A stretch of DNA of 64,000 bases from sequence record MF402939; one strand, written 5' to 3'. The DNA comes from Escherichia phage OSYSP. This document shows positions 1 through 64,000 of the stretch, in pieces; the first letter of the stretch is position 1; every line of letters begins with the position of its first letter. Below the pieces are notes generated by a model that saw only the letters and a list, made by a program, of their open reading frames with translations, was not told where the DNA came from and ran no database searches. The position numbers and the translations under genes are program-made.

Positions 1-6
1 TCTGCT

Positions 7-207
7 ATGGGTTTAATTGTTGCCCTAAATTTCTCTTTGTTCCATCCACGTGGTTTGGCTATATGTCGTATGCCTGATGATGGTTGTTCACCCCATCTTT
101 TACAGGTGGAAGATGATATTTGGGAGTACACTCCAGATATTCTCAAAGAAGCTAAAGAACAGTTAAACCATGTTGGGATCTATGTTCCAGGCTTGAATGA
201 TGAATGA
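7..207 (+). CDS. Small hypothetical protein, possibly the 3' end of a gene that starts upstream of the window (frame is open from position 1)
   Basis: ORF track; frame open to window edge; followed by a hairpin terminator. Confidence 0.3.
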   Translation: MGLIVALNFSLFHPRGLAICRMPDDGCSPHLLQVEDDIWEYTPDILKEAKEQLNHVGIYVPGLNDE

Positions 208-230
208 TTTTTATTAGCTGAACTCTGATT

Positions 231-256
231 ACCGAGTCATTTTGGCTCGGTTTTAT
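231..256 (+). terminator. Rho-independent terminator (ACCGAG ... CTCGGT stem followed by TTTT)
   Basis: Inverted repeat plus T-run read directly from the sequence. Confidence 0.5.
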
Positions 257-289
257 CCGTACTCAAGACCAATGATAGCACCATCCGGA

Positions 290-345
290 AAATTTTACTT
301 GCAGGATGCCCAAAATCTTGATATAATATTTATATTGAATTGAGA
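290..345 (+). promoter_or_regulatory. Early sigma70-type promoter (TATAAT at about 322-327) with the conserved downstream ATTGAGAGA leader module
   Basis: Match to the promoter module that recurs across the early region. Confidence 0.5.
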
Positions 346-826
346 GACATTAGTAAAAATTGATTTTGCTAATTTTTCTTGTTTACAATCCGCGATACGG
401 AACAGTTAGGCTGCCCCATTAAGGGTTGTTTTAACTGTTACGTGTTAGTTTTTAAACAAATAATTAATAGAATACTTAGCGATCTGCGTCCCGTAGGAAC
501 CCTGGTAAGGCCTCGAAGCAACCTAGATAGAGGTGGTTGTGAAGTGAGACGGGAGGAGTGAAAAACTCCGAGACGTGATTCTGTAAGTTATATTGCATCT
601 AGTATGAGCTAGTATATGAAGCATTAGGTGAGCAAATCTGGCTTAGCGGCCATCCTCAAGGATTTGTGCGGTATAGCAAAGCAGCAGCGCAGCGTGAAAG
701 TGGAAGTTGCCACCCCACTTCAGTATTTGCGATTAATTTGTTGAGAAATTGACAGTAACAGTTGTTCTATTCTTTCTGAATAGTCCTAAAGAAAACTTAT
801 TTCATTTCCAATACAGGAGTATTGTT

Positions 827-3616
827 GTGTTTTCAATCCTACAAGGTCATGCAGGATTTCATCGCGATTTAGCCACAGGCAATTGGCGAGAAGTTAAGGC
901 AGAAGATTATCTTTTTGCTAAAAGATTTTCCTCAAAGCATCCTGAAGGTAAACCAGCTTCAATGCCCTTCAAGTTTGATGTAATTGACGAAGTTGATCCT
1001 CAAACCCTAGTAGAAATGCTTCCTCTTATGAGACGTTTAACGTCTGATCCTCATATCGTTGCGGTACGAGGTAGATGTCTTGCACCTAAAAATAATGTGC
1101 GACGTAAGAAGGGCAACTTTAATGTATCTAATCCAAGTCATATAATCGCAATGGATGTGGATGGTATTGTAGATACAGGAGGTTGTAACAAGTTTGATCT
1201 TGTTGGCATGGCGCGTCATATTATTAGGATGTTGAATAGTATTAGTGAGGATATGTTTCCTCTTGATGCAGGGTTTATTGCTCATGCATCGTCTTCGGCT
1301 GGACTAAAACCAGGTATCCGAATGCATTTAATACTAGAATCTAATGTTAAAGTTACACAGGGTCAGATCAAGTTCTTATTTACATCTATCAACGAAAGTA
1401 GTAGACAAAAGTATGGTTTTGATATTGCCGACTTAGCTTATTACTCTTCAGTACAGCTCCACTATTTTGCAGATCCTTTATTTATTGATGGTATAGTTGA
1501 TCCGTTTAAAGCGGAGGATGCTTCACGTCTGGTATTTGTTAAGGGTTCTAAAGTAAATTTACCTAATAATCTAGTTGACTATGAAACAACTAGAGGGGAG
1601 TTTAAAGAGGAATTCTACTCTTTACTCGATCAAATTAAAGGTAAAAAAGCTGCCTCTGATAAAGTAGAAGAAACCATCAGCGAGTTAGAGGAAGCTGAGG
1701 ATGGTGTATATCTACGTATTATTCCTAAACTCTATCACCGAGCACTAGAGGATGGTGTAGATTTTGGTTGGCTAGAGAAGGAGATCCGCCCAGCTTTATC
1801 TGAGTATATTGCAACTAAAGATAATAGTCGTAATATTCAGGATTATTTTAATAACGGTCGAAAACAGGCTCTGAAAGCATTTGTTAATAATTCTAAACGT
1901 GATATACCTGATGTTTTAAAAGGTATTCCACTTAAAAAGCTAGAAACTAACTCTCTAGAAACAGATAATTTCTTGAAATTAAACACTGTGCCACCAGAAG
2001 GTTATATGACTTTTGTAAAAGCAAGTCTAGGTACAGGTAAAACCACGGCGGTTGTGCGTTGGTTAGATTCAGGAGTTATTAAAGGTAATTTCTTAGCAAT
2101 TACCAATACTAGGGCACTGGTGTCTTCAAATGCCAAGAAATTTAGTGCAGGACAATATGATAAGTCTGTAGATATGCTTAATTTTAAGCGTGGTGCTATT
2201 GACCGTATGTCCACAACTATCCACTCTTTACATAAGTTTAAGAGTTTTATTGGTCAAATTGATGCAATCTTTATCGATGAATGTGATGCAGTAATGAATG
2301 ACCTATTATTCGCCCCGGTTGTTAAGCAACGTCGTGAGTGTATTCAGGTTCTTCGTGATATTCTTGCAACTGCAAAAATCATTATACTATCCGATGGTGA
2401 TATTAGTGCGGAAACAATTGAAGCATATGGTTCTTTGATTGAGTTCGATAAACCAGTTGCATTCTATAATCATCACCGTAAGATGCTGTCAAAAGCCCAC
2501 GCTTATGAGTTTCCAGATGAATCCAGTATTTGGGTTGCACTTCAGACTTCTCTAGAGATGGGGGAGAAATCTATTCTAGTATCTGATTGTGGCCCTGATG
2601 AGCTGAATGAGAAGGGTATGGCACTGCGTCGTAACACGGGTGCGTTAGTTAAGGAAATCCATTCAAACTCTACCTCAGATGTGGATATTCGACGTATTCT
2701 GGATTATACAACTAATGAGCTAATTGATCAACAAATTGATTGCTTATTATGTAGTCCATCCGTAACGAGCGGTGTTGACTTCAACTATTTTGATAACGTA
2801 TTCGTTATTACTAGAACCAGTAATCAAGCGCCAAACATGCGTTTTCAAGCAATCAGGCGCGACCGTGGTGCTCAGAATATCTATTATTTTATTGATAAAT
2901 CCACTAGTGGGTTCTCTGCAGGTTCTGAACAATATAATATTGATGAAGGTTGGCTGGAGTTAGCACAGCAATTATACGCACGTCGTAGAGAGCTGGAATC
3001 TAGAAACTATACTAGTACCTTACGGTATTACTTGCTTGATCAGGGTGCAACTATTGATATTTTCAGCGAAAGCTGGGGAACTATTGAAGGTGCTGGTAAA
3101 GAATATACAGAAGAGCGAATCAAAGCTATTCTGCATTCAACTCCAGATTATTGTGCCCCACGTCATGCAGATGCATATGAAGCTAAACTACTTCTTGTTC
3201 GCTATTATCATCTTGAGTCTATTAAAGATGTAACAGTTGAGCATGTTGAACAATATATCAAAGATAAACCGAATGATCGAGCTGCATTCTTCCATAAGAT
3301 GCACGAGATGTTCTGGGAAGATATTAAAAAGTGTTCAAATGTGACCATTAAACCATTCATAGAGGCTCTGAAAGGTAAGAAGAAAGACTTCTTCCTTAAA
3401 ACAGGTCAGAGTGCTAACCCAAAATATGCTAGAATGTATCTTGGTATGATGGGTATTGGTAAGGATATGAACACTGAAAATATCGTAGACTGGTATAGAA
3501 CCTATTGTAAAATCGAGTGTATGCCAATTCCATATAAGTTCATGACTGACGAGGAAAAACATATGCACGATGAAGCAATGTCAGAGCTAGGTGCTAGAAA
3601 TGACAGTGAAGAATAA
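827..3616 (+). CDS. Large P-loop NTPase, putative replication-associated helicase or initiator; probable GTG start at 827 after an AGGAG Shine-Dalgarno
   Basis: Walker A (GTGKTT) and Walker B-like (IFIDECD) motifs in the ORF translation; position at the head of the replication module; ORF-track start at 749 looks like translated leader. Confidence 0.6.
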   Translation: MFSILQGHAGFHRDLATGNWREVKAEDYLFAKRFSSKHPEGKPASMPFKFDVIDEVDPQTLVEMLPLMRRLTSDPHIVAVRGRCLAPKNNVRRKKGNFNVSNPSHIIAMDVDGIVDTGGCNKFDLVGMARHIIRMLNSISEDMFPLDAGFIAHASSSAGLKPGIRMHLILESNVKVTQGQIKFLFTSINESSRQKYGFDIADLAYYSSVQLHYFADPLFIDGIVDPFKAEDASRLVFVKGSKVNLPNNLVDYETTRGEFKEEFYSLLDQIKGKKAASDKVEETISELEEAEDGVYLRIIPKLYHRALEDGVDFGWLEKEIRPALSEYIATKDNSRNIQDYFNNGRKQALKAFVNNSKRDIPDVLKGIPLKKLETNSLETDNFLKLNTVPPEGYMTFVKASLGTGKTTAVVRWLDSGVIKGNFLAITNTRALVSSNAKKFSAGQYDKSVDMLNFKRGAIDRMSTTIHSLHKFKSFIGQIDAIFIDECDAVMNDLLFAPVVKQRRECIQVLRDILATAKIIILSDGDISAETIEAYGSLIEFDKPVAFYNHHRKMLSKAHAYEFPDESSIWVALQTSLEMGEKSILVSDCGPDELNEKGMALRRNTGALVKEIHSNSTSDVDIRRILDYTTNELIDQQIDCLLCSPSVTSGVDFNYFDNVFVITRTSNQAPNMRFQAIRRDRGAQNIYYFIDKSTSGFSAGSEQYNIDEGWLELAQQLYARRRELESRNYTSTLRYYLLDQGATIDIFSESWGTIEGAGKEYTEERIKAILHSTPDYCAPRHADAYEAKLLLVRYYHLESIKDVTVEHVEQYIKDKPNDRAAFFHKMHEMFWEDIKKCSNVTIKPFIEALKGKKKDFFLKTGQSANPKYARMYLGMMGIGKDMNTENIVDWYRTYCKIECMPIPYKFMTDEEKHMHDEAMSELGARNDSEE

Positions 3617-3833
3617 AAAATGGGAAACAAGGAAGTTTCCAGTAAAAGAACGTAAAGTTCCTGTTTATGATACTTCGGAAAAGCTATGTAGGGTGGTACC
3701 GCACAGATTAGCTGGCATCCCTAACATATCCGAATGGTTACTTAAACAACGGAGGACTAACGTATCTCTTCGCATAGGGTTTGAGTTAGATAAAGTATAT
3801 GCTGAACTTTCTTCTTTGCTCAAAGAATCATAA
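3600..3833 (+). CDS. Small basic hypothetical protein overlapping the 3' end of the ATPase gene
   Basis: ORF track (3591..3833); ATG at 3600. Confidence 0.3.
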   Translation: MTVKNKKWETRKFPVKERKVPVYDTSEKLCRVVPHRLAGIPNISEWLLKQRRTNVSLRIGFELDKVYAELSSLLKES

Positions 3834-3900
3834 AAAATTTATTTGCTTTCAGGAAAATTTTTCTGTATAATAGATTCATAAATTTGAGAGAGGAGTTTAA
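3830..3900 (+). promoter_or_regulatory. T5 P-N25-like strong early promoter (TTGCTT -35, TATAAT -10, ATAAATTTGAGAGAGGAG leader)
   Basis: Sequence TTTATTTGCTTTCAGGAAAATTTTTCTGTATAATAGATTCATAAATTTGAGAGAGGAGTT matches the classical T5 N25 promoter as I recall it. Confidence 0.8.
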
Positions 3901-3902
3901 AT

Positions 3903-4607
3903 ATGGCTGGTTCTCACAGAAAGAAACATATCCATGAAATCCCGGATGAAGTCTTTAAAAAAGTTATAGAGCATCTGGAGAACGGTGGTACTAAGAAAGC
4001 AGCATGTGAAATGCTAGGCGTATCATCCAATCCAACTATGGAAAGGATGATTGAAGAGTGGCAAGACCGCCAGATTCAAGTTGCCGAAATGAAGAAAAAG
4101 AAACGTGGTACACTCATTGAAGGTATTGAGTTGGCCAACGTTATTGAACAGTATCTATCTGGCGATTCTTTTGAAGAGATTGCCGATCGTAATTACCGCT
4201 CTGTAGCAATGGTTAAATCTGTTCTGGAACGCTATGGTGCTCTGCTTCGTTTGAATGATATTGTAGATCCATTGAGTCCTCCAATTATTCCTGACGATGC
4301 TGTGGCAGAAGAATTTGAGGTAGGTGAGCTTGTTTGGGTTCCTGGATACCAGTGTATCGGTGAAATCAAAAAAGCAATGGATAACCCTGTTGGTTGTTAC
4401 CGTGTATGGCTCTTATCAGAAGGCAAACAACAGAACGTTCATTATATGAATTATGAGCTGGCTTCTGTTAAACACCTGGAAAAGCTAGGGGTTGATGTAA
4501 AGTCTCTGGGGTACAAATGGTCCCGGGAAGAAGTTATCACACTGATTAACGAAGCTGTTAAGGCTGCCTTGAAACTTGATAAAGATAAAGGAAAACGCCG
4601 TGAGTAG
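3903..4607 (+). CDS. Hypothetical early protein (234 aa)
   Basis: ORF directly downstream of the P-N25-like promoter and leader. Confidence 0.6.
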   Translation: MAGSHRKKHIHEIPDEVFKKVIEHLENGGTKKAACEMLGVSSNPTMERMIEEWQDRQIQVAEMKKKKRGTLIEGIELANVIEQYLSGDSFEEIADRNYRSVAMVKSVLERYGALLRLNDIVDPLSPPIIPDDAVAEEFEVGELVWVPGYQCIGEIKKAMDNPVGCYRVWLLSEGKQQNVHYMNYELASVKHLEKLGVDVKSLGYKWSREEVITLINEAVKAALKLDKDKGKRRE

Positions 4608-4851
4608 ACTAACTGATTTACTTAAAGATGGGGAAGTAAAAACGCTATATCGTAGAAGCTGGGATAACGATAATTACGGCTTAGTGTTACTAACTTTAGA
4701 TGCTGACTCGGATGTAGCTACTCAACATACCTGGGTAGCCGGTAACTATCCATATAGCGAGGCTGTTTCATTAACAGTATGCGAAGCTATTGCAGATGAT
4801 TGGGAGGTTGCCAGCATCGATGATATGCGTGCTGTTGGCCTGCTGGAGTAA
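4576..4851 (+). CDS. Hypothetical protein (91 aa)
   Basis: ORF track; start overlaps the upstream gene. Confidence 0.45.
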   Translation: MIKIKENAVSRLTDLLKDGEVKTLYRRSWDNDNYGLVLLTLDADSDVATQHTWVAGNYPYSEAVSLTVCEAIADDWEVASIDDMRAVGLLE

Positions 4852-4865
4852 CTACTTAAAAATTT

Positions 4866-4900
4866 CAGTTGCTTAATCCTACAATTCTTGATATAATATT
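4866..4900 (+). promoter_or_regulatory. Early promoter (TTGCTT ... TATAAT)
   Basis: Consensus -35/-10 hexamers read from the sequence. Confidence 0.55.
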
Positions 4901-4954
4901 CTCATAGTTTGAAAGAACTATTCTGTTTAATTCTTAATTAAGGAAATATAAAAT

Positions 4955-5365
4955 ATGACTACTCCAACTCAGTGGACTGATGAACTGTTCGAAAAAATGT
5001 CTTCCGAATACGTTGCTCGTATGGAGCAATTCCCAGAGGATGAACGTCCGGGTGTTAGCATGGAAATTGTTAGCGAAATTGCCCAGGAAAATGGTGTAAC
5101 TCCGAACGGTTTTCGTATGAAGCTGACTAAAGCAGGTTTGTATATCAAGAAAGCTGCTGGTTCTACTTCTAAATCTAGCGCATCTACTGGAGAAAAAGCT
5201 TCCGGTGGTTCTCGTACCTCCAAAGCCCAAGCTCATGCTGATCTTCGTTCAGCATTCTCTGATGCTGGCTTAGCGCCAGATTTTCTGGATGATGCAATTA
5301 TCGACAAACTGACCGGTAAAGCGGCTGCTCATCTGGCAGAAGCAATCCGAGCTATCACTAAGTAA
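4955..5365 (+). CDS. Hypothetical early protein with Ser/Ala-rich low-complexity C-terminal half
   Basis: ORF track; promoter upstream. Confidence 0.55.
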   Translation: MTTPTQWTDELFEKMSSEYVARMEQFPEDERPGVSMEIVSEIAQENGVTPNGFRMKLTKAGLYIKKAAGSTSKSSASTGEKASGGSRTSKAQAHADLRSAFSDAGLAPDFLDDAIIDKLTGKAAAHLAEAIRAITK

Positions 5366-5401
5366 TTTTAGATAAATCCACCAACAAAAGGAACTATAGC
5401 T

Positions 5402-5698
5402 ATGACTAAAGCTGAAATTATTGCACAGTGCGAAAAATTTGGTGAGTTTTATCTTCATTACGAGAAACTTCGTCAGAAAGGAACCACGTATCTTCAGGGT
5501 ACAATGGAATTTGATCCGGCCCAAGATAAATATCTGGCTGAGCGTATTAAACGCGAACGTATTCGTAAAGCGAAAGATGATGAAATCCTTGTCTTCTCTC
5601 GTACTAATGATAGCTTCCGTTTTATTCCTGTCGAGAAAGTTCGTCGTGTGACTAGCCTCCAATCAGAGTTAGATCGTGCTTCTCCAGTAGGCCGATAA
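5402..5698 (+). CDS. Hypothetical basic protein (98 aa)
   Basis: ORF track; terminator immediately downstream. Confidence 0.55.
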   Translation: MTKAEIIAQCEKFGEFYLHYEKLRQKGTTYLQGTMEFDPAQDKYLAERIKRERIRKAKDDEILVFSRTNDSFRFIPVEKVRRVTSLQSELDRASPVGR

Positions 5699-5708
5699 GA
5701 AAACAATT

Positions 5709-5731
5709 AGCCCCTATATGGGGCTTTTTGT
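5709..5731 (+). terminator. Rho-independent terminator (AGCCCC-TATAT-GGGGCT-TTTTT)
   Basis: Hairpin plus T-run. Confidence 0.7.
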
Positions 5732-5748
5732 GTATTTGGGATATGTAA

Positions 5749-6057
5749 ATGAGCGAACAGGTAAATCAAAACTATGAAGGACACGTTGATGACCAGTCCA
5801 TCATACTTTGGGAGAAGGAGGGGGAACAAGTAAGATTAACAGTATCTGAATTTCGTGGGAATCTATACATGGGTATTCGTTACTGGCTTCTTGATATTAA
5901 TGATGAGTGGTTTCCAACGAAATCTGGCTTCTCTTTTCCTTACACCCTAGAAACAACATCACAGCTTTTCTATGCGTTTACACAGATTCTTAGCGAATCT
6001 GAGGTTTTACATGAAGTACAGAAACGAGCTGAAGAACTCAAAGCCAAGAATGCCTAG
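5749..6057 (+). CDS. Hypothetical protein (102 aa)
   Basis: ORF track. Confidence 0.5.
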   Translation: MSEQVNQNYEGHVDDQSIILWEKEGEQVRLTVSEFRGNLYMGIRYWLLDINDEWFPTKSGFSFPYTLETTSQLFYAFTQILSESEVLHEVQKRAEELKAKNA

Positions 6058-6071
6058 TTCTTGGCTTTTTC
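6043..6071 (+). terminator. Rho-independent terminator (GCCAAGAA ... TTCTTGGC + TTTTTC)
   Basis: Hairpin plus T-run overlapping the stop codon. Confidence 0.65.
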
Positions 6072-6082
6072 TTTATAAATGT

Positions 6083-6125
6083 ATTTGCTTTCAACTCAGT
6101 TTTGTTATATAATATTTATATAAAT
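6083..6125 (+). promoter_or_regulatory. Early promoter with ATAAATT leader
   Basis: TTGCTT ... TATAAT consensus. Confidence 0.6.
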
Positions 6126-6144
6126 TAATGAGAGATATAAATAA

Positions 6145-7116
6145 ATGACTAATGTAAAAGAATTTATTAAACGCTGTCAAGAAGCATATTATCAAGGCAT
6201 GTCTTTAATCTCTGATGAGGAGTATGATCGCCTGGTAAAACGCTTCCCGTTAGAGGAAGAGATCGGGCCTAAGGGTGATATTCCACATCTATATCGTATG
6301 TATTCTTTACAGAAAGTTTACTATAACCGTGGAGATAAACCACCATTCAATCCTTTAGGTCAGGTGGAAACCGATAAGTTAGATGGTTGTGCAATTTCTC
6401 TGCTATATATTAATGGCGAATTTGTTCAAGCACTAACTCGTGGTAATGGTATTCTGGGGAATGATGTCACAAGCAACGTAAGATTGCTGAACATTCCTAA
6501 AAAGATTTCCCAAAAAGTACCTACTCAAATCACTGGTGAAGTTCTAATTACAAAAGAAGTAGAAAATAAACGTAACTTTGCCTCTGGTGCTATTAACCTC
6601 AAAGATAGCGATGCTTTCGTACAACGCATTGGAGAAGGCGGTTTAATCTTTGTTGCTTATGGTATCCAGTGTTCTGCTGAATCTGTAGGTATTACAGAAG
6701 CATATTTAAAAGATATGCTTTGGCTAGAGAATGAGAACTTCTTAACAGTCGTTAATGTGCGTTCCTTTTTTAAATGGATTCCGACGGACGGTAAAGTTGT
6801 TCGTATTAATGACAACAACAAATTCTTCCGCGAAGGCTGGACTAATAAATTCCCTCGTGGAGCATTCGCTATTAAAGAGGATGAAGAAGGCGAGATTACA
6901 ACTCTTACTAAAGTTGAATGGCAGGTAGGGGCTTCTGGTAAAGTAACTCCAGTTGGTTATTTCGAACCGGTAATTATTGATGATGCTACGATTGTTAAAG
7001 CGACTCTTAATAACGTTGATTATATTAACTCTCTCGATCTAGAGATCGGTTGCCAGATTCGAGTGATTCGTGCTGGTGGTGTAATCCCGTGCATAGTAGA
7101 GCGAGTATATGATTAA
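6145..7116 (+). CDS. NAD-dependent DNA ligase, N-terminal subunit (adenylation plus OB domains)
   Basis: KxDG adenylation motif (ETDKLDGCAISLLY) and LigA-like architecture in the translation. Confidence 0.8.
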   Translation: MTNVKEFIKRCQEAYYQGMSLISDEEYDRLVKRFPLEEEIGPKGDIPHLYRMYSLQKVYYNRGDKPPFNPLGQVETDKLDGCAISLLYINGEFVQALTRGNGILGNDVTSNVRLLNIPKKISQKVPTQITGEVLITKEVENKRNFASGAINLKDSDAFVQRIGEGGLIFVAYGIQCSAESVGITEAYLKDMLWLENENFLTVVNVRSFFKWIPTDGKVVRINDNNKFFREGWTNKFPRGAFAIKEDEEGEITTLTKVEWQVGASGKVTPVGYFEPVIIDDATIVKATLNNVDYINSLDLEIGCQIRVIRAGGVIPCIVERVYD

Positions 7117-7256
7117 TACATAACCCTTTGCTACCCATCTACCATATCGGAATTATAAAGTGGTTATTGACATTTTCGCCGCTTAGGTATATACTATTAT
7201 CATTCAGTTGAGGGATAGAAAGTTATGGCGAGGGTAAGCAAAGTTAGTTAAAATTG

Positions 7257-7300
7257 TAGTTGCTAAATGCTTAAATACTTGCTATAATATTTATATAAAT
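7257..7300 (+). promoter_or_regulatory. Early promoter sitting between the two ligase ORFs
   Basis: TTGCTA ... TATAAT plus ATAAATTGATAAGGAAG leader. Confidence 0.55.
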
Positions 7301-7318
7301 TGATAAGGAAGAAATTTG

Positions 7319-8095
7319 ATGAAAATCGAAATTCCAACACAATGTCCCTCTTGTGGTTCTAAGCTAGATCTTGTCAACGGACAATTATTCTGTCGTAATA
7401 AGTCCAACTGTCCAGCGCAATCAAGTAAGTTAATTGAGAACTTCTGTACAAAAATGAAGTTAAAGGGCTTTGGCCCGAAAACTATTGAAAAGCTGGAGCT
7501 GACTAAGATTTCAGAACTATTTTACCTAACCGAAGAAGATTTGGTTAGAGCCGTGGGTAGCAAGGTTGCCGCTAAGTTAATTAGCGAATTAAATACTAAA
7601 GTTCGTGGAGACATTGACTTTGGTTCAGTTCTCGGTTCTTTAGGAATCCCTCTAATTGGAGAGGTTGCAGCAAAGAAATTGTCCCAAAATTGCACCAGTT
7701 TTCAAGATGTGAGAGCTGATGGCAAAGCTGGAGAAAACTATAAAGCCTGGCTAAATTCCCCACAAGGCAAGGATGTTATCGAATTACCGTGGAAATTCTC
7801 AAATGGTATTAAGGGTGCTAAAGCTGACATCATTACTGATGGTCTAGTAGCCCAACCAAACGGAATAACGGTGTGTATTACCGGATCTTTGCAAGATTTT
7901 GCAAATCGAACGGATGCAACAAACTATTTAGAAGGTCTAGGATACACGGTTAAGAAATCCGTTACCAAAGACGTCAAATACCTAATCTGTGAGGATGAAT
8001 CGAAGCGTTCTTCCTCATCTTATAAGAAAGCCGAAACGAATGGGATAGAAATCCTGTCGATTAAAGAACTATTGGAGAAAAATAATAATGTCTAA
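7319..8095 (+). CDS. NAD-dependent DNA ligase, C-terminal subunit (Zn finger, HhH, BRCT-like)
   Basis: Cys4 motif CPSCGS...CRNKSNCPAQ; C-terminal BRCT-like region (ITGSL...KYLICEDE). Confidence 0.75.
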   Translation: MKIEIPTQCPSCGSKLDLVNGQLFCRNKSNCPAQSSKLIENFCTKMKLKGFGPKTIEKLELTKISELFYLTEEDLVRAVGSKVAAKLISELNTKVRGDIDFGSVLGSLGIPLIGEVAAKKLSQNCTSFQDVRADGKAGENYKAWLNSPQGKDVIELPWKFSNGIKGAKADIITDGLVAQPNGITVCITGSLQDFANRTDATNYLEGLGYTVKKSVTKDVKYLICEDESKRSSSSYKKAETNGIEILSIKELLEKNNNV

Positions 8096-8855
8096 ACTGA
8101 ACTGGAACGTAGAAGGTGTAACCGAGTCTCTGAAAGCAAAAGCCACTGCTCTGGGTGTTGCTGTAATCTCTCAAGAACAAGTAGCTGCTATCGCTGCTGA
8201 ACTGGCTGCTGAAACTGGCAAAGACGTTACCGCTCGCTCTGTTGGCTCTAAGCTGCGTAAAGAAGGTTTCGAAGTACAGAAAGCTAACGAAGTACAGAAA
8301 TCTCCGTGGACTCCTGAGCAGGAAGCTGAACTGGTTGATTTCCTGAACGCTCATGCTGGTCAGTATACCTATGCTGAAATCGCTGCTGCTGTAGCTGGTG
8401 GTCAATTTGGTGCTAGGCAGGTACAGGGTAAGATCCTGAGTCTGGAAATGACCGCTTCTGTTAAACCAACTGAAAAAGCAGCTGCTGTTCGTTCCTTCAC
8501 TCCTGATGAAGAAACTGATTTTGTTAATCAGGTTGTTGCTGGTGCTACTATTGAAGCTATCGCTGCTCACTTCGGTCGTAATATCAAGCAGATCCGTGGT
8601 AAAGCTCTGAGCCTGCTTCGTGAAGGTCGTATCGCTGCTATGCCGGTACAGGAAACTTCAAGTGCTAAAACTCGTGAAGATCTGCTAGAAGGTCTGGATC
8701 TGGTTAACATGACCGTTGCTGAGATCGCTGAGAAAACTGGTAAGTCTGAGCGTGGTGTTAAATCTATGTTGTCTCGTCGTGGTCTGGTTGCTAAGGACTA
8801 TGATGGTGCCGCTAAGCGTGCTAAACTGGATGCAAAAGCTGCGGCTGCTGAATAA
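8088..8855 (+). CDS. Ala-rich protein with internally duplicated helical modules; possible DNA-binding regulator
   Basis: ORF track; repeated AIAA...G(K/R) modules in the translation. Confidence 0.5.
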   Translation: MSKLNWNVEGVTESLKAKATALGVAVISQEQVAAIAAELAAETGKDVTARSVGSKLRKEGFEVQKANEVQKSPWTPEQEAELVDFLNAHAGQYTYAEIAAAVAGGQFGARQVQGKILSLEMTASVKPTEKAAAVRSFTPDEETDFVNQVVAGATIEAIAAHFGRNIKQIRGKALSLLREGRIAAMPVQETSSAKTREDLLEGLDLVNMTVAEIAEKTGKSERGVKSMLSRRGLVAKDYDGAAKRAKLDAKAAAAE

Positions 8856-8871
8856 TCTGGTAAATTAAACC

Positions 8872-8905
8872 TAAGGGGAGGGGGCTATGCTCCTTCCCCT
8901 TTTTG
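8872..8905 (+). terminator. Rho-independent terminator (AAGGGGA ... TCCCCTT + TTTT)
   Basis: Hairpin plus T-run. Confidence 0.7.
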
Positions 8906-8937
8906 CATTTAGAAGGCACGAAAGCGTGCAAAGGAGA

Positions 8938-10410
8938 ATGACCTTGTTTAACGTGCAAGCTGTAGTGTTGAAGATGCTTCTAGCTTCCGAACAGAAGCAA
9001 ATAGCATTGGAAACATTCTCAAAACTGCATAAAGATCATTTTAATGACGCTTTCTCCTCAATTTACCAAGCCGTCCAGAATTATTATAAAAAATATAACA
9101 CAATGCCGTCCATTGACGCACTGATGCTTGAGGCTAATAGGAACGCCCGCCTTTCTCAAGCTCTAGTCGTTTTAGCTAACACTCAAATTCCAGAAGTTAG
9201 CATGGAACAGGCACTTGAAGTCCTAGAGGCCGAGTATACACAGGATTTATTCCTGAAGCTTCTAGAAACAGACGTGCTTCAAGATTTAACAATGCTGGAT
9301 CAGGGAGAAATTCTTAACCGAGTTGCCTCCCTTCACTTAAAATTAGAAGAGAAAGTAACGAATACTGGAAAAGTATTCAACGCAGATAATATGCGTATTT
9401 TCCAGAGAGAAGAAGATACCAAACTGAACTTAATCGCTCTTGGTATTTGTAATGAGTTCGACGCTCAAATTGGTTTAGCTCGCACAGAAACGTTACTGCT
9501 TGGTGGTTGGCGTGGTACTGGTAAATCCATTATCTGTTCAAACATACAGGTTCAGCAATATTTGAATGGGGATATTGCTCCATACTTCTCAATTGAGATG
9601 AAAGAACATGAAGTATTTAGACGTAATCTAGCCATGTTAGCTGGTGTATCAGCACTAGCAATGCGTAATAATACTCTAGAAGGTGCAGCTCTGTTGAGAT
9701 TAGCCAGAACTAGAGCTAGGATGTTTAACGGTGGTGAAGAGCTCTTCGATAACTTCGTTAAACAGTATACAATGGCTAAGATGAGTGATTTCTACGACAT
9801 GGAGAGTAAGCTAATAGAAGGGTATGAGCTACATACTCCTATGATTATTGTTTATGACCCTGAGCTGTCTATTACAACAGTTGACGTAGAATTAAATAAA
9901 TTAGTTGCTAGATATGGGGATAAAGTTACAGTAGCTTTACTGGACTATATTAACCAAACCCGACTTCCAGACTCTAAAACCATTGATATGTATGACTGGA
10001 AAGAACAGATGGTTGTTAGCTCGTCTTTCAAATCTATCTGCCAGAAACATAACGTGGCTGGTGTAGCTCCTTACCAGATTGATCAAGATGGTAGAACACG
10101 TATGTCAAAAGGGATTCTTGATTCCGCAGACATGGCTGCTAATCTTAATGCTGCAAAAGCTGATAATGGTCAAGGTGCTATTATGTTTGACTTCGTTAAG
10201 ACTCGTTCTTCTGATAGCGTGAAGTTTATGCCTAAAATGAACTGGGAAACCCTGCGGATGGATAACACTACCAACCTAGCAATGGAAGATATATCTCAAA
10301 TGGAAGCTGAGTTCGTTATCCCTATTGAGAAGGATAAGCCGGCTCAATCTAAACGTGCTAAGAAAGACAAAGCTGAAAATTCAACAGGTGAACAGGCCAG
10401 CGATATATGA
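8938..10410 (+). CDS. Putative DnaB-like/RecA-fold replicative helicase
   Basis: Walker A GWRGTGKS; AAGGAG Shine-Dalgarno before ATG at 8938; lies directly upstream of primase. Confidence 0.55.
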   Translation: MTLFNVQAVVLKMLLASEQKQIALETFSKLHKDHFNDAFSSIYQAVQNYYKKYNTMPSIDALMLEANRNARLSQALVVLANTQIPEVSMEQALEVLEAEYTQDLFLKLLETDVLQDLTMLDQGEILNRVASLHLKLEEKVTNTGKVFNADNMRIFQREEDTKLNLIALGICNEFDAQIGLARTETLLLGGWRGTGKSIICSNIQVQQYLNGDIAPYFSIEMKEHEVFRRNLAMLAGVSALAMRNNTLEGAALLRLARTRARMFNGGEELFDNFVKQYTMAKMSDFYDMESKLIEGYELHTPMIIVYDPELSITTVDVELNKLVARYGDKVTVALLDYINQTRLPDSKTIDMYDWKEQMVVSSSFKSICQKHNVAGVAPYQIDQDGRTRMSKGILDSADMAANLNAAKADNGQGAIMFDFVKTRSSDSVKFMPKMNWETLRMDNTTNLAMEDISQMEAEFVIPIEKDKPAQSKRAKKDKAENSTGEQASDI

Positions 10411-11297
10411 GTAGAATAACAGAACTACTTGATCTGAAAGGCATTGAATATAAAGACACAGGTGGGGACATCCTCATCTGTTGTCTCAATCCAGATCATG
10501 ACGATAAACACCCAAGTTTGCGTATTGACCCTGAAACAGGTATTATGCACTGCTTGAGTTGTGGCTTCGGTAAAGGTATACCGAGCATTTACCATTATTT
10601 TAATGAGACTCAGTACCGACAGTCCCCAAGGCTATCGCAAGTACGTAAAAAGATTTCAGAGATTAGGAATGGATCAACGAATCTTGCAATTCCTGAATCT
10701 GCTTACCTTTTCGAAGGTGATTTCCGAGGTATAAGTTCTAAGACCTTGAAGAAATATTTTGCTTTCCAACACCAAGCAGACTGGGAAGGCAGAATTGTAT
10801 TCCCAATCACAGATGCTGTTGGACGCAATATCCTATTTTTGGGTCGTTCTATAAACAGTTCTGCCCCTCCTAAATACTTAGTAAAACCAAAACAAGTTTC
10901 ACCGCCAATTTTTCCTGTACGATATAATACTCCAGTCCTTATTCTAGTTGAAGGCATCTTTGATATGCTGAACCTAGAGGATAATGGTATAGACTATGCT
11001 TCTTGCTGCTTTGGTACACATCAGTTTACTTCGGATAACATTGCAGATAAGTTCAGTCCTTATATTATCGCCGGTGTAAAAGTTGTTGTTATCTTACTAG
11101 ATAATGATGCTTCTGGTAATAAAGCTGCCCAGGCTCTAGCAAAATTAATTCGTACAAAAACACGTTTAACACCTGTAGTTGCTAACTTCTTACTTCCAGA
11201 GGGTAAGGATCCTGGTGATTTAAATAAAGAAGAAGTCGATACGTTAGCAAAACGTATTGAAATTTTAGTTGCTGAATCACTTAAAGATTTGGTATAA
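10407..11297 (+). CDS. DNA primase (zinc-ribbon plus TOPRIM)
   Basis: CxxxxH...CxxC zinc motif and TOPRIM-like EGIFD / LLDNDASG motifs. Confidence 0.75.
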   Translation: MSRITELLDLKGIEYKDTGGDILICCLNPDHDDKHPSLRIDPETGIMHCLSCGFGKGIPSIYHYFNETQYRQSPRLSQVRKKISEIRNGSTNLAIPESAYLFEGDFRGISSKTLKKYFAFQHQADWEGRIVFPITDAVGRNILFLGRSINSSAPPKYLVKPKQVSPPIFPVRYNTPVLILVEGIFDMLNLEDNGIDYASCCFGTHQFTSDNIADKFSPYIIAGVKVVVILLDNDASGNKAAQALAKLIRTKTRLTPVVANFLLPEGKDPGDLNKEEVDTLAKRIEILVAESLKDLV

Positions 11298-11300
11298 TAT
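11285..11300 (+). promoter_or_regulatory. Extended -10 promoter (TGGTATAAT)
   Basis: TGnTATAAT motif. Confidence 0.4.
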
Positions 11301-11359
11301 ATTGGTAAGTTAGAGAAGAAACACTGAAGTTATACTTACTTACCAAGAGGAGATTAAAT

Positions 11360-13927
11360 TTGAAAATCGCAGTAGTTGATAAAGCTCTAAATAACACTCG
11401 TTACGATAAACATTTCCAGCTATACGGCGAGGAAGTTGATGTATTCCATATGTGTAACGAGAAGTTGTCCGGTCGTTTGCTCAAAAAGCATATTACTATC
11501 GGGACTCCGGAAAACCCATTTGACCCGAATGATTATGATTTTGTTATACTGGTAGGTGCCGAACCTTTTCTGTACTTTGCAGGTAAGAAAGGTATTGGTG
11601 ATTATACCGGTAAACGTGTAGAGTATAATGGATATGCTAACTGGATTGCTAGTATCAGCCCAGCCCAGTTACACTTTAAACCTGAAATGAAACCAGTTTT
11701 TGATGCAACAGTAGAGAATATCCACGATATTATCAATGGTCGTGAGAAGATTGCAAAAGCTGGTGATTACCGTCCTATTACTGACCCTGACGAGGCAGAA
11801 GAATATATCAAGATGGTGTATAATATGGTTATCGGACCTGTCGCATTCGACTCCGAAACCTCAGCACTATACTGTCGAGATGGTTATCTGCTTGGTGTTT
11901 CTATATCTCACCAAGAGTATCAGGGTGTATATATTGATTCTGATTGTCTCACAGAGGTTGCAGTATATTATCTCCAGAAAATTCTAGATAGTGAAAACCA
12001 CACTATTGTTTTTCACAACTTGAAGTTTGATATGCACTTTTATAAGTACCATCTGGGACTTACTTTTGATAAAGCACATAAAGAACGCAGGCTCCATGAT
12101 ACCATGTTGCAGCACTATGTTCTAGATGAACGTCGTGGTACTCATGGCTTGAAATCTCTAGCAATGAAGTATACCGATATGGGTGACTATGACTTCGAAC
12201 TAGATAAGTTCAAAGATGATTACTGCAAAGCACATAAAATCAAGAAAGAAGATTTCACCTATGATTTAATTCCATTTGATATTATGTGGCCGTATGCTGC
12301 GAAAGATACAGATGCTACTATACGTTTGCACAACTTCTTTTTACCAAAAATTGAGAAGAATGAAAAACTTTGCAGTCTGTACTATGATGTTTTGATGCCT
12401 GGTTGCGTATTCTTGCAACGTGTTGAGGATCGTGGAGTACCTATCTCTATTGATCGTTTGAAAGAAGCTCAGTATCAATTGACCCATAATTTGAATAAAG
12501 CCCGTGAGAAACTGTACACTTATCCAGAAGTTAAACAGCTAGAACAAGGTCAGAATGAAGCATTTAACCCGAACTCTGTTAAGCAACTTCGTGTTCTTCT
12601 GTTCGATTATGTTGGTTTGACTCCAACTGGTAAGTTAACAGATACGGGTGCAGATTCTACAAACGCAGAAGCTCTGAATGAGTTGGCAACCCAGCATCCT
12701 ATTGCTAAAACTCTTCTAGAGATTCGTAAGCTGACTAAGCTGATCTCTACTTATGTTGAGAAGATTCTACTGAGTATTGATGCAGATGGTTGCATTCGTA
12801 CTGGTTTCCATGAACATATGACTACTTCTGGTCGTCTGAGTTCTTCTGGTAAACTGAACCTGCAACAGCTACCTCGTGATGAATCTATTATTAAGGGTTG
12901 TGTAGTTGCACCACCTGGATACCGTGTAATCGCGTGGGACTTAACAACTGCGGAAGTTTACTATGCTGCTGTTCTATCTGGTGATAGAAATATGCAACAA
13001 GTATTTATCAACATGAGAAATGAACCCGATAAATACCCTGACTTCCACTCTAACATCGCCCACATGGTATTTAAATTGCAATGTGAACCTCGTGATGTTA
13101 AGAAGCTGTTCCCAGCTCTACGTCAGGCAGCTAAGGCAATTACCTTTGGTATTTTGTATGGTTCTGGCCCGGCTAAAGTAGCACATTCTGTTAACGAAGC
13201 ATTGCTAGAGCAAGCAGCCAAAACTGGTGAACCGTTTGTTGAATGTACTGTTGCAGATGCTAAAGAGTACATTGAGACTTACTTTAGTCAATTCCCACAG
13301 CTTAAGCGTTGGATTGATAAGTGCCACGATCAGATCAAGAATCATGGGTTTATCTATAGTCACTTTGGTCGTAAACGTCGTCTGCATAATATCCATTCCG
13401 AAGACCGTGGCGTTCAGGGTGAAGAAATTCGTTCTGGATTTAACGCAATCATTCAGTCTGCTTCTTCTGATAGTCTCCTTTTAGGTGCTGTAGATGCAGA
13501 TAATGAGATCATTTCTCTTGGCTTAGAACAAGAGATGAAGATTGTTATGCTGGTTCATGACTCCGTAGTTGCTATTGTTCGCGAGGATTTGATCGACCAG
13601 TACAATGAAATCCTGATTCGTAATATTCAGAAAGACCGTGGTATCAGTATTCCTGGCTGTCCTATTGGTATTGATTCAGATTCTGAAGCTGGAGGTTCTC
13701 GTGACTATTCTTGTGGTAAGATGAAGAAACAGCATCCATCAATTGCTTGTATTGATGATGACGAATATACTCGTTACGTTAAAGAAATGCTACTTGATGC
13801 AGATTTCGAGTATAAGAAATTAGCTGCAATGGATAAAGAACATCCAGACCACAGCAAGTACAAGGATGATAAGTTTATTGCTGTATGTAAAGATCTGGAT
13901 AACGTGAAAAGGATTCTCGGTGCTTAA
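11360..13927 (+). CDS. Family A DNA polymerase with 3'-5' exonuclease domain (855 aa, TTG start)
   Basis: Exo motif FDSETS, pol motif A (DLTTAE), motif B (KAITFGILYGSG), motif C (VHDS); length matches the T5 polymerase. Confidence 0.95.
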   Translation: MKIAVVDKALNNTRYDKHFQLYGEEVDVFHMCNEKLSGRLLKKHITIGTPENPFDPNDYDFVILVGAEPFLYFAGKKGIGDYTGKRVEYNGYANWIASISPAQLHFKPEMKPVFDATVENIHDIINGREKIAKAGDYRPITDPDEAEEYIKMVYNMVIGPVAFDSETSALYCRDGYLLGVSISHQEYQGVYIDSDCLTEVAVYYLQKILDSENHTIVFHNLKFDMHFYKYHLGLTFDKAHKERRLHDTMLQHYVLDERRGTHGLKSLAMKYTDMGDYDFELDKFKDDYCKAHKIKKEDFTYDLIPFDIMWPYAAKDTDATIRLHNFFLPKIEKNEKLCSLYYDVLMPGCVFLQRVEDRGVPISIDRLKEAQYQLTHNLNKAREKLYTYPEVKQLEQGQNEAFNPNSVKQLRVLLFDYVGLTPTGKLTDTGADSTNAEALNELATQHPIAKTLLEIRKLTKLISTYVEKILLSIDADGCIRTGFHEHMTTSGRLSSSGKLNLQQLPRDESIIKGCVVAPPGYRVIAWDLTTAEVYYAAVLSGDRNMQQVFINMRNEPDKYPDFHSNIAHMVFKLQCEPRDVKKLFPALRQAAKAITFGILYGSGPAKVAHSVNEALLEQAAKTGEPFVECTVADAKEYIETYFSQFPQLKRWIDKCHDQIKNHGFIYSHFGRKRRLHNIHSEDRGVQGEEIRSGFNAIIQSASSDSLLLGAVDADNEIISLGLEQEMKIVMLVHDSVVAIVREDLIDQYNEILIRNIQKDRGISIPGCPIGIDSDSEAGGSRDYSCGKMKKQHPSIACIDDDEYTRYVKEMLLDADFEYKKLAAMDKEHPDHSKYKDDKFIAVCKDLDNVKRILGA

Positions 13928-14417
13928 TTTCAAATTGCCCGTCTATGCGTTACGGGCGTTTGTATCAATTGAGCAAGAAGGTGATTATTCCGTAATTACA
14001 ACAAGGTATAATAAATATGTGCTAGATAACAGGAAGTTGCCTGGCACGTTTTCTCAACGTAGGCTTATTCTATTTGAGAAACGGAAAGAATTACCATACA
14101 AGCTCTACCCTATTAGAGGTAGAATATCAATGTTGTCTCAATTAGTTGGGTCAAAGCGTAGCCAATTTATAGATTCTGATGGAAATCTTATTAACTGGAA
14201 GAAAACTACGTTCTATGATGTTGTCACCTCTAAAGTTTTGCATTCAGCTAGAATTTATAATGGAAAATACCAATGCTATGTGGCTAAAGTCCCTTATCCA
14301 TTTGTATTATCCTATGTTCCAGCTTATATAAGCTATATTCTGGTAAATAATAGCCATGTTATTTATCAAGTCCATCAAGAGGAGCCTGAAATTCCTAGAC
14401 TTAGAATAAAATTATGA
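13920..14417 (+). CDS. Hypothetical protein (165 aa)
   Basis: ORF track; translationally coupled to neighbours. Confidence 0.5.
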   Translation: MLNFKLPVYALRAFVSIEQEGDYSVITTRYNKYVLDNRKLPGTFSQRRLILFEKRKELPYKLYPIRGRISMLSQLVGSKRSQFIDSDGNLINWKKTTFYDVVTSKVLHSARIYNGKYQCYVAKVPYPFVLSYVPAYISYILVNNSHVIYQVHQEEPEIPRLRIKL

Positions 14418-15766
14418 AGGTTGTTATATCTAATAAAGCCTATTTCAAGCCCGATGATGAACTTTGGGATTATTGTAGTAAGCAAACCACTTATCACATA
14501 GAGACAATGACTAGTAAATACCCTATTATGTATAAGAATAGTGGTGTTGTTGCCAAAGAGATTAAGTGGATTCCTATTACGCGTCTGGACTTACTAGATG
14601 CTAAAGGAGTAAAATACGAATTAGTCGATAAACGTACATTAGCTCCGGTAGACATACCAAAACCTAAGTTCAAATTGCGCGAAGAAGATCAACTTCCAAT
14701 ATACGAAGAGTGCGATGATACCTGTATTATTAATGGTAAGCCTGGATTTGGTAAAACTATCCTAGCCCTTGCACTTGCGTATAAATTTGGTCAGAAAACT
14801 TTGGTAATCTGTACGAATACATCCATTCGTGAAATGTGGGCGGCAGAAGTTCGTAAATGGTTTGGGTTTGAACCAGGCATCATAGGTTCTGGGAAATACA
14901 ATATTGATCCACCAATTGTAGTCAGTAATATTCAAACAGTGAATAAACACGCGAATAATCTTTCTAAAGTATTCGGTACTGTTATAGTTGATGAAGTTCA
15001 CCATTGTGTGGCTACAACTTTCACTAACTTCCTAGAAATATCATGTGCTCGCTATAAAATTGGACTATCCGGTACACTAAAACGAAAAGATGGTTTACAA
15101 GTTATGTTCAAAGATTTCTTTGGATATAAGATATTTAGCCCGCCGGTTAATAATACTGTTGCACCTACAATCCATAGGTACTCCGTGCCTGTTGAGCTAT
15201 CAGGAAACCAAAACGTGCCGTGGGCATTACGTGCTAACGATGTGTATAATCATCCTGAATATCGAGAGACTATTATAAACCTAGCACATTTATATGTGAA
15301 TATGGGACATAAAGTACTCATTGTAAGTGATAGAACAGAGTTAATCCAAACAGTACTAGAAGCACTATCTCAGAGAGGAGTCACAACCTATGAGATTATT
15401 GGCGCAACTCACTTAGATGACCGATTAAAAATTCAGGAAGATATAGCAAAAGGTGGGCCTTGTGTGCTTGCAGCAGCTCAAAGTATCTTCTCTGAGGGTA
15501 TTTCCCTTAATGAGCTATCTTGTTTAATAATGGGAAGCCTTATTAATAATGAATCTCTCATTGAACAGCTTGCAGGCCGTGTTCAACGTATTGTCGATGG
15601 TAAACTCGACCCTATTGTTGTAGATCTAATTATGAAAGGTGGCACTGGACTAAGACAGGCTTCTGGACGTATGGCAGTATATCGTAACAACGGGTGGAAA
15701 ACTATTACTATGACTCCGGAGAAAGCAGTTCAATTAGCTAAAATTGCATTTGGCAACAGCTCATAA
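14414..15766 (+). CDS. SF2 DNA helicase (D10-like)
   Basis: Walker A GKPGFGKT and DEVHH box. Confidence 0.85.
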   Translation: MKVVISNKAYFKPDDELWDYCSKQTTYHIETMTSKYPIMYKNSGVVAKEIKWIPITRLDLLDAKGVKYELVDKRTLAPVDIPKPKFKLREEDQLPIYEECDDTCIINGKPGFGKTILALALAYKFGQKTLVICTNTSIREMWAAEVRKWFGFEPGIIGSGKYNIDPPIVVSNIQTVNKHANNLSKVFGTVIVDEVHHCVATTFTNFLEISCARYKIGLSGTLKRKDGLQVMFKDFFGYKIFSPPVNNTVAPTIHRYSVPVELSGNQNVPWALRANDVYNHPEYRETIINLAHLYVNMGHKVLIVSDRTELIQTVLEALSQRGVTTYEIIGATHLDDRLKIQEDIAKGGPCVLAAAQSIFSEGISLNELSCLIMGSLINNESLIEQLAGRVQRIVDGKLDPIVVDLIMKGGTGLRQASGRMAVYRNNGWKTITMTPEKAVQLAKIAFGNSS

Positions 15767-15769
15767 ATG

Positions 15770-15800
15770 ATGTATAATATATACATAAATTTGAGAGAGA
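15770..15800 (+). promoter_or_regulatory. Early promoter (TATAAT + CATAAATTTGAGAGAGAG leader)
   Basis: Match to the recurring promoter module. Confidence 0.5.
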
Positions 15801-15849
15801 GAAAGTTTCGGATTGATAAGAAAGTCCGAAGCAGAAAAATAAAAATTTT

Positions 15850-15895
15850 AGTTGCTAAATTCTCTCGAAATCTAGTATAATATATACATAAATTC
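15850..15895 (+). promoter_or_regulatory. Early promoter (TTGCTA ... TATAAT + CATAAATTCGAGGAG leader)
   Basis: Consensus hexamers. Confidence 0.6.
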
Positions 15896-15988
15896 GAGGA
15901 GAAAACAAAAATTAAATTCTTCGATTATGAAAAGCTATACTTACTAGCTAGAGGAAATTCCGACCTAATTATTAAGCTATTCAAAAGA

Positions 15989-16273
15989 ATGCTTACGGAG
16001 CCTGATGCTCACCAATTATTGGTCGGTTCCTCATTCATTTTGAATGAATCAACAATAGTTGATAATCCAAATAAATTGTCTAATAGACAACTGGCAGAAT
16101 ATCTAGGAATTTTAAGTCTACGAAATTATGCCGAATACAAGTTTACAAACGATCCTAGTTTGGACATACAATATGTTCCAGTATGGATACCACGTTTAGT
16201 AATCGACACTAACCCACTAATCGCAATTAACAAATCGAAATTAATCTTTAAAGAGGAAATAAAATATGGCTAA
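15989..16273 (+). CDS. Hypothetical protein (94 aa)
   Basis: ORF track. Confidence 0.4.
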   Translation: MLTEPDAHQLLVGSSFILNESTIVDNPNKLSNRQLAEYLGILSLRNYAEYKFTNDPSLDIQYVPVWIPRLVIDTNPLIAINKSKLIFKEEIKYG

Positions 16274-17039
16274 GTCTTGGGGCGAAACTACTGGCGGTTC
16301 TAACGATAAAATCGAATTCCTGAAGTTCAACAACGGTATCACTCGTGTTCGTATCGTTTCTGGTGTTCTTCCACGTTATGTCTATTGGCTGACTAATAAA
16401 GAGGGTAGCGTAGCTCCTTTCGAATGTCTCCGTTTTAACCGTGACAAAGAGAGTTTTGTTCGTGGTAAAGCTGATCCGGTTCATGAGATGGGCTTCTTTG
16501 AGAAAGAGCTGGATAAAGATGGTAATCGCGTTCCGCTGAAACCGAAGAAAAACTATATCGCTTTTGTTATCGACCGTTCTGATAACAAACTGAAAGTAAT
16601 GGAAGTCAAAGCTACTATTCTGAAAGGCATCCAGTCTATCATGAAGCAGTTGAATCTGGCAACTCCGTTTGATATTGATATTTCTATCGAGAAAAAAGGT
16701 AAAGGTTTCGATACTGAGTATGATGTACAGCAGATTGCTGCTATGCAGTTCCAGATTAAGCTGCAAGATCCTAACAGTGCAGAATCTAAGCAATATGCTG
16801 CGGATGTAGATCTGATTGGTGAAGCTATGTGTGACGAAGATGGCGACATCATTAAGTTCGAAAAAGTTCCTTCTCTGGAACAAACTTATCCGGTTCCTAC
16901 CTATGAAGAGCAGAAAGAAGCAATTCAAGCCTTCATGGAAGGTCGTGAGAATAAAGATGATGATGCCAAGTCTGGTAACAGCACTGCTGGTTCCCAGAAA
17001 GGTATTGATCACGAAGCTGCAAGCGATCTGGATGACTAA
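16266..17039 (+). CDS. Putative ssDNA-binding or other DNA-binding protein with acidic C-terminal tail
   Basis: Acidic C-terminus (…DHEAASDLDD); location inside the replication/recombination module. Confidence 0.35.
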   Translation: MAKSWGETTGGSNDKIEFLKFNNGITRVRIVSGVLPRYVYWLTNKEGSVAPFECLRFNRDKESFVRGKADPVHEMGFFEKELDKDGNRVPLKPKKNYIAFVIDRSDNKLKVMEVKATILKGIQSIMKQLNLATPFDIDISIEKKGKGFDTEYDVQQIAAMQFQIKLQDPNSAESKQYAADVDLIGEAMCDEDGDIIKFEKVPSLEQTYPVPTYEEQKEAIQAFMEGRENKDDDAKSGNSTAGSQKGIDHEAASDLDD

Positions 17040-17044
17040 TAAAT

Positions 17045-17070
17045 AGAGGGGCTTCGGCCCCTTTCTTTTT
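17045..17070 (+). terminator. Rho-independent terminator (GGGGC-TTCG-GCCCC + TTTCTTTTT)
   Basis: Hairpin plus T-run. Confidence 0.75.
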
Positions 17071-17075
17071 AACCA

Positions 17076-18053
17076 ATGAGAATATTATTTAGTGCTGATC
17101 ATCATATCAAACTAGGACAGGATAAAGTTCCAAAGGAATGGCAGAAGCGTCGCTTCCTGATGCTAGGAGAACGGTTAAATGATATATTCCATAATCATAA
17201 CTGTGATCTTCATATTGCTGGTGGTGATATACTTGATGTTGCCGACCCGTCGTCAGAAGAAATAGAACTGCTTGAACAGTTCATGTCAAGACTTGACCAT
17301 CCAGGCAAAATCTTTACTGGAAATCATGAAATGTTAACTAAAACCATTTCGTGTCTATATCATTATGCGGGGGTTATTAATAAAGTAACTAGTGGGAAGT
17401 GGGAAGTAATTACCAAACCATATCGTTCCCCTGAATTTGATATTGTTCCGTATGATGAAATCCATAAGTCTAAGTGGAAACCATCTGAATCAAAACTATG
17501 TTTCACGCATGTTCGTGGTGAAATCCCTCCACATGTAAAACCAGAAATTGATCTAACTAAGTACAACTGTTATGATACTGTAATTGCTGGCGATTTACAT
17601 TCTTATACTAATAGCCAGACTATCGGATCTACTAGACTCCTCTACCCAGGGTCTCCATTAACTACATCGTTCCATAGAGAACGCACAAAAGGTACAAATG
17701 GTTGCTTTATCATTGATACCGACACATTAAAAGTAGAATGGATTGAACTAGGTGATTTACCACAACTGATCCGTAAAACAATCGGAGCAGGTGAAGAGAT
17801 GGAACCTAGTGATTATGATCGTGTAGTCTACGAAGTTACTGGTGACGTTGTTCAATTAAAGTCTATCAAAGACTCTGATTTATTAGATAAGAAGATTAAC
17901 CATCGAGTTACTAAAGATGCTAAGTTAAATCTTGTTGATCTTGATATGTTGGGCGAACTTGAACTTTACTTCCGTGAAGTCGAGAAGCTATCTCAAGGCG
18001 ACATTGATAGAATCTTGGCTAGAGCTGCGAAATATGTCAAAGATTACAATTAA
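17076..18053 (+). CDS. SbcD/Mre11-like metallophosphoesterase nuclease
   Basis: Calcineurin-like phosphoesterase motifs (SADHH, GGD, GNHE). Confidence 0.8.
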   Translation: MRILFSADHHIKLGQDKVPKEWQKRRFLMLGERLNDIFHNHNCDLHIAGGDILDVADPSSEEIELLEQFMSRLDHPGKIFTGNHEMLTKTISCLYHYAGVINKVTSGKWEVITKPYRSPEFDIVPYDEIHKSKWKPSESKLCFTHVRGEIPPHVKPEIDLTKYNCYDTVIAGDLHSYTNSQTIGSTRLLYPGSPLTTSFHRERTKGTNGCFIIDTDTLKVEWIELGDLPQLIRKTIGAGEEMEPSDYDRVVYEVTGDVVQLKSIKDSDLLDKKINHRVTKDAKLNLVDLDMLGELELYFREVEKLSQGDIDRILARAAKYVKDYN

Positions 18054-19872
18054 GACACTAAAATTTAGTAACGTTATGTCTTACGGTAAGGACATCGTAA
18101 TTCATTTCGATAAGAATCCAGTTACTCAACTAATCGGTGGCAATGGGCTAGGGAAATCTACTATCGCCACGGTTATAGAAGAGCTGTTCTATAATAAGAA
18201 CTCACGTGGTATTAAGAAAGATGCTCTGTTCTCTTGGTCTTCTCCGAAAAAAGAGTATGATATGCACGCTTACTTCTCAAAAGATGAAGATGAGTATGAA
18301 TTGCATAAAGTAGTTAAATCAACTGCTAAGGTTACACTCATTAAGAATGGAGAAGATATTAGTGGGCATACGGCAACCCAAACATATAAGATGATTGAAG
18401 AAATTATGGGGGGTGACTTTCAAACATTCACCAAACTGATTTATCAATCAGTGGGTTCTAATCTAGACTTCCTAAAAGCAACAGATGCAACACGTAAGGC
18501 TTTTCTTGTTAACTTGTTCAATCAAGAGCAATACAAAGAAATGTCAGAAACTATTAAGGCTGACCGTAAAGAAATAGCAAATACCTTAAATAATTTGCAG
18601 GGCCAGATGGCTGTAATTACGAAAATCCTTAATGGAAAAAATAATCTAGGAACTTTGCAGGAACCTGTAGAGGTGCCGGAGTTTGATGAAGAGCCATTAG
18701 CACAAGAACTTACTGAATCGAAAATTAAGGCGGCATTAGCCAAGTCTCAAGAGGCTAATATTACTAAGTTGCGTAATTTGGACAAAGCTGTACAAGTTGC
18801 CGAACAATCTTTCGAACCTTTCAAAAATTTGCCCGCGCCCACCGACCAAAGTGAAGAGATCTCGAGTGTTACGCGTGACCTAACGATTGTGACCTCACGT
18901 GCGAGCGAAGTTAAGAAACGTTATCAGAAGTTCAAGCAAGAGGCTTCAAATACTGAATGCCCTACTTGCGGTACTCATCTGGATACAACTGCTGCCCAAA
19001 AAGCAATGGATATGGCTAGAACAGAATATGATCCTCTGTTCAAAGAGAAGCAATCTCTTGAAGCTAAGCTAGAACAGTTGAAGAAAGAACAACTTGAGTA
19101 CGTTGCGTATACTAGAGCAAAGGATGCTTTGGATAAAGCGGTGGTAGCTAGAGACGAGTTCAAAAATTCAATGAGTGATGCTTCTTTTGAAGAACTCAAT
19201 GTGCAAATCCTACAGGTGCAAATCCGACAATTAGAACAGGAAATCGCTGATGGCCGCTCTAAGGTTGCAATTGCCAAAGAGCATAATGCAAATGTCGAAT
19301 TAGCCAACGCAAAATATAAAGCGAAACTAGAACAGATTGAGAAAGCTGAAGCAGAAATGTCTGAGATTACTTCCAAACTTGATGGAGTAGCCGAAGCTGT
19401 AGCTGATCTTGATATTCTAATTGCTGCTTTGAAAAATCTGGTGGGATATAAACTAGAGCATAGTGTGAAAGTATTCGAAGAATTAATTAATAAATACCTT
19501 TCTATTATGACTGGAGGTAAATTCGCACTTGGATTTGAACTTGATGAAACGAAGTTACAAGTAGTAATCTTCAATGATGGAAATCGTACCAGTATGGAGA
19601 ACTGCTCTACTGGTCAGCAAAGTAGAATTAATCTAGCAACCCTGTTAGCTATTCGTATGCTGTTAACATCTATTAGTAAAGTTAATATTAATCTTCTATT
19701 CCTTGATGAAGTAATTAGCTTTATTGATACGAAAGGACTTGATACTCTCGTTGAACTATTAAATGAGGAAGAAAGTCTAAATTCTATCATTGTTTCTCAT
19801 GGGCATACGCATCCATTAGCTCATAAGATTACTGTCAAAAAAGATGCAGAAGGATTTTCCTACTTAGAATAA
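18034..19872 (+). CDS. SbcC/Rad50-like ATPase
   Basis: Walker A GGNGLGKST, coiled-coil middle with CPTCG zinc hook, C-terminal ABC signature/D-loop (LLFLDEV). Confidence 0.85.
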   Translation: MSKITIKTLKFSNVMSYGKDIVIHFDKNPVTQLIGGNGLGKSTIATVIEELFYNKNSRGIKKDALFSWSSPKKEYDMHAYFSKDEDEYELHKVVKSTAKVTLIKNGEDISGHTATQTYKMIEEIMGGDFQTFTKLIYQSVGSNLDFLKATDATRKAFLVNLFNQEQYKEMSETIKADRKEIANTLNNLQGQMAVITKILNGKNNLGTLQEPVEVPEFDEEPLAQELTESKIKAALAKSQEANITKLRNLDKAVQVAEQSFEPFKNLPAPTDQSEEISSVTRDLTIVTSRASEVKKRYQKFKQEASNTECPTCGTHLDTTAAQKAMDMARTEYDPLFKEKQSLEAKLEQLKKEQLEYVAYTRAKDALDKAVVARDEFKNSMSDASFEELNVQILQVQIRQLEQEIADGRSKVAIAKEHNANVELANAKYKAKLEQIEKAEAEMSEITSKLDGVAEAVADLDILIAALKNLVGYKLEHSVKVFEELINKYLSIMTGGKFALGFELDETKLQVVIFNDGNRTSMENCSTGQQSRINLATLLAIRMLLTSISKVNINLLFLDEVISFIDTKGLDTLVELLNEEESLNSIIVSHGHTHPLAHKITVKKDAEGFSYLE

Positions 19873-19875
19873 AAC

Positions 19876-20358
19876 ATGGCTGTAGATAGTAGAGAGAAAG
19901 GTAAACGTGGTGAATATCAGGTAAGGGATATTCTACGTGAGCGTACAGGTCTTGAGTGGGAACGTGTTCCTGGCTCTGGTGCTTTTGGCCAGAGCCACGG
20001 ACTGAAGGGTGACATCTACCTTCCACCACAAAGCGGACACATTAGTAAATACTGCTTCGAAGTTAAGTGGTATAAAGATGATAATATATCAAGTAATTTA
20101 TTTAATGTTGGTGAATCCACTCTAGAGAAGTGGTGGCAGCAGTGCTCACGTGAAGGTGAGCAGATGAACTCCAAACCTGCATTAATATTCAAAAAAGACA
20201 GAGGACAGTGGTTAATAGCTTTGGATAGCTCAGACCCGATGGTTGACAACTTAATGAGTCGTACCCATATGGTGTTAAATAAGAAAGGCATGGAAATCGT
20301 AATCGGTTTATTTGAGCCGTGGCTACATAATGCATCTGTTGAGGACTTAATTAAATAA
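19876..20358 (+). CDS. Holliday junction resolvase-like PD-(D/E)xK nuclease
   Basis: Hjc-like pattern EKGKRGE ... GDIY ... FEVK. Confidence 0.6.
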   Translation: MAVDSREKGKRGEYQVRDILRERTGLEWERVPGSGAFGQSHGLKGDIYLPPQSGHISKYCFEVKWYKDDNISSNLFNVGESTLEKWWQQCSREGEQMNSKPALIFKKDRGQWLIALDSSDPMVDNLMSRTHMVLNKKGMEIVIGLFEPWLHNASVEDLIK

Positions 20359-21233
20359 TGAGTAAATCCTGGGGAAAATTTATTGAAGAAGAGGAAGCTG
20401 AAATGGCTTCCCGTCGTAACCTAATGATTGTCGATGGAACTAACTTAGGCTTTCGCTTCAAACATAACAACAGTAAAAAACCATTTGCCTCAAGTTATGT
20501 TTCCACTATTCAATCTTTAGCAAAATCCTACTCCGCAAGAACTACGATTGTTCTAGGTGATAAGGGGAAATCTGTATTTCGTCTAGAACATCTACCAGAG
20601 TATAAAGGTAATCGTGATGAAAAGTATGCACAACGTACAGAAGAAGAGAAAGCACTGGATGAACAGTTCTTTGAGTATTTGAAAGATGCTTTCGAGTTGT
20701 GTGAAACTACATTCCCAACTTTTACCATTCGTGGTGTAGAAGCAGATGATATGGCAGCTTATATTGTTAAACTCATCGGGCATCTTTATGATCACGTTTG
20801 GTTGATTTCTACCGATGGTGACTGGGATACGTTATTAACGGATAAAGTTTCTCGATTTTCTTTTACTACACGTCGTGAGTATCATCTTCGTGATATGTAT
20901 GAACATCATAATGTTGATGATGTTGAGCAGTTTATCTCCCTGAAAGCAATTATGGGTGATCTAGGGGATAATATTCGCGGCGTTGAAGGTATTGGGGCAA
21001 AACGCGGATATAATATTATTCGTGAGTTTGGTAACGTACTAGATATTATTGATCAGCTTCCACTGCCTGGAAAACAGAAATATATACAGAATCTGAATGC
21101 ATCGGAAGAACTGCTTTTCCGAAACTTGATTCTGGTTGATTTACCGACGTATTGTGTAGATGCTATTGCTGCCGCAGGGCAAGATGTATTAGATAAATTT
21201 ACAAAAGATATTTTGGAGATTGCAGGACAATGA
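20358..21233 (+). CDS. Flap endonuclease / 5'-3' exonuclease (D15-like, 291 aa)
   Basis: N-terminal LMIVDGTNLGFR motif typical of 5' nucleases; size and position. Confidence 0.85.
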   Translation: MSKSWGKFIEEEEAEMASRRNLMIVDGTNLGFRFKHNNSKKPFASSYVSTIQSLAKSYSARTTIVLGDKGKSVFRLEHLPEYKGNRDEKYAQRTEEEKALDEQFFEYLKDAFELCETTFPTFTIRGVEADDMAAYIVKLIGHLYDHVWLISTDGDWDTLLTDKVSRFSFTTRREYHLRDMYEHHNVDDVEQFISLKAIMGDLGDNIRGVEGIGAKRGYNIIREFGNVLDIIDQLPLPGKQKYIQNLNASEELLFRNLILVDLPTYCVDAIAAAGQDVLDKFTKDILEIAGQ

Positions 21234-21676
21234 TTAAAATTAAATTAACTCACCCAGATTGTATGCCTAAGATTGGTTCCGAAGATGCCGCAGGTATGGA
21301 TCTGCGAGCATTCTTTGGTACTAACCCTGCCGCAGATTTACGTGCTATTGCACCAGGCAAATCCTTAATGATTGACACCGGTGTCGCGGTGTCAATTCCG
21401 CGAGGCTGGTTCGGTTTGGTGGTTCCTCGTAGCTCTTTAGGTAAGCGCCATTTGATGATTGCAAACACCGCAGGGGTGATCGACTCAGACTATCGTGGTA
21501 CTATTAAGATGAACCTCTATAATTACGGTTCTGAAATGCAAACTCTGGAGAATTTCGAGAGACTTTGTCAGCTAGTAGTGCTACCACACTATTCAACTCG
21601 TAATTTTGAAATAGTTGACGAACTAGAGGAGACTATTCGTGGAGAAGGTGGATTTGGAAGCTCAGGAAGCAAATAA
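21230..21676 (+). CDS. dut: dUTP diphosphatase
   Basis: dUTPase motifs AAGMDLRA, RSSLG, GVIDSDYRG, GGFGSSG. Confidence 0.9.
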   Translation: MIKIKLTHPDCMPKIGSEDAAGMDLRAFFGTNPAADLRAIAPGKSLMIDTGVAVSIPRGWFGLVVPRSSLGKRHLMIANTAGVIDSDYRGTIKMNLYNYGSEMQTLENFERLCQLVVLPHYSTRNFEIVDELEETIRGEGGFGSSGSK

Positions 21677-21692
21677 TTTTACTGATCCTAAT

Positions 21693-21896
21693 ATGGTAGG
21701 TATTGATACTAATATGTCGGCTTATCAGATTAAAACTGAACCAGAAAAGTATGTACTGAAAACAGACAAAGAAGGTAATGTTACTTTCTGGGATCCTGAA
21801 GGTTTTGTGGAGCTTTGTACTAATAGTGACAACGAGCATTTAAAAATACTATTAACCATTTATAATCTTGGTATTATAGAAGGTTGTAGAAGCTAG
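21693..21896 (+). CDS. Small hypothetical protein (start uncertain)
   Basis: ORF track (21639..21896), trimmed to the first ATG after the dut stop. Confidence 0.3.
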   Translation: MVGIDTNMSAYQIKTEPEKYVLKTDKEGNVTFWDPEGFVELCTNSDNEHLKILLTIYNLGIIEGCRS

Positions 21897-21901
21897 TTAT
21901 A

Positions 21902-21940
21902 GAAAAACCCCAGCGGATTTTGTCCGCTGGGGTTTCTTTT
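21902..21940. terminator. Bidirectional rho-independent terminator between convergent early and late transcription units
   Basis: CCCCAGCGGA-TTTTG-TCCGCTGGGG flanked by an A-run and a T-run. Confidence 0.8.
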
Positions 21941-21953
21941 TACTATGTATACA

Positions 21954-24863
21954 TTATGAGTTATCTGGCTTAATGAGCTCACTCACAAGTTTTTTCAGTT
22001 CGGTTAATTCTTGCTCAAGTTTGTTAACTTTATCAGCTTGATAACGAAATGCACAAGCTAAATCCGCCATAATTACGTTATTATCAAGAGCTAATGTATC
22101 GTCCGCTTTATCAACAACAATTTGACGGTCTACATATTCTTCACCTTCTTCATTAACACCTATAACATCTGCAAAAATATCCCCGCCAGGAATTAATTTT
22201 ACATATTCCGGGTCTATTTTTAGTAGGTCTTGGGCTATTAAACCAAATCGCTGGATGTTGCTTCCATTGTATTTAAACATTGTAGGCAGCCACTGCATAA
22301 CGCGATCATAGCTTTCTTTTCCATCTGTATAAATTATATCATGCTTTAAATCTCTGTCAGAGTTGGCGGCCTTTTGAAAAATGAAATTTCCACTTGATGA
22401 CCATGTAGTTATATCGTTTGATGCTGGCTGAAACTGGAAGTTACAGAAAAAATTGCCATCACCACGAAGCCTTAACGAGCAAAAAGGCCAAGCATTATTT
22501 CCCTGTGGGATAAGACCCCAAGTTGCACGAATTGGATAACCACCAGTTGATTGTGTACCCCATGAAAGTCCAGGCGCCCATCCACCATCATTGTTAGGAA
22601 TAATCTCGCCCCAAACAAGAGCATTACCCCAATAGTTAGGATCATCCCAGCCCATTTGTTGGGTTTTGCCAGTGTATTGGGCGGAATGAGTTCTGCCGTC
22701 AGGGTAAAACTTGTGCATATAGGCCTGTATCCCTGCTTGATACAATTCTATTCCAAAAGATTCAATGTGTGTGTCGCCTCTTCTGATTAAACCAGCGATA
22801 GCGTAATCGTCATACCAATTGTAACGACTTACACCAGTCCATGTGTTTATGGGTGGATTCATGGTTGAAAATAGTTGTGACGCATTGCGTTCATTCCCGT
22901 CTGCATAAATACCAGCCCCCGGAGCTAATGAGATTGATTTTGCTCCTGAAAAAGTACCATTTTCATTAAATTGATAATAGTGAAACAAGTTATTATGAAA
23001 CACACCTATTGTATGTTTTCCTACGCCTACTTGAGTTTCGAAATAAGACTGAGAAGAACCAATATCCTCGCCTTGTGTGTTCTTTAATTTTGAATGGTAT
23101 ATACCTGCGTTTGCAGTATTTGCATTTTCCGTTTCATTTTCAACATTAAGGCTTAGAAATTTTGGTGCATGTTTTTCGCCAAGTCCTATATTGTTTCTAA
23201 TACCATTCGCATCCTTAGCACCCGTACCACCAAATTGAATACCTAGTGGTAGCCATTGATTGGTTGTAGCATCATAAACGCCCCAATGATCCCCACCATC
23301 TGGAATGGTTAGATACTTGTTTTTATTTGGGGAATATAAAACTGTTTCACCAGAAGTCTGAAACAGCCTATCAACTCCTAAATTATATCTAGCACCTTCA
23401 AGTGTATCCGCTCCAGTACCACCAGCAATAATTGATAATGGAAGAGATTCCCATGAGATACCATCACCATTTATGTTTTTCTGGAGTACAATAAGCCCAT
23501 CATCTCGCATAACAAATCTATATAATCTATTATGCGAGTATAAAAAAGTATGAACCCCATCCTGCACAAGTGAGTCTATAAGGAGCGTCTGACGAGAAGC
23601 ATTAATATCCGACAGATCTGAAAGATTATTTTCTTTTAGTAACGATTTACCAATAATACCTTCAGCTTTTCCAGCAGCCACTTCTGCACGTCCAGCGTCG
23701 GTAGATGCGCTTTGTGCGCTACTAGCAGCATTACTAGCTTGTTGCCCGGCCTCAACAGCACTGTTACCCGCTTGTGTAGCGGAAATAGCAGCGGCGTCTT
23801 TTAGCACGGTAGTTTCGGACACAGCGGCATCCTTAATTGCTTGCGTCTCGCTTACTGCACTATCCTTAATAGTCTGTGTGTCAGACTTTAATTTTTCAAC
23901 ATCTGCTTTTAAAGCTGTTGTTTCACCTACAGCGGCATCCTTAATTGCTTGCGTCTCGCTTACTGCACTATCCTTAATAGTCTGTGTGTCAGACTTTAAT
24001 TTTTCAACATCTGCTTTTAAAGCTGTTGTTTCACCTACAGCGCTATCTTTAATTAGTTGAGTATCTGATTTTAGTTGCTCAACATCTGATTTTAAGCCTT
24101 GAATAGTGGTTACTGACTGACTAGCTGAGGTTGCAGAACTAGCTGCGTTAGTCTCACTATCTTTGGCTTTAGTCTCACTAGTTTTAGCATTTGTTTCACT
24201 AGTTTTAGCATTTGTTTCAGAGGTTTTTGCAGCAGACGCTGATGTAGCAGCTTGTGTAGAGAATGTTTCCGCCTCATTCCTAAAACCACTGGAATCCGCA
24301 GCGGAAGCGGCAGCATTAGTCTCACTGATTTTTGCTTTATCTTCACTAATTTTTGCAACAGCAGCAGATGCAGCAGCATTAGTCTCACTGATTTTTGCTT
24401 TATCTTCACTAGCCTTTGCATTAATTTCGCTAGTTTTAGCTTTATCTTCACTAGCCTTTGCATTAATTTCGCTAGTTTTAGCTTTATCTTCACTAGTCTT
24501 TGCATTAGTTTCGGATATTTTAGCTGCTGCAGCGGATTCTGCAGACTTATTGGCTGACGTTGCGGACTGAGTAGCAGAAGTAGCTGATTGGGTAGCCGAT
24601 GCTTCAGAAGCTTCCGCGGAAATCGCAGCTTCCTGTTCAGAATTCTTAGCATTAAGCTCTGAAGTCTTAGCAGCTATTTCAGAATCTTTTGCAGCCGCAG
24701 CAGATTTAGCAGTGGCCTCTATAGAAGATACTAACTCATTAGCAGTAATAGAGCTAATAGAATTTCCAAGAGTTACTGTGTATCTAGGAAATTTACTAGC
24801 AGTAGCTTTAGTATCATCAATATTTAATATTTGTTGTACAATAATCTTAGTAGTTATTGCCAT
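21954..24863 (-). CDS. L-shaped tail fibre (pb1-like) with Ala/Ser/Thr/Lys-rich repetitive shaft and C-terminal intramolecular chaperone (peptidase S74-like)
   Basis: Tandem repeats in the translation; C-terminal SDRDLKHD ... GLIAQDL motif; position after dut as in T5-like phages. Confidence 0.8.
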   Translation of the reverse strand: MAITTKIIVQQILNIDDTKATASKFPRYTVTLGNSISSITANELVSSIEATAKSAAAAKDSEIAAKTSELNAKNSEQEAAISAEASEASATQSATSATQSATSANKSAESAAAAKISETNAKTSEDKAKTSEINAKASEDKAKTSEINAKASEDKAKISETNAAASAAVAKISEDKAKISETNAAASAADSSGFRNEAETFSTQAATSASAAKTSETNAKTSETNAKTSETKAKDSETNAASSATSASQSVTTIQGLKSDVEQLKSDTQLIKDSAVGETTALKADVEKLKSDTQTIKDSAVSETQAIKDAAVGETTALKADVEKLKSDTQTIKDSAVSETQAIKDAAVSETTVLKDAAAISATQAGNSAVEAGQQASNAASSAQSASTDAGRAEVAAGKAEGIIGKSLLKENNLSDLSDINASRQTLLIDSLVQDGVHTFLYSHNRLYRFVMRDDGLIVLQKNINGDGISWESLPLSIIAGGTGADTLEGARYNLGVDRLFQTSGETVLYSPNKNKYLTIPDGGDHWGVYDATTNQWLPLGIQFGGTGAKDANGIRNNIGLGEKHAPKFLSLNVENETENANTANAGIYHSKLKNTQGEDIGSSQSYFETQVGVGKHTIGVFHNNLFHYYQFNENGTFSGAKSISLAPGAGIYADGNERNASQLFSTMNPPINTWTGVSRYNWYDDYAIAGLIRRGDTHIESFGIELYQAGIQAYMHKFYPDGRTHSAQYTGKTQQMGWDDPNYWGNALVWGEIIPNNDGGWAPGLSWGTQSTGGYPIRATWGLIPQGNNAWPFCSLRLRGDGNFFCNFQFQPASNDITTWSSSGNFIFQKAANSDRDLKHDIIYTDGKESYDRVMQWLPTMFKYNGSNIQRFGLIAQDLLKIDPEYVKLIPGGDIFADVIGVNEEGEEYVDRQIVVDKADDTLALDNNVIMADLACAFRYQADKVNKLEQELTELKKLVSELIKPDNS
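23850..24560. repeat. Tandem direct DNA repeats inside the tail-fibre gene (roughly 40-60 bp units, several copies)
   Basis: Repeated blocks such as GCATTAGTCTCACTGATTTTTGCTTTATCTTCACTA and CTTTGCATTAATTTCGCTAGTTTTAGCTTTATCTTCACTAGC. Confidence 0.8.
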
Positions 24864-25285
24864 TATCTAGTTACCCCATCACTGATAAATACTTTACCCT
24901 CCATTATACGAAAAGAACTAATAGCTGATCCTATGACGTCTCGTGTCATAATTATATCATAGTATCCTGCAAAACGTTGGCGAGGGTTATACTTATCTCT
25001 CTCTTTGGTAGCTTTTTCGCCAATATTATCTACTGCCTCTACAGGTAAACTTATAGCTATAGCACCTTGAGCAGCATCAGTAATTTTAGTAGTAAAAGAT
25101 GCCAAAGTTTCCGCATTCTCATCAAGCCCGGCCTTTATAGTACCCCTTAGGGAATACCCTGTTAAGTTAACAGGGGTATTTGTAGGTGGATAAGTACTAT
25201 CATCAACATCTAAGAATTGCATCATTAGACCATAAGGTACTTTCTCATCTATCACTAAGTCTATAACTCTATTTTCAGTACTCAT
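24863..25285 (-). CDS. Tail collar protein (p132-like, 140 aa)
   Basis: Size and synteny with the T5-like tail tip module. Confidence 0.55.
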
Positions 25286-25291
25286 TATTTA

Positions 25292-27364
25292 TTACCTTAT
25301 ATGGATATACCCACTATTTAGGTCTATCTTCATCTTGTAGTATGCCTCAGGATTTCCTGATAACGCAGCGTTCCTATCATAAATGATGTTAACACCGATC
25401 TGAGATAAGAAAGCATTTCCTGCTACAATTTTATCTGCCGTCACCGTCCCGTTAACAATCATGTTTCCGTGGAGAACCATTGCAGGGTTAACCCAACCAG
25501 ACCCGTTCCATTGCCTTGTAAATGCTGATTGTGGGGCATTACTGTTAAATTCAGTTAATACATCATATTTAACTGGAGGAGAACCGAAGTTACTTTGAAA
25601 GAAGGAATTAGCTTGTCCATCATCCCAACCACCTAAACCTGCTATACCTACAGAGTACATCCCAGGACCACGTTGTCCATCATGCCCTATAGTACCTTCA
25701 GTACCACTCCACTGAACCACATCTGACCAGCTAGTACCCTCTAATAACCTATTAGTAACTGGATCAAGTGTACCCGTAGTCGCATAGATATTTTGTGTCA
25801 TATCTGTACGGTTAGGTGGAGTTTTTGACCAACCAGGAGGTGGATAATCTTGTTCTAGTGGTTTAGCAGGTAGAGATGTTGCTAACTTATAAACAAATAC
25901 TGTCTGTTTACCTTGTAAACCAGTTTCAATATCTACGTCACCATTTGGTGTCCCAATTACTACACCACTAGAGATACGCAAGGTAGTACCATCATAACGT
26001 ATCCATTGTGTAGCGTTACCAATGTCTAATTTAGCTTTGGCAGAGGTATTATCCATACCCATCCAAATACCGGAGTTATTATCCCCCCAAGATTTACCTT
26101 GAGTGTAAATTGCTGGGTTATCCTTACCAGATAAGTTAGTCATAATAAAGTTCGCAGCATTAATATCTCTAGTAATTACTTTACCATCAACGTTAACAAC
26201 ACGGTTTATAGGGTCGAAAGAAATAGGTGCTTTTCCTTCTTCATCCAGTAGACCAATGTTAATAGCACCAGTAGCTGCGTCGATTAAGAATGTCTGTCTC
26301 CAGATTTCTCCATCTTTCATGCTACCCTTAATAAAGGCATAATTAACGTCAATACCTGTCTCATTGACAAAGCTATTGTCTAGAGGAGTATCTTCATTCA
26401 ATATAAATGTTACAGGAGCTGATTCTGTTATATCTTGCTTATTTGGTCCCCAGGCAATTGATGATACCTTAAAAGTATGCTCAACTTTCCATGGGAATGA
26501 TATAATCGTTGCAGCTCTAGCAGCCCCAACGTTTATCTTTTGAGCTTTATCCCAGCCAGTCTTAGCGTATTCTTCAGAGTTTATATAAGTAACCAGAAAT
26601 TCACGGACATTAGCACCCGCACCACGTTCCCAGTCCCACTCTATTCTGACATCATATCGTTCCTTACCATCTGCAATTCGTGCAGCTTTAAAGGCAATGT
26701 TAGTAGGTGCAGTAGGTGGTACAAAATTATAAGCTACAGTGAAAACGCTAGGATATTCATAATAACCAGATGAGTCAACTGTAACACCATCTGGCATCGT
26801 AACTTGACCAGATATTCTGATCTTATAGTCGCCAACGGGAACACCACCAAATTTGATAGTAGGTCCCAGCGCGCCTATATAGTATTTAACCCATTCACTA
26901 TCTTCTGATGCAGTACTTTTTAATTCAATAGTGCAGTAACTAGCTTCACCAGTAGTCTCTACAACAACTATTGGAGCACCAACACCAACGTCAACGGGTT
27001 CTGATTCAGATCTTGCTGCAGTAATTATTGGCTTTTCCTTTGTTCTAAAGTTAGTTTCATTAGAGAGGTTTATACCAATTTTTGCATTTAAAAGTTCTGA
27101 GTCGATAATTGAATCATAGAAAGCCCCCTGAACCTGGTAGGTGGTTGAGGGGGTTAAATTATTAATCATTACGAAGAAAGTATCTATACCGGTATAATCA
27201 CGTCTATCTATACTTTCTCCTATTTTTAACCAAAAAGATCTACCAATAACATCATAATCAGTATAAATGGAGTGCTGGACATAAGCCAAAGTATATCCAG
27301 TCATTATACTATTTAAGACCATTTTGGCTGGTGCATTATTTGAAATCATTAAATGGATGCCCAC
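25292..27364 (-). CDS. Tail tip / central fibre protein (pb4-like)
   Basis: Size (690 aa) and synteny. Confidence 0.6.
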   Translation of the reverse strand: MGIHLMISNNAPAKMVLNSIMTGYTLAYVQHSIYTDYDVIGRSFWLKIGESIDRRDYTGIDTFFVMINNLTPSTTYQVQGAFYDSIIDSELLNAKIGINLSNETNFRTKEKPIITAARSESEPVDVGVGAPIVVVETTGEASYCTIELKSTASEDSEWVKYYIGALGPTIKFGGVPVGDYKIRISGQVTMPDGVTVDSSGYYEYPSVFTVAYNFVPPTAPTNIAFKAARIADGKERYDVRIEWDWERGAGANVREFLVTYINSEEYAKTGWDKAQKINVGAARAATIISFPWKVEHTFKVSSIAWGPNKQDITESAPVTFILNEDTPLDNSFVNETGIDVNYAFIKGSMKDGEIWRQTFLIDAATGAINIGLLDEEGKAPISFDPINRVVNVDGKVITRDINAANFIMTNLSGKDNPAIYTQGKSWGDNNSGIWMGMDNTSAKAKLDIGNATQWIRYDGTTLRISSGVVIGTPNGDVDIETGLQGKQTVFVYKLATSLPAKPLEQDYPPPGWSKTPPNRTDMTQNIYATTGTLDPVTNRLLEGTSWSDVVQWSGTEGTIGHDGQRGPGMYSVGIAGLGGWDDGQANSFFQSNFGSPPVKYDVLTEFNSNAPQSAFTRQWNGSGWVNPAMVLHGNMIVNGTVTADKIVAGNAFLSQIGVNIIYDRNAALSGNPEAYYKMKIDLNSGYIHIR

Positions 27365-30198
27365 TCCACAGACTGTTCTCCATCATCCCCTTCTGCCCTA
27401 ATACGAAAATACAATTTTCTATTTATACCTAGAGCACCGCTGTTCTGGAGAGCAAAGTCTGCCTTATTATATGTTAATAAATAGTCATAAGTATACTGAT
27501 TTTCAATACGTACACTTCTTAACATCCTATTTTGTGAATCGTGTATTTCAAGGGTATAAAATATACTCTCTATTATATCTTCTTCAGGTATTCTATCCCA
27601 GGCTAGTTTCACATCTGGGCCAACAAACTCAGTTACATCTCCAGAAGCAGTATTAGTTACCCTAAAATTAGATACTACACTAAGGTTTTTAGCAGAGTTA
27701 AGTTCTATAGACAGAGTCACCGGGGAACTTCTTCTACCATTAATATCTACTGCCCTTATCTCAAATATAGCCAGACCTGCTGGTTCCCCAATTATTTCTT
27801 GGACCATACGTTCGTTAGGATTGGTCTCTAACTGTTGTATTATGTAAGGTTCGGCATGGCCTGAGTGCACAATAGAGTAGTAAACTACATTATTGGTTAG
27901 ACTCGGAAGCCAGGATAACTCACCATTTTTACCTATAGAGCCTACTAAACCGCCAGGAGTAGGAGTATATTTAAAGTCTCTAGGAGGAAGGACATTGTTA
28001 CTAATATCAGGAATATCATTACCGCTATTATCAACCTGCTCAGAGTTGATGAATACATCCTCTCCATACTCCTGTAAGGTAACATTTATCTTACCCTCTC
28101 TAGAGTTTTCAACCTCATCAACTAGGAAATACTTTTTGTTCCACCCGTAACGGTCATACGTGAATGCAATAGCATCATTGGGTTCAATCCCTATGAACTG
28201 GTATGGTAATGAGAAAGAAAGTGTTCTTGAGTATCTGGATTTCTTAAGTTCTCTATCCGCAAAACTTCTTGCAGTATAGTAGTTAGTAATATTAGCAAAA
28301 GATAGTTGTAATTTTTTATCTAGGTTCTTGTCCTGTTCCTTATACTTGGAATTATAGAATGTAATAGAATTAGTTTTCCAGCTAAGGGCGGGATCTACGA
28401 TAGATGCTTGAACTGAGTTGAATTTATTTCTACCAGTAGTATCTGATAGCTCCAAATCACCGTAAGTATCTAGAAAATTAATCTCTAAGGGAGTATTAGA
28501 GTATTTTTCTACAGTAACCCTATACTGACCAGATAAATTGTTAATAGCCCCACCATAGGACTCTAACAAACCTTGCACATTTTTAAATACTGATTCAGAT
28601 GTATCCAAAATAGTATTCATTTGTACTATTTGTCTATTTTCTGCTAGTGGATCAGTCCACCCAACGTATCTCCAATATGGCTGCCAAGATACCTGATAGG
28701 ATTCATCTATAATATCTAAAATAGCTGCCTCCTGTATTAATTGCTGAAGAGGGAACTGATCAATGGTAATATTAGCGCCATATCTATCAGAGGTTAAGTA
28801 ATCAAGTGTTTGCCAAATACCATTTAAACTAGTACTATTAGCAGTTACTCTACCATCAGAATGATAGACTTTTACTTTTTTACCTTGAATTTCAGCACTA
28901 ACTTCTGGAATCTCAGTCCTATTTTCATTAATAGTGAAGCGCACCACTGCGTATGCAGTATCTAGTAGCTTATATCTAGCATCCCAGTACTCCGGCCCAT
29001 TGCCATTCATATTCTGAAGGTAGAATCCACGTTCTTTAGCTATATCTACTAGTACTTCAGAGGCTGTTTGATCAGATTTTCCGTGATAAGTCCAAATCCT
29101 TATGTCACCATTTCCATCATTATACTTATACTCTTGACCATGGACGGATGGACTACTAGAAGAGGTTCCAGATGCTATCCTCTGCATTGTATCTCCTGCT
29201 ATTTTTTTAGTACCAAAGCAGGTTCTAGCGGAGCTATCATTAGCATCTACGCAGATCATAGGATTATCACCGAAGGAGAAATCAAGAAAACCATCAATCT
29301 CCCCCTCAGCAAAGGCGTATACGACATAAACTATGTTGGGATTGTGTAGTTCTGTATCAGCAAAAATAGGTATTCCAGGAATTTTTTGAACCCCATAAAC
29401 CACCGGTATGTATTTAGCAGCAAGGTTAAAATCTATATCCACTTCCTTAGTGACAGTTTCATAGTATTTTTTAAGGCTGTAGCTTCTAGATAAACCAAAT
29501 AATTTTTTCTTTGATTTTAGCTTGTATCTTTCTTCTTGAACCTGATATTTTGCTAGGATAGAGATACTTTTATTAGAGTGGAAGAAGCCGTAGTCTTCTT
29601 GATACTCTGGTCTTTTAGCACCATTAGATGGTACTAACTGTCCAGCTACAACTTCAAGCCCCCTATGGGAAGCGTCATCAGTATATCTACCATTAACTCT
29701 ATCAAAGTCATAGAATTGGTTAGAACAATTCCAGGTAATTGTAGAGGTTCCTACTCCAGAGGTACTAATGTTATCTTTAATACCCCCTCCAGTAATCCTC
29801 CCCCTAAAATATAGTAAAGGACCATTTGTATCTGGGTCTACTGGCAGAATAGAACCATCTTCAGTAATAATTGCTTGATGAATTGATACGGTTCTATCTA
29901 AGAAGGATACACCATTTTGTACTAGTTTTAGTACTTCATCCTGAGCTGTACCAGTAATAGTAAAAGATAGACTACCAATAGATAAATCTCTATTTTGTTT
30001 ATGTGAGCTAATAGACTTAACTTTACCCGCCTGGTATAAGATGCCATTATATAGTACATCCCTAAAATAATCAGTTAAATAAATAAAAGCAGTACTAGTA
30101 CCAGTAGAGCCAGGTAACTCTAGAGAAATTAGACTAGCAGTTTTTATTCTGCTATTATTTTTTAAGTAGTTTCTAGCACTATCTAGTATTTTTTTCAT
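27349..30198 (-). CDS. Baseplate hub / tail tip protein (pb3-like, 949 aa)
   Basis: Length and position match the T5-like baseplate hub. Confidence 0.65.
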   Translation of the reverse strand: MKKILDSARNYLKNNSRIKTASLISLELPGSTGTSTAFIYLTDYFRDVLYNGILYQAGKVKSISSHKQNRDLSIGSLSFTITGTAQDEVLKLVQNGVSFLDRTVSIHQAIITEDGSILPVDPDTNGPLLYFRGRITGGGIKDNISTSGVGTSTITWNCSNQFYDFDRVNGRYTDDASHRGLEVVAGQLVPSNGAKRPEYQEDYGFFHSNKSISILAKYQVQEERYKLKSKKKLFGLSRSYSLKKYYETVTKEVDIDFNLAAKYIPVVYGVQKIPGIPIFADTELHNPNIVYVVYAFAEGEIDGFLDFSFGDNPMICVDANDSSARTCFGTKKIAGDTMQRIASGTSSSSPSVHGQEYKYNDGNGDIRIWTYHGKSDQTASEVLVDIAKERGFYLQNMNGNGPEYWDARYKLLDTAYAVVRFTINENRTEIPEVSAEIQGKKVKVYHSDGRVTANSTSLNGIWQTLDYLTSDRYGANITIDQFPLQQLIQEAAILDIIDESYQVSWQPYWRYVGWTDPLAENRQIVQMNTILDTSESVFKNVQGLLESYGGAINNLSGQYRVTVEKYSNTPLEINFLDTYGDLELSDTTGRNKFNSVQASIVDPALSWKTNSITFYNSKYKEQDKNLDKKLQLSFANITNYYTARSFADRELKKSRYSRTLSFSLPYQFIGIEPNDAIAFTYDRYGWNKKYFLVDEVENSREGKINVTLQEYGEDVFINSEQVDNSGNDIPDISNNVLPPRDFKYTPTPGGLVGSIGKNGELSWLPSLTNNVVYYSIVHSGHAEPYIIQQLETNPNERMVQEIIGEPAGLAIFEIRAVDINGRRSSPVTLSIELNSAKNLSVVSNFRVTNTASGDVTEFVGPDVKLAWDRIPEEDIIESIFYTLEIHDSQNRMLRSVRIENQYTYDYLLTYNKADFALQNSGALGINRKLYFRIRAEGDDGEQSVEWASI

Positions 30199-30809
30199 AA
30201 ACTTTCCCGTAAATTTAATGAGATGCCGGAATATGTTCCGTTATTATTTAATGTAGATCCGAAAGCATCACCATTCATGAGTTTTGTTCTAAACAGTATC
30301 CCATTAAATACTGGTTTTTCAGCTCCAGTAGTCGTTACAAATAAATCAGGGTATACGTTAATAGACCATGAATTACCAGATCTATTAAATGATGTTATTT
30401 TATAAACTTTTGGGTGATTGGATAATTTAAATAAATCACCTGGTTTAGGGATGCCGGTAAGAACACCTTTTGTATCCATAGTAATATTGGAACCTTTTTG
30501 TCCTGCTGGTATATTTACTAAGTTAGTATTGCCCCTAACCCTAAAAGCCTCATACTGAGGTAATATAACATCAATGTAGCCTCCTGTCCTCTTATACTCT
30601 AGAATAAAGGAATCTAGAACACTATATTCATCAGGAAACAATTCTGGGTAAGAAATATTTATACCCCAGTACTGAGCAGATACCTTAACTTCGTTAACTT
30701 TACCATTAGGTAACTCATCACGAATTACTGGGTCATTATCAATCAGGTTAACACTTTCGAATCCTAATCCTGAAAGTTCTGGATTCGTGTATGGGTCTGG
30801 TAATCTCAT
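30195..30809 (-). CDS. Distal tail protein (Dit, pb9-like, 204 aa)
   Basis: Size and position immediately downstream of the tape measure gene. Confidence 0.65.
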   Translation of the reverse strand: MRLPDPYTNPELSGLGFESVNLIDNDPVIRDELPNGKVNEVKVSAQYWGINISYPELFPDEYSVLDSFILEYKRTGGYIDVILPQYEAFRVRGNTNLVNIPAGQKGSNITMDTKGVLTGIPKPGDLFKLSNHPKVYKITSFNRSGNSWSINVYPDLFVTTTGAEKPVFNGILFRTKLMNGDAFGSTLNNNGTYSGISLNLRESL

Positions 30810-30887
30810 AGTTAATTTCTCCTCTTAGATACAATTATTATAATAGTATTAGAAAATTTTATCAAGAAATTTTTATTTTTCCATATA

Positions 30888-30913
30888 GAAAAGGAGGACT
30901 CAAAGTCCTCCTC
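30888..30913 (-). terminator. Hairpin terminator after the tape measure gene (GGAGGAC ... GTCCTCC + T-run), followed by a TATGGAAAAATAAAAA element
   Basis: Read from the minus strand. Confidence 0.5.
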
Positions 30914-30918
30914 CAGTT

Positions 30919-33900
30919 TTAAGAATTTCCTAGTGTTTTTAGGCTAGCACCATTCTCATTCAGAGCTAGTTCTACTGCATCCCTCAGAGCACCGCTATTA
31001 CTAGAGGCGAACTCTCTAAAACTAGCAGCATCCATAGCACTAATATTCAGGATGATAGGTCTTCCTGAGATTGAATTAGAGGAATTTTTTAACTCATCAT
31101 TAGGTGTAGCTTTCATAGGAATCATAGGTGTAATTACTTCTGTACCATGTTCTCCCATCTGGTAGCTAACCCCTGGGTACATATTACCACCTTCGGCACG
31201 AGGCACAAATGAATTAGCATTACCAATACCTTGATCACCACGTATATAGGATAGTTCCCCAGCGTTAGCAGACATAGATACATCAATGTTCTTCTGACGC
31301 TCTCCAAGAGTTAAATAACTAGTAGTATCCGCTCCAGAATCTGCAATACTTGACATACTAGAGGCAGAGGATGCCTGCGCTAATGCCAGAGCACCTGCTA
31401 ATCCTGCCGCTACCATCAGAGGGATAGAGAACGGGTATGGTACAGCTGTTGCTGCCTGCATAACTGCTACTGCAGTTTGGATGATAATCTGCTTCTTAGC
31501 TGCATCTTGTTGAATCTTCAGCTTTTCAGCTTCTAGCTTCTTCAATTTAGCTTTAGATGCTTCTGATTTACCATCACGTTTCTGCTCCGCTGCGATAGCT
31601 GCATCAATAGCACTAACCTGCTGACTAGTACTGTATTGAATCATAGAAGCCACAGTTTGCATACCAGAAGCAATCAAGGAAGTAGTATCTAGAGATCCCT
31701 GAGAGAACTGAATCATAGCATTAGTTAAGTTACCCATACTTTGTGCTACTGCAGTTGCTTCAGAATTTAGCTCAGATAGCTTAGAGATTGCTTGGTCATA
31801 AGAAGCCATTCTATTTTGCATATCAGCAAAATCTTTATCTTCTCCAGATAATCCCGTTGTAGGAGTGTACACAGCACCTACAGAGGATCCTACCTGTTGT
31901 TGCATTTGAGCATTACGTTGCGCCGTTAAAGCAGACATTTGAGCCCTTGTCTTAGCTATTTCAGCATTCCAGCGCATTTGCTCGTTAGCATTACCTTTGG
32001 TAAGTTCTTTCATCTGAGTATAAAAATCTAACTGCATTTCCATTTTTTGCATTTCCCCTGCCAGAGGGAACATGGAAGTTAGAGTATTTTCAAAGGCTTC
32101 TTGCCTTTTACTGGTCATTTCAGCTTGCTGATCCTGACGGAATTTCCATATTTCACGTTCAATTTGAGCTTGAGAACGTCTAGACTGTTCAGCCTCTTTC
32201 TGTTTATCAGCCTGTTTTGTATACCATTCGTACTTCTCTTTTTCAATGGTCAATTCAAGATTTAACTGTGCTAGACGATACTGAGTATCTGTCATAGTAC
32301 GGTTATTTAAGAGAGCTATCTCACGATCTACACCAAGAATTTTATCTGTGTAATCCTTGACCTTCTTCTGAGCTTCCATACCCTGATTAGTAAGTTTAAG
32401 TTTCTCCAGCTGAATTTTTTCAATTTCTTTCTCAACAGCTTTATTTCCCTGGTTTGTTTGAAGAACACGGCGTAAAGCAGCTTCTTGCTCTTCTAACTGT
32501 TGGAGTTCTAAACGTCTACCAGCTTCCTGAGCCTTTTCCTTATCCTTAGTTTGATTATACACATCAGCTATTTTCTGTTGAACTGCTAACTGATTTTTAG
32601 TTTCATTACCAGTTAGTTTAACATACTCAGATAGAGCCTGAGATGCAGTTTTCATTTCAGACAGGGTGTTATAACCCAGGTTAAGGTTTTTAACATATTC
32701 ATCGGCACTCTTACCGGTACCTAAGGATAGAGATTCTATATTTTTTATAGCATCTGCCAAAGTAGCACTAGTTTTAGCAGCAGTATCTGTATTATGAGCA
32801 ACGTTCTGTATATCATTAGCTAAGTCACTAGCCGTTTTCTTAGTCTGATTGTACGCTTTCTGCTGCTCAGTTAGTCCTTTTAATACAGTAGAGTTAAAAT
32901 CGTATACAGCATCAGGATCAGTAGTATCTCTCTGTAGATTAATTTGCTTCTGAAACTCTGGACTAGCCTTTGCAGCAGCGGCACCAGCAGCTTGATACGC
33001 TGATTTCCAAGCATTGAGATTCTCTGTAGAATCCTCTACTTCCTTACCAAGTCTAGTTACTTGTAGACCCATAGCTGCAGTTTCTGCTACAAATTGCTTA
33101 TTGGCCTCCGAAGCACCTGCTGCTGCAAGACCAACAGGAATACCTTCACCAACTTGACGTATAGCTAATTTTGTATAGAAATCTGCTTGTTCCATTCGTT
33201 TATCAAACTCAGATTTTAGCTTATTACGCTTATCAAGAGATTCCTTATACATATCTAGAGCTTTATTATAGCCTTCTTCAGAAGCAGCTAAACTTAAAGC
33301 AACAGCACCAACGTTGGTAGGGTCTATCTGTCTATTAGTTTTTTCTTGGGCCCTAGCTGCTTCAGCAGATATAGAAGCCTGAGATGTATAAAATACTGTG
33401 TTGATAGCATCAATTACTGGCCCTAAATACTTAGCAGCAGCTTGTTGTATTTTTCTTAGTGCAGCATCTGCATTAGCAGCAAATTGCTCCCACGGAGTTG
33501 CACGTAGTACTTCATCTAGGTAGCCAAAACGCTTAGTAGATTCAGCAATTACCGCGTTAGCGTATGCTTGTTGCTTCTGGAAAGTGGTAAGACTATTAAC
33601 ATTATATGTTATACCTGTGTTTGCAGCATTTAACTGTTTAACATAATCAGCGTATGCATCATTAAGACGGATGGTGACACCCAGCTCATCCAGAAGTTCG
33701 ATTTCTTGTTTAGATACGCCCTTAATTACACGGTTAAGTGCATCAGTCATATCAACGCCAAGAACAGCAGCCGCACGACGAGCTACTAAACCAAATTTAT
33801 TAAGTTGTTCGGCATCAAATCCATAAGCAGATGCTGAAGATGCCTGTCTCATTGCTTCCTCAAAAGAAATAGCATATCCAGCAGCTTCTTGTAGTGATCT

Positions 33901-34602
33901 AGCAAGGGTCTGAACAGGAGTACCTGTCTGAGTACCTACTATAACACCAAATTTTTCTAGACGATTTAGCTGATCACCTAGTTTAAGTTGTTCAAATGCT
34001 GATTGCAAAACGAAGATGTTGGAAGCAAGAGCTGCGTACATAATAGGTAGACTACCACCGATCTTAGCCATTGCCGCAAAATCACGAGTTGCACCACGTG
34101 CTGAACCAGAAGTATTACCAATAGCTCTAGAAGCTCTACCAGCGGCACCAGCAGTATCATTAAAACCCCTAGCTGTGCCACCTAATGCTCTATTAGTATC
34201 ATATAATCTATCCTGGACTTTTTCTGTTGCAGCTGCAACATCATTACCCATTGTTTTAACAGATCTAGAAACTCCATCGAATCCAATTTCTAGTTTATCT
34301 GTTACTTCAATAAGCTGGATAGCTAGGTAATCTAGTTTATCACCAATATCATTAATAGATTTGGTGATACCAGCCATACCCCTACTAGCTTGCATTTTAG
34401 TAAGACTTTTTGCTGCTCTGTCTGCTGCCCTCTCAATGGAATAAAGAGTTTTGGGCATTTTACCTAACTGCTCATTTGTTAGTTCGGAAGCAGCAGCAGC
34501 ATTTTCCAACGCATCAGATACGTTTTCAATAGACTTTGCAGTACGAGTTGCCCCCTTCTGTTTAACGTCTATTAGTAATTCTCGTATTAGCTTATCAGTC
34601 AT
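30919..34602 (-). CDS. Tail tape measure protein (pb2-like, 1227 aa)
   Basis: Length; long coiled-coil regions; position between chaperone genes and Dit. Confidence 0.85.
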   Translation of the reverse strand: MTDKLIRELLIDVKQKGATRTAKSIENVSDALENAAAASELTNEQLGKMPKTLYSIERAADRAAKSLTKMQASRGMAGITKSINDIGDKLDYLAIQLIEVTDKLEIGFDGVSRSVKTMGNDVAAATEKVQDRLYDTNRALGGTARGFNDTAGAAGRASRAIGNTSGSARGATRDFAAMAKIGGSLPIMYAALASNIFVLQSAFEQLKLGDQLNRLEKFGVIVGTQTGTPVQTLARSLQEAAGYAISFEEAMRQASSASAYGFDAEQLNKFGLVARRAAAVLGVDMTDALNRVIKGVSKQEIELLDELGVTIRLNDAYADYVKQLNAANTGITYNVNSLTTFQKQQAYANAVIAESTKRFGYLDEVLRATPWEQFAANADAALRKIQQAAAKYLGPVIDAINTVFYTSQASISAEAARAQEKTNRQIDPTNVGAVALSLAASEEGYNKALDMYKESLDKRNKLKSEFDKRMEQADFYTKLAIRQVGEGIPVGLAAAGASEANKQFVAETAAMGLQVTRLGKEVEDSTENLNAWKSAYQAAGAAAAKASPEFQKQINLQRDTTDPDAVYDFNSTVLKGLTEQQKAYNQTKKTASDLANDIQNVAHNTDTAAKTSATLADAIKNIESLSLGTGKSADEYVKNLNLGYNTLSEMKTASQALSEYVKLTGNETKNQLAVQQKIADVYNQTKDKEKAQEAGRRLELQQLEEQEAALRRVLQTNQGNKAVEKEIEKIQLEKLKLTNQGMEAQKKVKDYTDKILGVDREIALLNNRTMTDTQYRLAQLNLELTIEKEKYEWYTKQADKQKEAEQSRRSQAQIEREIWKFRQDQQAEMTSKRQEAFENTLTSMFPLAGEMQKMEMQLDFYTQMKELTKGNANEQMRWNAEIAKTRAQMSALTAQRNAQMQQQVGSSVGAVYTPTTGLSGEDKDFADMQNRMASYDQAISKLSELNSEATAVAQSMGNLTNAMIQFSQGSLDTTSLIASGMQTVASMIQYSTSQQVSAIDAAIAAEQKRDGKSEASKAKLKKLEAEKLKIQQDAAKKQIIIQTAVAVMQAATAVPYPFSIPLMVAAGLAGALALAQASSASSMSSIADSGADTTSYLTLGERQKNIDVSMSANAGELSYIRGDQGIGNANSFVPRAEGGNMYPGVSYQMGEHGTEVITPMIPMKATPNDELKNSSNSISGRPIILNISAMDAASFREFASSNSGALRDAVELALNENGASLKTLGNS

Positions 34603-34614
34603 GTTTTATTTTTC

Positions 34615-34652
34615 CCAATAAAAAAGGCTCTGGGCAAATCACCCAGAGCCAA
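34615..34652 (-). terminator. Hairpin plus T-run (GGCTCTGGG ... CCCAGAGCC, TTTTTT) followed by ATTGGGAAAAATAAAAC and the tape measure start codon
   Basis: Read from the minus strand. Confidence 0.5.
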
Positions 34653-34685
34653 GCCTCATCGTGGAACGCCCATTGGAGGAAACTT

Positions 34686-35054
34686 TTACCGTGCACGAGA
34701 TCTAGCATGTGGCTTAACGTTAGGAATCCTTCCGTTTTGCGGTTTATGCTTCTCAGCACGCTTACGTGCAGCATCTACAGCTTTAGCATCAAATATATTG
34801 ATAATGTGTAGAACAAATTCTTTTTCTATAGGATCAGTAATCCCATAAATATCAAATAAAACACCTAATGCAGCCTTATCCTTACCTATAAAAATAGGAA
34901 AGTCACCCGGTATGAAACAGTCAATCAGACTGTTATAAATATTCATACTAATAGATACAATAGGTGGAAAATCTTCGAGTTCAACAGGCATAGCCTTTGG
35001 ATCAGGTTCTATACCCATTGACTCGCAAAGTATTAAATATTGTTGTTTAGTCAT
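34686..35054 (-). CDS. Tail assembly chaperone, downstream ORF (possible frameshift partner)
   Basis: Position between tail tube genes and tape measure; its frame is open upstream across the preceding stop. Confidence 0.45.
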   Translation of the reverse strand: MTKQQYLILCESMGIEPDPKAMPVELEDFPPIVSISMNIYNSLIDCFIPGDFPIFIGKDKAALGVLFDIYGITDPIEKEFVLHIINIFDAKAVDAARKRAEKHKPQNGRIPNVKPHARSRAR

Positions 35055-35115
35055 TTTAGATGCTGAGCTTTTAATACATTTGTCTGCAAAATCAGCAACA
35101 GCATCTAGGAGTTCT

Positions 35116-35520
35116 TTACGCTTTTGGGCTACGAAAAGTGTCTAAGTGGAACACTGTCTGGTTGATCCAAGAATCAAACGCAGCAGAGTTCTGCATGAGC
35201 ATTACAGCGTTATCGCGGCTAAAAGGAACTTCAGTAGCAGGATCAGCATCTGTTTCAATCAGCATCAGTTTTTCAACGTCACCAACAGTTAAGCCAGTCC
35301 AGCCTTTAATAGCTGCGTCAACAAAGGCTTCAATGAACTTATCGTCATCCTGTACCTGAATCAAAGTACCGTTAACCCATTCATCGCGTTTAGCAGAGGA
35401 AATAACACGTTTAGAAGTAGCACGAGACATGTAGTTAAGTTCTAATTTAAAGTTCGGCATACCTGGGTAGGAAAGAGTAATAGTACGAGTATCAAGAGTA
35501 ATATCTTTTAAATTAATCAT
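35116..35520 (-). CDS. Tail assembly chaperone (134 aa)
   Basis: Position; acidic small protein upstream of tape measure. Confidence 0.45.
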   Translation of the reverse strand: MINLKDITLDTRTITLSYPGMPNFKLELNYMSRATSKRVISSAKRDEWVNGTLIQVQDDDKFIEAFVDAAIKGWTGLTVGDVEKLMLIETDADPATEVPFSRDNAVMLMQNSAAFDSWINQTVFHLDTFRSPKA

Positions 35521-36416
35521 TTTTTAATTTCTCCAAAGAAATCTATTCTCACTGGGTCTGAAGAAGCAGTAGGTATAATATCCCACTCAACTCTATACAC
35601 ATCTGAGAACTCTAGGCGTTTTGTAATACGTGCTGAAGGAAAATCTATAGAAATATTATTATTTCTTATCGTTAAAGGTACATCTATCTCCGGTTCTATA
35701 TTATAAACCATATCTCCTGCAAAACGTTTTAAGTAGTACAGAGAAATGGTTGCCGAAGCATTCATTTCAGTTACATAGGCTCTTTTATTATTATAAATTT
35801 TATTTATATCAAAAACACTCTTATCCTCTCTCCAGGAGCACTGCTGCTGGAAAGATAAAGAGGCAGAAATAAGACCGGGTAAGATGCTGCCATTAGTAGA
35901 AGCTATTACTGGGCTGTAAGACATTACTTCACCCTGTATAATAGAAGCTGCTTCTCTATACGTAGATACTTCTGAGAATTTCCCAGACTCAATACCAACA
36001 TTAAGAATTGGTATGTTCTTATCTAAAGAAAAATCTACCGTAGATACATAACAGTTTTCAAAATATACACAGTTATTATCTTTGTTTACTATATAGATAT
36101 TGAACATAATAGGTTCAATATTACTACTATATAGTGGGAGTAAGAAAGTATTACCTTTTCTATCAAAACCTAACCATTCAAAGAAGTTAGCTTCAGTAAG
36201 AGTATTACTAAAATTTACTGCTAGAGAGATAGAAGAGGGGGTTTGAGCATTTATAATAGAGTCTGCATAGTTAGTTCTACGATGAACAGTCCTACGAAGA
36301 GTCTTGAATTCCTCGTAGGAAGTCTGTATATCATAGTTTGATAGGGCATCAAAATGAAATGCCCTACCATCATACTCAACTATAACTTTTGACTCTCTCA
36401 TTAGAGAGTAGTACAT
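35517..36416 (-). CDS. Tail protein (p140-like, 299 aa)
   Basis: Size and synteny. Confidence 0.5.
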   Translation of the reverse strand: MYYSLMRESKVIVEYDGRAFHFDALSNYDIQTSYEEFKTLRRTVHRRTNYADSIINAQTPSSISLAVNFSNTLTEANFFEWLGFDRKGNTFLLPLYSSNIEPIMFNIYIVNKDNNCVYFENCYVSTVDFSLDKNIPILNVGIESGKFSEVSTYREAASIIQGEVMSYSPVIASTNGSILPGLISASLSFQQQCSWREDKSVFDINKIYNNKRAYVTEMNASATISLYYLKRFAGDMVYNIEPEIDVPLTIRNNNISIDFPSARITKRLEFSDVYRVEWDIIPTASSDPVRIDFFGEIKK

Positions 36417-36420
36417 TTAA

Positions 36421-37818
36421 TTAGCCACCTGCTGTTACAGTAATCTGTTTAGTACCTTTAACTCCAGAACCATCTTTAGCAGTAGCTTCTACAGTTACTT
36501 CACCAGTTTTAGTGGTGTCCGCAGTTAATAGGCCAGATTCTGGATCAATTGTAGCTGCATCACCGGCAGTGATAGCCCAAGTAACTTCCTTATTCTTTGC
36601 GGAAGAAGGAGTAACTTCAACACTCATTTGAAGAGTAGCCGAGTTATTTACTGTAGTAGCATCACCAGCAGATTTAACAGTAATTGCGGTTACAGCATTA
36701 GTAGCACCATCACCATTAACAATCAAGTTATTAATAGTTGTTTTGGTATATTTACTAGAGAAGCCTAAGTAACCTTCGTCACCAGCATCCAGATCAGATG
36801 GAATAGCTTTAAACTCTACTGAAGTACCAAGTACATCATCAGTTTCAATAGTAGGAATATTAACGTGTGCTTGTTTAGCTACCAGAATAGCCGCAGGACG
36901 TTCTTCATCGTATTCACCACCAAGTACTAGAGCAATTTCGAAGCGGTTAACTACCTTCAGAGTTTTGATAAGATCTTTATACAGCTCCATAGAACCAAGA
37001 GACTTATCATTCAGATAAGCAGTTAATGAACCAGTTAATTCAAAAGCACCAGTAAATGAACCAATTGGAATATTAACACGAGACATAATATTCGGGGTTA
37101 GGTACGTGATGTTGTTATTAATAGTGAAAGTACCACCAGTAATAGGAATATCATAAGACTTATTGGTATCCATGTCTTTGATCTTCAAGATCGTTAGTTT
37201 GTTCTTAATATAAGAACCCTGGATAGTCATATAAGTTTCATCATCAATACCTAACTCATCTGGGTCAAATGGTTGCGCATCCAGAGGAATGAGCTGATTA
37301 CCATTACCAGACCAAGTTACACGGCCAATATCTTCGATATCAACGTTAACTTCTGCCTGATTAATCTGACAGGAATCGATATAACTCCATGCTTTATCAG
37401 TCAGAATATAAATATGTAACATTGCTAACTCATGGTAGGAGTTATCTTTGAAGTTAACCATGAAGTTAGCTTCGTTATTGTGTGCCCCTGTATTACCTTC
37501 TAAGTTAATAGCTTTACCACTAGAAAGTGCATGCCATAACATATAGTCAGGAACGATTTGCTTCTGATCATCTTTATTGATATAGGGCAGGATGTAAGTA
37601 GAGAAACTCCACTCAGCCGCGTTTAAAGAGTCATTAAAACGTTTAGAACCACGAGTTGGACGCGGACCAGCTTCATTAACAGTAATATCTGTTGAGTTAC
37701 TGTCCTGACCCCAAGAAATATCATCCTGAACTAGAATCTCTTGCGTGTTGGTCTTATTATGACCAGTCTTAACCGTAGACACGAAGATTCGAGTATTACG
37801 TAATAGTTGTAAAGACAT
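36421..37818 (-). CDS. Major tail tube protein (pb6-like, 465 aa) with C-terminal Ig-like domain
   Basis: Length; C-terminal Ig-like (Big_2-type) segment; position. Confidence 0.75.
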   Translation of the reverse strand: MSLQLLRNTRIFVSTVKTGHNKTNTQEILVQDDISWGQDSNSTDITVNEAGPRPTRGSKRFNDSLNAAEWSFSTYILPYINKDDQKQIVPDYMLWHALSSGKAINLEGNTGAHNNEANFMVNFKDNSYHELAMLHIYILTDKAWSYIDSCQINQAEVNVDIEDIGRVTWSGNGNQLIPLDAQPFDPDELGIDDETYMTIQGSYIKNKLTILKIKDMDTNKSYDIPITGGTFTINNNITYLTPNIMSRVNIPIGSFTGAFELTGSLTAYLNDKSLGSMELYKDLIKTLKVVNRFEIALVLGGEYDEERPAAILVAKQAHVNIPTIETDDVLGTSVEFKAIPSDLDAGDEGYLGFSSKYTKTTINNLIVNGDGATNAVTAITVKSAGDATTVNNSATLQMSVEVTPSSAKNKEVTWAITAGDAATIDPESGLLTADTTKTGEVTVEATAKDGSGVKGTKQITVTAGG

Positions 37819-37844
37819 TTAATTATTTTCTCCTAATCTGTAAC

Positions 37845-38330
37845 TTATCTGCGAAGTGACCTACGTGGAGGCTGATACCTCACTGTTACATTTATTTCTG
37901 CTAAACCATATGGGGCCAGTAGACCCTCATCTGTACTAACTGATGTAATGCTCATATCAGTCGCCTCACATGGGAAGGTCGATCCATTAGGTTTACTAAC
38001 AGTATATTCTAAATTTCCACCTGTGTCAATAACGGTTTTTATATCCGCTACGAGTTTTTCAAGTTGCTCTTGAATGTCTGTTTTCTCTTTATCATACACC
38101 AGGATAGGAAGTTCTAAAAACATCCATTGTTGACCTGAGGGAAGATACTGCCCAGTTTCAGTTCCGATATGAACTGCAACATAAGGAAACTCTCGTATCT
38201 CCTCAAACTTATAAGTTTGACGTGAGACGTTTCCATACAAGTTATTAAAATATTCATCTGGTTGAGAGCCATCCATTTGTTTGGCTATTCGGTCAACCAG
38301 AGCTTGTGCTATACTTGTTCTGTGATCCAT
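37845..38330 (-). CDS. Tail terminator / completion protein (161 aa)
   Basis: Synteny between connector genes and tail tube. Confidence 0.45.
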   Translation of the reverse strand: MDHRTSIAQALVDRIAKQMDGSQPDEYFNNLYGNVSRQTYKFEEIREFPYVAVHIGTETGQYLPSGQQWMFLELPILVYDKEKTDIQEQLEKLVADIKTVIDTGGNLEYTVSKPNGSTFPCEATDMSITSVSTDEGLLAPYGLAEINVTVRYQPPRRSLRR

Positions 38331-38333
38331 TTA

Positions 38334-39101
38334 TTAGGTTCCTTGATTAACCTTAATTTTGTACCTGGAGTGAATTAAGTCTCTTGCAGCTTTAGCTATC
38401 GCCTCTCCAATTAGTCTTTGGGGGTTTCTAGCACCTGGGTAGGGTCGTAATGACAATCTTCGATATGTAGATACTGCAGGATTAAATACTGAATATGGAC
38501 GTACCATATAATTATATGTAACATTTAATTCAGGAGAACCTTTGCTAGTTCCAGCATCTCTAAGCATAACATCTTTAACTTTTAGAGAATTTGCAAAACG
38601 ACCTGTTCTAAATTTAAGTGGAGCTCCTGCTTTTTTCATATCCTTTATTAAGTATTCTTTAGCAACCAACTCCAGAATAACCTTCATATTACTATTTGAT
38701 ACAAAACGACCAGAGGCACCTGTTACTGCACCAGAATATCCATCTTCTACGTCTCTAGGATCCCCAAAGTTTACTTGAACTCTACCAGTAGAACGTTTTT
38801 TACCTACAGAGGATTTTTTACCAGCGGTTGCTTGAATAAGACTTTCTAAAGCACCTAAGTCTCCTGTTAGATCTAAGCTAGAAGAAACTGCTTTTAGAAT
38901 AGAAGCGGTCCTAACATTAAGGAGATCTTGGGATACAGGTTTTGAGAACTTAAAAGATACCTGAGCAACAGTACCATCCCTAGTAGGATCTTTTAGTCCT
39001 GTTTCAACAGAGTATACAACAGTATTCTTATTGTTCTCGGAACGCCCAACATTATCTAGCTGCTCCTTAATAATTTGTGTAGCTAAATCAGAAAGAGACA
39101 T
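38334..39101 (-). CDS. Head-tail connector / tail completion protein (255 aa)
   Basis: Synteny. Confidence 0.4.
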   Translation of the reverse strand: MSLSDLATQIIKEQLDNVGRSENNKNTVVYSVETGLKDPTRDGTVAQVSFKFSKPVSQDLLNVRTASILKAVSSSLDLTGDLGALESLIQATAGKKSSVGKKRSTGRVQVNFGDPRDVEDGYSGAVTGASGRFVSNSNMKVILELVAKEYLIKDMKKAGAPLKFRTGRFANSLKVKDVMLRDAGTSKGSPELNVTYNYMVRPYSVFNPAVSTYRRLSLRPYPGARNPQRLIGEAIAKAARDLIHSRYKIKVNQGT

Positions 39102-39613
39102 TATACTCTCCTGTAAACTTCAATAATAGTACGAATATGCTCTGGAATACCAGATTTAGTATTATTAAATGTAACCGTTTCCCCACCAATTGTTTTAGCT
39201 TGACGGTAATCCTGTTTATGCCAATGATCTACTAGCATACATGCTGCAAGTTTGAGATCCTCAGGAATTGGGTTAAATCCACCTTGTGTGTACTCTACAT
39301 CCATATAACCTTCTGGAGGACTAAATTTAAGAAGTATAACCCCATCAGAGTACAGCCTATATTGCTCAGGGTCTATCTCCTTATCATTAATAGTCATTTT
39401 GGTCACTGAAGTAGCCGAGGGAGAGCTTAAAAAGTATTTTTTACGAGTAGGTTTTGTATTGATTAACTGGTCTACCGCATCAGCATCATCCATACCTAAA
39501 AGGCTAGTAATCAGCGCATTGGCAGCAGTAATCATCATTTCTACTCCAGACTCTAGTTCAGGTCGTTTTAACCCGCCGTATAATCTATAGTCTTCAGCTG
39601 TGATTATTTGCAT
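39101..39613 (-). CDS. Head completion / head-tail adaptor protein (170 aa)
   Basis: Synteny directly downstream of the capsid gene. Confidence 0.4.
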   Translation of the reverse strand: MQIITAEDYRLYGGLKRPELESGVEMMITAANALITSLLGMDDADAVDQLINTKPTRKKYFLSSPSATSVTKMTINDKEIDPEQYRLYSDGVILLKFSPPEGYMDVEYTQGGFNPIPEDLKLAACMLVDHWHKQDYRQAKTIGGETVTFNNTKSGIPEHIRTIIEVYRRV

Positions 39614-39625
39614 TTATTTTTCCCA

Positions 39626-39650
39626 ATAAAAAAGAGAGCCGAAGCTCTCC
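39626..39650 (-). terminator. Terminator after the capsid gene (GAGAGC-TTCG-GCTCTC + TTTTTT) followed by ATTGGGAAAAATAA and a start codon
   Basis: Read from the minus strand. Confidence 0.6.
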
Positions 39651-39671
39651 TTATCGGCTGAAAAGCCTGTA

Positions 39672-41048
39672 TTAAGATGCAGCGTAAGCACCAGATACAA
39701 CGCCATTTGCAAAGTAACGTTGCAGGTTAACACGCTGAGTAACGTAGTATGCGTCACGCTGTTTACCAGCTTGGCGCTCACGTTCAACAGTAACAGCACG
39801 CTGGCGTGGCATTACGAAGTTATCTTTATAAACAATAACTGCGAACTCTGCGGAAGTAGCTTTAGCTGGGAAGTATTCTGAAACTACAACCGGCAGACCA
39901 TAAATACGACCAACCTGACCCTGCAGTTTAACAGCATCATTACCAACTTGGGCAACATCCTGCCATTCTTCATCTTCCAGCAGATCGTAGTAAGCATCCA
40001 TAGATACAATCAGTACCAGTTTGGACAGTTTCAGACCATGGCGGCCCAGTTTACGACGCAGTTTAGAGATAGTTTTAGCAGTTACCAGTACGGAACCATC
40101 AGCTTTAGCTTCAGTAATAACTTTAGCACTATCTTCACTAGCAAGAGTCAGCAGACCTTTCGGCTTACCGGAACCATCACCAGTCATGAAGGCTTCTTCA
40201 ATAGAAACAGCGTGTGCTTCAATCAGACGCTTACGAAGCAGTGGCAGCAGGGAGAAGATTGCATCTTCTTCAGTTTCATCAGTAATGAAGGATTTAGCAG
40301 CCAGTTTGTAAGTACTGAAGTGGATCTCTTTAAGAGCTCCTTTAACTTCCTCACCAGTAGTTGTATCGGTACCATAAGTAGAAGCAGCAACCCAAGTAGC
40401 TTTACCAGCATCCGGTTCAACCAGCATAGTAAGAATCTTACTGGACATCGGCAGTTCTTCGAACAGTGCGCCAACTACCAGCTCTTTCTGCAGGTCACGG
40501 ATAATACGCTGAGAGAAAATAGTTTCATAGCTTTCACTAGAAACTTCTACAGAAGAAGACTGATTCACTGCTTTCAGGTGTCTCTGACCATGCTCGGTCT
40601 CGAATACGCCTTTTTCCATTACATAAGATAACAGAACCAGTTTTTCAACTTCATCTTCAAAGTTTTCCTGAGTACCGTACAGTGCTTTAGCAACACTATC
40701 ACCAACGAAGGAACGACCTTCACGAGCTGTTAGCAGAGATTTGATTTCGTCTTGAAGACCGACAATAGTTTCCTGTTGTTTTTCTACAGTTTGTGCAAAC
40801 AGTTCTGCGCTCTTCTTAGATTTCTCATCCAGAGACTTAACCAGATCCAGAGCCTCTTCCAGACGCTTACGGTCTTCACCAACAGCTTTAGAAACCAGGT
40901 CATTCATACGAGCCAGTTCTTTTTCTTCCTGCTCTTTACGCATACGTTCAGCTTCCTGAGCTTTCTGAGCAGCGGTCAGACCTTCCAGAGATTTAGCCAG
41001 ATCACCCAGACCAAGTTCTTCTTTCAGCTTATTAATATCAATAGTCAT
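39672..41048 (-). CDS. Major capsid protein (pb8-like, 458 aa) with N-terminal coiled-coil scaffold (delta) domain
   Basis: Length; charged coiled-coil N-terminal ~150 aa; downstream of prohead protease. Confidence 0.85.
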   Translation of the reverse strand: MTIDINKLKEELGLGDLAKSLEGLTAAQKAQEAERMRKEQEEKELARMNDLVSKAVGEDRKRLEEALDLVKSLDEKSKKSAELFAQTVEKQQETIVGLQDEIKSLLTAREGRSFVGDSVAKALYGTQENFEDEVEKLVLLSYVMEKGVFETEHGQRHLKAVNQSSSVEVSSESYETIFSQRIIRDLQKELVVGALFEELPMSSKILTMLVEPDAGKATWVAASTYGTDTTTGEEVKGALKEIHFSTYKLAAKSFITDETEEDAIFSLLPLLRKRLIEAHAVSIEEAFMTGDGSGKPKGLLTLASEDSAKVITEAKADGSVLVTAKTISKLRRKLGRHGLKLSKLVLIVSMDAYYDLLEDEEWQDVAQVGNDAVKLQGQVGRIYGLPVVVSEYFPAKATSAEFAVIVYKDNFVMPRQRAVTVERERQAGKQRDAYYVTQRVNLQRYFANGVVSGAYAAS

Positions 41049-41065
41049 TTTTAAATAATTCTCCG

Positions 41066-41698
41066 TTATTCTTTAACGTAGCCTAAAGCTATCGCAAGTT
41101 TTTCTAGTTCAGAAAGATTACGTTCTTGAGCTGGGACAGCTTTAGAACTTATTGCAGTAAAAGATTTACGCCATTCAGTATAATCATGACCATTCATGCT
41201 CTTAGCGAGATTGAATGTTGAGTCCTGATTACAAGGTACAGAAACTACCGAAACTTCGTATAGTTCTAAATCTTTAATAATAAATATATCAGTAGCTTCA
41301 TCCCACTCTGCATCTAGGCAGCGGAATCCGATACTAAAAGTTTTCAGTACACCGTTTTTAATTAGTGAAAAGATAGCCGGGTCAGAACTTTCATAGATCT
41401 CGCATTCGATTTCGAGACCCATTTCAGTAGGGTTAAGATCAATACACTTACCGATTGGACGACGATGATCGTGTCCGAAAAGAATAATCGGGTTTTTCAT
41501 ATAGTTAGTAAGTGCATTAGATGTTTTCCACGCAGAAGCAGGAATTACATCACCAGCGCGATCTTTACTAATTGTATTAGCGAATCCACGGATTTTTACA
41601 ACGCCCTCTTTGGATTCGCTATCAATAGATTTAATATAAGCATCTAAATGAACGGGTGCTGATTTTAACTTGTTATAGTCAATAGCAGCTTGTGTCAT
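41066..41698 (-). CDS. Prohead maturation protease (210 aa)
   Basis: Size and position between decoration and capsid genes. Confidence 0.65.
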   Translation of the reverse strand: MTQAAIDYNKLKSAPVHLDAYIKSIDSESKEGVVKIRGFANTISKDRAGDVIPASAWKTSNALTNYMKNPIILFGHDHRRPIGKCIDLNPTEMGLEIECEIYESSDPAIFSLIKNGVLKTFSIGFRCLDAEWDEATDIFIIKDLELYEVSVVSVPCNQDSTFNLAKSMNGHDYTEWRKSFTAISSKAVPAQERNLSELEKLAIALGYVKE

Positions 41699-41701
41699 TT
41701 A

Positions 41702-42196
41702 TTAGCCTCCAGGAACAGTAGGATTAACTGTCACAGCACATGCAGTAGAATCCTTACTTACTTGCTTACTATCTGTTACAGTTACTTTATAAGAACCGGC
41801 ATCCCCAGCTGCTGCTGTAGGCTTAGTATAGGTAGCTCCTGAAGCATCCGGAATAGGAGAACCATCTTTAGTCCATGCATAAGTATATGGACCAGTACCA
41901 CCAGTTGCAGTAACAGAAAGTGTTAATGCTGCTCCCTCTTCAACTGACATGCTAGCAGTTAAATCTTTAGAAAGAGTTAACGGTGGGGCCGGTGGAGTAG
42001 GAGGAACTGCTTTACCATAAGCCTCTACAAATTTCTTCCATACTTTACGGTTAGTATGCGCAGATGAAAGCCCTAGTTCTCTACGCAGAAAAGCATAGCT
42101 AGGAACATATTTATGCGCAGCAACCGTAGCAAAGAAGATATGAGATTCTGGCAGTTTTTCACCAAAAATGGTCTTTAGACCATTATAATCAATCAT
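41702..42196 (-). CDS. Capsid decoration protein with C-terminal Ig-like domain (pb10-like, 164 aa)
   Basis: Ig-like motif (GPYTYAW ... GSYKVTVTD); size. Confidence 0.65.
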   Translation of the reverse strand: MIDYNGLKTIFGEKLPESHIFFATVAAHKYVPSYAFLRRELGLSSAHTNRKVWKKFVEAYGKAVPPTPPAPPLTLSKDLTASMSVEEGAALTLSVTATGGTGPYTYAWTKDGSPIPDASGATYTKPTAAAGDAGSYKVTVTDSKQVSKDSTACAVTVNPTVPGG

Positions 42197-43410
42197 TCTT
42201 TATCTCCCTCGGTGGAACCTTGAGGTCTACCACCTTCTTGACCAGATACACCTGTTGCAGAACCAGCAACGTTAGCAGGAATACGAATCCTATCCATCTG
42301 CTCATCATCTAAAGGTTCCAGGTTCAGCTCTAAACGAGCTTCGTTACCAGTCATAATACCATTATTAACCAATGAGGTTAAATGTTTAGCCTCAGCTTCT
42401 TTATCTGGTGTTAATGCAGCTACCTCCTTAGTATTAGGGGTAATCTTATAACCAAAAAAGAAAGTAAGAGAACTAGTCAGTTTGTTCAGCATAGGAATGA
42501 TAGTCATATAATAGAACAATTCGATGTTTGGTCGAATATTCGCATTATTACCACCATCAAGCAGTACTTGCGGAACTCCAAAGGCTAGACAAATAGATTT
42601 ATTAAATCCTTCGATGTCTTCCTTAAAGTCTAGATCTTTAAAAGAGGATATTTGGGAGTACGGTTTAGCTTTCATACCACCATCTAGAATCAGGACAGAA
42701 GACTGACCAGTACTAGGATTATAATCGAGTTGTAATTCTTCTTGTTTACGCTCACGCAATTTCTTGTTCAGGATTTCATCCGTCTCAAGAATAAGACCAA
42801 TCACGGTTCCATTATCTAGGAATTTCTCTTTAAAGTTAAGCATCTTGGAACGCTTCTCAAGAGAATCAATAACAGTAGCAACACGAGATTGTCCAGAAAT
42901 TTGAGAATTTGTGCCGCACACGTAACTGTTATCCTTTATAAAGATAATCTCATCTACGCGATAGTCTATCTGATTATTAAATATAAATTTTTTGATAAAC
43001 TTATTGGCATCTGCCTCGACCTGCATAAGAGCAGCCGGGACATGGTAAAGCGATGTGCCATCCCAATAGATGTATGCACAACCTTCAAAAAGTAGGTCAG
43101 TGACTACAAGTCTACGGAATGTGCTTATATCCATGAATGGATTAGGTCGTACATTTAAGAGAGTGTCTAGAGTCTTTGTTTTGACGCCATTAGCGTACGT
43201 AACAATATTATATTTATCTCCGACAGTATAAGAACACTCCGCCGCACTATCTATAACCATATTGGCAGTTCGATTGAGAATCTCAATCTTGCTATAGGCT
43301 TGTCCAGTGGTAAAAGGCTTACGGTTAGTGCGATGACTAACTGGTTCCATGTCTCTTATAATACGTTGACCCGGATTTAACTTTTCAGTAATCCAGCTTT
43401 TTAAACCCAT
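42193..43410 (-). CDS. Portal protein (405 aa)
   Basis: Size and position between terminase and protease. Confidence 0.75.
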   Translation of the reverse strand: MGLKSWITEKLNPGQRIIRDMEPVSHRTNRKPFTTGQAYSKIEILNRTANMVIDSAAECSYTVGDKYNIVTYANGVKTKTLDTLLNVRPNPFMDISTFRRLVVTDLLFEGCAYIYWDGTSLYHVPAALMQVEADANKFIKKFIFNNQIDYRVDEIIFIKDNSYVCGTNSQISGQSRVATVIDSLEKRSKMLNFKEKFLDNGTVIGLILETDEILNKKLRERKQEELQLDYNPSTGQSSVLILDGGMKAKPYSQISSFKDLDFKEDIEGFNKSICLAFGVPQVLLDGGNNANIRPNIELFYYMTIIPMLNKLTSSLTFFFGYKITPNTKEVAALTPDKEAEAKHLTSLVNNGIMTGNEARLELNLEPLDDEQMDRIRIPANVAGSATGVSGQEGGRPQGSTEGDKE

Positions 43411-43847
43411 TATAAGAACCTTGCGAATCCTGATTTTATTTCAGTCTTGACTTGTGTCTTTTCTTGAGGATTCTGTAATTTGTCTTTCTGCTTTTGAACC
43501 CATGCTTTCTGTTTATTAGCAGAAAATAATGGAGGTTCTTTCGTGTAAACCTTATGTAATAGTTGGTGATGGTGTACACAAAGGGTAACAGTGTCTTCTA
43601 CTAGCTCATGCCTATATCGATCATAGAATGCCGTCCTATTTGAAAGGACTGTTTCTTCGTCAGTGAAATCCAATTGGAGTTCTTTAGCAAATTTTTTAAC
43701 TAGTAGAGACACCGTATGGTAATGATGAAGCTCTAATTCTTCAGCACAACCGCAGATAGCACATTGAGAGTCTTTTTTATATTGACTTTTTATTCCGTCT
43801 CTCATAAGGGATATAGCATCGCGTTTATATTTTATATTGCTTGCCAT
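43410..43847 (-). CDS. HNH-type endonuclease / zinc-binding protein; start taken at the ATG preceded by GAGGAG
   Basis: CAICGC ... HHYH ... CVHHHQLLH motif pattern. Confidence 0.55.
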   Translation of the reverse strand: MASNIKYKRDAISLMRDGIKSQYKKDSQCAICGCAEELELHHYHTVSLLVKKFAKELQLDFTDEETVLSNRTAFYDRYRHELVEDTVTLCVHHHQLLHKVYTKEPPLFSANKQKAWVQKQKDKLQNPQEKTQVKTEIKSGFARFL

Positions 43848-43961
43848 AGTGTTCTCCTCAACTGTATGAATATAGTATACATAATCGTATCGAATTTGTA
43901 AAGGGGATTTTAAAATACAGGAATGGGATACCAACTGAGTAGTATCCCATCCTATACTTAT

Positions 43962-45278
43962 TTATTTACCACGGGAAATAGAGTAAATTCCATAGCGGAG
44001 CGCATCACAAAGGTGAGAGTTAGCATCATGACGTGGTTTTTCACGTGATAATTTCTCTTCACCTTCTTGGAAGTCCCACTTATAGTTCTGCAATGCATGA
44101 ATTAGGGAGGAACATGAGGCATCTACAATAATCTTGCCCTGCTGAAATAACGCTTGCAAACATGCTAGGCCATCTAGAACAGATTTTTTAGCTGGAGCTG
44201 ATGCAATTTCATGCTCATAAGCTAAGTCCTGGCGGAACTGAGCAGCGGCAGAGTCAACAAAAATACGATCAACTTTATAACGATCTATACAGTGCTGAAT
44301 ATAAGCAGCATGCTGAGCTGTAGTTTTCTCCACCTGCTGGTACTCTTCTAATACATAGTAAGTATCCGTATCGTAATGATATTTAATAGTAAGAACTGCT
44401 GTAGGATCACGATAACCAACGTCAATACCAAGCAACGTTTCGAATGCTTCATCATCTTTAAAGAAGTGGCGCATACCTTTGAGGTCTTTAACATGATCGA
44501 TAGCATTAAAAGTATCAAAGATCTGGCCTTCAAATACAGAGAAGTCAGCCTCGTATTCCTGGCGGAAGTAGTTTTTACTAACTGTACGACGTGCTTCCTC
44601 AATGTCATTCAAATCAGCACGTGGGTTATCACGATATGTACCATGAATAGATACCCAGTTAGGCAACGTATCATCAAATCCGTAGGCGTAAAACTCTTTA
44701 AACCAGTTACCCCCACGAGGGGTGGAAATAAATAGAGCCTTAGAATTAGGTTTATCTAGAGTAGGACGCAGCTGAACCCTGAAGGCATCACCACCCACAT
44801 CGGAAATTGCCGCCTCGTCAAAGATGATAAAATCATATGAACGTCCAACTGCGGAGTCAGCCTGAGCCGCGGAAGCTAGTTTAAATAGGGAACCATTTGC
44901 CAGTTCAATCTCTTTATCTTTAGCGTTTTCACGTTCGGTTTGTAGGCCGTACTTCTTAATAAGACCACGAATCTGAGACCACCCGATATTGGCCAGTGAG
45001 TAGTTAGGGGCAACTACTAGTACCTTCACATTAGGTTCCAGCAATTTTAGGAACCCAAGAGTATATGCGATGAAGGATTTACCTACACGGCGTGATACAC
45101 ACGCCGTTACAAAACGATGTCTAGGGTCCTCTAGAGCATTAATAATCGCTATTTGAGGGCCATTAGGTGTAATACCCTCTTGTGCTAGTATTCCCGAAAC
45201 AGGTAGACGGAAGAAACGTTTGTCTATTCCGAAATCAATAACATCTACTGTGTTAACGTAGGGTCTTGATACTTCCAT
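43962..45278 (-). CDS. Terminase large subunit (438 aa)
   Basis: Walker A-like RRVGKS near the N-terminus; size; position. Confidence 0.85.
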   Translation of the reverse strand: MEVSRPYVNTVDVIDFGIDKRFFRLPVSGILAQEGITPNGPQIAIINALEDPRHRFVTACVSRRVGKSFIAYTLGFLKLLEPNVKVLVVAPNYSLANIGWSQIRGLIKKYGLQTERENAKDKEIELANGSLFKLASAAQADSAVGRSYDFIIFDEAAISDVGGDAFRVQLRPTLDKPNSKALFISTPRGGNWFKEFYAYGFDDTLPNWVSIHGTYRDNPRADLNDIEEARRTVSKNYFRQEYEADFSVFEGQIFDTFNAIDHVKDLKGMRHFFKDDEAFETLLGIDVGYRDPTAVLTIKYHYDTDTYYVLEEYQQVEKTTAQHAAYIQHCIDRYKVDRIFVDSAAAQFRQDLAYEHEIASAPAKKSVLDGLACLQALFQQGKIIVDASCSSLIHALQNYKWDFQEGEEKLSREKPRHDANSHLCDALRYGIYSISRGK

Positions 45279-45760
45279 TACTTCTTACCTCCAGTAGCTA
45301 GGGAAGTAATTAAGTCCATGTAGTTTTGATCCCCAGCTCCAGCAATAATATTATTCTGGATGTTGGTCTGATTGGCTGGAGTACGGGCTGCTGCCTTCAC
45401 TTTCTCCAGTTCTACCATCATTTTCATTTCTTCCATCTTCATCTTGTGTGCCTTCCAGAGAATGTTCATAATATCCTGGTCAGAACCCATGCCGGTTTCT
45501 TCTAGTTCCTCCAGCTTACGCTTGATAACTTCATCCAGAACACCAAATAAACGATCCCTATTACGGAAACCACTCTCCATAAAAATATCATTTAAGTAGT
45601 TCTTAACTTCACTACGATTCATAATATCTCGGAAAGCAATTTCTGACATTCCAAGACTACGTGCGGCAGAAGGCACATCGCTGCCACACTGTAAATAAGC
45701 TTCAATCACATCCATCCCCTCAGGGGACATAAGATCTGGTACTAATACATCATTTGCCAT
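45278..45760 (-). CDS. Terminase small subunit (160 aa)
   Basis: Position immediately upstream of and coupled to the large subunit gene. Confidence 0.6.
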
Positions 45761-45770
45761 ATTTCCTCCT

Positions 45771-47558
45771 TTAGGTAAGGCGTTGAACTGTTACTCTTAA
45801 TCTCGGTAGGAAAATAGCTGCAGCCTCATCAGCGTGAATAATTACGCCCAATTCAGCATTACCATTTCCTAGATTTTTAATAGTATAAATATATCCGTTT
45901 CTTCTAAATGTTAACTCATCAGGTCTACTTGCCCAAGTTTGAGTATAGCTGTATGCAGTAGTGGAGTGATAAGGGACTAAGTATCCAGGAGGTAAGGTTA
46001 ATATTTGATGGAATATTCCATCACCTTCCGTGTAACTATGCTGTCTTCTTCCTTGTACTTGCCAAGCAACACCACCATATGTGCGTATAGCTCCTCCTGC
46101 GGTATTAATATTCCCCATGATAACTTCAGTAGTTAATATTACTGTTGCGTTAGCGTTAGGCAATCCTAATCCTATGGTGGCCAAAGCTCTATAGTAGTTA
46201 CCTGCTCCAGGATATGTTGGAGTTATATCATCGCCAACGTAAGTGCTAGCAACATTATTAGGAAATAGTCTTAAGGGTACAGTACTAGGACTCCACACAG
46301 CTCCATGCTCATTACCTATAGTGTTATTACTTGAGTTTACGTACCATTGCTTACCCGCTCCGAATTTGTAAATACTAATTTGAGACTTAGCCCCTCCATA
46401 ATCTACGGGAGACCATAAAGATCCATTACTAGATCCTACAATTTCACAGCGCGCAGTAGTATCCCCGAAGGCTCCAGTGTACGCTGCGTTATTTCCAATG
46501 TACTCCATATCTGGCCTATAGCCTAAGTTACCAAAAGCATTTTGGTTGATAAACTTATATCCAGTATTTGGTAAACTAACCCCTTTTATAGTAAAATTAG
46601 ATGGAGTTATAAGTATATCTGACCCAGTAAATGGATTACCGGATACGCCCATATTACCATTAGAGTACCTTAGATTAAGTACATACCAAATAACTTTGGT
46701 AGGTGTAATATTATAACCATCCTGCACATATACTTTCTTAGCGGCCTGTGCTGCTAGATTAGATGTTGAACCTTTACATATATAAACCTTATCAGGGTAA
46801 GTAGGAGATTGGTACAATAAGTTAACATTATCGGGTACTGTGCCTTTTTTACCTACGTAACTTCGTATATTAGAGTTACAAACGTAAAAACAATTATGCC
46901 CTCTATGGGCGGCCCCTATAGGAGCTTGCCAGTTAGGATGCCAGTAGTCAGCATTACCACCGTCTATAGGTACTGTAGACGCTCCCGCTGGAAATCCTGC
47001 TAAAGTCCATGCCCTACCTATAGCCTCACCAGCATATGCTCCTCCCGGCCTATATAAATTAAACCCGGAGGCTTGAGATATAGTACCTCCTGTACCTTGC
47101 CTAGCAATTGATTCTTCATGGCCTAAACCAGAGTTATAAATATAGGTGCCATGTGCTAAACTATTACCTGATGCAAAAGCTGACGTAAGACCTACTTCTG
47201 CACCTGCCCTACCAATAGGCGGATCTTCAAAAAATGTAGTAAATTGACCAACTTGAGATTGAGTACCATTAAGAAAAGCCCTATGAGTACCATTAATCTC
47301 AATAGCAGTTAGTATAACTCTACCTGGGTCATTGGATTTAATATTTATTATGTCAGAAGGCATCTGACATACAAAAAACCCATTTCCGGCATTACCTAGC
47401 CCAGCCTCGTAAGTACCATCAACTAGGACAAATGGCATATCACTATGAAAAATACTATTGGCATTTGGACTATAGTGACGATTAATGTCACCCCCAGATT
47501 CAGTATTTAAAGATAGTACGGTCTTACCATCGCTATACTTTCCAGCGAAAAAACCCAT
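45771..47558 (-). CDS. Receptor-binding protein (pb5/Oad-like, 595 aa)
   Basis: Position after terminase and divergent to the lipoprotein gene, as in T5-like phages; Gly/Asn/Tyr-rich. Confidence 0.65.
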
Positions 47559-47583
47559 ATAATCTCCTATTATAAAAATGTAT

Positions 47584-47625
47584 TTGCTTTTATCCCTCTA
47601 TTTTGCTATAATAGACTCATAAATT
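47584..47625 (+). promoter_or_regulatory. Strong early-type promoter for the lipoprotein gene
   Basis: TTGCTT - 17 bp - TATAAT followed by CATAAATTAGAAATGGAGAG leader. Confidence 0.65.
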
Positions 47626-47643
47626 AGAAATGGAGAGATAAAT

Positions 47644-47910
47644 ATGAAAAAGTTTGTGATTGCACTAGTTGCCGCAGTTATGTTGTCTGGTTGTGCACCT
47701 GCCCCCAAACCATTTTGTACGGGATTTGTAAAATCTTTTGGCGGTGCGGGAGAGGAGCATTACGGCCTCAAGGTTCAAAAAGTTCGTATTAAGGGAGATC
47801 GCTTTCCAGTAGTACAGCTCCGTACTAAGTTTGGGTGGTGGGATCTCAGTCAGTTTGACCTTAAATACGGTGATTGTAAATTTAAACTAGAGCAATCTAA
47901 CTACCTGTAA
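47644..47910 (+). CDS. llp: Lytic-conversion lipoprotein (Llp-like receptor-blocking lipoprotein, 88 aa)
   Basis: Signal peptide with lipobox LSGC; divergent from the receptor-binding protein gene. Confidence 0.75.
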   Translation: MKKFVIALVAAVMLSGCAPAPKPFCTGFVKSFGGAGEEHYGLKVQKVRIKGDRFPVVQLRTKFGWWDLSQFDLKYGDCKFKLEQSNYL

Positions 47911-48023
47911 TTAGTATAAAGCAAAAAGACATCCAAGTAAACTAAATTTTTTATTTCTTGGACGGTATACTGGCAGAAACCACTATATAAGAAAAGTAGA
48001 AGTCCTTCTAGGAAGTCGCAAGC

Positions 48024-48215
48024 ATGGTTGGTTATGCACAAACTATAAAATATTTTAAATACCACACTTATAGGAGCATGAAAGATATGTCAAACAAAAG
48101 AAAGAGTAGGCGCGGAGAAGTGTACGATAGTTGGATTAATAGTTTTGGATTCGGAACTATCCTATTCTTTATTTTCGTAGGTTTTTGGTTAGCAGCTATG
48201 GCGGGGTGGATTTAA
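48024..48215 (+). CDS. Small membrane protein with C-terminal transmembrane helix
   Basis: ORF track; hydrophobic C-terminus (ILFFIFVGFWLAAMAGW). Confidence 0.45.
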   Translation: MVGYAQTIKYFKYHTYRSMKDMSNKRKSRRGEVYDSWINSFGFGTILFFIFVGFWLAAMAGWI

Positions 48216-48322
48216 TGGAATGGGTAATTATTGCGTTGCTAGGGATTGTGATTATTGGGCAATGTATTTTAGATAATCACTTAGCTAGAATTGAAACTTT
48301 ACTAACGGAGAAACGTAAATGA
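48215..48322 (+). CDS. Unannotated micro-ORF (about 35 aa, MEWVIIALLGIVIIGQCIL...), single transmembrane helix
   Basis: Hand translation; start overlaps the previous stop (TAATG) and its stop overlaps the next start (ATGA). Confidence 0.35.
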   Translation: MEWVIIALLGIVIIGQCILDNHLARIETLLTEKRK

Positions 48323-48513
48323 TGGAAGTAGTAGCTACACTAATAGTAATACTAGTCTGGGCAACTTTCATTGTTTCTTATAACGCGTATGTTCGCCTAA
48401 AAACTCTAGAGGCCCAGGTAAAGCAGCAACAATTTGCACTAGAAAAATTAGTAGAGCTTCAACGCTGTGATAGTACCCGTATTCTGCAAATTGAGAGGGA
48501 ATTAGATGTTTAG
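48319..48513 (+). CDS. Small membrane protein (transmembrane helix plus coiled coil)
   Basis: ORF track; hydrophobic N-terminus. Confidence 0.45.
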   Translation: MMEVVATLIVILVWATFIVSYNAYVRLKTLEAQVKQQQFALEKLVELQRCDSTRILQIERELDV

Positions 48514-48751
48514 TATTATAATTGCTTTTATTATCGGGATACTCACGGGAGTTTTCGGAATGACTGCGGCAATCAACAAGCATCGTAAATATATTGCGGA
48601 AGTATCGCGGGAGATTGCGGAAAGGGAGCGGAAGTTTGATGAGAAACGTGCGGAGTTCGAACGAGAGTGGTCGGACGGTTCTCGGGCGTCGCGGAAGAGA
48701 TTCCGTGAGTTCAGACCAGAATACAGGTTTGATGACCCTTCTATGCGCTAA
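48506..48751 (+). CDS. Small membrane protein (N-terminal transmembrane helix, charged Arg/Glu-rich tail)
   Basis: ORF track. Confidence 0.45.
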   Translation: MFSIIIAFIIGILTGVFGMTAAINKHRKYIAEVSREIAERERKFDEKRAEFEREWSDGSRASRKRFREFRPEYRFDDPSMR

Positions 48752-48854
48752 TTTGACTTTTGCCAATTTCTTTGGATTACGTACGCGTGGGTGTGTCCAG
48801 TGGCCCCCCAGATGAGAATGAGTCTCATTACCGCCTGGTACTTAGCAGGCTAAT

Positions 48855-48887
48855 AGTCCCGGCATGTTATCATTACACACCGGGACT
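48855..48887. other. Stem-loop (AGTCCCGG ... CCGGGACT) next to the ATGAGAATGAGTCTCAT and TTAGCAGGCTAA motifs
   Basis: Inverted repeat read from the sequence. Confidence 0.4.
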
Positions 48888-48903
48888 ATTTCAACTTTAA
48901 TTA

Positions 48904-49680
48904 CTACGCAACTTTTAATTTCTCAATATATTGTTGCGGGCTGCAACTATATTCTGCGCGTTCTTCTTCGGTCATACCTTCCCAACATAATTGCAGGCGG
49001 TCGGCTAGGAACTGATAATCATTATCATCCTCAAGAGATTCATCGATAAAGGTTTCACCTATCAATGTAACCCCAATCGATAGAATATCGTTAACGGCTT
49101 GTGCGTCCAGCGTTTTAAATCCGTATGATGCCGCCGCTGATAGCACGCCTTTATGATCATCAATCATCGTGAAATCAGCGTTCGGATATAATTGTTTAAA
49201 TAACTCAAAGTAATGGCTTTTATAAATAGCGTCTTTGCTGTGGTATATTTCGCTAACTTTATCAGCCTCAAAATATTTGTGTAGTGTATCGCGGGAAAAT
49301 ACACGGATATTACTATCCCCACGCCCTCGCAATCCTTGTTTACGCAAATAATAATAATCCGACTTGCTCATCAGTCGAGCGGTGCAAATAATGTTTAATG
49401 TATTTGCGTCATTCATGCACTGGCGCATATATGTAACAAGGGGCAATAAAGTATCTTGCATTATTAAATCATGTTTGCAGGCTTCATTTTTATACTTATT
49501 TAAATCTAAATTGCCCTCGCTATCAAAGCAAGGCGCTACACGATGGAAAGAATTAATGATAGTGCCGTCCAGATCCCAAATCATGACGCGGGAAATATGC
49601 GGGAAATTACGGGTAATATTCATTTTAACTTGATTCATTTTGTTACGTTCTCCATTAAAGGGATTTAGTTTATCCAGCAT
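48904..49680 (-). CDS. dmp: HAD-family 5'-deoxyribonucleotidase (Dmp-like); true start possibly at 49638
   Basis: HAD motif I (IWDLDGTI); position next to the A1-like gene. Confidence 0.6.
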   Translation of the reverse strand: MLDKLNPFNGERNKMNQVKMNITRNFPHISRVMIWDLDGTIINSFHRVAPCFDSEGNLDLNKYKNEACKHDLIMQDTLLPLVTYMRQCMNDANTLNIICTARLMSKSDYYYLRKQGLRGRGDSNIRVFSRDTLHKYFEADKVSEIYHSKDAIYKSHYFELFKQLYPNADFTMIDDHKGVLSAAASYGFKTLDAQAVNDILSIGVTLIGETFIDESLEDDNDYQFLADRLQLCWEGMTEEERAEYSCSPQQYIEKLKVA

Positions 49681-49718
49681 TGCCCGCTATTTATCAGCGG
49701 GCAATAATAAATCAACTA

Positions 49719-50111
49719 TTAAAGACCATAAGCCAACGCATCAGCGATAAAACTAATATCTTCACCTGATACGCTGGAACGAATCCCCGCACAAGTATAT
49801 ACTTTTGCGCTGATCAATTGATCATCGAGGCAAGCGGGGCAAGGCGCGACAACTGCAAAGGCTAGGCCGGATTTTACGGCGTCGATGATAATCGTTTCTT
49901 GTTTCACAGTATCAACATAAACACCTTTTGCTTTAATATGGCTGGTTAGTTTACCTTGCATATATGCAAAGGTAGTAACCTGCAAAGCGTCATTAAAATC
50001 TAATAGGTCATCAATAACGTGCCCCGCCTCGACGTGGTAACGTTCACCATTAGAATAAACCAGAACAATTGAGGACTGAGCGCGATCGAATGGAATATTT
50101 TGCTTTTTCAT
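49719..50111 (-). CDS. Hypothetical pre-early protein (130 aa)
   Basis: ORF track. Confidence 0.5.
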   Translation of the reverse strand: MKKQNIPFDRAQSSIVLVYSNGERYHVEAGHVIDDLLDFNDALQVTTFAYMQGKLTSHIKAKGVYVDTVKQETIIIDAVKSGLAFAVVAPCPACLDDQLISAKVYTCAGIRSSVSGEDISFIADALAYGL

Positions 50112-50149
50112 ATTTATAAAACTCCAATTAGTTTAATAATGGATTTAAT

Positions 50150-50407
50150 TTATTTGATAATAATCTGCATCTGGTACGGCGTTAATTCACCGTTTACGGG
50201 TAAATTATTATCGCTCAGCCACTCATAAAAAGCGTCATCGTCATCAAAAGGAACAATATCGTTATCACGGGAATCGACGGAAATAATACCATCCGTATTA
50301 GTTTTGGCGGCTAGGATAGGCCCGAAGCTGTAAACTTTATCAGATTCCATTTCATCCGGTGAAATGAATACTTTTTCGTCTAATGTTTTGGGAAGAGTAA
50401 CTTTCAT
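50150..50407 (-). CDS. Small strongly acidic protein (85 aa); DNA-mimic / anti-defence candidate
   Basis: Large excess of Asp/Glu over Lys/Arg, including a DDDD run. Confidence 0.45.
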   Translation of the reverse strand: MKVTLPKTLDEKVFISPDEMESDKVYSFGPILAAKTNTDGIISVDSRDNDIVPFDDDDAFYEWLSDNNLPVNGELTPYQMQIIIK

Positions 50408-50462
50408 TTAATTTAGCTCCTATAATAGCGGCTATATTTCAAGCCGCTAGGGTATTAATTAT

Positions 50463-52127
50463 TTACGCGAAAAATTTACCGTTTTTAAAGTCGATCAAAG
50501 TGCGCTGACCGTTTGCATAGGTAATAACATGCGTTTGCGTCCAGCTTGACGCGCCAACGTTGTAACCCATGTCCAGACTACCAGCTACGCCAGCGGTATA
50601 TACCCCGCCGTAAATGCTTGCCGTATGAGTATGCCCCGTGTTTAATTTGCCCAATTTCTTAAACTGTTTAGGATTGCCACGGCTGCCGTTAATGCCATTG
50701 TGACCGTGTACGCCGCACTCGATGCCTGCAATTTTAAATGATTGGTCAGTTGTTAGGAAAATGGCGTTAAATTCACAACCTGCAACCTTACGCAGCGCAT
50801 AATCAAGCACGTTGAAAGTATCGTCATGATCACCGATTGCCGCGTAAATTGCAGCATTTAGGCGGTGATATAGTTCCGCGTTTGCGGGATCGTCTTTAAT
50901 GTTAGCATTACGATCATCAAGCCAACGGGATAGCGCTAAATCGTGGTTTGATTCCACGATGATTGTTTGAGAAAAATCGCGCTCCATTGACTCCAGCACG
51001 CGCCCCGTATCGATGAGATCATCCAGAACCTTATCACGTCCGGCGGCGTATTGTTTTGCTAGGAATACACCCGAAGCGCGGTTGTGATGGTTGCGGGATG
51101 TAAAATCATGCACGTCATGAATAAACTGATATTTAGGCTTGAGAATATCAAGCAAGCTATTTTCGCCAGCCCATGACGCAACGGCGCAATCGTCATCTAA
51201 TTTTTCGGCGTGAATATCGCCATATTGCAAGCCTAAAACATGCCCCGATGTTTCATAACATCCGGCGGGAGTGGCGCAAATATTCAAATCGTAAAACACG
51301 CCGCTTTCGTCCATCGTTTCAAGCTGGCGAACAAAAAATTCTCCGTCTTCGTCAAACTCAACAACAAGCGCACCGAAATTATGCAGCGCCTCGGCCTTTT
51401 GTCCTGCTTTCTGCTGGATGTAATTTTTTAGGGTTGCCGTTCCAGTTGAATACATACGACGCACTACTTCACCTTTTAAAGCTGGCACGCTTTCGGCGGT
51501 AATTTTAGCGTGACCAATTGCCAGACCTTCCAGATTAAGCGCCGTTGCAGTTTCAGCGAATCCAGAAAGCGGATAATCTGCGGTTGGCAAAACGTTAATT
51601 TCAGCCATGAAAGCAAAACGGCGGTTATTTAAAAACACGTTTTTATTGCAGATATATTTGTCAAATGCGGAATCATATTTTATTCCTTCTGCACCCTCGC
51701 CATTTTGAAAACCGTTTTTGTTATAAATAAACTTGCTAACCAGCAAATCAGCGCCGATATATTTAGCAAATTGCTCCAGTGAGGCTAAAAAGTTTTTATG
51801 CGGGAAAGTATTATTCTGAATCGACGTAATAATAAAGCGTTTACCCTGCTTTACTTCCCATTGCTCAACCGTGCTAGAAACAATCCCCGCCGCTTCTGGA
51901 CGCTCATCGTTTTTAATGGCTTTTGCTACTTTCGCCGCTTTCGGTTTAGCTGGTTTATTTGCTTCCAACCAGTCGCAGATAGCGGTCGAGTGTTTTGTTG
52001 TATCGTAGACCGCTTTTGATATATCGTCGCAGACCTCCAGTTTAGTAGCGCGCAGACGTTTACCATAGAAATTAAAGTCAGCGGCCATTTTCAGGATAAC
52101 GGTTTGTTTTTCTGCGGAAATAATCAT
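50463..52127 (-). CDS. A1: A1-like pre-early protein with metallophosphoesterase domain (554 aa)
   Basis: Phosphoesterase motifs (GDIH, SNHD, GHNG, GHTH) in the C-terminal half; size close to T5 A1; adjacent to the A2-like and dmp-like genes. Confidence 0.65.
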   Translation of the reverse strand: MIISAEKQTVILKMAADFNFYGKRLRATKLEVCDDISKAVYDTTKHSTAICDWLEANKPAKPKAAKVAKAIKNDERPEAAGIVSSTVEQWEVKQGKRFIITSIQNNTFPHKNFLASLEQFAKYIGADLLVSKFIYNKNGFQNGEGAEGIKYDSAFDKYICNKNVFLNNRRFAFMAEINVLPTADYPLSGFAETATALNLEGLAIGHAKITAESVPALKGEVVRRMYSTGTATLKNYIQQKAGQKAEALHNFGALVVEFDEDGEFFVRQLETMDESGVFYDLNICATPAGCYETSGHVLGLQYGDIHAEKLDDDCAVASWAGENSLLDILKPKYQFIHDVHDFTSRNHHNRASGVFLAKQYAAGRDKVLDDLIDTGRVLESMERDFSQTIIVESNHDLALSRWLDDRNANIKDDPANAELYHRLNAAIYAAIGDHDDTFNVLDYALRKVAGCEFNAIFLTTDQSFKIAGIECGVHGHNGINGSRGNPKQFKKLGKLNTGHTHTASIYGGVYTAGVAGSLDMGYNVGASSWTQTHVITYANGQRTLIDFKNGKFFA

Positions 52128-52223
52128 ATTAATAAAACTCCATTAAAGGGATTAAAAACGTTTGTTATTGGCAAATATTGCCAAATATAACGCCTTGAAT
52201 AATAGGCGTTATAATTTGCAACA

Positions 52224-52421
52224 TTAATTTAAAGGCATAAGGCTAGAACTAACACCACAAGCAACGGCGGCAATAAAACAAATCAGACCTAAACGCTTTG
52301 CCAATTTAGACTTACGTTTAAAATAATATGAGTCTAAATCATTTTGAAAATAAGCGAATAATAACGAGGCCGCCATAATAAATAAGCCTAGAATGAGGGA
52401 TTCAGTAGGGTAAAAGATCAT
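52224..52421 (-). CDS. Small two-helix membrane protein (65 aa)
   Basis: ORF track; two hydrophobic segments. Confidence 0.4.
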   Translation of the reverse strand: MIFYPTESLILGLFIMAASLLFAYFQNDLDSYYFKRKSKLAKRLGLICFIAAVACGVSSSLMPLN

Positions 52422-52477
52422 TTTAAAACTCCAGTCAAAGGGAAATTATAGTGGGGAATATTCCCCACTAATTAAAT

Positions 52478-52885
52478 TTATTCGCCTGCGGCTTGTTTTA
52501 CTTCATCGGCAACGCCTAACAGTTGCGCCACGGCGTCCAGTGTTTCAAGTTTTGCACTTTCCAGACTTGCCAGATCATCGGCGTCTTTGATAATGCCGGA
52601 ATCAATAGCATGTTTAGCGATAACGCGTACATAGTGAGCTTTGCGGATTGAGCTACCGCCGCCAACTTTGCGCGGCTTATCGCTTTTCTGATACGCTTTC
52701 GCGCTGGTCAATTTTGACCGAACGGATACGGGAGAAGCCGCGCCCACTGCTTTTGCAATCTCTTTTAAACCGTAGCTATTTGCGAAATCTAAACCGTTTT
52801 CATTGATTAACTGCTGATACATGGAAACGGCTTTTTGGGTGTTTTCTTCATTCCAAGCAAATTTTGCGGTTTTAACGTTAGTCAT
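52478..52885 (-). CDS. A2: A2-like pre-early DNA-binding protein (135 aa)
   Basis: Size and position next to the A1-like gene; basic segment. Confidence 0.5.
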   Translation of the reverse strand: MTNVKTAKFAWNEENTQKAVSMYQQLINENGLDFANSYGLKEIAKAVGAASPVSVRSKLTSAKAYQKSDKPRKVGGGSSIRKAHYVRVIAKHAIDSGIIKDADDLASLESAKLETLDAVAQLLGVADEVKQAAGE

Positions 52886-52983
52886 GGTAAAAACTCCTAT
52901 TAGTTTAATTTAAGGGATAAGATTAACATAGTGTTAATCATTATATTCCCCATATTTCAGAGGAATATAAAGTTAACACTAAA

Positions 52984-53235
52984 TTATAACACAGCTTCCC
53001 ATTTTTCGTTACGCTGTACAACCTTTACAACGTCGCCGGATTTAACGCGAACGCTAAAAACGGTTTTGCCGTTGTTACTACGTTCATTTTCAGCGTATAC
53101 CGCGTCGATTGTATCAAACGGCATAAGCGCCGCACCTTTAATACGTTCGGCTTTTCCGGTTAGTTCATCCGTTTTAGTAACGAAAGGAATAAAAACGGAT
53201 TGACCAATTTTAGGCGCGGTAATAACGTTTTTCAT
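52984..53235 (-). CDS. Hypothetical pre-early protein (83 aa)
   Basis: ORF track. Confidence 0.45.
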   Translation of the reverse strand: MKNVITAPKIGQSVFIPFVTKTDELTGKAERIKGAALMPFDTIDAVYAENERSNNGKTVFSVRVKSGDVVKVVQRNEKWEAVL

Positions 53236-53462
53236 AATATAAACTCCTAGTTATTTGGGGATTGTTCCGCATTACCTGCTAGAAAGTAGCAGGTAATAAG
53301 CAACAATCCGCTCACCGCTATAATCAATTTAAAGAACTCCATGCAGGCCGCTATATCCCAGTTAGGGGGCGGGACACATTATGGTAAGTGCCGACCGTCA
53401 GATTTTATCAAGTTATCGCTCTTATCGAACTGAGTACATCTTAAAGCCTATCGGCTAGGTTG

Positions 53463-53666
53463 TCAAACAATTTTTTGCAGTTTTTTATAATTCTCTTTCA
53501 AGTCAATCATAATATTTCGCCAGATCATTTCTAAACCTTGCTGGCGGCCTTTCTTGTACTGCGTGAATCGGTATTTTACCGATCTTTGCGCTACTGTCAA
53601 CAAATTTTTTGTTTTGCTGTCCAGTGCCTTGCTAGGTTTACCAGTGATCAATAAAGTTTGTTTCAT
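53463..53666 (-). CDS. Small basic protein (67 aa), possibly DNA-binding
   Basis: ORF track; Lys/Arg-rich. Confidence 0.4.
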   Translation of the reverse strand: MKQTLLITGKPSKALDSKTKNLLTVAQRSVKYRFTQYKKGRQQGLEMIWRNIMIDLKENYKKLQKIV

Positions 53667-54091
53667 ATCTGCGATTCCTTATAATGTATAAGTTTACCGC
53701 CGATAGACTTTAAGATGTACCCAATTTTTAAAGAGCGCGGCGGTAAACTTCCCGCCGTGTAGTTCGTCATTGCCGCCCTACGAGATAAATAATAAGGGAT
53801 TCACAAAAATGGCGCAACCTTATTTTTGTAAAGAAACGTAAAGACAAATGCCACCGGACACCGTGCGGCGACCTGGGCGCGACGCACTAAAATTAAAAGA
53901 AACGGGCGCGCGAATACCACAAAACATAGCAGATAGGCAAGTAATTTTTTCATTTATATTTGCTTTGCCCTACTTGACAAAATCTAAAAAACTCGTGGTA
54001 GCGATAAACGAGGGTAGGCAATGCAATGGCATGGCTAAAAACTTCATCGCGTTCTAGGGCGTTTTAGGCGCATTCTAGCCTTGTTGATAAC

Positions 54092-54534
54092 TTATCCCCA
54101 GAAGCAAAAATGAAATTTTCCTAGTTATCCACTTGACTTTTATTTTCCAGTGGATAACTACTTATTTTATAAAATAAATTAATTGACTTTTATTTGTTAG
54201 TATGCGTCGGAAAGATAGCAGACTAATAATTGCTAGGATGATAATCATGCTGGTGGATTGTAACGGCTTAAATTATTAGCAGACTATTAATCACGGAAAA
54301 TCTCATTAGCCAACTAACTATTTCATGATATATAATATACTTATAAATTAAGGAGAAATAATAATTATAAGAAATAATAGCTACAGTAAATATTAACTAT
54401 AAGAAACTATCGGCCTAAGTGAGAACCACTATCATTTAAGTTATCCACAACGTTATCCACAGCACAAAATGATTTGACATAATAGGCGGTGATATAAGGA
54501 CTTTTACACAGACTTATCCACAGCTTATCCTACT
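54092..54534. promoter_or_regulatory. DnaA-box cluster in the divergent intergenic region (perfect TTATCCACA at 54441, 54453, 54514; variants at 54092, 54125, 54150 inverted, 54526)
   Basis: Direct match to the 9-mer DnaA box consensus. Confidence 0.7.
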
Positions 54535-54549
54535 GTATAAATATACAAG
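54508..54549 (+). repeat. Left arm of a 42-bp inverted repeat (ACAGACTTATCCACAG..TATCCTACTGTATAAATATACA), with DnaA box and -10-like TATAAAT
   Basis: Reverse complement of 58209-58250, identical except 2 central bases (hand-aligned). Confidence 0.8.
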
Positions 54550-54815
54550 GTAAAAAGGTAGTGTTAACAACTGCAATCAATTTTAAGCGGCCTAAAACGC
54601 TTTCTAACGAGCTAAATGCGGTGGGGTAATATTAAAGTAAAGTCTTCACCCGTCGCCCTGGTGGCTTCACTGTGTTTTGCTCTTTATTGCACCGCTGCGC
54701 GGTTAGCATAAAACTAGGCGCTAGGCAAGGAAAATAAAAAGGTAAAATAATATTTGCCCCTAGAAAGAAAATACCTTTATCATTCACTCACCGATTAACG
54801 AGGGAGGCCGAACAA

Positions 54816-55808
54816 ATGAGGCTTTATAAACCAGATAACGCAACCGTCTTAAAAGGTGCATTGCGCAACCTGCTGGATGGTAGCAGAACAACCAGCATTA
54901 AACATTTTGTTTTCAATATTGAAACACTTCATCGTAATTTTCTTGATGATTACGATGCTTATAATATGAATAGTTTTCTACCGTTATATAATCAAGGGGC
55001 AACGCTTGTTTTATATAATCAGGAATCTCACTTGCTTACTAGTCGAGGGCCAGATACTGATTTTATTATAGTGAAAGGCAGTACAGTAAAAGCCTATGAT
55101 GCGGGGGCGGGCTTAGAAGTTTTCACGATAGAAAATTATGAGCCTTATGATAAGGATCTTTATGACGTAGAAAATTTTCTCGATTCATTTTGGCGTTATT
55201 TATCAATTGGGTGGAATCGATCAGATTATCACGGGTATCGTTTTGCGGCTATAATGGCTTTTGATGATAACGGTAATTTTTTGCTACCGTCGGAATTATA
55301 CCCGTATGTATATAATGATTTAATAGAGGAGGCTGGTTTTACTTTCTGGAAAGATGAAGATCAGCCTATTGACAACACGGAAAAACATGCTGTAAATTCT
55401 AACACTCAAAGCGTTAACACTCAAACTACTGAAAATAAAGGGAAAAATACTATGACCAAGATCGCTAACATCGTTGCCGCTAATAAATCCGCTGTTGTAA
55501 ACGCTGCAAAACTGGAAGCGGGTAAAATTGCACTGACTCAAATCACGAAAGTAGCGGCTAAAAAACCGCCGTTTATTATCAAGGGTTATATTGATACGCC
55601 GATTGGTCGGGTAGTGATTGCCAACCTGCTGAGTGTAGCGGTTGACCAGTACGCCCCGAGTAACCAGAAAGCGAAAGCGGTAGCAGGAGCGGCTATGGAA
55701 GCGGCAATGCTAGAAATGGTGCAAAGTTTTAACATCGCTGAAATGATCGATGAAATGGTAAAAGGTATCGATATTTCTACTTTCACCGTTAACAACGAAA
55801 GCGAGTAA
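54816..55808 (+). CDS. Hypothetical pre-early protein (330 aa)
   Basis: ORF track; GGAGG Shine-Dalgarno upstream. Confidence 0.6.
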   Translation: MRLYKPDNATVLKGALRNLLDGSRTTSIKHFVFNIETLHRNFLDDYDAYNMNSFLPLYNQGATLVLYNQESHLLTSRGPDTDFIIVKGSTVKAYDAGAGLEVFTIENYEPYDKDLYDVENFLDSFWRYLSIGWNRSDYHGYRFAAIMAFDDNGNFLLPSELYPYVYNDLIEEAGFTFWKDEDQPIDNTEKHAVNSNTQSVNTQTTENKGKNTMTKIANIVAANKSAVVNAAKLEAGKIALTQITKVAAKKPPFIIKGYIDTPIGRVVIANLLSVAVDQYAPSNQKAKAVAGAAMEAAMLEMVQSFNIAEMIDEMVKGIDISTFTVNNESE

Positions 55809-55872
55809 TAATATTAAGCGGGGATTGTTACCCCGCTTTAATGTTCCCTTGTTAATTAATAGGAGGCTAATT

Positions 55873-56367
55873 ATGTCAGAAGAAAAATATGGCTTCTCAC
55901 TGGGAGAAGTGAGCACGGCTAAACACGATATGATCATTTTGGTCGATTGTCATACTGGCTATTGCGGAGAAGGCTGGACGGAGGAACATTTTGTTCCAGC
56001 TGGCTGTAATCTGGACGCTTTCGCTCAGGAAATGGCTGTTGATAATGCTTCTCGTTTCGGTAGCGATGGCTATGAAGACGAGGAAACTGGCGAATGGTAT
56101 GAAAATGAAAACGTATACGCTAGTCTTTATCATTATCAATTAAGTAAATCCGGCGCATATGTAAACGGCGGCGATCCTATTAATTCCATCATGAGATTAA
56201 TTATTAAACATGGTGGCGTCGAGATAATTGATAACAAAGCGGTAATATACGCAAACCGATTAAAACAGCTTGTTTATATTCCTGATAATACCCGATGGGA
56301 TGAATATGCTGTTTTGCATGACGAATTGAAACGATGTTTCAATATTGAATCCTTACAAGTAGTCTAA
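55873..56367 (+). CDS. Hypothetical acidic protein (about 164 aa, start at MSEEKYG)
   Basis: AGGAGG Shine-Dalgarno 6 nt before ATG at 55873. Confidence 0.55.
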   Translation: MSEEKYGFSLGEVSTAKHDMIILVDCHTGYCGEGWTEEHFVPAGCNLDAFAQEMAVDNASRFGSDGYEDEETGEWYENENVYASLYHYQLSKSGAYVNGGDPINSIMRLIIKHGGVEIIDNKAVIYANRLKQLVYIPDNTRWDEYAVLHDELKRCFNIESLQVV

Positions 56368-56472
56368 TGTAAAGTTTTGTAAAGGTCGCCTTTTATGGTG
56401 GCCTTTTTTGTTATAATGCTTTTACACCAAAACGGTGGATTGAAAATTTTCCCAAAAATTTGGAGGCTTAAA

Positions 56473-56703
56473 ATGGTTGCATACTCTTCTGCTAGTCATC
56501 TGTTTACCGCGCAAGGCTGGGTATCTAATCGCGTCATCATTCATGAAATGGTGCAGGAGTTCGGCATTGCTAAAACTTACACTACCATTCAGGAACTATA
56601 CAACGCCGATAAAATCGATCAGCAAACGGCTGGCTTTTTGCTGGATACCCTGAAGGCGGAACATTGCACCAAAAAACAAGCCGCTAAAATTGTTTTAATG
56701 TAA
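56473..56703 (+). CDS. Hypothetical protein (about 76 aa, start at MVAYSS)
   Basis: GGAGG Shine-Dalgarno before ATG at 56473. Confidence 0.5.
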   Translation: MVAYSSASHLFTAQGWVSNRVIIHEMVQEFGIAKTYTTIQELYNADKIDQQTAGFLLDTLKAEHCTKKQAAKIVLM

Positions 56704-56749
56704 TTAATAACGGGGCGTTATTTTCGCCCCGCTAACTAGGAGAATGAAA

Positions 56750-56899
56750 ATGGTTATTTTTCGAGCTATTCTGGCAGGTATCTTGGGCGCTATTTTATCG
56801 TTGTTTGCAATAGCTTTCGGTGTTCACGCCGTTATTGTCGGCGCGGGTATCGCCGTTTTTTCTTATCTGCTGGGCTGCATGATTAGTAAAGGAGAATAA
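56750..56899 (+). CDS. Unannotated hydrophobic micro-protein (49 aa, MVIFRAILAGILGAILSLFAIAFGVHAVIVGAGIAVFSYLLGCMISKGE)
   Basis: Hand translation; AGGAG Shine-Dalgarno; stop lies 2 nt before the next ATG. Confidence 0.5.
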   Translation: MVIFRAILAGILGAILSLFAIAFGVHAVIVGAGIAVFSYLLGCMISKGE

Positions 56900-56901
56900 A
56901 A

Positions 56902-57114
56902 ATGATCCGCAACGTTTCTCTTGCTCGTTCGAAAGGCTTTAAGCTGGTGGACGTTAACACGTTCGAGCGTGAAGATTGTAAAATCGAATATGTAGCGCGG
57001 AATAAAAACGCCTTTCGTGTTACCGAGAAAAAATTCGATAAGCGCGGCAACGTGGTCGCTGAAACGGTTAAACATTTTGCCACCTTTTACGCTGCGTTTC
57101 GTGGGGTACTATGA
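56902..57114 (+). CDS. Hypothetical basic protein (70 aa)
   Basis: ORF track. Confidence 0.5.
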   Translation: MIRNVSLARSKGFKLVDVNTFEREDCKIEYVARNKNAFRVTEKKFDKRGNVVAETVKHFATFYAAFRGVL

Positions 57115-57236
57115 AAAGCGTTATCATTATTAGCCTTGCAATGGTTGGCGGTTTTACCGCCACCTTATTTAAAAATGATCCCCTTTTACTGGGGATTTTT
57201 ATGCTTTTATCTGGCTATCTGATTGGGAGGTTATAA
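57111..57236 (+). CDS. Unannotated hydrophobic micro-protein (41 aa, MKSVIIISLAMVGGFTATLFKNDPLLLGIFMLLSGYLIGRL)
   Basis: Hand translation; ATGA start/stop overlap with the upstream gene. Confidence 0.5.
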   Translation: MKSVIIISLAMVGGFTATLFKNDPLLLGIFMLLSGYLIGRL

Positions 57237-57237
57237 A

Positions 57238-57582
57238 ATGGTAATTTATGAAGGCAATCGTTTTGTTGCTAATTGCCGTCCTGCATTGCTAGCAAATTAC
57301 TTAAATCAGCTTTCACCAGCTTATAAGGGCGTTATTAATATTTATGAGGGCAAAGTGCATTATAAGGTTAATGCGGTCGTTGCCCGTGAACTAGCGTTTC
57401 AATTTTTGACCTTTGCATCTTGTGACGTTCAGGTTATGGGTGAGGCGTTAATTGCAGAAAATGAAGATGATTTTATTAACATTTTTCGCAAGATATGCAC
57501 CGAGCGCCTGATCATGAAAGGCGCTTATATTCAATCCACTGCGGATAGTATTGAAACAGCGTTTCGAAAGGTGGCGCAATGA
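57238..57582 (+). CDS. Hypothetical protein (about 114 aa, start at MVIYEG)
   Basis: GGGAGG Shine-Dalgarno before ATG at 57238. Confidence 0.5.
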   Translation: MVIYEGNRFVANCRPALLANYLNQLSPAYKGVINIYEGKVHYKVNAVVARELAFQFLTFASCDVQVMGEALIAENEDDFINIFRKICTERLIMKGAYIQSTADSIETAFRKVAQ

Positions 57583-57737
57583 AAAAGTTTTTAATAGCTG
57601 GCATGTTTCCGTTGTTGCCTTATGTAATTTGCTGGGCTTTATATGCTCATGGTGCTAGTGTTCCCGGTGTGGCTTCATTTGGTGTATCGGCGGGCTTTCT
57701 AGCTGGACTATTGGCAAGCGTATATTTACGCAAATAA
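57579..57737 (+). CDS. Unannotated hydrophobic micro-protein (52 aa, MKKFLIAGMFPLLPYVICWALYAHGASVPGVASFGVSAGFLAGLLASVYLRK)
   Basis: Hand translation; ATGA overlap with the upstream gene. Confidence 0.5.
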   Translation: MKKFLIAGMFPLLPYVICWALYAHGASVPGVASFGVSAGFLAGLLASVYLRK

Positions 57738-57756
57738 TTAATAACGGAGCGTTATT

Positions 57757-57951
57757 ATGAGCAATAAAATTGTTGTAACCAAAATCAGTACAATGGTTGA
57801 TGTTTTTTACGTGCCCGATACGCCGGAGAATCGGCGAGCGGTCGAGCGTGGCGAGTATGATAAAGTGATTTATGATCACGATGGTTACTATCAACATTTG
57901 GTGGATTCCTACGGGGAGGAGGAAAAAATCACGCATCGACTACCAGACTAA
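57757..57951 (+). CDS. Small acidic protein (64 aa)
   Basis: ORF track. Confidence 0.5.
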   Translation: MSNKIVVTKISTMVDVFYVPDTPENRRAVERGEYDKVIYDHDGYYQHLVDSYGEEEKITHRLPD

Positions 57952-57992
57952 TAATCACGGGGCGCAACTACCAGGGAGTGCCCCCAATTCTC

Positions 57993-58087
57993 AAATGAGA
58001 ATCATTCTCATTTGACTGCGCCCGCGATGGTTAGCCTGCTAATGATTAGGGTGTTACGTGTCGCCTTGTGTGATCGTTAGCAGGCTA
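57993..58087. repeat. Palindromic elements: AAATGAGAATCATTCTCATTT and a 12-bp inverted pair TTAGCCTGCTAA / TTAGCAGGCTAA
   Basis: Read from the sequence; related motifs occur at 48812-48853. Confidence 0.7.
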
Positions 58088-58208
58088 ACTAATTTTTAAG
58101 CCTCCTCCAATTTTGCCCTTGTTTTAGTACCCCCACCAAAATTAAACGCGTTAGAATGCGATCTAGGACGTTTTAGCGGTATACTAGAATTATTCACTAC
58201 ATAGGAAT

Positions 58209-58250
58209 ACTGTATATTTATACAGTAGGATATCCTGTGGATAAGTCTGT
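58209..58250 (-). repeat. Right arm of the 42-bp inverted repeat (reverse orientation), includes DnaA box TGTGGATAA at 58236; a second box at 58309
   Basis: Hand-computed reverse complement matches 54508-54549. Confidence 0.8.
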
Positions 58251-58334
58251 TAATAACGCCTCAAAATGGCTAGGATTCTGTCAAATCAAATCGTGCTGTT
58301 AATAAGTCTGTGGATAACTTAAATAACAGTGTTT

Positions 58335-58510
58335 CTCACTTCCATTCTTAAATGAGAATCATTATCATTCGCAGTCCACTGTCTAACCGATAATCATTTC
58401 CTTTCTTAAATGAGAATCATTTCACTTTTTGAATAGTTCTCATTTCCTTTCTTAAATGAGAATAATTATCATTCGCATTCCACTTCTTAAATGATAATGA
58501 TTCTCATTCA
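58335..58510. repeat. Cluster of at least 4 copies of TTCTTAAATGAGAAT(C/A)ATT in direct and inverted orientation
   Basis: Read from the sequence. Confidence 0.75.
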
Positions 58511-58515
58511 AAGTC

Positions 58516-58533
58516 GCAGGGCAATTGCCCTGC
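58516..58533. repeat. Perfect 18-bp palindrome GCAGGGCAATTGCCCTGC
   Basis: Self-complementary by inspection. Confidence 0.85.
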
Positions 58534-58538
58534 GCTTT

Positions 58539-59141
58539 TGTGCAAATCCGACATTGCTCCACGGGTGTTACGTGCGGGCATGTATGTGCGAATCCGACAA
58601 TTTTTGGTAGTGTGCGAATCCGACCCTAAAAACTTTTGTGATGTGCGAATCCAACAATGAATTTTCCCAAAAACTCCAGCAATCACGAACTGCGTTCGAA
58701 TCCTGTGGGATATGTGCAAATCCGACACGGTTTTTCTAGGATTAAGATGTGCAAATCCGACAAGATTTTTGTGACTTCGATGAGAGGGTGTGTGATTGTA
58801 TAGGTTTGAGGAGAAGATGAGAGAGCGAGAAAAGTTTGGGAGGCTAGAAGGATGCGGGCGCAGGATTGGTGCGGAGCACCTGATTTGCGGGGATTTTGGG
58901 GAAGAGTTGAGATAATTTGGGAAGATTTGAGATAGGTGCAGAAAAAGTAAAATTTTATTAGCAAAATGGGGCAAAATAGCTTGACAAGTGAAAATTTCTG
59001 TGGCTCTAAAAACTCAGGCAATCATGGGCCTTCGGCCCGAAATAATGCTGCCATTTTCAAGAGATTATATGTTCCTAAAAACTTAGGCGTTTGTGCAAAT
59101 CCGACCATAAATTTCTAGGAACACAATGTACAAATCCGACA
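58539..59141 (+). repeat. Iteron-like array: 8 same-orientation copies of 15-bp TGTGC(G/A)AATCCGAC(A/C) at 58539, 58585, 58611, 58642, 58713, 58748, 59092, 59127
   Basis: Direct repeats located by hand; copy 4 carries CCAACA and copy 8 TGTACA variants. Confidence 0.8.
58790..58945. repeat. Purine-rich (G/A) strand-asymmetric tract with short GAGATA / TTGGG repeats
   Basis: Read from the sequence. Confidence 0.6.
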
Positions 59142-59169
59142 GTAATTTCTGGAAATGTGTTTTCAAAAA

Positions 59170-59240
59170 ATGTCTCCTAGAAATAACCGCCCTCCCTATA
59201 ACCGCCCTGTATTAACCGCCCTGTATTAACCGCCTATTGC
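59170..59240. repeat. Short tandem repeats (A/T)TAACCGCC(CT), 4 copies, flanked by TTCTAGGAA / TTCCTAGAA inverted motifs
   Basis: Read from the sequence. Confidence 0.65.
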
Positions 59241-59662
59241 TAGAGTTTCTAGGAATATGAAAACCGCCTGAGTTGACTAGAGAAACAGATTTAAAGTTTA
59301 ATGTAAACTCTAGAGTTAGTGCTCAACTATTCCTAGAAACTTAGGAGTCTAGAAGAAAGTGTTGTGCCATCCTAGCAGATGAGCGGCAACAGGTGTATCA
59401 TCTTGAACACAAATATTGCCTTTAAATATTTTTAGTTATTTAAAAGTAAATATACCCCCATTTCATGAGAGCTTACTCGTGGGGCGCGTGAGTATTACGG
59501 AAGACTTAGTAATTAGATCTATACTCGTGCTGTCGCAACGTATAGACGTAATACTAAGTGTAATAATCATCGCCCCTAGAGTTCAAAACAAGAGTTGTTT
59601 TTAATCTATGAGATTATTATAACATGTGCCGCAATGAGTTGTCAAGAAGATTTTGTTAATGT

Positions 59663-60019
59663 TTATACATCTCCTTCGAAATTGGTATTGGGATCGTAAA
59701 TCTTTTTGGCTCCTGTATTTAATAGGAATCGTTCTGCAAGTTGTGGGTGAATATCAAAGAACTCTGTACATCCTTCGAATCCCTTTAAATTACAGCGGTA
59801 TTTCTTAAAGTAGATATGAGCAGCGGCTTCTAGATCTCTAGGGTTATGGGTTTCATAGATTCCATACACATATAAATCGTCAAAACCTCGATAGACTATC
59901 TTATCTAAGTTTAGAGTTTGAATCCTATTATGTGGATTCATGCTAATACCGATCTTTGTTCTCTTAGGGATCTTTGTCAGATCCCTGTTCGCAAGAATAT
60001 ATACTTTATATAGTGACAT
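59663..60019 (-). CDS. T5orf172 / GIY-YIG-like domain protein (118 aa)
   Basis: Pattern VYILAN ... KIGIS.NP..R resembles the T5orf172 (GIY-YIG superfamily) signature. Confidence 0.45.
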   Translation of the reverse strand: MSLYKVYILANRDLTKIPKRTKIGISMNPHNRIQTLNLDKIVYRGFDDLYVYGIYETHNPRDLEAAAHIYFKKYRCNLKGFEGCTEFFDIHPQLAERFLLNTGAKKIYDPNTNFEGDV

Positions 60020-60737
60020 TCTTTCTAGCCTTTAGATAGATTCCTTTAGATGCTAAATAAATATATGTAGCAAGGAATGAAGATGTAGATCCTGTTTCTT
60101 CAAGAGTAATAGATCCCTTTGCATAACGCTTGGTTCTAGGAGCCTGGTTAAGCACAAGCGCAGTGAGACTACCTAATCCTAGAGCATCCATTAGACGTTT
60201 GAAGGAGTCCTTTTCATCATGGATAGCGTATAGGATATAATCTTCCGCTGTAGTAAGTTCTATGTCACGATGATGTGCCACTGCAATCCGTGCTACTACA
60301 GCTCCAATCGTTCTATAAATATCTTCAAACGTGATACTAGTTTCAAATGCTAACGCTGGAAGATGATCGAACTTACATTTCTTAGGCGGAATGTATAATT
60401 GTTCTGGATATGCTTCTAATGCTTCTCTAGCGGATGTTTCTCTATAAGCCGGGAGAGGTTCATCAATGATAACATGGATATAGTTTCCCATGTGACCTTT
60501 AGCAGTGGGGTCTAAAGACTTGAGGAGTTTATTCATATCAACGTAAGAATAAGCAAGGTCGGCTTTTGCTGCTTTGTTATCATACTTAATCTTACCACCC
60601 TCCCATCTAGCTGGGAACATTTCGCAAACAAACATTACTGCATGTTTCTCTTCAGTGGTTAAATCAGAGAAACAGCGATGATCAGCCCCCTTAGCGAGGG
60701 CTAGAATATTCTTAAACTTTACAGCCAAATCTTTCAT
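60006..60737 (-). CDS. Hypothetical early protein (243 aa)
   Basis: ORF track; coupled to neighbours. Confidence 0.55.
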   Translation of the reverse strand: MKDLAVKFKNILALAKGADHRCFSDLTTEEKHAVMFVCEMFPARWEGGKIKYDNKAAKADLAYSYVDMNKLLKSLDPTAKGHMGNYIHVIIDEPLPAYRETSAREALEAYPEQLYIPPKKCKFDHLPALAFETSITFEDIYRTIGAVVARIAVAHHRDIELTTAEDYILYAIHDEKDSFKRLMDALGLGSLTALVLNQAPRTKRYAKGSITLEETGSTSSFLATYIYLASKGIYLKARKNVTI

Positions 60738-61357
60738 TAATTACCTCTCTTATCTTCATTAATGACAGCTCCCAACGCTTCCATAATTGCATCTTCTAAA
60801 CTTCCATGTTTACTAGGATTATTAAAATGAATAGTACAAACAGAACCCCTAGAAACTCCAGCATCCGCAGGTGCTACGCTTCGCATATCAGATTCAAAAG
60901 CTTCTTGGGTATGTTGCAACTGTACAGAAGGGCCGTAATCTTCACCAAACTTATATGACTTCGTACTACTTACCACACCCCCACAAGGAACATTGTGCAT
61001 ATCCGACATTAATCTTTTATCGGAGTTATTCAGCATTGAGATTGTCCCTGACTGCCATGGATCTCTAATAGTCACTGGAGTACTAGGGCGGTTCACCTCA
61101 GTCTTCACAAGTTTGTACCCTGCATCGATTAGTGCATTAATCAGGTTATCCGCCGGGATGCGAGCCGTACCAAAAATCTTACGAGCGTTGTTGAGCCTAC
61201 CTTCAAAATCTTTACATGCTTTAATATTAGTGTGTGCAAAGGTTAGCTTCATAGATTTGAACTGTACAGTGGCAGTTAAATCTTTAAAGCTATAATCCCA
61301 CGTATTCAGTTCATGATCTGGTACTACTTGAATAGATTGTTGTGCATATAAAGTCAT
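60737..61357 (-). CDS. Hypothetical early protein (206 aa)
   Basis: ORF track. Confidence 0.55.
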   Translation of the reverse strand: MTLYAQQSIQVVPDHELNTWDYSFKDLTATVQFKSMKLTFAHTNIKACKDFEGRLNNARKIFGTARIPADNLINALIDAGYKLVKTEVNRPSTPVTIRDPWQSGTISMLNNSDKRLMSDMHNVPCGGVVSSTKSYKFGEDYGPSVQLQHTQEAFESDMRSVAPADAGVSRGSVCTIHFNNPSKHGSLEDAIMEALGAVINEDKRGN

Positions 61358-61542
61358 TATTTATTCCCCAGTTTGTCTAACAGCTTATGAGCTGCTAGAT
61401 TATATTGTTTAAGTTCACGATTAAGAATTTGGTTCTCACACTTTAACTCTAAATTCTTATTATTAAGAATATTGCAGATTAGTAGAAGTGCTAGTATAAC
61501 TAGCAGAGAACCTACGAGCATTAAAAGAAAAAGAGTTTCCAT
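61357..61542 (-). CDS. Small membrane protein (transmembrane helix plus coiled coil, 61 aa)
   Basis: ORF track; hydrophobic N-terminus. Confidence 0.45.
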   Translation of the reverse strand: METLFLLMLVGSLLVILALLLICNILNNKNLELKCENQILNRELKQYNLAAHKLLDKLGNK

Positions 61543-61775
61543 TATTTAACTCCCATGTAACGTTTGAGATATATGATGAAGTCTTCTGCTGTATGCTCTA
61601 CGCTACCTTGAGCTACAAATAGCTTGAGGGCTTCACGTTGTAGTTTAAGAGCAGCCAACTCACCACGTAATTTTATTAGATCTTCTGCTAGTTCTCTAGC
61701 TCTACGCATAATAGCAAAAGATACAAGTACTACGATGAATAACATAACTACTAAAATAATTGCTATGATTTCCAT
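61542..61775 (-). CDS. Small membrane protein (transmembrane helix plus coiled coil, 77 aa)
   Basis: ORF track. Confidence 0.45.
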   Translation of the reverse strand: MEIIAIILVVMLFIVVLVSFAIMRRARELAEDLIKLRGELAALKLQREALKLFVAQGSVEHTAEDFIIYLKRYMGVK

Positions 61776-62053
61776 ATTAACATCCAGCTTTTATCACACA
61801 TTTGGGCATGATCTATCAGTTCATTCATTGATGTATTGTTATCATAAATGCACTCTAGTATATACCTTCTGTCAAATTCGTCAACCAAATATTCTACATT
61901 ATTTATTACTACTTTATACAGATCTGGGACTAGAGAGCATGTATTTGGTATGGGGCGACTGCTTAAGTCTATTTCATTATAGCCCCATGTTGTTTTAAAT
62001 AGTTTGTTACTAAGTGCTGCTAATGGATTTGACCATATAATATAGCTACTCAC
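61763..62053 (-). CDS. Hypothetical protein (96 aa)
   Basis: ORF track. Confidence 0.4.
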   Translation of the reverse strand: MSSYIIWSNPLAALSNKLFKTTWGYNEIDLSSRPIPNTCSLVPDLYKVVINNVEYLVDEFDRRYILECIYDNNTSMNELIDHAQMCDKSWMLIWKS

Positions 62054-62492
62054 TATTTATCTCCATTCTTAACTTTGAAAACTTATTATACCAAACTATA
62101 TGATTATCGTCAATTACAAATTTATGATAACATGCTGGTACGGTATAAGTTCCATAATCCGTGACACGCTGCACAACCTTGTGTACACACAGTCGACAAC
62201 CATGCCCTTCTAAATGAGATCTAGCAGTCTGCCAGTAATAACCATCATGATCTGGACAATAAATCTCGACTTGTTGCTGCATTGTTTTATAATTTACACG
62301 CTCATACCCAAAGAAAGCTCCATGAGCTGCAACGGCTTTCTTGATAAATATAAGGTTTAGTGCTTCTTGTTGAAAGTCGGGGTGTAGCTGCTTAATCTTA
62401 GTTCTATTAATAGACCCATCCGATTTTACGAATCTATTTATAGGGAAGTTGTTAGCTTCCTCGATTAATAATTCATTTACTTTTTCTCTCAT
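62046..62492 (-). CDS. Hypothetical Cys/His-containing protein (start taken at MREKVNELL)
   Basis: ORF track (62046..62594), trimmed to an internal ATG that removes the overlap with the upstream gene. Confidence 0.4.
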   Translation of the reverse strand: MREKVNELLIEEANNFPINRFVKSDGSINRTKIKQLHPDFQQEALNLIFIKKAVAAHGAFFGYERVNYKTMQQQVEIYCPDHDGYYWQTARSHLEGHGCRLCVHKVVQRVTDYGTYTVPACYHKFVIDDNHIVWYNKFSKLRMEINSE

Positions 62493-62493
62493 A

Positions 62494-62697
62494 CTAAATA
62501 GTCTCACAGCTAAGGTGGAAACATTCGTAAGCATCTCCAGTAAACTCTTTATCTTGTAGTATACACTTAGCCTGGTCTTCCGGTACTCCAACATCTAATA
62601 ATTGTTGTTTACTTGGCTTTTCAGCGAATACTTTTACAAAATACTCACCATCCTGATTATACTCATTTATATCTCTAGTAAGGACATACACTTGCAT
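62494..62697 (-). CDS. Hypothetical protein (67 aa)
   Basis: ORF track. Confidence 0.4.
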   Translation of the reverse strand: MQVYVLTRDINEYNQDGEYFVKVFAEKPSKQQLLDVGVPEDQAKCILQDKEFTGDAYECFHLSCETI

Positions 62698-62753
62698 TTG
62701 AAGTTCCTTGAAAACACAAAAGGCCAGAACAATTAAGTCCTGGCCTCCTAAAA

Positions 62754-63125
62754 TTAATGAAGTTGTTTACCACTTCTTAACATAGTGGCCGTTTCCATAA
62801 GACCTAGCGTAGCATCACGCTTATTGATCTGTTTACCAAGTTCATCAGTACGTTTACTGATGTAAGCATTAATAGCCATATTCATAGCTGTAGCGAGATC
62901 TTCTTTGGTTATCTCTTCATCGTCTAAAGCTAATTTAGCCAAAGAATCAAATGTGCTAGAGAGTCCTATAAGATCTGAGGTTTCTCCCGCCAAAATAGGA
63001 TTAATATTATCTACTGTTACTTCTAGCATGGAGTTGACAATATCTTCACCGTCTATTAGACCAGTTTCAATATTACTCTCCCACTCCTTCATCTGCTCCA
63101 ATAATGGATTTTTCTTTTCTGTCAT
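62754..63125 (-). CDS. Hypothetical acidic protein (start taken at MTEKKNPLL)
   Basis: ORF track (62754..63191), trimmed. Confidence 0.4.
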   Translation of the reverse strand: MTEKKNPLLEQMKEWESNIETGLIDGEDIVNSMLEVTVDNINPILAGETSDLIGLSSTFDSLAKLALDDEEITKEDLATAMNMAINAYISKRTDELGKQINKRDATLGLMETATMLRSGKQLH

Positions 63126-63534
63126 GGTAGAGGTTTCCTGTGTCAGTCGGTAAGAAGGATGATTGCGTTTTAGGTGGATGTTGCTTAGCAATCCAGTTAA
63201 GAATCAGCACGCGACTAGGAACAATATCGGTGTTATACCAAAAATCGTGAACCCATTGACGAGCATCTTCAAACTTACCAAATTTATATGCTTTCTTAAA
63301 CAATTCAAATCCAAAACAATCTGGTGTAAAGTCTACTTCGCGATATTGAATTACTTTAGAACCAGTTAGGTCTTGGATCGCTGCATTAATTTCTGTATGC
63401 GAGAATTTTGTTTCATGAAACTTATTAAAGAATCGGTAGTTGAAGCGTCCGTTCGTTTCGACAAACAACTGGATGAAGAGATCGTTAAATTGGTTATCAA
63501 ACCAGTAATTCTGTAGTTGTTGTAGTGCTGTCAT
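63073..63534 (-). CDS. Hypothetical protein (153 aa)
   Basis: ORF track. Confidence 0.45.
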   Translation of the reverse strand: MTALQQLQNYWFDNQFNDLFIQLFVETNGRFNYRFFNKFHETKFSHTEINAAIQDLTGSKVIQYREVDFTPDCFGFELFKKAYKFGKFEDARQWVHDFWYNTDIVPSRVLILNWIAKQHPPKTQSSFLPTDTGNLYHDRKEKSIIGADEGVGE

Positions 63535-63731
63535 TTACGAACTCCGTTAATTTCCACGATGATGCCTTCGTACATAAAAGGAAGTAGTTCAGAAGTGTAG
63601 AAGATATTTTCCGTTATTCCTAGATGTCGAAAAAGTATATTAAATAATGCTGTTAGAAATACAATCTGAGGCAGTAATACAAAATACTCAGTTATAATCT
63701 TTGGTGCCTGATAAACAAGACGTTTTACCAT
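63531..63731 (-). CDS. Small membrane protein (66 aa)
   Basis: ORF track; hydrophobic core. Confidence 0.4.
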   Translation of the reverse strand: MVKRLVYQAPKIITEYFVLLPQIVFLTALFNILFRHLGITENIFYTSELLPFMYEGIIVEINGVRK

Positions 63732-64000
63732 TGTTTTTAAGTCTCCTTATTACTTTGGCCTGCTCCACAATAATGAAAACTGCGAGCACTAATAGTGCTA
63801 TTAGTCCCGCAGTAATTGGTACTAAATCAATCATGGTAGACGCCATACGTAATTAGCTGTCTGTAGGATCTTAGGTGTGTCATTATGATACATTACTACA
63901 GACTTTGGTGAGTAGCTATCAGCTAGTTCTTTACGAATCATTTCACACTCTTCACCAGTATCAATATTTTTAACTATCACTTTCATATTAAGTGGTGTTA

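What the first reader, a model, noticed from the sequence alone, without database searches (positions are those of the whole stretch)
54092..54534. DnaA-box cluster in the divergent pre-early intergenic region
At least three perfect TTATCCACA boxes within about 85 bp (54441, 54453, 54514), plus an 11-bp inverted pair AGTTATCCAC / GTGGATAACT (54124-54160) and near-boxes at 54092 and 54526. Two more perfect boxes lie at 58236 and 58309. This density suggests host DnaA is recruited or titrated, possibly to control pre-early transcription, injection arrest or replication initiation.
Basis: partly seen in the sequence, partly recalled or inferred. Interest (0 to 1): 0.6.

Follow-up and report, generated by a model that had tools for sequence, protein, structure and literature searches.

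The report
Known T5 DnaA-box repeat, plus LexA-like site
The DnaA-box cluster is real and strongly conserved, but it is the already published "IRC-spacer-IRD" repeat of T5-like phages, proposed but never tested as part of the signal that pauses DNA injection; the part I could not find reported is a LexA-type palindrome attached to each copy.

Summary
The window is a T5-like phage and 49-59.4 kb is its terminal-repeat (first-step-transfer) region. All 5 perfect TTATCCACA sites in 64 kb lie in 54441-58317, against 0.6 expected.

The boxes belong to two 131-bp inverted repeats, 54417-54547 and 58211-58341. These are homologous to T5 IRC-spacer-IRD and IRD'-spacer-IRC'. Davison (bioRxiv 2020) described eight DnaA boxes there, in pairs spaced by 3 bp, and proposed that membrane-bound DnaA causes the injection stop. 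A 2023 paper says this is still untested. The finding is therefore already known.

What I add:
- Variation across about 57 orthologous copies follows DnaA specificity: position 3 is A/T only, position 5 is free, and the other positions are near-invariant. The exception is a class with A at position 6.
- Boxes persist in relatives as distant as Vibrio phages (A1 31-34% identical).
- Each repeat ends in a palindrome matching the LexA SOS-box consensus (19/20 at 58208-58227). It is conserved family-wide and absent from the T5 literature I could search.

DnaA binding is a strong inference. The function is untested: injection pause is favoured over promoter control or a replication origin.

The parts
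54417..54547 (+). Left copy of the 131-bp inverted repeat (T5 'IRC-spacer-IRD'); this is the core of the finding
   Evidence: It is an inverted repeat of 58211-58341 (I1/I2). It is 81.7% identical to T5 6098-6227. 539 phage records hold it, and none of the hits listed carries an annotation for it.
54418..54440 (+). Conserved end motif AGTGAGAACCACTATCATTTAAG (contains AGTG-N5-CACT)
   Evidence: It is conserved in both copies of all T5-like loci. A recognisable version (TGAGAAACACTATC) is present in Klebsiella and Proteus phages.
54441..54461 (+). Box pair 1-2: TTATCCACA-acg-TTATCCACA (3-bp spacer)
   Evidence: Among the 57 unique sequences (28 left, 29 right), box 1 is the perfect consensus in 21 of 28 left copies and 23 of 29 right copies.
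54474..54479 (+). Invariant TTGACA in the spacer; no usable -10 element follows it at 16-18 nt
   Evidence: It is conserved in both copies and in the Klebsiella and Erwinia phages. The promoter scan finds no partner hexamer.
54502..54522 (+). Box pair 3-4: TTTTACACA-gac-TTATCCACA, 61 bp from pair 1-2
   Evidence: (D6).
54525..54533 (+). Fifth, degenerate box TTATCCTAC, 2 bp after box 4 and overlapping the palindrome
   Evidence: TTATCCTAC in 22 of 28 left copies and 18 of 29 right copies.
54531..54550 (.). LexA-type palindrome, left copy: TACTGTATAAATATACAAGG. In this phage the right half-site is CAA; most relatives have CAG.
58208..58227 (.). LexA-type palindrome, right copy: TACTGTATATTTATACAGTA, 19 of 20 matches to TACTG(TA)5CAGTA
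   Evidence: The consensus is quoted from PMC6015884. These are the only two matches within 3 mismatches in 64 kb.
58211..58341 (-). Right copy of the inverted repeat (T5 IRD'-spacer-IRC'), inside the annotated injection-stop region. Boxes on the minus strand: 58236 TTATCCACA, 58248 TTATTAACA, 58297 TTATTAACA, 58309 TTATCCACA. The degenerate fifth box is at 58225-58233.
   Evidence: It is 91.6% identical to T5 9412-9542, which lies within the T5 misc_feature 'injection stop signal' 9140-10149.
54082..54100 (.). Back-to-back near-boxes TGTTGATAA-c-TTATCCCCA (part of 'cluster 1')
   Evidence: They are present in window-type relatives and, as TGTTAATAA-C-TTATACAAA, in the more distant loci L035, L037, L038 and L040. 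T5-type phages have unrelated sequence here.
54123..54159 (.). Convergent inverted pair AGTTATCCACT-15 nt-AGTGGATAACT
   Evidence: The full-length window-type allele occurs in about 120 phage records.
54754..54783 (+). Promoter of the rightward pre-early operon (gene 011 homologue starts at 54816): TTGCCC-18-TATCAT
   Evidence: It is homologous to the T5 annotated promoter at 6411-6489. That promoter is described as experimentally characterised in 10.64898/2026.04.02.716235.
53573..53600 (-). Leftward pre-early promoter (T5 P-H22 homologue): TTGACA-16-TAAAAT
   Evidence: The T5 feature is at 4799-4873, and the coordinate offset of 48764 comes.

Best explanation
What it is (shown). The finding is the left member of a pair of 131-bp inverted repeats that all T5-like phages carry in the DNA that enters the cell first.

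Each copy is an ordered module:
- a conserved end motif;
- two co-oriented DnaA-type 9-mers 3 bp apart;
- a 40-bp spacer with an invariant TTGACA;
- two more 9-mers 3 bp apart;
- a degenerate fifth 9-mer;
- a LexA-type palindrome.

The two copies face each other across the rightward pre-early operon, with the palindromes proximal to it. The right copy lies in the injection-stop region.

How it works (inferred). Host DnaA, which is present before any phage protein is made, binds the perfect outer boxes at high affinity and fills the weaker inner boxes cooperatively. LexA probably occupies the palindrome.

Function (inferred, least certain). This host-protein/DNA complex forms on the last stretch of first-step DNA to enter. 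The right copy ends roughly 150-200 bp before the projected shear point, which falls at about 58.5 kb in this window. The complex helps hold or mark the DNA at the pause in transfer, possibly by tethering it to membrane-associated DnaA or by bridging the two copies. [quoted passage not shown]

It is a structural cis-element, not a promoter operator and not a replication origin.
For: Identity with the published element.

Enrichment: 5 perfect boxes against 0.6 expected, and 4 consensus boxes in 131 bp against at most 2 in 300 simulations. In SP15, 6 of 7 perfect boxes lie in the two elements.

Selection on the boxes themselves:
- Orthologous copies are about 80-97% identical, while the two copies within one genome are only 74-82% identical.
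- The columns shared between the two copies are the boxes, the TTGACA, the palindrome and the end motif.

The substitution pattern fits DnaA (226 boxes pooled over about 57 orthologous copies):
- positions 1, 2, 4, 8 and 9 are at least 96% invariant;
- position 3 is only A or T;
- position 5 takes all four bases.
This is the TT(A/T)TNCACA consensus.

Outer boxes are mostly perfect and inner boxes weaker.

Deep conservation: perfect TTATCCACA sites are found in the pre-early region of the Klebsiella, Erwinia, Proteus and three Vibrio phages examined (A1 72% down to 31% identical). Where the fetched DNA covers both flanks they form two clusters bracketing the operon divergent from A2. In all but Vibrio phage Achelous a CTGTAT-N4-ATACAG-type palindrome lies nearby. 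A non-T5-like phage with an A1 homologue has neither feature.

No phage mimic: no pre-early protein has a DnaA- or LexA-like DNA-binding domain in Pfam.

Position: the right copy lies inside the T5 'injection stop signal' feature, just left of the 7.9% nick.

Precedent: DnaA and LexA share one regulatory region in E. coli at uvrB/DARS1.
Against: - No binding or functional experiment exists, and I can run none.
- 27% of boxes have A instead of C at position 6 (TTATYAACA). This is outside the stringent DnaA consensus and dominates the inner boxes of the right copy.
- A protein complex forming inside the cell does not obviously stop DNA from continuing to enter.
- The left copy sits 3.8 kb before the pause, and that distance varies from 1.8 to about 4.2 kb among relatives. 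Its role in a pause is therefore unclear.
- In this phage the left palindrome has lost one CAG half-site.
- From my own recollection, not checked here: T5 is reported to grow independently of most host replication functions. If so, any DnaA role would have to be non-essential, or independent of DnaA's initiator function.
Confidence: 0.45

Rival explanations
1. Transcriptional control or insulation. DnaA and LexA bound at the two modules repress or road-block RNA polymerase. This would limit read-through out of the rightward pre-early operon, or shut off weak outward promoters that overlap the palindromes.
For: - The array lies between the divergent pre-early promoters.
- A leftward promoter-like site, TTAACA-16-TATATT (54567..54540), has its -10 element inside the palindrome, as in classical SOS operators.
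- The right copy follows the operon's terminator in T5.
- Both modules present the same face to polymerase leaving the operon.
- DnaA and LexA co-regulate uvrB.
Against: - The array is more than 200 bp upstream of the gene-011 promoter and more than 800 bp from P-H22.
- In the right copy the equivalent -35 element is poor: TTATTC, read from the sequence.
- SOS boxes are inherently -10-like, so the promoter match is weak evidence.
- T5 tolerates a 0.8-kb homing-endonuclease gene inserted beside the left copy.
Confidence: 0.2
2. The 9-mers and the palindrome are sites for phage proteins, for example the DNA-binding dimer A2 with A1, both of which are needed to restart transfer. Their resemblance to host consensus sites would then be incidental, or competitive mimicry.
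For: - A1 and A2 co-occur with the modules in every Demerecviridae lineage examined.
- A2 is annotated as a DNA-binding protein.
- The frequent A at position 6, outside the DnaA consensus, could reflect a different reader.
- Restart of transfer logically needs something that acts at the stop region.
Against: - Two unrelated motifs both match host consensus sequences almost perfectly: 9 of 9 for most outer boxes and 19 of 20 for the SOS box. They keep doing so in phages whose A1 is only 31-34% identical.
- Positions 3 and 5 vary exactly as DnaA tolerates.
- Host DnaA and LexA would bind such sites whatever else does.
- No HTH, DnaA or LexA domain was detected in A2 or the other pre-early proteins.
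Confidence: 0.15
3. DnaA-dependent replication element or modulator of DnaA activity: an accessory origin of the iteron-plasmid type, or a DARS/datA-like site that changes the DnaA nucleotide state.
For: - Co-oriented arrays with strong outer and weak inner boxes.
- A 26% G+C tract directly left of the left copy, at 54160-54416.
- Iteron-like GTGCAAATCCGAC repeats to the right of the right copy.
- The 3-bp tandem spacing equals that of DARS1 boxes II-III.
- The cluster-1 arms equal DARS1 box I.
Against: - No GATC at all in 54000-54600.
- The DARS core geometry is not met: the gap is 15 nt rather than 5, and there is no box III.
- T5 origins were mapped near mid-genome, and the replication genes arrive only with the second step (Davison).
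- The host chromosome is destroyed within minutes, so manipulating host initiation has no obvious value.
Confidence: 0.07
4. Relic ends of a mobile cassette or recombination sites: two 131-bp terminal inverted repeats, each with multiple short repeats, flanking a variable gene cassette.
For: - The inverted repeats bracket an operon whose length varies between about 1.8 and about 4.2 kb (start-to-start spacing of the two copies) among relatives.
- Davison also notes variable gene content there.
- Multi-site ends resemble transposon ends (my own recollection).
Against: - No transposase or recombinase in the cassette.
- The two copies within a genome are only 74-82% identical, while orthologues are about 80-97% identical. 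They have therefore been kept in place separately for a long time.
- The same orientation was found in all loci.
- No copy in E. coli genomes.
Confidence: 0.04

Closest known systems
T5 IRC-spacer-IRD / IRD'-spacer-IRC' DnaA-box arrays (Davison, bioRxiv 2020, 10.1101/866236; the first boxes were seen in the iss region in 1987, as cited there)
   Same: Homologous sequence at the same map positions (81.7% and 91.6% identity to T5 6098-6227 and 9412-9542). Two 131-bp inverted copies. Eight boxes in four pairs with 3-bp spacers. The right copy lies in the injection-stop region.
   Different: - All four left-copy boxes here are of consensus class; T5 has lost one.
- There is no hegG insertion.
- This phage carries an extra upstream set of near-boxes (54082-54159) that T5 lacks.
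- The paper does not mention the LexA consensus match of the terminal palindrome, which it treats only as a palindrome and possible cleavage site.
E. coli DARS1 / uvrB promoter region
   Same: - A perfect box followed 3 bp later by a weaker co-oriented box (DARS1 boxes II-III).
- A convergent pair whose left arm is the identical AGTTATCCACT.
- LexA boxes and DnaA boxes share one regulatory region, and the two proteins compete there.
   Different: - DARS needs oppositely oriented boxes I-II 5 bp apart plus box III. Here the convergent pair is 15 nt apart with no box III.
- The main arrays are entirely co-oriented.
- No sequence homology to E. coli.
- ADP-release activity is untested.
DnaA-oligomerisation arrays of oriC and DnaA-box clusters of iteron plasmid origins
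   Same: Co-oriented high-affinity boxes flank lower-affinity ones. An A+T-rich tract and iteron-like repeats lie nearby.
   Different: - Spacing is 3 bp; my recollection, not tested here, is that oriC arrays use 2 bp.
- No GATC cluster and no identified unwinding element.
- No evidence of initiation here; T5 origins were mapped elsewhere.
Gammaproteobacterial SOS (LexA) operators
   Same: CTG-N10-CAG with an A/T core. The match to TACTG(TA)5CAGTA is 19 of 20. In distant relatives the arms CTGTAT/ATACAG are kept while the central 4 bp vary.
   Different: It is not positioned over a mapped promoter. It occurs in a strictly lytic phage. Binding is untested. The left copy in this window has CAA in place of CAG.

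Membership tests
T5-type IRC-spacer-IRD / IRD'-spacer-IRC' repeat pair | Two ~131-bp copies in inverted orientation, one in the divergent intergenic region and one in the injection-stop region of the terminal repeat | tested here: met
   54417-54547 and 58211-58341, 82-86% complementary. They are homologous to T5 6098-6227 and 9412-9542. The T5 iss feature spans 9140-10149.
T5-type IRC-spacer-IRD / IRD'-spacer-IRC' repeat pair | Eight DnaA or DnaA* boxes arranged as four pairs separated by 3 bp | tested here: met
   Pairs at 54441/54453, 54502/54514, 58236/58248 and 58297/58309. Each has a 3-bp spacer, and pairs are 61 bp apart in both copies.
DnaA box (Schaper-Messer TT(A/T)TNCACA) | 9-mer match to the consensus | tested here: met
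   Four of four boxes match in the left copy and two of four in the right copy; the other two are TTATTAACA. The consensus is as quoted.
DnaA box (Schaper-Messer TT(A/T)TNCACA) | Cross-species variation confined to the positions DnaA tolerates (3 = A/T, 5 = N) | tested here: inconclusive
   Positions 3 and 5 behave as predicted, and positions 1, 2, 4, 8 and 9 are at least 96% invariant. Position 6, however, is A in 27% of 226 boxes.
DnaA box (Schaper-Messer TT(A/T)TNCACA) | Binding by DnaA protein | not testable with these tools
   Needs EMSA, footprinting or ChIP. The literature states that no such experiments exist for T5-like phages.
DARS core (DnaA-reactivating sequence) | Boxes I and II oppositely oriented with a 5-bp gap, plus box III co-oriented with II | tested here: not met
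   The definition is from PMC6868365, and the DARS1 sequence was read. The window pair at 54125-54157 is convergent but 15 nt apart, and no box follows 3 bp after it. The main arrays have no opposed box.
DnaA-dependent replication origin (oriC or iteron-plasmid type) | DnaA-box array adjoining an A+T-rich unwinding element, with GATC clustering (enterobacterial type) | tested here: not met
   An A+T-rich tract is present (26% G+C, 54160-54416), but there is no GATC in 54000-54600. No 13-mer-type repeat was looked for beyond this. The mapped T5 origins are mid-genome.
LexA (SOS) operator | CTG-N10-CAG palindrome with an A/T-rich core close to TACTG(TA)5CAGTA | tested here: met
   The right copy at 58208-58227 matches 19 of 20. 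The left copy at 54531-54550 has CAA in this phage but CAG in most relatives.
LexA (SOS) operator | Overlap with a promoter that LexA represses; LexA binding | not testable with these tools
   There are only consensus-scan promoter-like matches. No transcription-start or binding data were available.
Known structured RNA family | Match to an Rfam covariance model at gathering score | tested here: not met
   In 52900-59600 there is only a chance miRNA-model hit on the hairpin at 54109-54173, scoring 27 bits against a cut-off of 90.

The most novel reading that the evidence does not exclude
Each repeat is a bipartite landing pad for two host regulators: a cooperative DnaA array capped by a near-consensus LexA operator. 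It is conserved from T5 to Vibrio Demerecviridae. The pause in DNA transfer, or the pre-early programme, would then be set by the host's DnaA and LexA (SOS) status. That would make a strictly lytic phage's genome delivery sensitive to host replication and DNA-damage state. I found no mention of LexA in connection with the T5 first-step region in the searchable literature.
Probability: 0.25. Interest if true: 0.7.

Novelty: already known. Interest (0 to 1): 0.35.

Why it matters
How T5 stops after injecting 8% of its genome and then restarts has been an open question since the 1960s. The only concrete cis-plus-host-factor proposal rests on these boxes, and it is still untested.

The analysis here does not make the boxes new, but it sharpens the test:
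- It shows that the box positions, not just the region, are under selection across the whole family.
- It shows that a LexA-type operator travels with them.
- It shows that the upstream inverted pair is dispensable.

This defines which bases to mutate and which host mutants (dnaA, lexA) to try. T5-like phages are also common biocontrol and therapy candidates, and their host-dependence at the entry step matters for that use.

Tried and rejected
- I first labelled the promoter-like site at 54307-54336 as T5 P_H207, from memory. The remembered P_H207 fragments are absent from the T5 terminal repeat, so the label is dropped. The site is still conserved in T5 (6051-6080) and unannotated.
- I thought the inverted pair at 54123-54159 was one version of a universally conserved hairpin with compensatory arms. 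There are three arm versions, but T5 itself folds no better than shuffled sequence (z = 0.16 and 1.49). This is only a lineage-restricted feature.
- Host origin of the repeat: no match in 5,426 E. coli genomes.
- Known RNA family: none.
- A phage-encoded DnaA- or LexA-like protein: none detectable in 10 pre-early ORFs.
- A covariation test using A1-bearing phages of Alphaproteobacteria, which have a different LexA motif, proved inapplicable. Rhizobium phage RHph_I40 is an Autographiviridae phage with A1 in its replication module, and it has no A2 or divergent operon.
- A spacer promoter using the conserved TTGACA: no -10 element at a workable distance in either copy.
- Davison's 2015 review could not be obtained. 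Heusterspreute 1987 is known to me only through Davison's citation, and its text and that of Wang 2005 were not looked up. I cannot exclude that one of these three mentions the SOS-box match.

Full report
**Context.** The region around the finding matches 450 T5-like phage records. The best match is Escherichia phage SP15 at 93.8% identity, at SP15 coordinates 4939-6238. Alignment to T5 (AY543070) maps window ~48.9-59.4 kb onto T5 ~105-10608; the left terminal repeat (first-step-transfer, FST, region) is T5 1-10219. The leftward genes are A1 (50463-52127) and A2 (52478-52885). The rightward operon starts with the gene-011 homologue at 54816. By homology and consensus scan, the leftward promoter P-H22 is at 53600..53573 and the gene-011 promoter is at 54754-54783. 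A 2026 preprint lists these, together with P-D/E20, as the experimentally characterised pre-early promoters. The finding therefore does lie in the divergent pre-early intergenic region.

**The observation.** It holds.
The expectation is 0.60, and no shuffle out of 100 reached five.
- With the stringent consensus TT(A/T)TNCACA, four sites fall in one 131-bp stretch. In 300 Markov-1 simulations no such stretch held more than two.
- In SP15, six of the seven perfect boxes in the first 50 kb lie in the same two elements.
- One-mismatch sites across the window are not enriched. The signal is local.

- The partner of the 54514 box is TTTTACACA at 54502, 3 bp upstream.
- The near-box quoted at 54526 is TTATCCTAC at 54525-54533. 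It has three mismatches and overlaps a palindrome.
- The inverted pair has 11-bp arms at 54123-54133 and 54149-54159.

**What it is.** Repeat analysis shows that 54417-54547 is an inverted repeat of 58211-58341. These correspond to T5 6098-6227 and 9412-9542. The second lies within the T5 feature 'injection stop signal'.

This is the pair that Davison (bioRxiv 2020) named IRC-spacer-IRD and IRD'-spacer-IRC'. He compared 25 T5-like phages and reported eight DnaA or DnaA* boxes, always in pairs separated by 3 bp. He noted that the first boxes had been seen in 1987. He proposed that membrane-bound DnaA binding to them stops injection until A1 and A2 cut the DNA free.

The window shows exactly that layout. 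The pairs are 54441/54453, 54502/54514, 58236/58248 and 58297/58309, with pairs 61 bp apart in both copies. Later papers repeat the idea. [quoted passage not shown] The finding is therefore a rediscovery of a published feature, and its 'injection arrest' reading is the published hypothesis.

**Evidence that the boxes themselves are under selection.** I fetched 39 related loci through A2 and aligned 28 distinct left copies and 29 distinct right copies.
- Orthologous copies are about 80-97% identical to the window's copies (down to about 71% in the most divergent loci, L038-L040).
- The two copies within one genome are only 74-82% identical.
- The copies have therefore evolved separately for a long time, without concerted evolution.
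- The columns that remain shared between them are the five 9-mers, an invariant TTGACA in the spacer, a terminal palindrome and an end motif AGTGAGAA(A/C)CACT..ATTTAAG.

Pooling 226 boxes gives this pattern:
- positions 1, 2, 4, 8 and 9 are at least 96% invariant;
- position 3 is only A or T;
- position 5 takes all four bases.

That is the DnaA consensus. The exception is position 6, which is A in 27% of boxes (TTATYAACA). This class is concentrated in the inner boxes of the right copy. The outer boxes (1 and 4) are mostly perfect. A strong box with a weaker neighbour is how cooperative DnaA sites are built in E. coli. This last step is an inference from general knowledge of DnaA.

**Depth of conservation.** Using A1 as a probe I read the equivalent regions of six more distant phages:
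- Klebsiella phage Roth37 (A1 72% identical);
- Erwinia phage KEY (66%);
- Proteus phage 1 (42%);
- Vibrio phages D254 (34%), Achelous (31%) and AG74 (31%).

All six have perfect TTATCCACA boxes in the pre-early region. Where the fetched DNA covers both flanks, they form two clusters bracketing the operon divergent from A2. The arrangement of the boxes differs in the Vibrio phages, but the motif does not.

A Shewanella phage that has an A1 homologue but is not T5-like has neither perfect boxes nor the palindrome. In the phage collection, 539 records hold the left repeat, usually at two or four places. The hits listed carry no annotation for it, only terminal-repeat or hypothetical-protein features at most.

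Each repeat ends, on the side facing the operon, in CTGTATAAATATACAG or its complement.
- The right copy reads TACTGTATATTTATACAGTA at 58208-58227. That is 19 of 20 matches to the E. coli SOS-box consensus TACTG(TA)5CAGTA.
- The left copy in this phage has CAA in place of CAG; most relatives have CAG.
- These are the only two matches within three mismatches in the window.
- The palindrome is present next to the boxes in the Klebsiella, Erwinia, Proteus, Vibrio D254 and Vibrio AG74 phages.
- In D254 the arms CTGTAT/ATACAG are kept while the central four bases differ. That is how LexA operators vary.

Davison's paper treats the palindromes as possible cleavage sites and never mentions LexA or SOS. 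Two literature searches found no paper linking T5 and LexA sites. I could not read Davison's 2015 review, and I did not look up the 1987 and 2005 sequence papers. The novelty of this detail is therefore provisional.

**The upstream cluster at 54082-54159 is a separate, dispensable feature.** Among relatives this stretch is dimorphic.
- The window-type allele has back-to-back near-boxes and the convergent TTATCCACT pair. It occurs in about 120 records.
- T5-type phages have unrelated sequence with a different short inverted repeat.
- T5 itself folds no better than shuffled sequence there.
- More distant lineages keep parts of the window-type version, so it may be the older form.
- T5 also carries a homing-endonuclease gene inserted between this stretch and the left repeat. 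Their spacing is therefore not constrained.

**Comparison with host DnaA elements.** I read E. coli DARS1 from MG1655. It is TTATCCACT, 5 nt, TGTGGATAA, 3 nt, TGTGTATTA, matching the published description of boxes I-III.
- The 3-bp tandem spacing of the phage pairs equals that of DARS boxes II-III.
- The left arm of the window's convergent pair is identical to DARS1 box I with its flank.
- The pair is 15 nt apart rather than 5 and lacks a box III, so it fails the DARS core definition.
- The same E. coli region (the uvrB promoters) interleaves LexA and DnaA boxes, and the two proteins compete there. That is a precedent for a joint site.
- An origin-like reading is weakened by the absence of any GATC in 54000-54600, despite a 26% G+C tract at 54160-54416. 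It is also weakened by the mid-genome mapping of T5 origins cited by Davison.

**Other checks.**
- No pre-early protein shows a DnaA- or LexA-like domain.
- No Rfam family matches.
- E. coli genomes hold no copy of the repeat.

**Mechanism.**
- Shown: the architecture, its enrichment, its conservation and its match to two host consensus sites.
- Strongly inferred: DnaA, and probably LexA, will occupy these sites as soon as the DNA enters. Both proteins pre-exist in the cell, and the sites equal their best natural targets.
- Weakly inferred: what that achieves.

I favour a structural role in the transfer pause for three reasons:
- The right copy ends roughly 150-200 bp before the shear point, projected from T5 to about 58.5 kb.
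- The pause needs no phage protein synthesis.
- Neither copy sits on a mapped promoter.

The weak points are these:
- A cytoplasmic complex does not obviously stop entry.
- The left copy is kilobases away, at a variable distance.
- The class of boxes with A at position 6 is outside the DnaA consensus.

The rivals are transcriptional road-block or insulation, phage A2/A1 as the true reader, an accessory origin or DnaA modulator, and relic cassette ends. They are ranked in the report sections, each with the experiment that would separate it.

**Verdict.** The feature is already known. The residual interest lies in the LexA-type operator and in the family-wide conservation, which together make a 60-year-old question more sharply testable.

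Noticed in passing
window 58208-58227 and 54531-54550; also L041, L042, L043, L044, L047: A LexA/SOS-box-type palindrome (19 of 20 matches to the consensus in the right copy) caps each DnaA-box array on the side facing the operon. It is conserved out to Vibrio phages. It is not mentioned as a LexA site in Davison 2020 or in any searchable paper.
   Followed up: partly
alignment of 54533-54548 / 58210-58225 across loci L002-L040: The two central bases of the palindrome flip between AA and TT among close relatives, in both copies: 34 AA against 11 TT among the intact forms. No AT or TA intermediate was seen. This looks like inversion of a palindrome centre rather than stepwise point mutation.
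   Followed up: no
window 54076-54165: This stretch is dimorphic among T5-like phages. The window-type allele, rich in DnaA-like boxes, is in about 120 records. T5-type phages have an unrelated allele with a different inverted repeat. Distant lineages keep parts of the window type.
   Followed up: yes
window 58540-59105; L001 9753-10478; L041, L042, L047; window 19201-19228: The iteron-like repeat GTGCAAATCCGAC (T5 'DRD') straddles the projected right boundary of the terminal repeat. It is conserved in the Klebsiella and Erwinia phages and in Vibrio phage AG74 (A1 31% identical). Two tandem copies also lie inside a 646-aa ORF at 19.2 kb. It may be a site for a conserved phage protein, such as the terminase or an origin-binding protein.
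   Followed up: partly
window 54418-54440 and 58318-58340: The end motif AGTGAGAA(A/C)CACT..ATTTAAG, which contains AGTG-N5-CACT, is as conserved as the boxes. It is recognisable in the Klebsiella and Proteus phages. No candidate binding protein is known.
   Followed up: no
window 54307-54336 (+); T5 AY543070 6051-6080: A sigma-70-like site, TAGCCA-18-TATAAT, is conserved in T5 but not annotated there. It would fire rightward through the left DnaA-box array.
   Followed up: partly
window 54043-54069 and 54590-54616: A further inverted repeat, 27 nt and 74% complementary (probably T5 IRB/IRB'), encloses the upstream cluster, the A+T-rich tract and the left 131-bp repeat.
   Followed up: no
window 3843-3880 (+): Exact matches to fragments I remember from the classic T5 promoter P_N25 (TTGCTTTCAGGAAAA ... 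TATAATAGATTCAT). The P_N25 homologue therefore appears to lie here, far from the pre-early region.
   Followed up: no
window 54187-54275 versus T5 5411-5929: T5 carries the homing-endonuclease gene hegG inserted at this point. The window phage and most relatives lack it. This shows that the intergenic region tolerates a 0.8-kb insertion beside the left repeat.
   Followed up: partly
window 54816-55808 (+): The first gene of the bracketed operon (the T5 gene 011 homologue, 330 aa) matches only DUF7566. A 2026 preprint reports that the T5 gene could not be cloned in its wild-type form, which hints at toxicity or at a strong cis element.
   Followed up: no

Follow-up and report, generated by a model that had tools for sequence, protein, structure and literature searches.

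Small hydrophobic reading frames that lie between the soluble genes of a phage operon may be accidents of sequence, partners of the proteins beside them or accessory genes in their own right. The question is raised by positions 56473 to 57951 of the 64-kb window (the whole stretch of Escherichia phage OSYSP DNA, record MF402939, that was analysed), in which three micro-ORFs, here called m1, m2 and m3, alternate with four small soluble ORFs.

Identity and context of the operon

On sequence grounds, the region is identified as the right-arm pre-early (first-step-transfer, FST) operon of a T5-like Tequintavirus of the OSYSP type. It matches 409 T5-like records, its gene order agrees with T5.012-T5.017 followed by the injection stop signal, and dmp, A1, A2 and T5.005 are found upstream in the same window (T5 gene numbering in Mahata et al., 2021 and in Annor et al., 2026 is that of NC_005859). 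These matches, together with the synteny and the upstream genes, bear out an earlier description of the block as injection-proximal, and the operon would be transcribed from the first-injected ~8% of the genome. All seven operon proteins are identical to proteins of Escherichia phage OSYSP or of public contigs, and an IMG/VR scan with the alignment of one of them (B70, below) returned the same contigs as the first IMG/VR scan. The FST DNA of this phage contains five genes for hairpin-type small membrane proteins. The possibility that a micro-protein is the classical 'A3' trigger of ColIb abortive infection was rejected, since that trigger is now assigned to A2 (PMC10644984). An Rfam search of 56.2-58.3 kb gave no relevant match.

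The four soluble genes, like all features described here, are on the plus strand. A76 (56473..56703) encodes a 76-aa protein orthologous to T5.012 (86% identity; phrog_5145, E 5.6e-50; pN/pS 0.16), while B70 (56902..57114) encodes a lysine-rich 70-aa protein orthologous to T5.014 (99% identity; phrog_4227). The 114-aa product of C114 (57238..57582) is the ortholog of T5.015, the Ung-dependent AP-site nickase (91% identity; phrog_4379, E 1.4e-63), and carries the UniRef name 'DNA-(apurinic or apyrimidinic site) endonuclease'. Its start was corrected from the TTG of an ORF at 57223 (119 aa) to the ATG at 57238, as in all orthologs. D64 (57757..57951), an acidic 64-aa protein, is the T5.017 ortholog and the final gene ahead of the injection stop signal region (89% identity; phrog_6973, E 2.6e-42; pN/pS 0.17). 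A propagated annotation conflict concerns which protein is the Ung-dependent nickase: RefSeq and PHROGs apply this label to B70, which is named 'ORF015' in another T5 record, and in UniProt the AP endonuclease is the 114-aa T5.015. The label on B70 is probably wrong.

Upstream, a terminator scan found an intrinsic-terminator-like hairpin (56381..56406) that closes the T5.011-like and phrog_6741 genes. T5 and EASG3 carry a terminator annotation at the equivalent site, and every related locus has the hairpin, with changes in both arms of its stem. It is followed by a candidate extended -10 promoter for the T5.012-T5.017 sub-operon (TGTTATAAT, 56409..56417), proposed from the sequence and kept in every related locus, one of which reads TGCTATAAT; no -35 match was found for it. 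At the end of the operon lies a G+C-rich hairpin (57959..57984; fold energy -15.6 kcal/mol, z -2.6).

Evidence that the micro-ORFs are genes

The micro-ORFs occupy 56750..56899 (m1, 49 aa), 57111..57236 (m2, 41 aa) and 57579..57737 (m3, 52 aa), and both these positions and lengths and the strong hydrophobicity of the products agree with the initial annotation (GRAVY 1.84, 1.34 and 1.11, respectively; the four interleaved soluble ORFs range from -0.79 to 0.13). Translational coupling, which had been proposed from ATGA overlaps or 2-nt spacing of starts and stops, was likewise upheld, the gaps actually being 1-2 nt. The m1 stop lies 2 nt before the B70 start, the B70 stop overlaps the m2 start as ATGA, the m2 stop is 1 nt from the C114 ATG, and the C114 stop overlaps the m3 start, again as ATGA. 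Each start is preceded by a Shine-Dalgarno (SD)-like motif.

Hydrophobic frames of this size might arise accidentally where phage DNA is rich in A+T. The window has 107 six-frame ATG ORFs of 35-65 aa, and eight of them have a GRAVY of at least 1.1; three of the eight fall within this 1 kb, on one strand and exactly in the gaps between backbone genes, a clustering for which the chance is estimated at about 2e-4. The five found elsewhere in the window lend the accidental reading some support, and most of these overlap real genes and look spurious. Against it stand the exact fit of m1-m3 into the gaps, their SD sites, their place in PHROG families that draw on many phages and, in particular, the pattern of selection. 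In the proposed frame pN/pS is 0.12 for m1, 0.23 for m2 and 0.08 for m3, and in the other two sense frames it is 0.54-3.8. The alleles of related phages, in which a loss of the reading frames would have spoken against coding, are all intact and under in-frame purifying selection. Intact alleles and frame-specific selection effectively refute an accidental origin, which we regard as extremely improbable. As judged from these sequence data, m1, m2 and m3 are genuine, constrained, translationally coupled genes for predicted membrane proteins.

The description of these genes as unannotated applies only to the track of ORFs of at least 60 aa: m1 and m3 are deposited as OSYSP hypothetical proteins (YP_009791039 and ASM62979, both identical) and m2 orthologs are annotated in relatives. 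No NCBI accession was found for the exact m2 sequence. Nor do they fall outside described families, as had been supposed. The families are phrog_5607 for m1 (T5.013, pVOG3925; E 7.7e-31 over residues 1-49 of 49), phrog_19184 for m2 (pVOG6337; E 6e-25 over residues 1-41) and phrog_35622 for m3 (E 3.2e-39 over residues 1-52 of 52), and all three are catalogued as of unknown function. For none of the seven operon proteins did Pfam or NCBIfam give a match above noise, the matches of m3 to CcmD and of A76 to SoFic-C being weak and far under the cut-offs. Pfam, NCBIfam, a structure search with the m2 model and an exhaustive profile search with the m1 alignment revealed no homolog of known function for m1-m3; among 1.84 billion representatives, the last of these returned only the cluster of m1 itself and three low-complexity matches. 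In a large protein database, searches with m1, m2 and m3 matched T5-like phage sequences only.

Predicted membrane hairpins

The peptides were initially thought to be single helices. Instead, each is predicted to have two hydrophobic helices with a short polar turn between them, based on AlphaFold2 models of m2 and m3, an inter-segment indel in m1 and the hydropathy profiles.

The short-loop allele of the T5.013 (gp013) family is represented by m1, for which two transmembrane segments are predicted; it has two hydrophobic blocks and a maximum 19-residue hydropathy of 2.54. In this family an 11-residue indel falls exactly between the two hydrophobic segments, i.e. in the connecting loop, and the second helix is nearly invariant (GAGIAxFSYLLGCM). 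The protein is 67% identical to T5.013 and shares with it the two hydrophobic helices, a C-terminal GCM-x-KGE tail and the position between T5.012 and T5.014 orthologs. However, T5 gp013 has 59-60 aa with the 11-residue loop insert IQDSYCGLVNTKPM, whereas m1 has 49 aa and no insert. Because AGGAG lies 7 nt upstream of the ATG at 56750, translation of m1 likely starts there rather than at 56744. A DNA search detected m1 in 366 phage records, against 436 that carry C114; tblastn gave no match, which is an artefact of low-complexity filtering, as the query is very hydrophobic.

An accessory cassette that is missing from T5, m2 sits between the T5.014 and T5.015 orthologs and occurs in 158 phage records, as compared with 436 that contain C114 (~36%). 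Its AlphaFold2 model (pLDDT 90.5) places helices at residues 2-19 and 24-40. In the turn, K-x-D is invariant and KNDP near-invariant, and the second helix is nearly invariant (LGIFMLLSGYLIGR). A Foldseek search with this model gave no PDB match, and its viral matches were non-significant (E > 4).

The third protein, m3, is encoded by a rare cassette between the T5.015 and T5.017 orthologs, in the slot that T5.016 occupies in T5. It was found in 41 phage records (~9% of the 436 with C114), all at least 94% identical, and forms only three clusters in 5.8 billion proteins. AlphaFold2 predicts a helix-turn-helix (pLDDT 67.9) with helices at residues 3-24 (kinked) and 28-51, the second of which contains the glycine-zipper-like motif GxxxGxxxGxxxS (G35xxxG39xxxG43xxxS47). 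Synonymous diversity in the m3-bearing haplotypes (n = 8) is 0.167 for m3 and 0.24-0.26 for its flanks, which is suggestive of recent horizontal spread but too weak to claim it.

Variable cassettes on a constant backbone

Twenty-nine operon haplotypes were compared, 23 of them with a detectable D64. The soluble backbone is constant throughout, B70 and C114 always being present. By comparison, m2 is absent from 14 of the 29 haplotypes, only 8 of the 23 with detectable D64 contain m3, and all four combinations of m2 and m3 presence occur. Slot 2 is empty in 10 haplotypes, in which B70 directly adjoins C114, and contains m2 alone in 12. In the others it holds m2 together with an unrelated 40-aa hydrophobic ORF (three haplotypes, with the order reversed in one), the 40-aa ORF alone (two) or a third, unrelated 35-aa ORF (two). 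Altogether, seven hydrophobic families that are unrelated to one another (m1, m2, m3, F4, F8, F9 and F15; 31-53 aa) occupy the slots of the 29 haplotypes, together with an eighth occupant, F10, a 45-aa ORF whose one hydrophobic helix is C-terminal. Five of the eight lack a PHROG match.

This variation bears directly on the proposal in the initial annotation that each peptide pairs with the adjacent soluble protein, either as membrane anchor and effector or as toxin and modulator. The proposal agrees with the strict alternation and translational coupling seen in the window and with the finding that the micro-ORFs never occur outside this operon in protein database and profile searches. C114, as a known toxic nickase, could in principle need modulation. 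However, the 29 haplotypes show no obligate co-occurrence: m2 and m3 assort independently, alleles of m1 and A76 occur in all combinations, C114 directly overlaps D64 in some haplotypes, different unrelated peptides stand beside the same soluble gene, and the order of cassettes can invert. T5 itself has neither m2 nor m3, yet in that phage T5.015 alone, acting through host Ung, shows activity and toxicity (Mahata et al., 2021, PMC8201957). Independent assortment with empty and swapped slots argues against obligate pairing or toxin/antitoxin modules, and a paired arrangement is considered improbable. Given their confinement to this operon, the micro-ORFs may depend on some backbone product. Rather than a new paired system, the three micro-genes are accessory genes that the catalogues already list and whose presence varies independently of the genes beside them.

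Several short repeats mark the junctions between genes. A 22-nt palindrome-containing repeat is found at 56701..56722 (TAATTAATAACGGGGCGTTATT), where it overlaps a G+C hairpin at 56711-56731 (-14.8 kcal/mol, z -2.3), and its second copy lies between m3 and D64 at 57735..57756 (TAATTAATAACGGAGCGTTATT). The first copy belongs to repeat families D1 and D3, a partial third copy (family D1) precedes the end hairpin at 57952-57964, and the 22-nt motif is also present after T5.016 in T5. For its 18-nt core, two exact matches were obtained, compared with 0.09 expected of any quality (up to 3 mismatches). In addition, m1 is flanked by AGGAGAATrAAAATG (family D15). The junctions around m2 read GGGGTACTATGAAAA and GGAGGTTATAAAAT, cassette-free phages read GGGGTGTTATAAAATG, and insertion of m2 replaces the SD before C114 (GTGGGGTG becomes TTGGGAGG). 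These repeats largely coincide with the SD and start signals that any coupled gene pair needs, and may thus reflect constraint rather than a recombination mechanism.

A more far-reaching and rather doubtful possibility, put forward tentatively, is that this arm of the operon serves as a cassette rack. Its fixed coupled slots would take in, lose and reorder unrelated hydrophobic micro-genes by means of the SD/stop-start junction repeats and the 22-nt palindrome, and would thereby diversify an arsenal of inner-membrane peptides, each directed against a different membrane-bound host defence or the DNA-entry machinery of a rival phage. Morons and the hyperplastic regions of T4 likewise combine a conserved backbone with small variable genes exchanged among relatives. 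Unlike in those systems, the variable genes here are in fixed coupled slots of one operon and are mostly hydrophobic micro-ORFs.

Proposed function

The explanation that on balance accounts best for the locus as a whole, and which is held with moderate confidence, is that the micro-genes encode autonomous accessory inner-membrane hairpin proteins for early host takeover or exclusion. Four constant soluble genes (T5.012-like, T5.014-like, the T5.015 nickase and T5.017-like) would define three inter-gene slots, each of which here would carry one gene for a 41-52-aa accessory protein, translated by coupling to the gene upstream. Each protein would insert in the inner membrane as a helix-turn-helix hairpin and act alone rather than in partnership with the soluble proteins on either side, by making specific helix-helix contacts with itself (as oligomers) or with an inner-membrane component of the host or of a rival phage. 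The near-invariant second helices of m1 and m2 and the strong purifying selection argue for such specific contacts. The proteins would likely act in the few minutes of the FST pause, and the most likely pay-off would be a dispensable competitive function such as keeping out superinfecting DNA, counteracting a membrane-bound defence or conditioning the membrane for takeover. Cassettes may be gained, lost and shuffled by recombination at the short repeated junctions (SD plus stop/start), with coupling preserved. The membrane-acting role in takeover or exclusion that was first suggested for these peptides is plausible, as T5 gp013 is toxic and lysis-like on ectopic expression; the suggested partner proteins were not borne out.

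Transcription in a related phage is relevant to this timing. When infection by Tequintavirus Bas33 is halted after first-step transfer, transcription of its orthologous operon is high (PMC13250531). The two larger micro-ORF orthologs, matched like the smaller one by length and order only, show expression of about 540-590, and bas33_0173, the m2 ortholog, has an RNA-seq value of 1.6 against about 590 for its neighbours (PMC13250531). The low value is probably a read-assignment artefact of a 126-nt gene.

Two other explanations dispense with specific contacts. The peptides could be non-specific permeabilisers that form pores in the inner membrane or depolarise it like type I toxins or holins, and so aid host metabolic shutdown or the exit of host nucleosides in the pre-early phase. 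Glycine-zipper and small-xxx-small motifs favour helix oligomerisation, and m3 carries a motif like the former while m1 is rich in the latter. Several unrelated hydrophobic families in the same slots would also be expected if any membrane-active peptide sufficed. However, purifying selection on the micro-genes is as strong as on the adjacent enzymes and the second helices are near-invariant; T5 infection proceeds without early lysis, and pre-early expression is off within minutes. T5 gp013 also lends support to permeabilisation, although hydrophobic peptides are often toxic non-specifically when over-expressed. This protein has two TM domains and its over-expression is toxic with a lysis-like loss of cell integrity, the cells appearing shrunken, DNA-free and lysed (Annor et al., 2026, bioRxiv), but toxicity of T5.013 was not seen by Mahata and colleagues (2021, PMC8201957). 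Non-specific permeabilisation is regarded as unlikely. Alternatively, the ORFs could be translated spacers that tune a downstream gene, e.g. the toxic nickase, by coupling, the peptides themselves being incidental. Every cassette brings an SD and a stop/start junction for the next gene, as the replaced SD before C114 illustrates. However, it is the amino-acid sequence that is under selection (pN/pS 0.08-0.23, with the lowest values in the coding frame), the hydrophobic two-helix architecture recurs among unrelated slot occupants, and backbone genes remain directly coupled in cassette-free phages, which makes incidental peptides very improbable.

The toxicity of gp013 is the sole functional datum, and it was obtained by over-expression of the long-loop form of T5. 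Reports on gp013 describe no effect on cell division or peptidoglycan. The T5 genes hegG-017 are deletable, and gp013 is both pre-early and dispensable. Separately, a holin assignment was rejected for m1-m3, as they lie in the pre-early FST operon beside a nickase and small proteins, with no endolysin or spanin linkage; in a relative phage, holin and endolysin are encoded elsewhere.

For the accessory hairpin proteins favoured here, the target class rests on analogy with known systems. Type I toxins such as TisB and Hok and regulators such as AcrZ, MgrB and SgrT are hydrophobic proteins of about 30-50 aa that depolarise the membrane or modulate a larger membrane protein. These are mostly single-helix proteins, whereas hairpins are predicted for m1-m3; no homology to type I toxins or small regulators was found, and no antisense RNA or antitoxin partner is evident at this operon. 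T4 Imm and HK97 gp15 resemble the micro-proteins in being small helical proteins of the inner membrane that are dispensable in the laboratory, and both are superinfection-exclusion proteins that bind the tape-measure protein of the incoming phage. Exclusion of this type is the favoured functional analogy for at least some of the cassettes. However, Imm is larger (83 aa) with more helices, and Pfam, NCBIfam and the structure search with the m2 model gave no homology of the micro-proteins to Imm or HK97 gp15. To our knowledge, no exclusion phenotype has been described for any T5 pre-early gene; the known exclusion protein of T5 is the lipoprotein Llp, which blocks FhuA. In T4, binding of Imm to the tape-measure protein blocks DNA translocation (bioRxiv 10.64898/2026.03.06.709160). 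Gp11 of Staphylococcus phage PhiNM1 is also an early-gene small membrane protein, one of those that hijack envelope functions of the host; it inhibits growth and acts by binding membrane-associated host machinery (PMC11237401); it is unlike the micro-proteins in its unrelated sequence, its host and its target.

Significance for T5-like phages

Owing to two-step injection in T5, the pre-early proteins have the host to themselves for a few minutes, and most of the 17 or so genes concerned have no assigned function. Several of the families described here are missed by standard ORF cut-offs and by PHROGs. The results do not overturn the current understanding of these phages; rather, they refine the map of a classic model phage group, in which this operon repeatedly carries small hairpin membrane proteins that are under selection and interchangeable. 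The micro-ORFs thereby become a defined set of candidates for superinfection exclusion, anti-defence and membrane conditioning.

Operon structure and genomic setting

Seven closely spaced ORFs lie on the plus strand within 56473-57951, each with a Shine-Dalgarno-like motif. Four encode the soluble proteins A76 (56473-56703), B70 (56902-57114), C114 (57238-57582) and D64 (57757-57951), orthologs of T5.012, T5.014, T5.015 and T5.017. The other three are very hydrophobic micro-ORFs, m1 (56750-56899; 49 aa, GRAVY 1.84), m2 (57111-57236; 41 aa, GRAVY 1.34) and m3 (57579-57737; 52 aa, GRAVY 1.11), whose existence, coordinates and lengths in the initial annotation were upheld. The close or overlapping starts and stops described there are likewise present: 2 nt separate m1 from B70 and 1 nt separates m2 from C114, while B70/m2 and C114/m3 overlap at ATGA. 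The 119-aa ORF with a TTG start was incorrect, the C114 start being the ATG at 57238 used by all orthologs.

Matches to the region (80-94% identity) came from 409 phage records, every one a T5-like member of the Demerecviridae; OSYSP itself seems to be absent from the collection searched, because the best match was only 93.9% identical. Gene order follows T5.012-T5.017 of the T5 left terminal repeat, the pre-early first-step transfer (FST) DNA, and the injection stop signal comes directly afterwards; this supports the proposed injection-proximal position. Located 5' in the window are orthologs of dmp, A1, the T5.005 membrane protein, A2 and T5.011, and an extra phrog_6741 gene. The FST left arm carries two more small hydrophobic ORFs, both on the minus strand: a 65-aa two-TM protein of the T5.005 type (52224-52421; phrog_4820, 'membrane protein') and a 50-aa ORF under the 60-aa ORF cut-off (53801-53953; GRAVY 1.17, phrog_17446). 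Together with m1-m3, these make five small membrane proteins in OSYSP pre-early DNA.

At 56381-56417, a terminator hairpin is directly followed by a perfect extended -10 element (TGTTATAAT), an arrangement kept in all related loci while both stem arms vary. This suggests that the T5.012-T5.017 genes form a sub-operon with a candidate promoter of its own, which would overlap the T5.011-unit terminator. Directly 3' of the operon, the non-coding injection-stop-signal region (~57985-58500) has many copies of AAATGAGAATCATT-like repeats, together with perfect palindromes (e.g. 57991-58015 and 58030-58089) and DnaA-box-like TGTGGATAA motifs.

Six of the seven proteins are residue-identical to OSYSP gp115-120. 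The exception is m2, whose exact sequence was found only in Logan/ENA contigs, and which is thus not annotated in OSYSP; annotated orthologs exist in JLBYU40, Bf23, IrisVonRoten, HdH2, Gostya9 and others. The term 'unannotated' therefore holds for m2 in OSYSP, but not for m1 and m3 or for m2 in relatives. Nor are the peptides outside any described family, as full-length PHROG matches exist for m1 (phrog_5607), m2 (phrog_19184) and m3 (phrog_35622), all labelled 'unknown function', and one deposited annotation gives pVOG numbers for two of the three (m1 and m2). The 90%-identity cluster of m3 also lists a 763-aa Thermoanaerobaculia 'carboxypeptidase-like regulatory domain' protein, which was rejected as a clustering artefact without similarity to m3 (BLASTP E 1.7).

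Coding evidence

Small hydrophobic ORFs also arise by chance in the OSYSP genome: eight of 107 ORFs in the 64-kb window (six-frame, ATG start, 35-65 aa) have a GRAVY of at least 1.1. Three of these eight are m1, m2 and m3, which share one kilobase and a single strand and fit the backbone gaps exactly. In orthologs from 39 related loci, the reading frame is open in all alleles and polymorphism falls mostly at third codon positions. Pooled pN/pS was 0.12 for m1, 0.23-0.31 for m2 and 0.08 for m3, in the same range as the flanking soluble genes (0.09-0.17), while the same alignments read in the other two sense frames gave 0.54-3.8. Other low values occurred only in the wobble-sharing antisense frame and were still above those of the sense frame. 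This frame-specific selection on peptide sequence disfavours both chance ORFs and a pure 'translated spacer' role, and the alignments show that m1, m2 and m3 are genes.

Slots and cassettes

Across 29 distinct operon haplotypes, the A76-B70-C114-D64 backbone hardly varies, and its intergenic gaps act like slots. The sole disrupted backbone gene seen is B70 of NBSal005 (L002, 2004-2217), whose annotation consists of two fragments of 105 and 153 nt that overlap, indicating that the record contains a frameshift or an error of sequencing. Slot 1, before B70, holds m1 in 26 haplotypes, is empty in two and carries an unrelated 31-aa hydrophobic ORF in one. Slot 2, between B70 and C114, is empty in 10 (the B70 stop lying 1 nt 5' of the C114 start) and holds m2 only in 12, m2 with an unrelated 40-aa hydrophobic ORF (F4) in three, F4 only in two, and a third unrelated hydrophobic ORF of 35 aa (F9) in two; one phage has the order F4-m2 instead of the usual m2-F4. 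Slot 3, between C114 and D64, holds m3 in eight haplotypes and T5.016 in T5. In some phages it is empty, with an ATGA overlap of C114 and D64; others have a 53-aa two-helix ORF (F8), a 45-aa single-TM ORF (F10), a 31-aa soluble ORF (F3) or one of several soluble 66-87-aa ORFs, and two or three cassettes sometimes follow one another.

In related phages, the same slots also house five more families of small ORFs, 31-53 aa long and each with one or more hydrophobic helices: F4 (L012:2882-3004), F8 (L026:3347-3508), F9 (L034:2894-3001), F10 (L035:3342-3479) and F15 (L037:2450-2545). They showed no PHROG match and no relation among themselves. Families with several distinct alleles are under purifying selection (pN/pS 0.29 for F4, 0.30 for F10 and 0.27 for F3); F8 and F9 have two alleles each, and F15 a single haplotype. 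In T5 itself (L004, NC_005859), a 31-aa soluble micro-ORF at 8641-8736 (MKLYIFVGNVEAANDSAGGDNVRHYWQKYIY, phrog_22819) overlaps the T5.015 stop at ATGA and also the annotated T5.016 (8681-8938). It is kept in many relatives (pN/pS 0.27), often without the remainder of T5.016, and may be an unannotated micro-gene or reflect a wrong annotated T5.016 start.

The initial annotation suggested paired modules, such as toxin/modulator pairs. All four presence-absence combinations of m2 and m3 occur, as do all combinations of two m1 alleles with two A76 alleles, and records in the whole phage collection number 436 for C114, 366 for m1, 158 for m2 and 41 for m3. In T5, which has neither m2 nor m3, the nickase is still functional. 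The soluble genes can thus do without the adjacent peptides, and none of the peptides is bound to one particular neighbour. Obligate pairs or toxin/antitoxin pairs are thus contradicted.

Each cassette begins on or beside the upstream stop codon, and its end provides the Shine-Dalgarno motif and stop/start junction for the next gene. A 15-nt direct repeat flanks m1 (AGGAGAATGAAAATG / AGGAGAATAAAAATG). The m2 flanks are GGGGTACTATGAAAA / GGAGGTTATAAAAT, and phages without this cassette have GGGGTGTTATAAAATG, which resembles a recombination product of both flanks; similar junction sequences encode both the B70 (RGVL*) and m2 (IGRL*) C-termini. A 22-nt repeat, TAATTAATAACGGrGCGTTATT, containing a 7-bp palindrome, marks gene or cassette boundaries after A76 (56701-56722) and m3 (57735-57756), partially after D64 (57952-57964), and also 3' of T5.016 in T5; no copy was found elsewhere in the 64-kb window (0.09 matches expected). 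Possible roles for this repeat are RNA hairpin, processing site or recombination junction. These features fit cassette gain and loss by short-homology recombination at repeated junctions, but they could equally be by-products of signals needed by any coupled gene pair.

Predicted structure of the micro-proteins

The peptides had been described as single-helix, whereas each is predicted to form a pair of hydrophobic helices linked by a brief polar turn. The AlphaFold2 model of m2 (pLDDT 90.5) has helices at 2-19 and 24-40, between which lies a conserved KNDP turn with K and D invariant. That of m3 is of lower confidence (pLDDT 67.9), with helices at 3-24 (kinked at Pro11) and 28-51, the second bearing a G35xxxG39xxxG43xxxS47 motif. 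The m1 family has a 49-aa form (OSYSP) and a 59-60-aa form (T5), differing by an 11-residue insertion precisely between the two hydrophobic blocks. The second helix is near-invariant in m1 (GAGIAxFSYLLGCM) and m2 (LGIFMLLSGYLIGR), while helix 1 of m2 accepts exchanges among I, V, L and A; from this contrast we infer specific helix packing rather than generic hydrophobicity.

Published experiments on orthologs

By sequence, m1 is the ortholog of a partly characterized T5 gene, T5.013, which has two predicted TM domains. Two key papers, both numbering genes as in NC_005859, disagree on its toxicity: T5.013 was among seven toxic pre-early genes and gave shrunken, DNA-free, lysed-looking cells in one (Annor et al., bioRxiv 2026), while no toxicity was observed for it in the other (Mahata et al., PNAS 2021). 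T5 deleted for hegG through 017 is viable and forms small plaques. The C114 ortholog T5.015 is an Ung-dependent AP-site nickase (Mahata et al., PNAS 2021). RefSeq and PHROGs (phrog_4227) instead name the 70-aa T5.014 family, that of B70, 'endonuclease nicking abasic sites generated by host uracil glycosylase Ung', a label that has spread to many phage records, whereas UniProt and the gene numbers in both papers assign the nickase to the 114-aa T5.015. The mix-up probably arose because the 70-aa protein is named 'ORF015' in another T5 GenBank record.

In RNA-seq of the Tequintavirus Bas33, the orthologous operon was highly expressed in infection arrested after FST, with values of ~540-590 for the 189-nt and 162-nt micro-ORFs (PMC13250531). 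The m2 ortholog bas33_0173 (126 nt) had a value of 1.6 against ~590 for both flanking genes of the same operon (PMC13250531 supplement). This is probably a counting or read-assignment artefact, the gene being shorter than the read and overlapping its neighbours; a genuine value would imply that the transcript is processed or the gene unexpressed.

Possible function

Pfam and NCBIfam yielded no functional homolog, a search of 5.8 billion proteins with m1, m2 and m3 returned T5-like phage sequences only, an exhaustive profile search seeded with the m1 family recovered nothing beyond that family, and fold searches were empty or non-significant. Of the suggested membrane-acting host-takeover or exclusion role, an accessory membrane function is plausible; pairing with a soluble partner is unsupported. 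Based on their anatomy and the experiment with gp013, the T5.013 product, the best explanation is that the micro-proteins are autonomous accessory inner-membrane hairpins, which would be made in the FST pause and act via specific helix-helix contacts with themselves or with a host or rival-phage membrane component, in a non-essential competitive role such as exclusion, anti-defence or membrane conditioning. The chief rival explanation, non-specific membrane permeabilization, draws support from the lysis phenotype of gp013 and from the glycine zipper of m3. The nearest functional analogy to the hairpin proposal is T4 Imm and HK97 gp15, which bind the incoming tape-measure protein (bioRxiv 10.64898/2026.03.06.709160); they have no homology to the micro-proteins, so this is an analogy only and no membership is claimed.

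As genes for small early membrane proteins within a plastic accessory region of a phage, m1-m3 add new or uncharacterized members to a known class. What remains most interesting is the slot-and-cassette pattern, with its many unrelated hydrophobic micro-ORFs.

What the first reader, a model, noticed from the sequence alone, without database searches (positions are those of the whole stretch)
58539..59141. Eight-copy iteron-like array TGTGC(G/A)AATCCGAC(A/C) beside an 18-bp perfect palindrome
Eight same-orientation copies of a 15-bp motif lie in non-coding DNA with irregular spacing (about 26-71 bp, then a roughly 345-bp gap before the last two). They are preceded by the perfect palindrome GCAGGGCAATTGCCCTGC (58516-58533). 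This resembles iterons at replication origins or a protein-binding array. In T5-like phages the inner end of the first-step-transfer DNA carries a repeat-rich injection stop signal, so this array is a strong candidate for that element or for an origin.
Basis: partly seen in the sequence, partly recalled or inferred. Interest (0 to 1): 0.75.

Follow-up and report, generated by a model that had tools for sequence, protein, structure and literature searches.

The report
T5 "direct repeat D" array
The eight-copy 15-bp array is real, but it is the already-annotated "direct repeat D" of phage T5's injection-stop region; it brackets the inner end of the long terminal repeat in T5-like phages, and what it does is still untested.

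Summary
Eight same-strand copies of TGTGCRAATCCGACM lie at the stated coordinates, and chance would give about 0.14. The perfect palindrome is at 58516-58533.

The feature is not new. The window is a T5-like phage. GenBank AY587007 (T5) annotates the same motif as "direct repeat D" copies 1-12. It annotates the palindrome as "palindrome J", which carries the 7.9% major nick. AY543070 labels the region "injection stop signal". The window's three extra copies (19200, 19215, 60994) match T5 copies 11, 12 and 10.

- The core GTGC-N5-CGAY and the whole layout are conserved in every genus examined, including one Vibrio phage.
- All copies point the same way.
- The array forms two clusters on either side of the mapped right end of the terminal repeat (window 59006|59007).

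Function has never been tested. My preferred reading is a binding array that marks the terminase cut at the repeat boundary (about 0.35). The rivals are a part of the injection stop or restart signal (about 0.25) and an iteron origin (about 0.12).

One test of a link to the UL9-like helicase D2 came out negative. This is a known feature with an open mechanism.

The parts
48793..59006 (+). Collapsed copy of the long direct terminal repeat (DTR). The left boundary is approximate; the right boundary is placed by homology.
   Evidence: BLAST of the T5 left junction places T5 position 1 at about window 48793. The right end ...TTGACAAGTGAAAATTTCTGTGGCTC|TAAAAACTC aligns base-for-base with the LTR ends of T5, BF23 (PhageTerm) and Sw2 (PhageTerm).
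58236..58317 (+). Pair of consensus DnaA boxes (TGTGGATAA at 58236-58244 and 58309-58317), each next to a TGTTAATAA variant box. These correspond to T5 IRD'-spacer-IRC'.
   Evidence: Read from the sequence and repeat D8. Described for T5-like phages in bioRxiv 10.1101/866236. Present with the same 61-bp spacing in Sugarland, KEY and Vibrio phage JSF12.
58336..58511 (+). AT-rich direct and inverted repeats (TTCTTAAATGAGAATCATT family), corresponding to T5 direct repeats C/E and palindromes E-I.
   Evidence: the repeat finder families D1, D4 and I1-I8; T5 annotation.
58516..58533 (.). Perfect 18-bp palindrome, corresponding to T5 'palindrome J'. On the + strand it looks like an intrinsic terminator.
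   Evidence: The terminator-like site is 58515-58534 followed by CTTTTGTG. HdH2 annotates a terminator at the same place. T5 annotation.
58528..58535 (+). CCCTGCGC, the octamer annotated in T5 as major single-strand nick 1 (7.9%). It is the only copy in the window and ends 3 nt before DRD copy 1.
   Evidence: T5 nick features are CCCTGCGC three times and CCCGCGC once; window scan.
58539..58762 (+). DRD left cluster, copies 1-6 (58539-58553, 58585-58599, 58611-58625, 58642-58656, 58713-58727, 58748-58762). It lies inside the terminal repeat.
   Evidence: One-to-one with T5 'direct repeat D copy 1-6'. The conserved logo is (t)aTGTGCAAATCCGAYa followed by a weak T-tract.
58935..59006 (+). Most deeply conserved block (GGGGCAAAATAGCTTGACAAGTGAAAA...; TTGACA at 58981-58986). 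It ends at the DTR right end, 20 nt after TTGACA.
   Evidence: This is the only part of the region that blastn still aligns in Klebsiella Sugarland-type phages and Erwinia KEY. The physical ends of T5, BF23, Sw2 and the My1-like contig map 20-22 nt after the TTGACA.
59092..59141 (+). DRD right cluster, copies 7-8 (59092-59106, 59127-59141). It starts 86 bp outside the terminal repeat. T5's copy 9 is absent here.
   Evidence: Offsets of +86 and +121 from the DTR end are identical in T5, BF23 and Sw2.
19200..19229 (+). Tandem DRD pair inside D13/exo2 (SbcC-like), corresponding to T5 DRD copies 11-12.
   Evidence: Conserved in 28 close relatives, but not beyond what coding constraint explains. 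Eos and KEY also carry DRD-like copies in D13; Sugarland does not.
60994..61008 (+). Single DRD copy (1 mismatch), antisense to an early gene, corresponding to T5 DRD copy 10 in ORF019.
   Evidence: A copy about 1.8 kb right of copy 8 recurs in most Tequintavirus loci.

Best explanation
Identity (near certain). This is the window's copy of the 'direct repeat D' (DRD) array of T5-like phages (family Demerecviridae). It sits in the roughly 1.7-kb non-coding 'Repeat Region 3 / injection-stop region' at the junction between the left terminal repeat and the early genes. The palindrome is T5 palindrome J. It is a terminator-like hairpin at the end of the rightward pre-early operon, and its right arm is the recognition octamer of the 7.9% major nick.

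Mechanism (inferred, not shown). Each DRD is a non-palindromic site for one conserved sequence-specific DNA-binding protein. The sites form two same-orientation clusters that bracket the exact position where the terminal repeat ends. I think the array most likely marks that boundary for the packaging machinery. In this model the small terminase (the 160-aa protein T5 calls SciB, window 45278-45760) coats both clusters on replicated concatemeric DNA. That positions the large terminase to cut 20 nt after the conserved TTGACA block. This would resemble the repeated boxes that flank the cut in P1 pac, SPP1 pacL/pacR and lambda cosB (comparison from my own knowledge). After the cut, the left cluster ends up in both terminal repeats and the right cluster stays single-copy.
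For: Identity: the motif, order, spacing and flanks match the annotated T5 features one-to-one, and 516 phage records carry the region.

Binding-site nature: T5 has 12 strong sites and then a large score gap, all on one strand. The core is kept at near-full identity while flanks, spacing and copy number change in Sugarlandvirus, Erwinia KEY, a My1-like phage and IME260. A variant core, GTGCAAAACCGAY / GTGCTAATTCGAT, is kept in Vibrio phage JSF12.

Boundary link: the DTR ends of T5, BF23 (PhageTerm) and Sw2 (PhageTerm) fall at the same aligned base. Left-cluster copies start 258-467 bp left of the end (Epseptimavirus has an extra copy starting 190-195 bp left), and right-cluster copies start 86, 121 and (in some) 258 bp right of it. 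The My1-like contig end and the IME260 repeat end also fall between the clusters.

A small terminase exists and is conserved family-wide: PHROG 3802, E=3e-90, 51-56% identical in other enterobacterial genera and 45% in JSF12.
Against: No binding or genetic data exist for any candidate protein. The left end of the terminal repeat has no DRD, so DRD cannot be the only terminase signal. The copies in D13 and ORF019 have no role in a packaging model. The small terminase diverges to about 50% identity while the motif stays identical, and A2 and D2 are conserved across the family just as well, so co-conservation does not pick out the terminase. The distance from the cut to the nearest cluster (86-365 bp) is long compared with known pac sites. 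The direction of T5 packaging is uncertain: last-in-first-out would make this the start site, but PMC3517423 states that the left end is packed first.
Confidence: 0.35

Rival explanations
1. DRD is a working part of the injection stop or restart signal. As the left end enters the cell, a host protein or a pre-early protein (A2 is a DNA-binding protein; A1/A2 are required for second-step transfer) binds the same-orientation sites. This forms a block at the envelope, or it is the handle by which A1/A2 restart transfer.
For: The array lies at about 7.9-8.3% of the genome inside the stretch that AY543070 labels iss. All copies share the orientation of DNA entry. A1 and A2 are conserved wherever DRD is found. 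[quoted passage not shown]
Against: The shear-point estimate (9618) is left of copy 1 (9672). The most detailed published model places the stop at the DnaA-box repeats and gives DRD no role. Two to six copies lie beyond the terminal repeat, about 0.6-0.8 kb past the estimated stop. The D13 and ORF019 copies are unexplained. Two-step transfer has not, to my knowledge, been shown for the Klebsiella, Erwinia or Vibrio relatives that keep the array.
Confidence: 0.25
2. The region is an iteron-type replication origin. DnaA boxes and AT-rich repeats would provide unwinding, and the DRDs would be iterons for a phage initiator, for example the UL9-like helicase D2. The D13 and ORF019 copies would be minor origins.
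For: The layout is textbook: DnaA boxes, then AT-rich repeats, then same-orientation direct repeats. T5 D2 has been proposed as an initiator, and T5 has multiple internal origins of undefined sequence (PMC3632103). The D2 model's best solved-structure matches are HSV-1 UL9 (E about 1e-14). The reverse complement of the G-variant DRD contains TTCGCAC, the core of UL9 Box I GCGTTCGCACTTCGT. D2 is 74-80% identical in the genera that share the identical motif and 44% identical in JSF12, where the motif differs.
Against: The D2-UL9 similarity covers the helicase core only. The isolated D2 C-terminal domain (model pLDDT 88) has no significant structural match, and the UL9 origin-binding CTD/SAP domain was not found. 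The locus is where transcription converges and where cumulative GC skew has a local maximum; the minimum is near 53 kb. Published electron microscopy places origins near the centre of the molecule (as cited). No initiator gene is adjacent. Spacing (26-81 bp) is not helically phased. The array is cut in two by the genome end.
Confidence: 0.12
3. DRDs are weak DnaA boxes or sites for another conserved host protein. They would extend the DnaA-box cluster proposed by Davison.
For: The reverse complement ATTTGCACA matches the DnaA consensus TT(A/T)TNCACA (quoted) at 8 of 9 positions. The JSF12 variant TTTTGCAC(Y) also matches 8 of 9 (my comparison). True DnaA boxes lie 220-300 bp to the left in every genus examined.
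Against: The most invariant part of DRD (TCCGA) lies outside the 9-mer, and the common G variant has two mismatches. Spacing is unlike DnaA arrays in oriC. No data support it.
Confidence: 0.08
4. DRDs cooperate with the nearby single-strand nick sites. They might hold a protein next to the nick's 3'-OH, to prime strand-displacement copying of the terminal repeat or to direct the nickase.
For: Nick 1 ends 3 nt before DRD copy 1, and the CCTGCGC-DRD1 juxtaposition is kept in Sugarland, IME260 and KEY. Nick 4 (64.7%) lies 368 bp left of the D13 DRD pair. So 2 of the 3 DRD loci sit within 400 bp to the right of a major nick. The genes affecting nicking (sciA, sciB) are late genes (PMC3517423), and SciB is the small terminase.
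Against: Nicks 2 and 3 have no DRD-like site nearby. Viable mutants lacking the nicks have been isolated (PMC3517423). The nick-4 motif sits in the conserved peptide NLPAPT, so its conservation is explained by coding. The My1-like phage has no GCGC before copy 1.
Confidence: 0.08

Closest known systems
Phage T5 'direct repeat D' copies 1-12, with palindrome J and major nick 1 (GenBank AY587007; Repeat Region 3 of Davison, bioRxiv 10.1101/866236)
   Same: Same 15-mer, same strand, same order and nearly the same spacing (T5: 46, 26, 31, 81, 25, 344, 35). Same flanks (nick octamer, DnaA-box repeats, DRA repeats, TTGACA block, DTR end). Same three outlying copies in ORF019 and exo2/D13.
   Different: The window lacks T5's copy 9. 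Copies 4 and 8 each carry one substitution. A 10-bp shift changes two spacings (71/35 instead of 81/25). The palindrome is a perfect 18-mer instead of T5's 17-mer.
T5 injection stop signal (iss) region (misc_feature 9140-10149 in AY543070; described in 1987)
   Same: Copies 1-6 fall inside the homologous stretch. The region is non-coding, rich in repeats and palindromes, and strongly conserved.
   Different: iss is defined by function (where transfer pauses), and no element within it has been shown to be responsible. Copies 7-8 lie outside the annotated iss and outside the terminal repeat.
Terminase recognition sites built from short repeats flanking the cut: P1 pac hexamers, SPP1 pacL/pacR boxes, lambda cosB R sites (my own knowledge)
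   Same: Clusters of a short non-palindromic motif lie on both sides of a precise terminase cut, and a small-terminase gene is present.
   Different: The clusters lie 86-470 bp from the cut, further than in those systems. All copies share one orientation. No binding data exist. The other genome end lacks the motif.
Iteron origins of plasmids and phages (pSC101, P1 oriR) and HSV-1 oriS Box I/UL9
   Same: DnaA boxes plus an AT-rich stretch plus same-orientation direct repeats. There is a 7-nt identity with the UL9 Box I core, and the phage encodes a UL9-like helicase.
   Different: No adjacent initiator gene, irregular spacing, and a convergent-transcription locus. The D2 C-terminal domain does not resemble the UL9 origin-binding domain.

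Membership tests
T5 direct repeat D (DRD) array | 15-bp unit TGTGC(A/G)AATCCGAC(A/C), all copies on the same strand | tested here: met
   identical consensus in the window and in T5. All copies are on the + strand in T5 and in all relatives.
T5 direct repeat D (DRD) array | Position: starts 3-4 nt after palindrome J and the nick-1 octamer, in the non-coding gap between the rightward pre-early genes and the leftward early genes | tested here: met
T5 direct repeat D (DRD) array | Six copies inside the terminal repeat, a gap of about 344 bp containing the repeat's end, then further copies | tested here: met
   Spacing compared. The boundary is placed by homology. The window's physical ends themselves cannot be measured here.
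Injection stop signal (functional element) | Cis-acting site at which DNA transfer pauses until A1/A2 are made | not testable with these tools
   This needs blender or shearing experiments, or sequencing of transferred DNA, on wild-type and DRD-mutant phage.
Injection stop signal (functional element) | Lies at or just left of the end of first-step-transfer DNA | tested here: inconclusive
   The estimate of 9618 in T5 is 54 bp left of copy 1, but the estimate (7.9% of the genome) is imprecise. Copies 7-9 are clearly beyond it.
Iteron-type replication origin | Same-orientation direct repeats next to DnaA boxes and an AT-rich stretch | tested here: met
Iteron-type replication origin | A cognate initiator with a matching DNA-binding domain (tested for D2 against UL9) | tested here: not met
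   Pfam and PDB sequence hits cover only the helicase core. The D2 C-terminal domain model has no significant fold match.
Iteron-type replication origin | Strand-composition or gene-orientation switch of the origin type | tested here: not met
   The cumulative GC-skew minimum is near 53 kb. This locus is a local maximum and a convergence point. The skew is confounded by transcription direction.
Terminase recognition (pac/cos-like) site | Immediately flanks a sequence-specific genome end | tested here: met
   The ends of T5, BF23 and Sw2 are at the same aligned base between the clusters. The My1-like contig and IME260 are consistent.
Terminase recognition (pac/cos-like) site | Bound by the small terminase and required for cutting or packaging | not testable with these tools
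   The small terminase is identified only by family match, and it has no solved relatives.
DnaA box | 9-mer TT(A/T)TNCACA | tested here: not met
   The DRD reverse complement is ATTTGCACA (8 of 9) or ATTCGCACA (7 of 9). The invariant TCCGA lies outside the box (consensus quoted).
Known RNA families (Rfam) | Match at the family's gathering score | tested here: not met
   Only three sub-threshold hits in 57800-59800.

The most novel reading that the evidence does not exclude
The DRD motif is the family-wide recognition element of a single conserved phage protein, most likely the small terminase SciB. On this reading the two clusters are the long-missing packaging signal that defines the right boundary of the 10-kb terminal repeat in Demerecviridae. 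The adjacent nick site and the D13 copies would belong to the same late-acting machinery. The 'injection stop region' would then be a composite of separable signals (terminator, nick, pac, DnaA-box stop) rather than one element.
Probability: 0.3. Interest if true: 0.6.

Novelty: already known. Interest (0 to 1): 0.3.

Why it matters
How T5 pauses DNA entry at 8% and how it builds its 10-kb terminal repeats are both old open questions, and this non-coding region is the only candidate cis element for either. The array itself is not a discovery. What the comparison adds is that the motif survives across genera down to a Vibrio phage, and that it brackets the physical genome end. This splits the region into separate, testable modules and points to three purifiable candidate binders: the small terminase, A2 and D2. 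It also carries a practical warning. Terminus-calling software can mistake the conserved nick for the repeat end, as appears to have happened in the Sugarland record.

Tried and rejected
1. UL9 link. The D2 helicase is the best structural match to HSV-1 UL9, and DRD shares 7 nt with UL9 Box I. But the D2 C-terminal domain modelled alone has no significant PDB match, so I found no evidence of a shared origin-binding domain.

2. DNA-level selection on the D13 tandem pair. In 28 close relatives the 30-nt window has 6 variable sites against a median of 8, ranking 181 of 571 windows. This is inconclusive.

3. Nick-4 motif conservation across genera. It looked striking, but the motif lies in the conserved peptide NLPAPT, so coding explains it.

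4. DRD near all nicks. A PWM scan finds nothing near nicks 2 and 3.

5. GC skew as an origin test. It follows transcription direction, so it is only weak evidence.

6. AACCGCC repeats as a signal shared with the left end. T5 has only one copy, at position 36, so I dropped this.

7. Rfam found no family.

8. MAFFT/RNAalifold on the candidate sRNA. The orthologues are too divergent to align.

9. Papers not held in the library: Davison 2015 (PMC4743489), Rhoades 1984, Johnston 1977. The original descriptions of DRD, sciB and packaging polarity could therefore not be read.

10. The first homologue search, with the D2 C-terminus alone, returned only 2 proteins.

Full report
**What is there.** Eight + strand copies of TGTGCRAATCCGACM start at 58539, 58585, 58611, 58642, 58713, 58748, 59092 and 59127. 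Six are exact and two have one mismatch. The window holds 11 matches with up to 2 mismatches, against 0.14 expected by shuffling. The perfect palindrome GCAGGGCAATTGCCCTGC occupies 58516-58533. The other three matches are a tandem pair at 19200-19229 and a single copy at 60994. Two - strand ORFs overlap the array mechanically, but neither T5 record annotates a gene there. Relatives also carry 10-bp indels within them.

**What genome this is.** The 1.7-kb stretch matches 446 phage records by megablast and 516 by blastn. Nearly all are Tequintavirus, Epseptimavirus or related Klebsiella phages, and the match usually sits at 9-10 kb from the left end. The window carries a collapsed copy of the long terminal repeat. 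The T5 left junction aligns at about 48793 and the right end at 59006. [quoted passage not shown]

**It is already annotated.**
- It lists 'palindrome J' at 9650-9666 and 'major single-stranded nick 1, 7.9%' at 9661-9668.
- It places the end of the left terminal repeat at 10139, between copies 6 and 7.
- It also lists copy 10 in ORF019 and copies 11-12 in exo2/D13, which are the window's three outlying sites.
- AY543070 labels the homologous 1-kb stretch 'injection stop signal (iss)'.
[quoted passage not shown] It notes that the region was first characterised in 1987. It favours the DnaA-box inverted repeats plus the DRE repeats, left of the about 9618 shear point, as the stop signal. It concedes that its model assigns no role to the other repeats.
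- A 2026 preprint still describes the stop signal only as a repeat-rich non-coding region.

In the full T5 genome the motif occurs only at the array (9 copies), at 12073, at 79019/79034, and in the six right-repeat duplicates. All are on the + strand. A weight-matrix scan gives 12 sites scoring 21-30 bits, and the next-best site scores 12.9. BF23 has the same six-plus-two arrangement. So the motif is essentially confined to this locus, and the locus is non-coding in relatives.

**The palindrome.** Its right arm plus GC forms CCCTGCGC (58528-58535). This is the octamer at three of T5's four distinct major nick sites, and it is the only copy in the window. The hairpin followed by CTTTTGTG also scores as an intrinsic terminator for the rightward pre-early transcripts, and HdH2 annotates one there. 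The palindrome therefore has two ordinary explanations that do not depend on the repeats.

**Comparative anatomy (the added result).**
- Among about 35 close relatives the spacing pattern is almost fixed. Motif columns are somewhat more conserved than the rest (95% vs 86% mean column identity; 72% vs 49% invariant columns).
- The stronger evidence comes from distant relatives, whose region is only 56-60% identical overall. Klebsiella phages Sugarland and IME260, Erwinia phage KEY and a My1-like Pectobacterium phage all keep the same motif at near-full identity. Spacing and copy number differ (5-6 copies on the left; 3-6 on the right).
- Vibrio phage JSF12, from another subfamily, has the same overall plan. 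In order it has two TGTGGATAA DnaA boxes 61 bp apart, a repeat block, GCGC palindromes, seven copies of (A/G)GTGCAAAACCGAY, a G-rich stretch, a TTGAC block, and three copies of AGTGCTAATTCGAT.
- The conserved core is thus GTGC-N5-CGAY, preceded by 'ta' and followed by a weak T-tract. Every copy in every genome points the same way.
- This is the signature of a protein-binding site under selection.

**Relation to the genome end.** The left-repeat ends of T5, BF23 (PhageTerm) and Sw2 (PhageTerm) fall at the same aligned base...TTGACAAGTGAAAATTyyTGTGGmTC|TAAAAACTC. Left-cluster copies start 258-467 bp left of the end, and right-cluster copies start 86, 121 and (in some) 258 bp right of it. Stitch is annotated 5 bp further right. 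The My1-like contig ends 22 nt after its TTGACA. The IME260 repeat ends at ...CCTGTGGCTC. The 78-bp block that ends at this cut is the only part of the region that blastn still aligns in Sugarland-type phages and KEY. So the array is better described as two clusters bracketing the terminal-repeat boundary than as one array beside the stop point. Sugarland's PhageTerm-called repeat end instead falls exactly after CCTGCGC, which is the nick site. This suggests the software called the nick.

**Who might bind it.** Three family-wide DNA-handling proteins are candidates.
- The 160-aa protein T5 calls SciB is a small terminase (PHROG 3802). It is 51-56% identical in other enterobacterial genera and 45% in JSF12.
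- A2 is a DNA-binding protein. It is 66% identical in Klebsiella phages, 47% in KEY and about 42% in Vibrio phages.
- D2 is a UL9-like helicase proposed as an initiator. It is 74-80% identical in other enterobacterial genera and 44% in JSF12.
- Co-occurrence does not discriminate between them.

I tested the D2 idea. A full-length model (pLDDT 87) has HSV-1 UL9 as its best solved match. The reverse complement of the G-variant DRD contains TTCGCAC, the core of UL9 Box I. But the sequence similarity is limited to the helicase core. The C-terminal domain modelled alone (pLDDT 88) matches nothing significantly, including the UL9 origin-binding domain. T5's cumulative GC skew has its minimum near 53 kb, and this locus is a convergence point.

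**Outlying copies.** The D13 pair encodes N-VQILQ-VQIRQ. It is conserved in close relatives, but no more than other parts of the gene. Phage Eos (49% protein identity in this stretch) has an exact TGTGCGAATCCGACA at the homologous codons plus a second copy 123 bp upstream. KEY (33% identity) has a tandem pair about 250 bp away from the homologous spot. Sugarland has none. This hints at DNA-level retention but does not prove it. T5's nick 4 lies 368 bp left of the pair, and nick 1 abuts copy 1. However, nicks 2 and 3 have no DRD, and the nick-4 motif is embedded in a conserved peptide.

**Verdict.**
- I favour a binding array that marks the repeat boundary for the terminase (0.35). This rests on geometry and on analogy with P1, SPP1 and lambda sites, which I recall from my own knowledge.
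- An injection stop or restart role (0.25) and an iteron origin (0.12) remain open. Weak DnaA or host-factor sites and nick-coupled roles are less likely.
- Packaging polarity, which bears on the favoured model, is uncertain. General last-in-first-out logic conflicts with a statement in PMC3517423.
- Novelty: already known. Interest is modest.

Noticed in passing
window 59440-59645, - strand: A perfect sigma-70 consensus promoter (TTGACA, 18 nt, TG-TATAAT; 59645 to 59616) fires leftward into the 'non-coding' gap. It is followed by a strongly structured transcript of about 170 nt (MFE -55.9, z = -6.8) and a terminator-like hairpin (59472-59454). The promoter is conserved at the same place in Sugarland, KEY, a My1-like phage and Stitch. 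The downstream sequences do not align, yet each folds into a long hairpin (z = -2.2 to -6.2). No Rfam family matches, and AY587007 does not annotate it. It is a candidate small RNA.
   Followed up: partly
window 19200-19229 and 60994-61008; L171 439 and 562; L170 296-324: DRD copies lie inside coding genes (D13/exo2 and the ORF019 homologue), always in the array's orientation. D13 of phage Eos has an exact DRD at the homologous codons even though the protein is only 49% identical there. KEY has a tandem pair elsewhere in D13, and Sugarland has none.
   Followed up: partly
L128 2723 (Klebsiella phage Sugarland MG459987.2, record position 10138): The repeat end 'predicted by PhageTerm' falls exactly after CCTGCGC, the conserved nick-site motif 4 nt before DRD copy 1. 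That is about 350 bp left of the position homologous to the T5, BF23 and Sw2 ends. The nick was probably called as a terminus.
   Followed up: partly
window 59185-59268: A second repeat family, (T)AACCGCC(CT), has five + strand copies just right of DRD copy 8. The same motif recurs at the same place in T5, Sugarland, IME260, KEY and the My1-like phage. ACCGCCCT occurs only once elsewhere in the window.
   Followed up: partly
window 58935-59038: The block GGGGCAAAATAGCTTGACAAGTGAAAA ends at the repeat boundary and is the most deeply conserved DNA in the region. A GC hairpin with a TTCG loop (GGGCCTTCGGCCC, 59026-59038) follows 20 nt after the boundary. Sw2 annotates it as a - strand terminator.
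   Followed up: partly
window 58236-58244 and 58309-58317; L176 (Vibrio phage JSF12) about 15120-15190: The pair of consensus DnaA boxes (TGTGGATAA), about 61-73 bp apart and preceded by the palindrome-containing stretch CTGTATATTTATACAG, is conserved as far as a Vibrio phage of another subfamily.
   Followed up: partly
L172 (Klebsiella phage IME260 KX845404.2, last 20 nt of the record): After ...CCTGTGGCTC, the right-repeat copy continues with 20 nt (GCTTAGAGGGTTGGGGGGTG) that match neither the left-repeat continuation nor the record's start. The annotated repeat probably overruns the true end.
   Followed up: no
window 18832-18838: The T5 nick-4 motif CCCGCGC lies in the codons for a conserved D13 peptide (NLPAPT). 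Sugarland, KEY and Eos keep CC(C/T)TGCGC-like DNA at the same spot, using the Ala codon GCG in all of them.
   Followed up: partly
window 827-3613 (D2 helicase): A high-confidence model (pLDDT 87) shows about 250 N-terminal residues of mixed alpha/beta fold, then a helical region before the helicase core, and a 220-residue all-helical C-terminal domain with no solved structural relative. HSV-1 UL9 is the best overall PDB match.
   Followed up: partly
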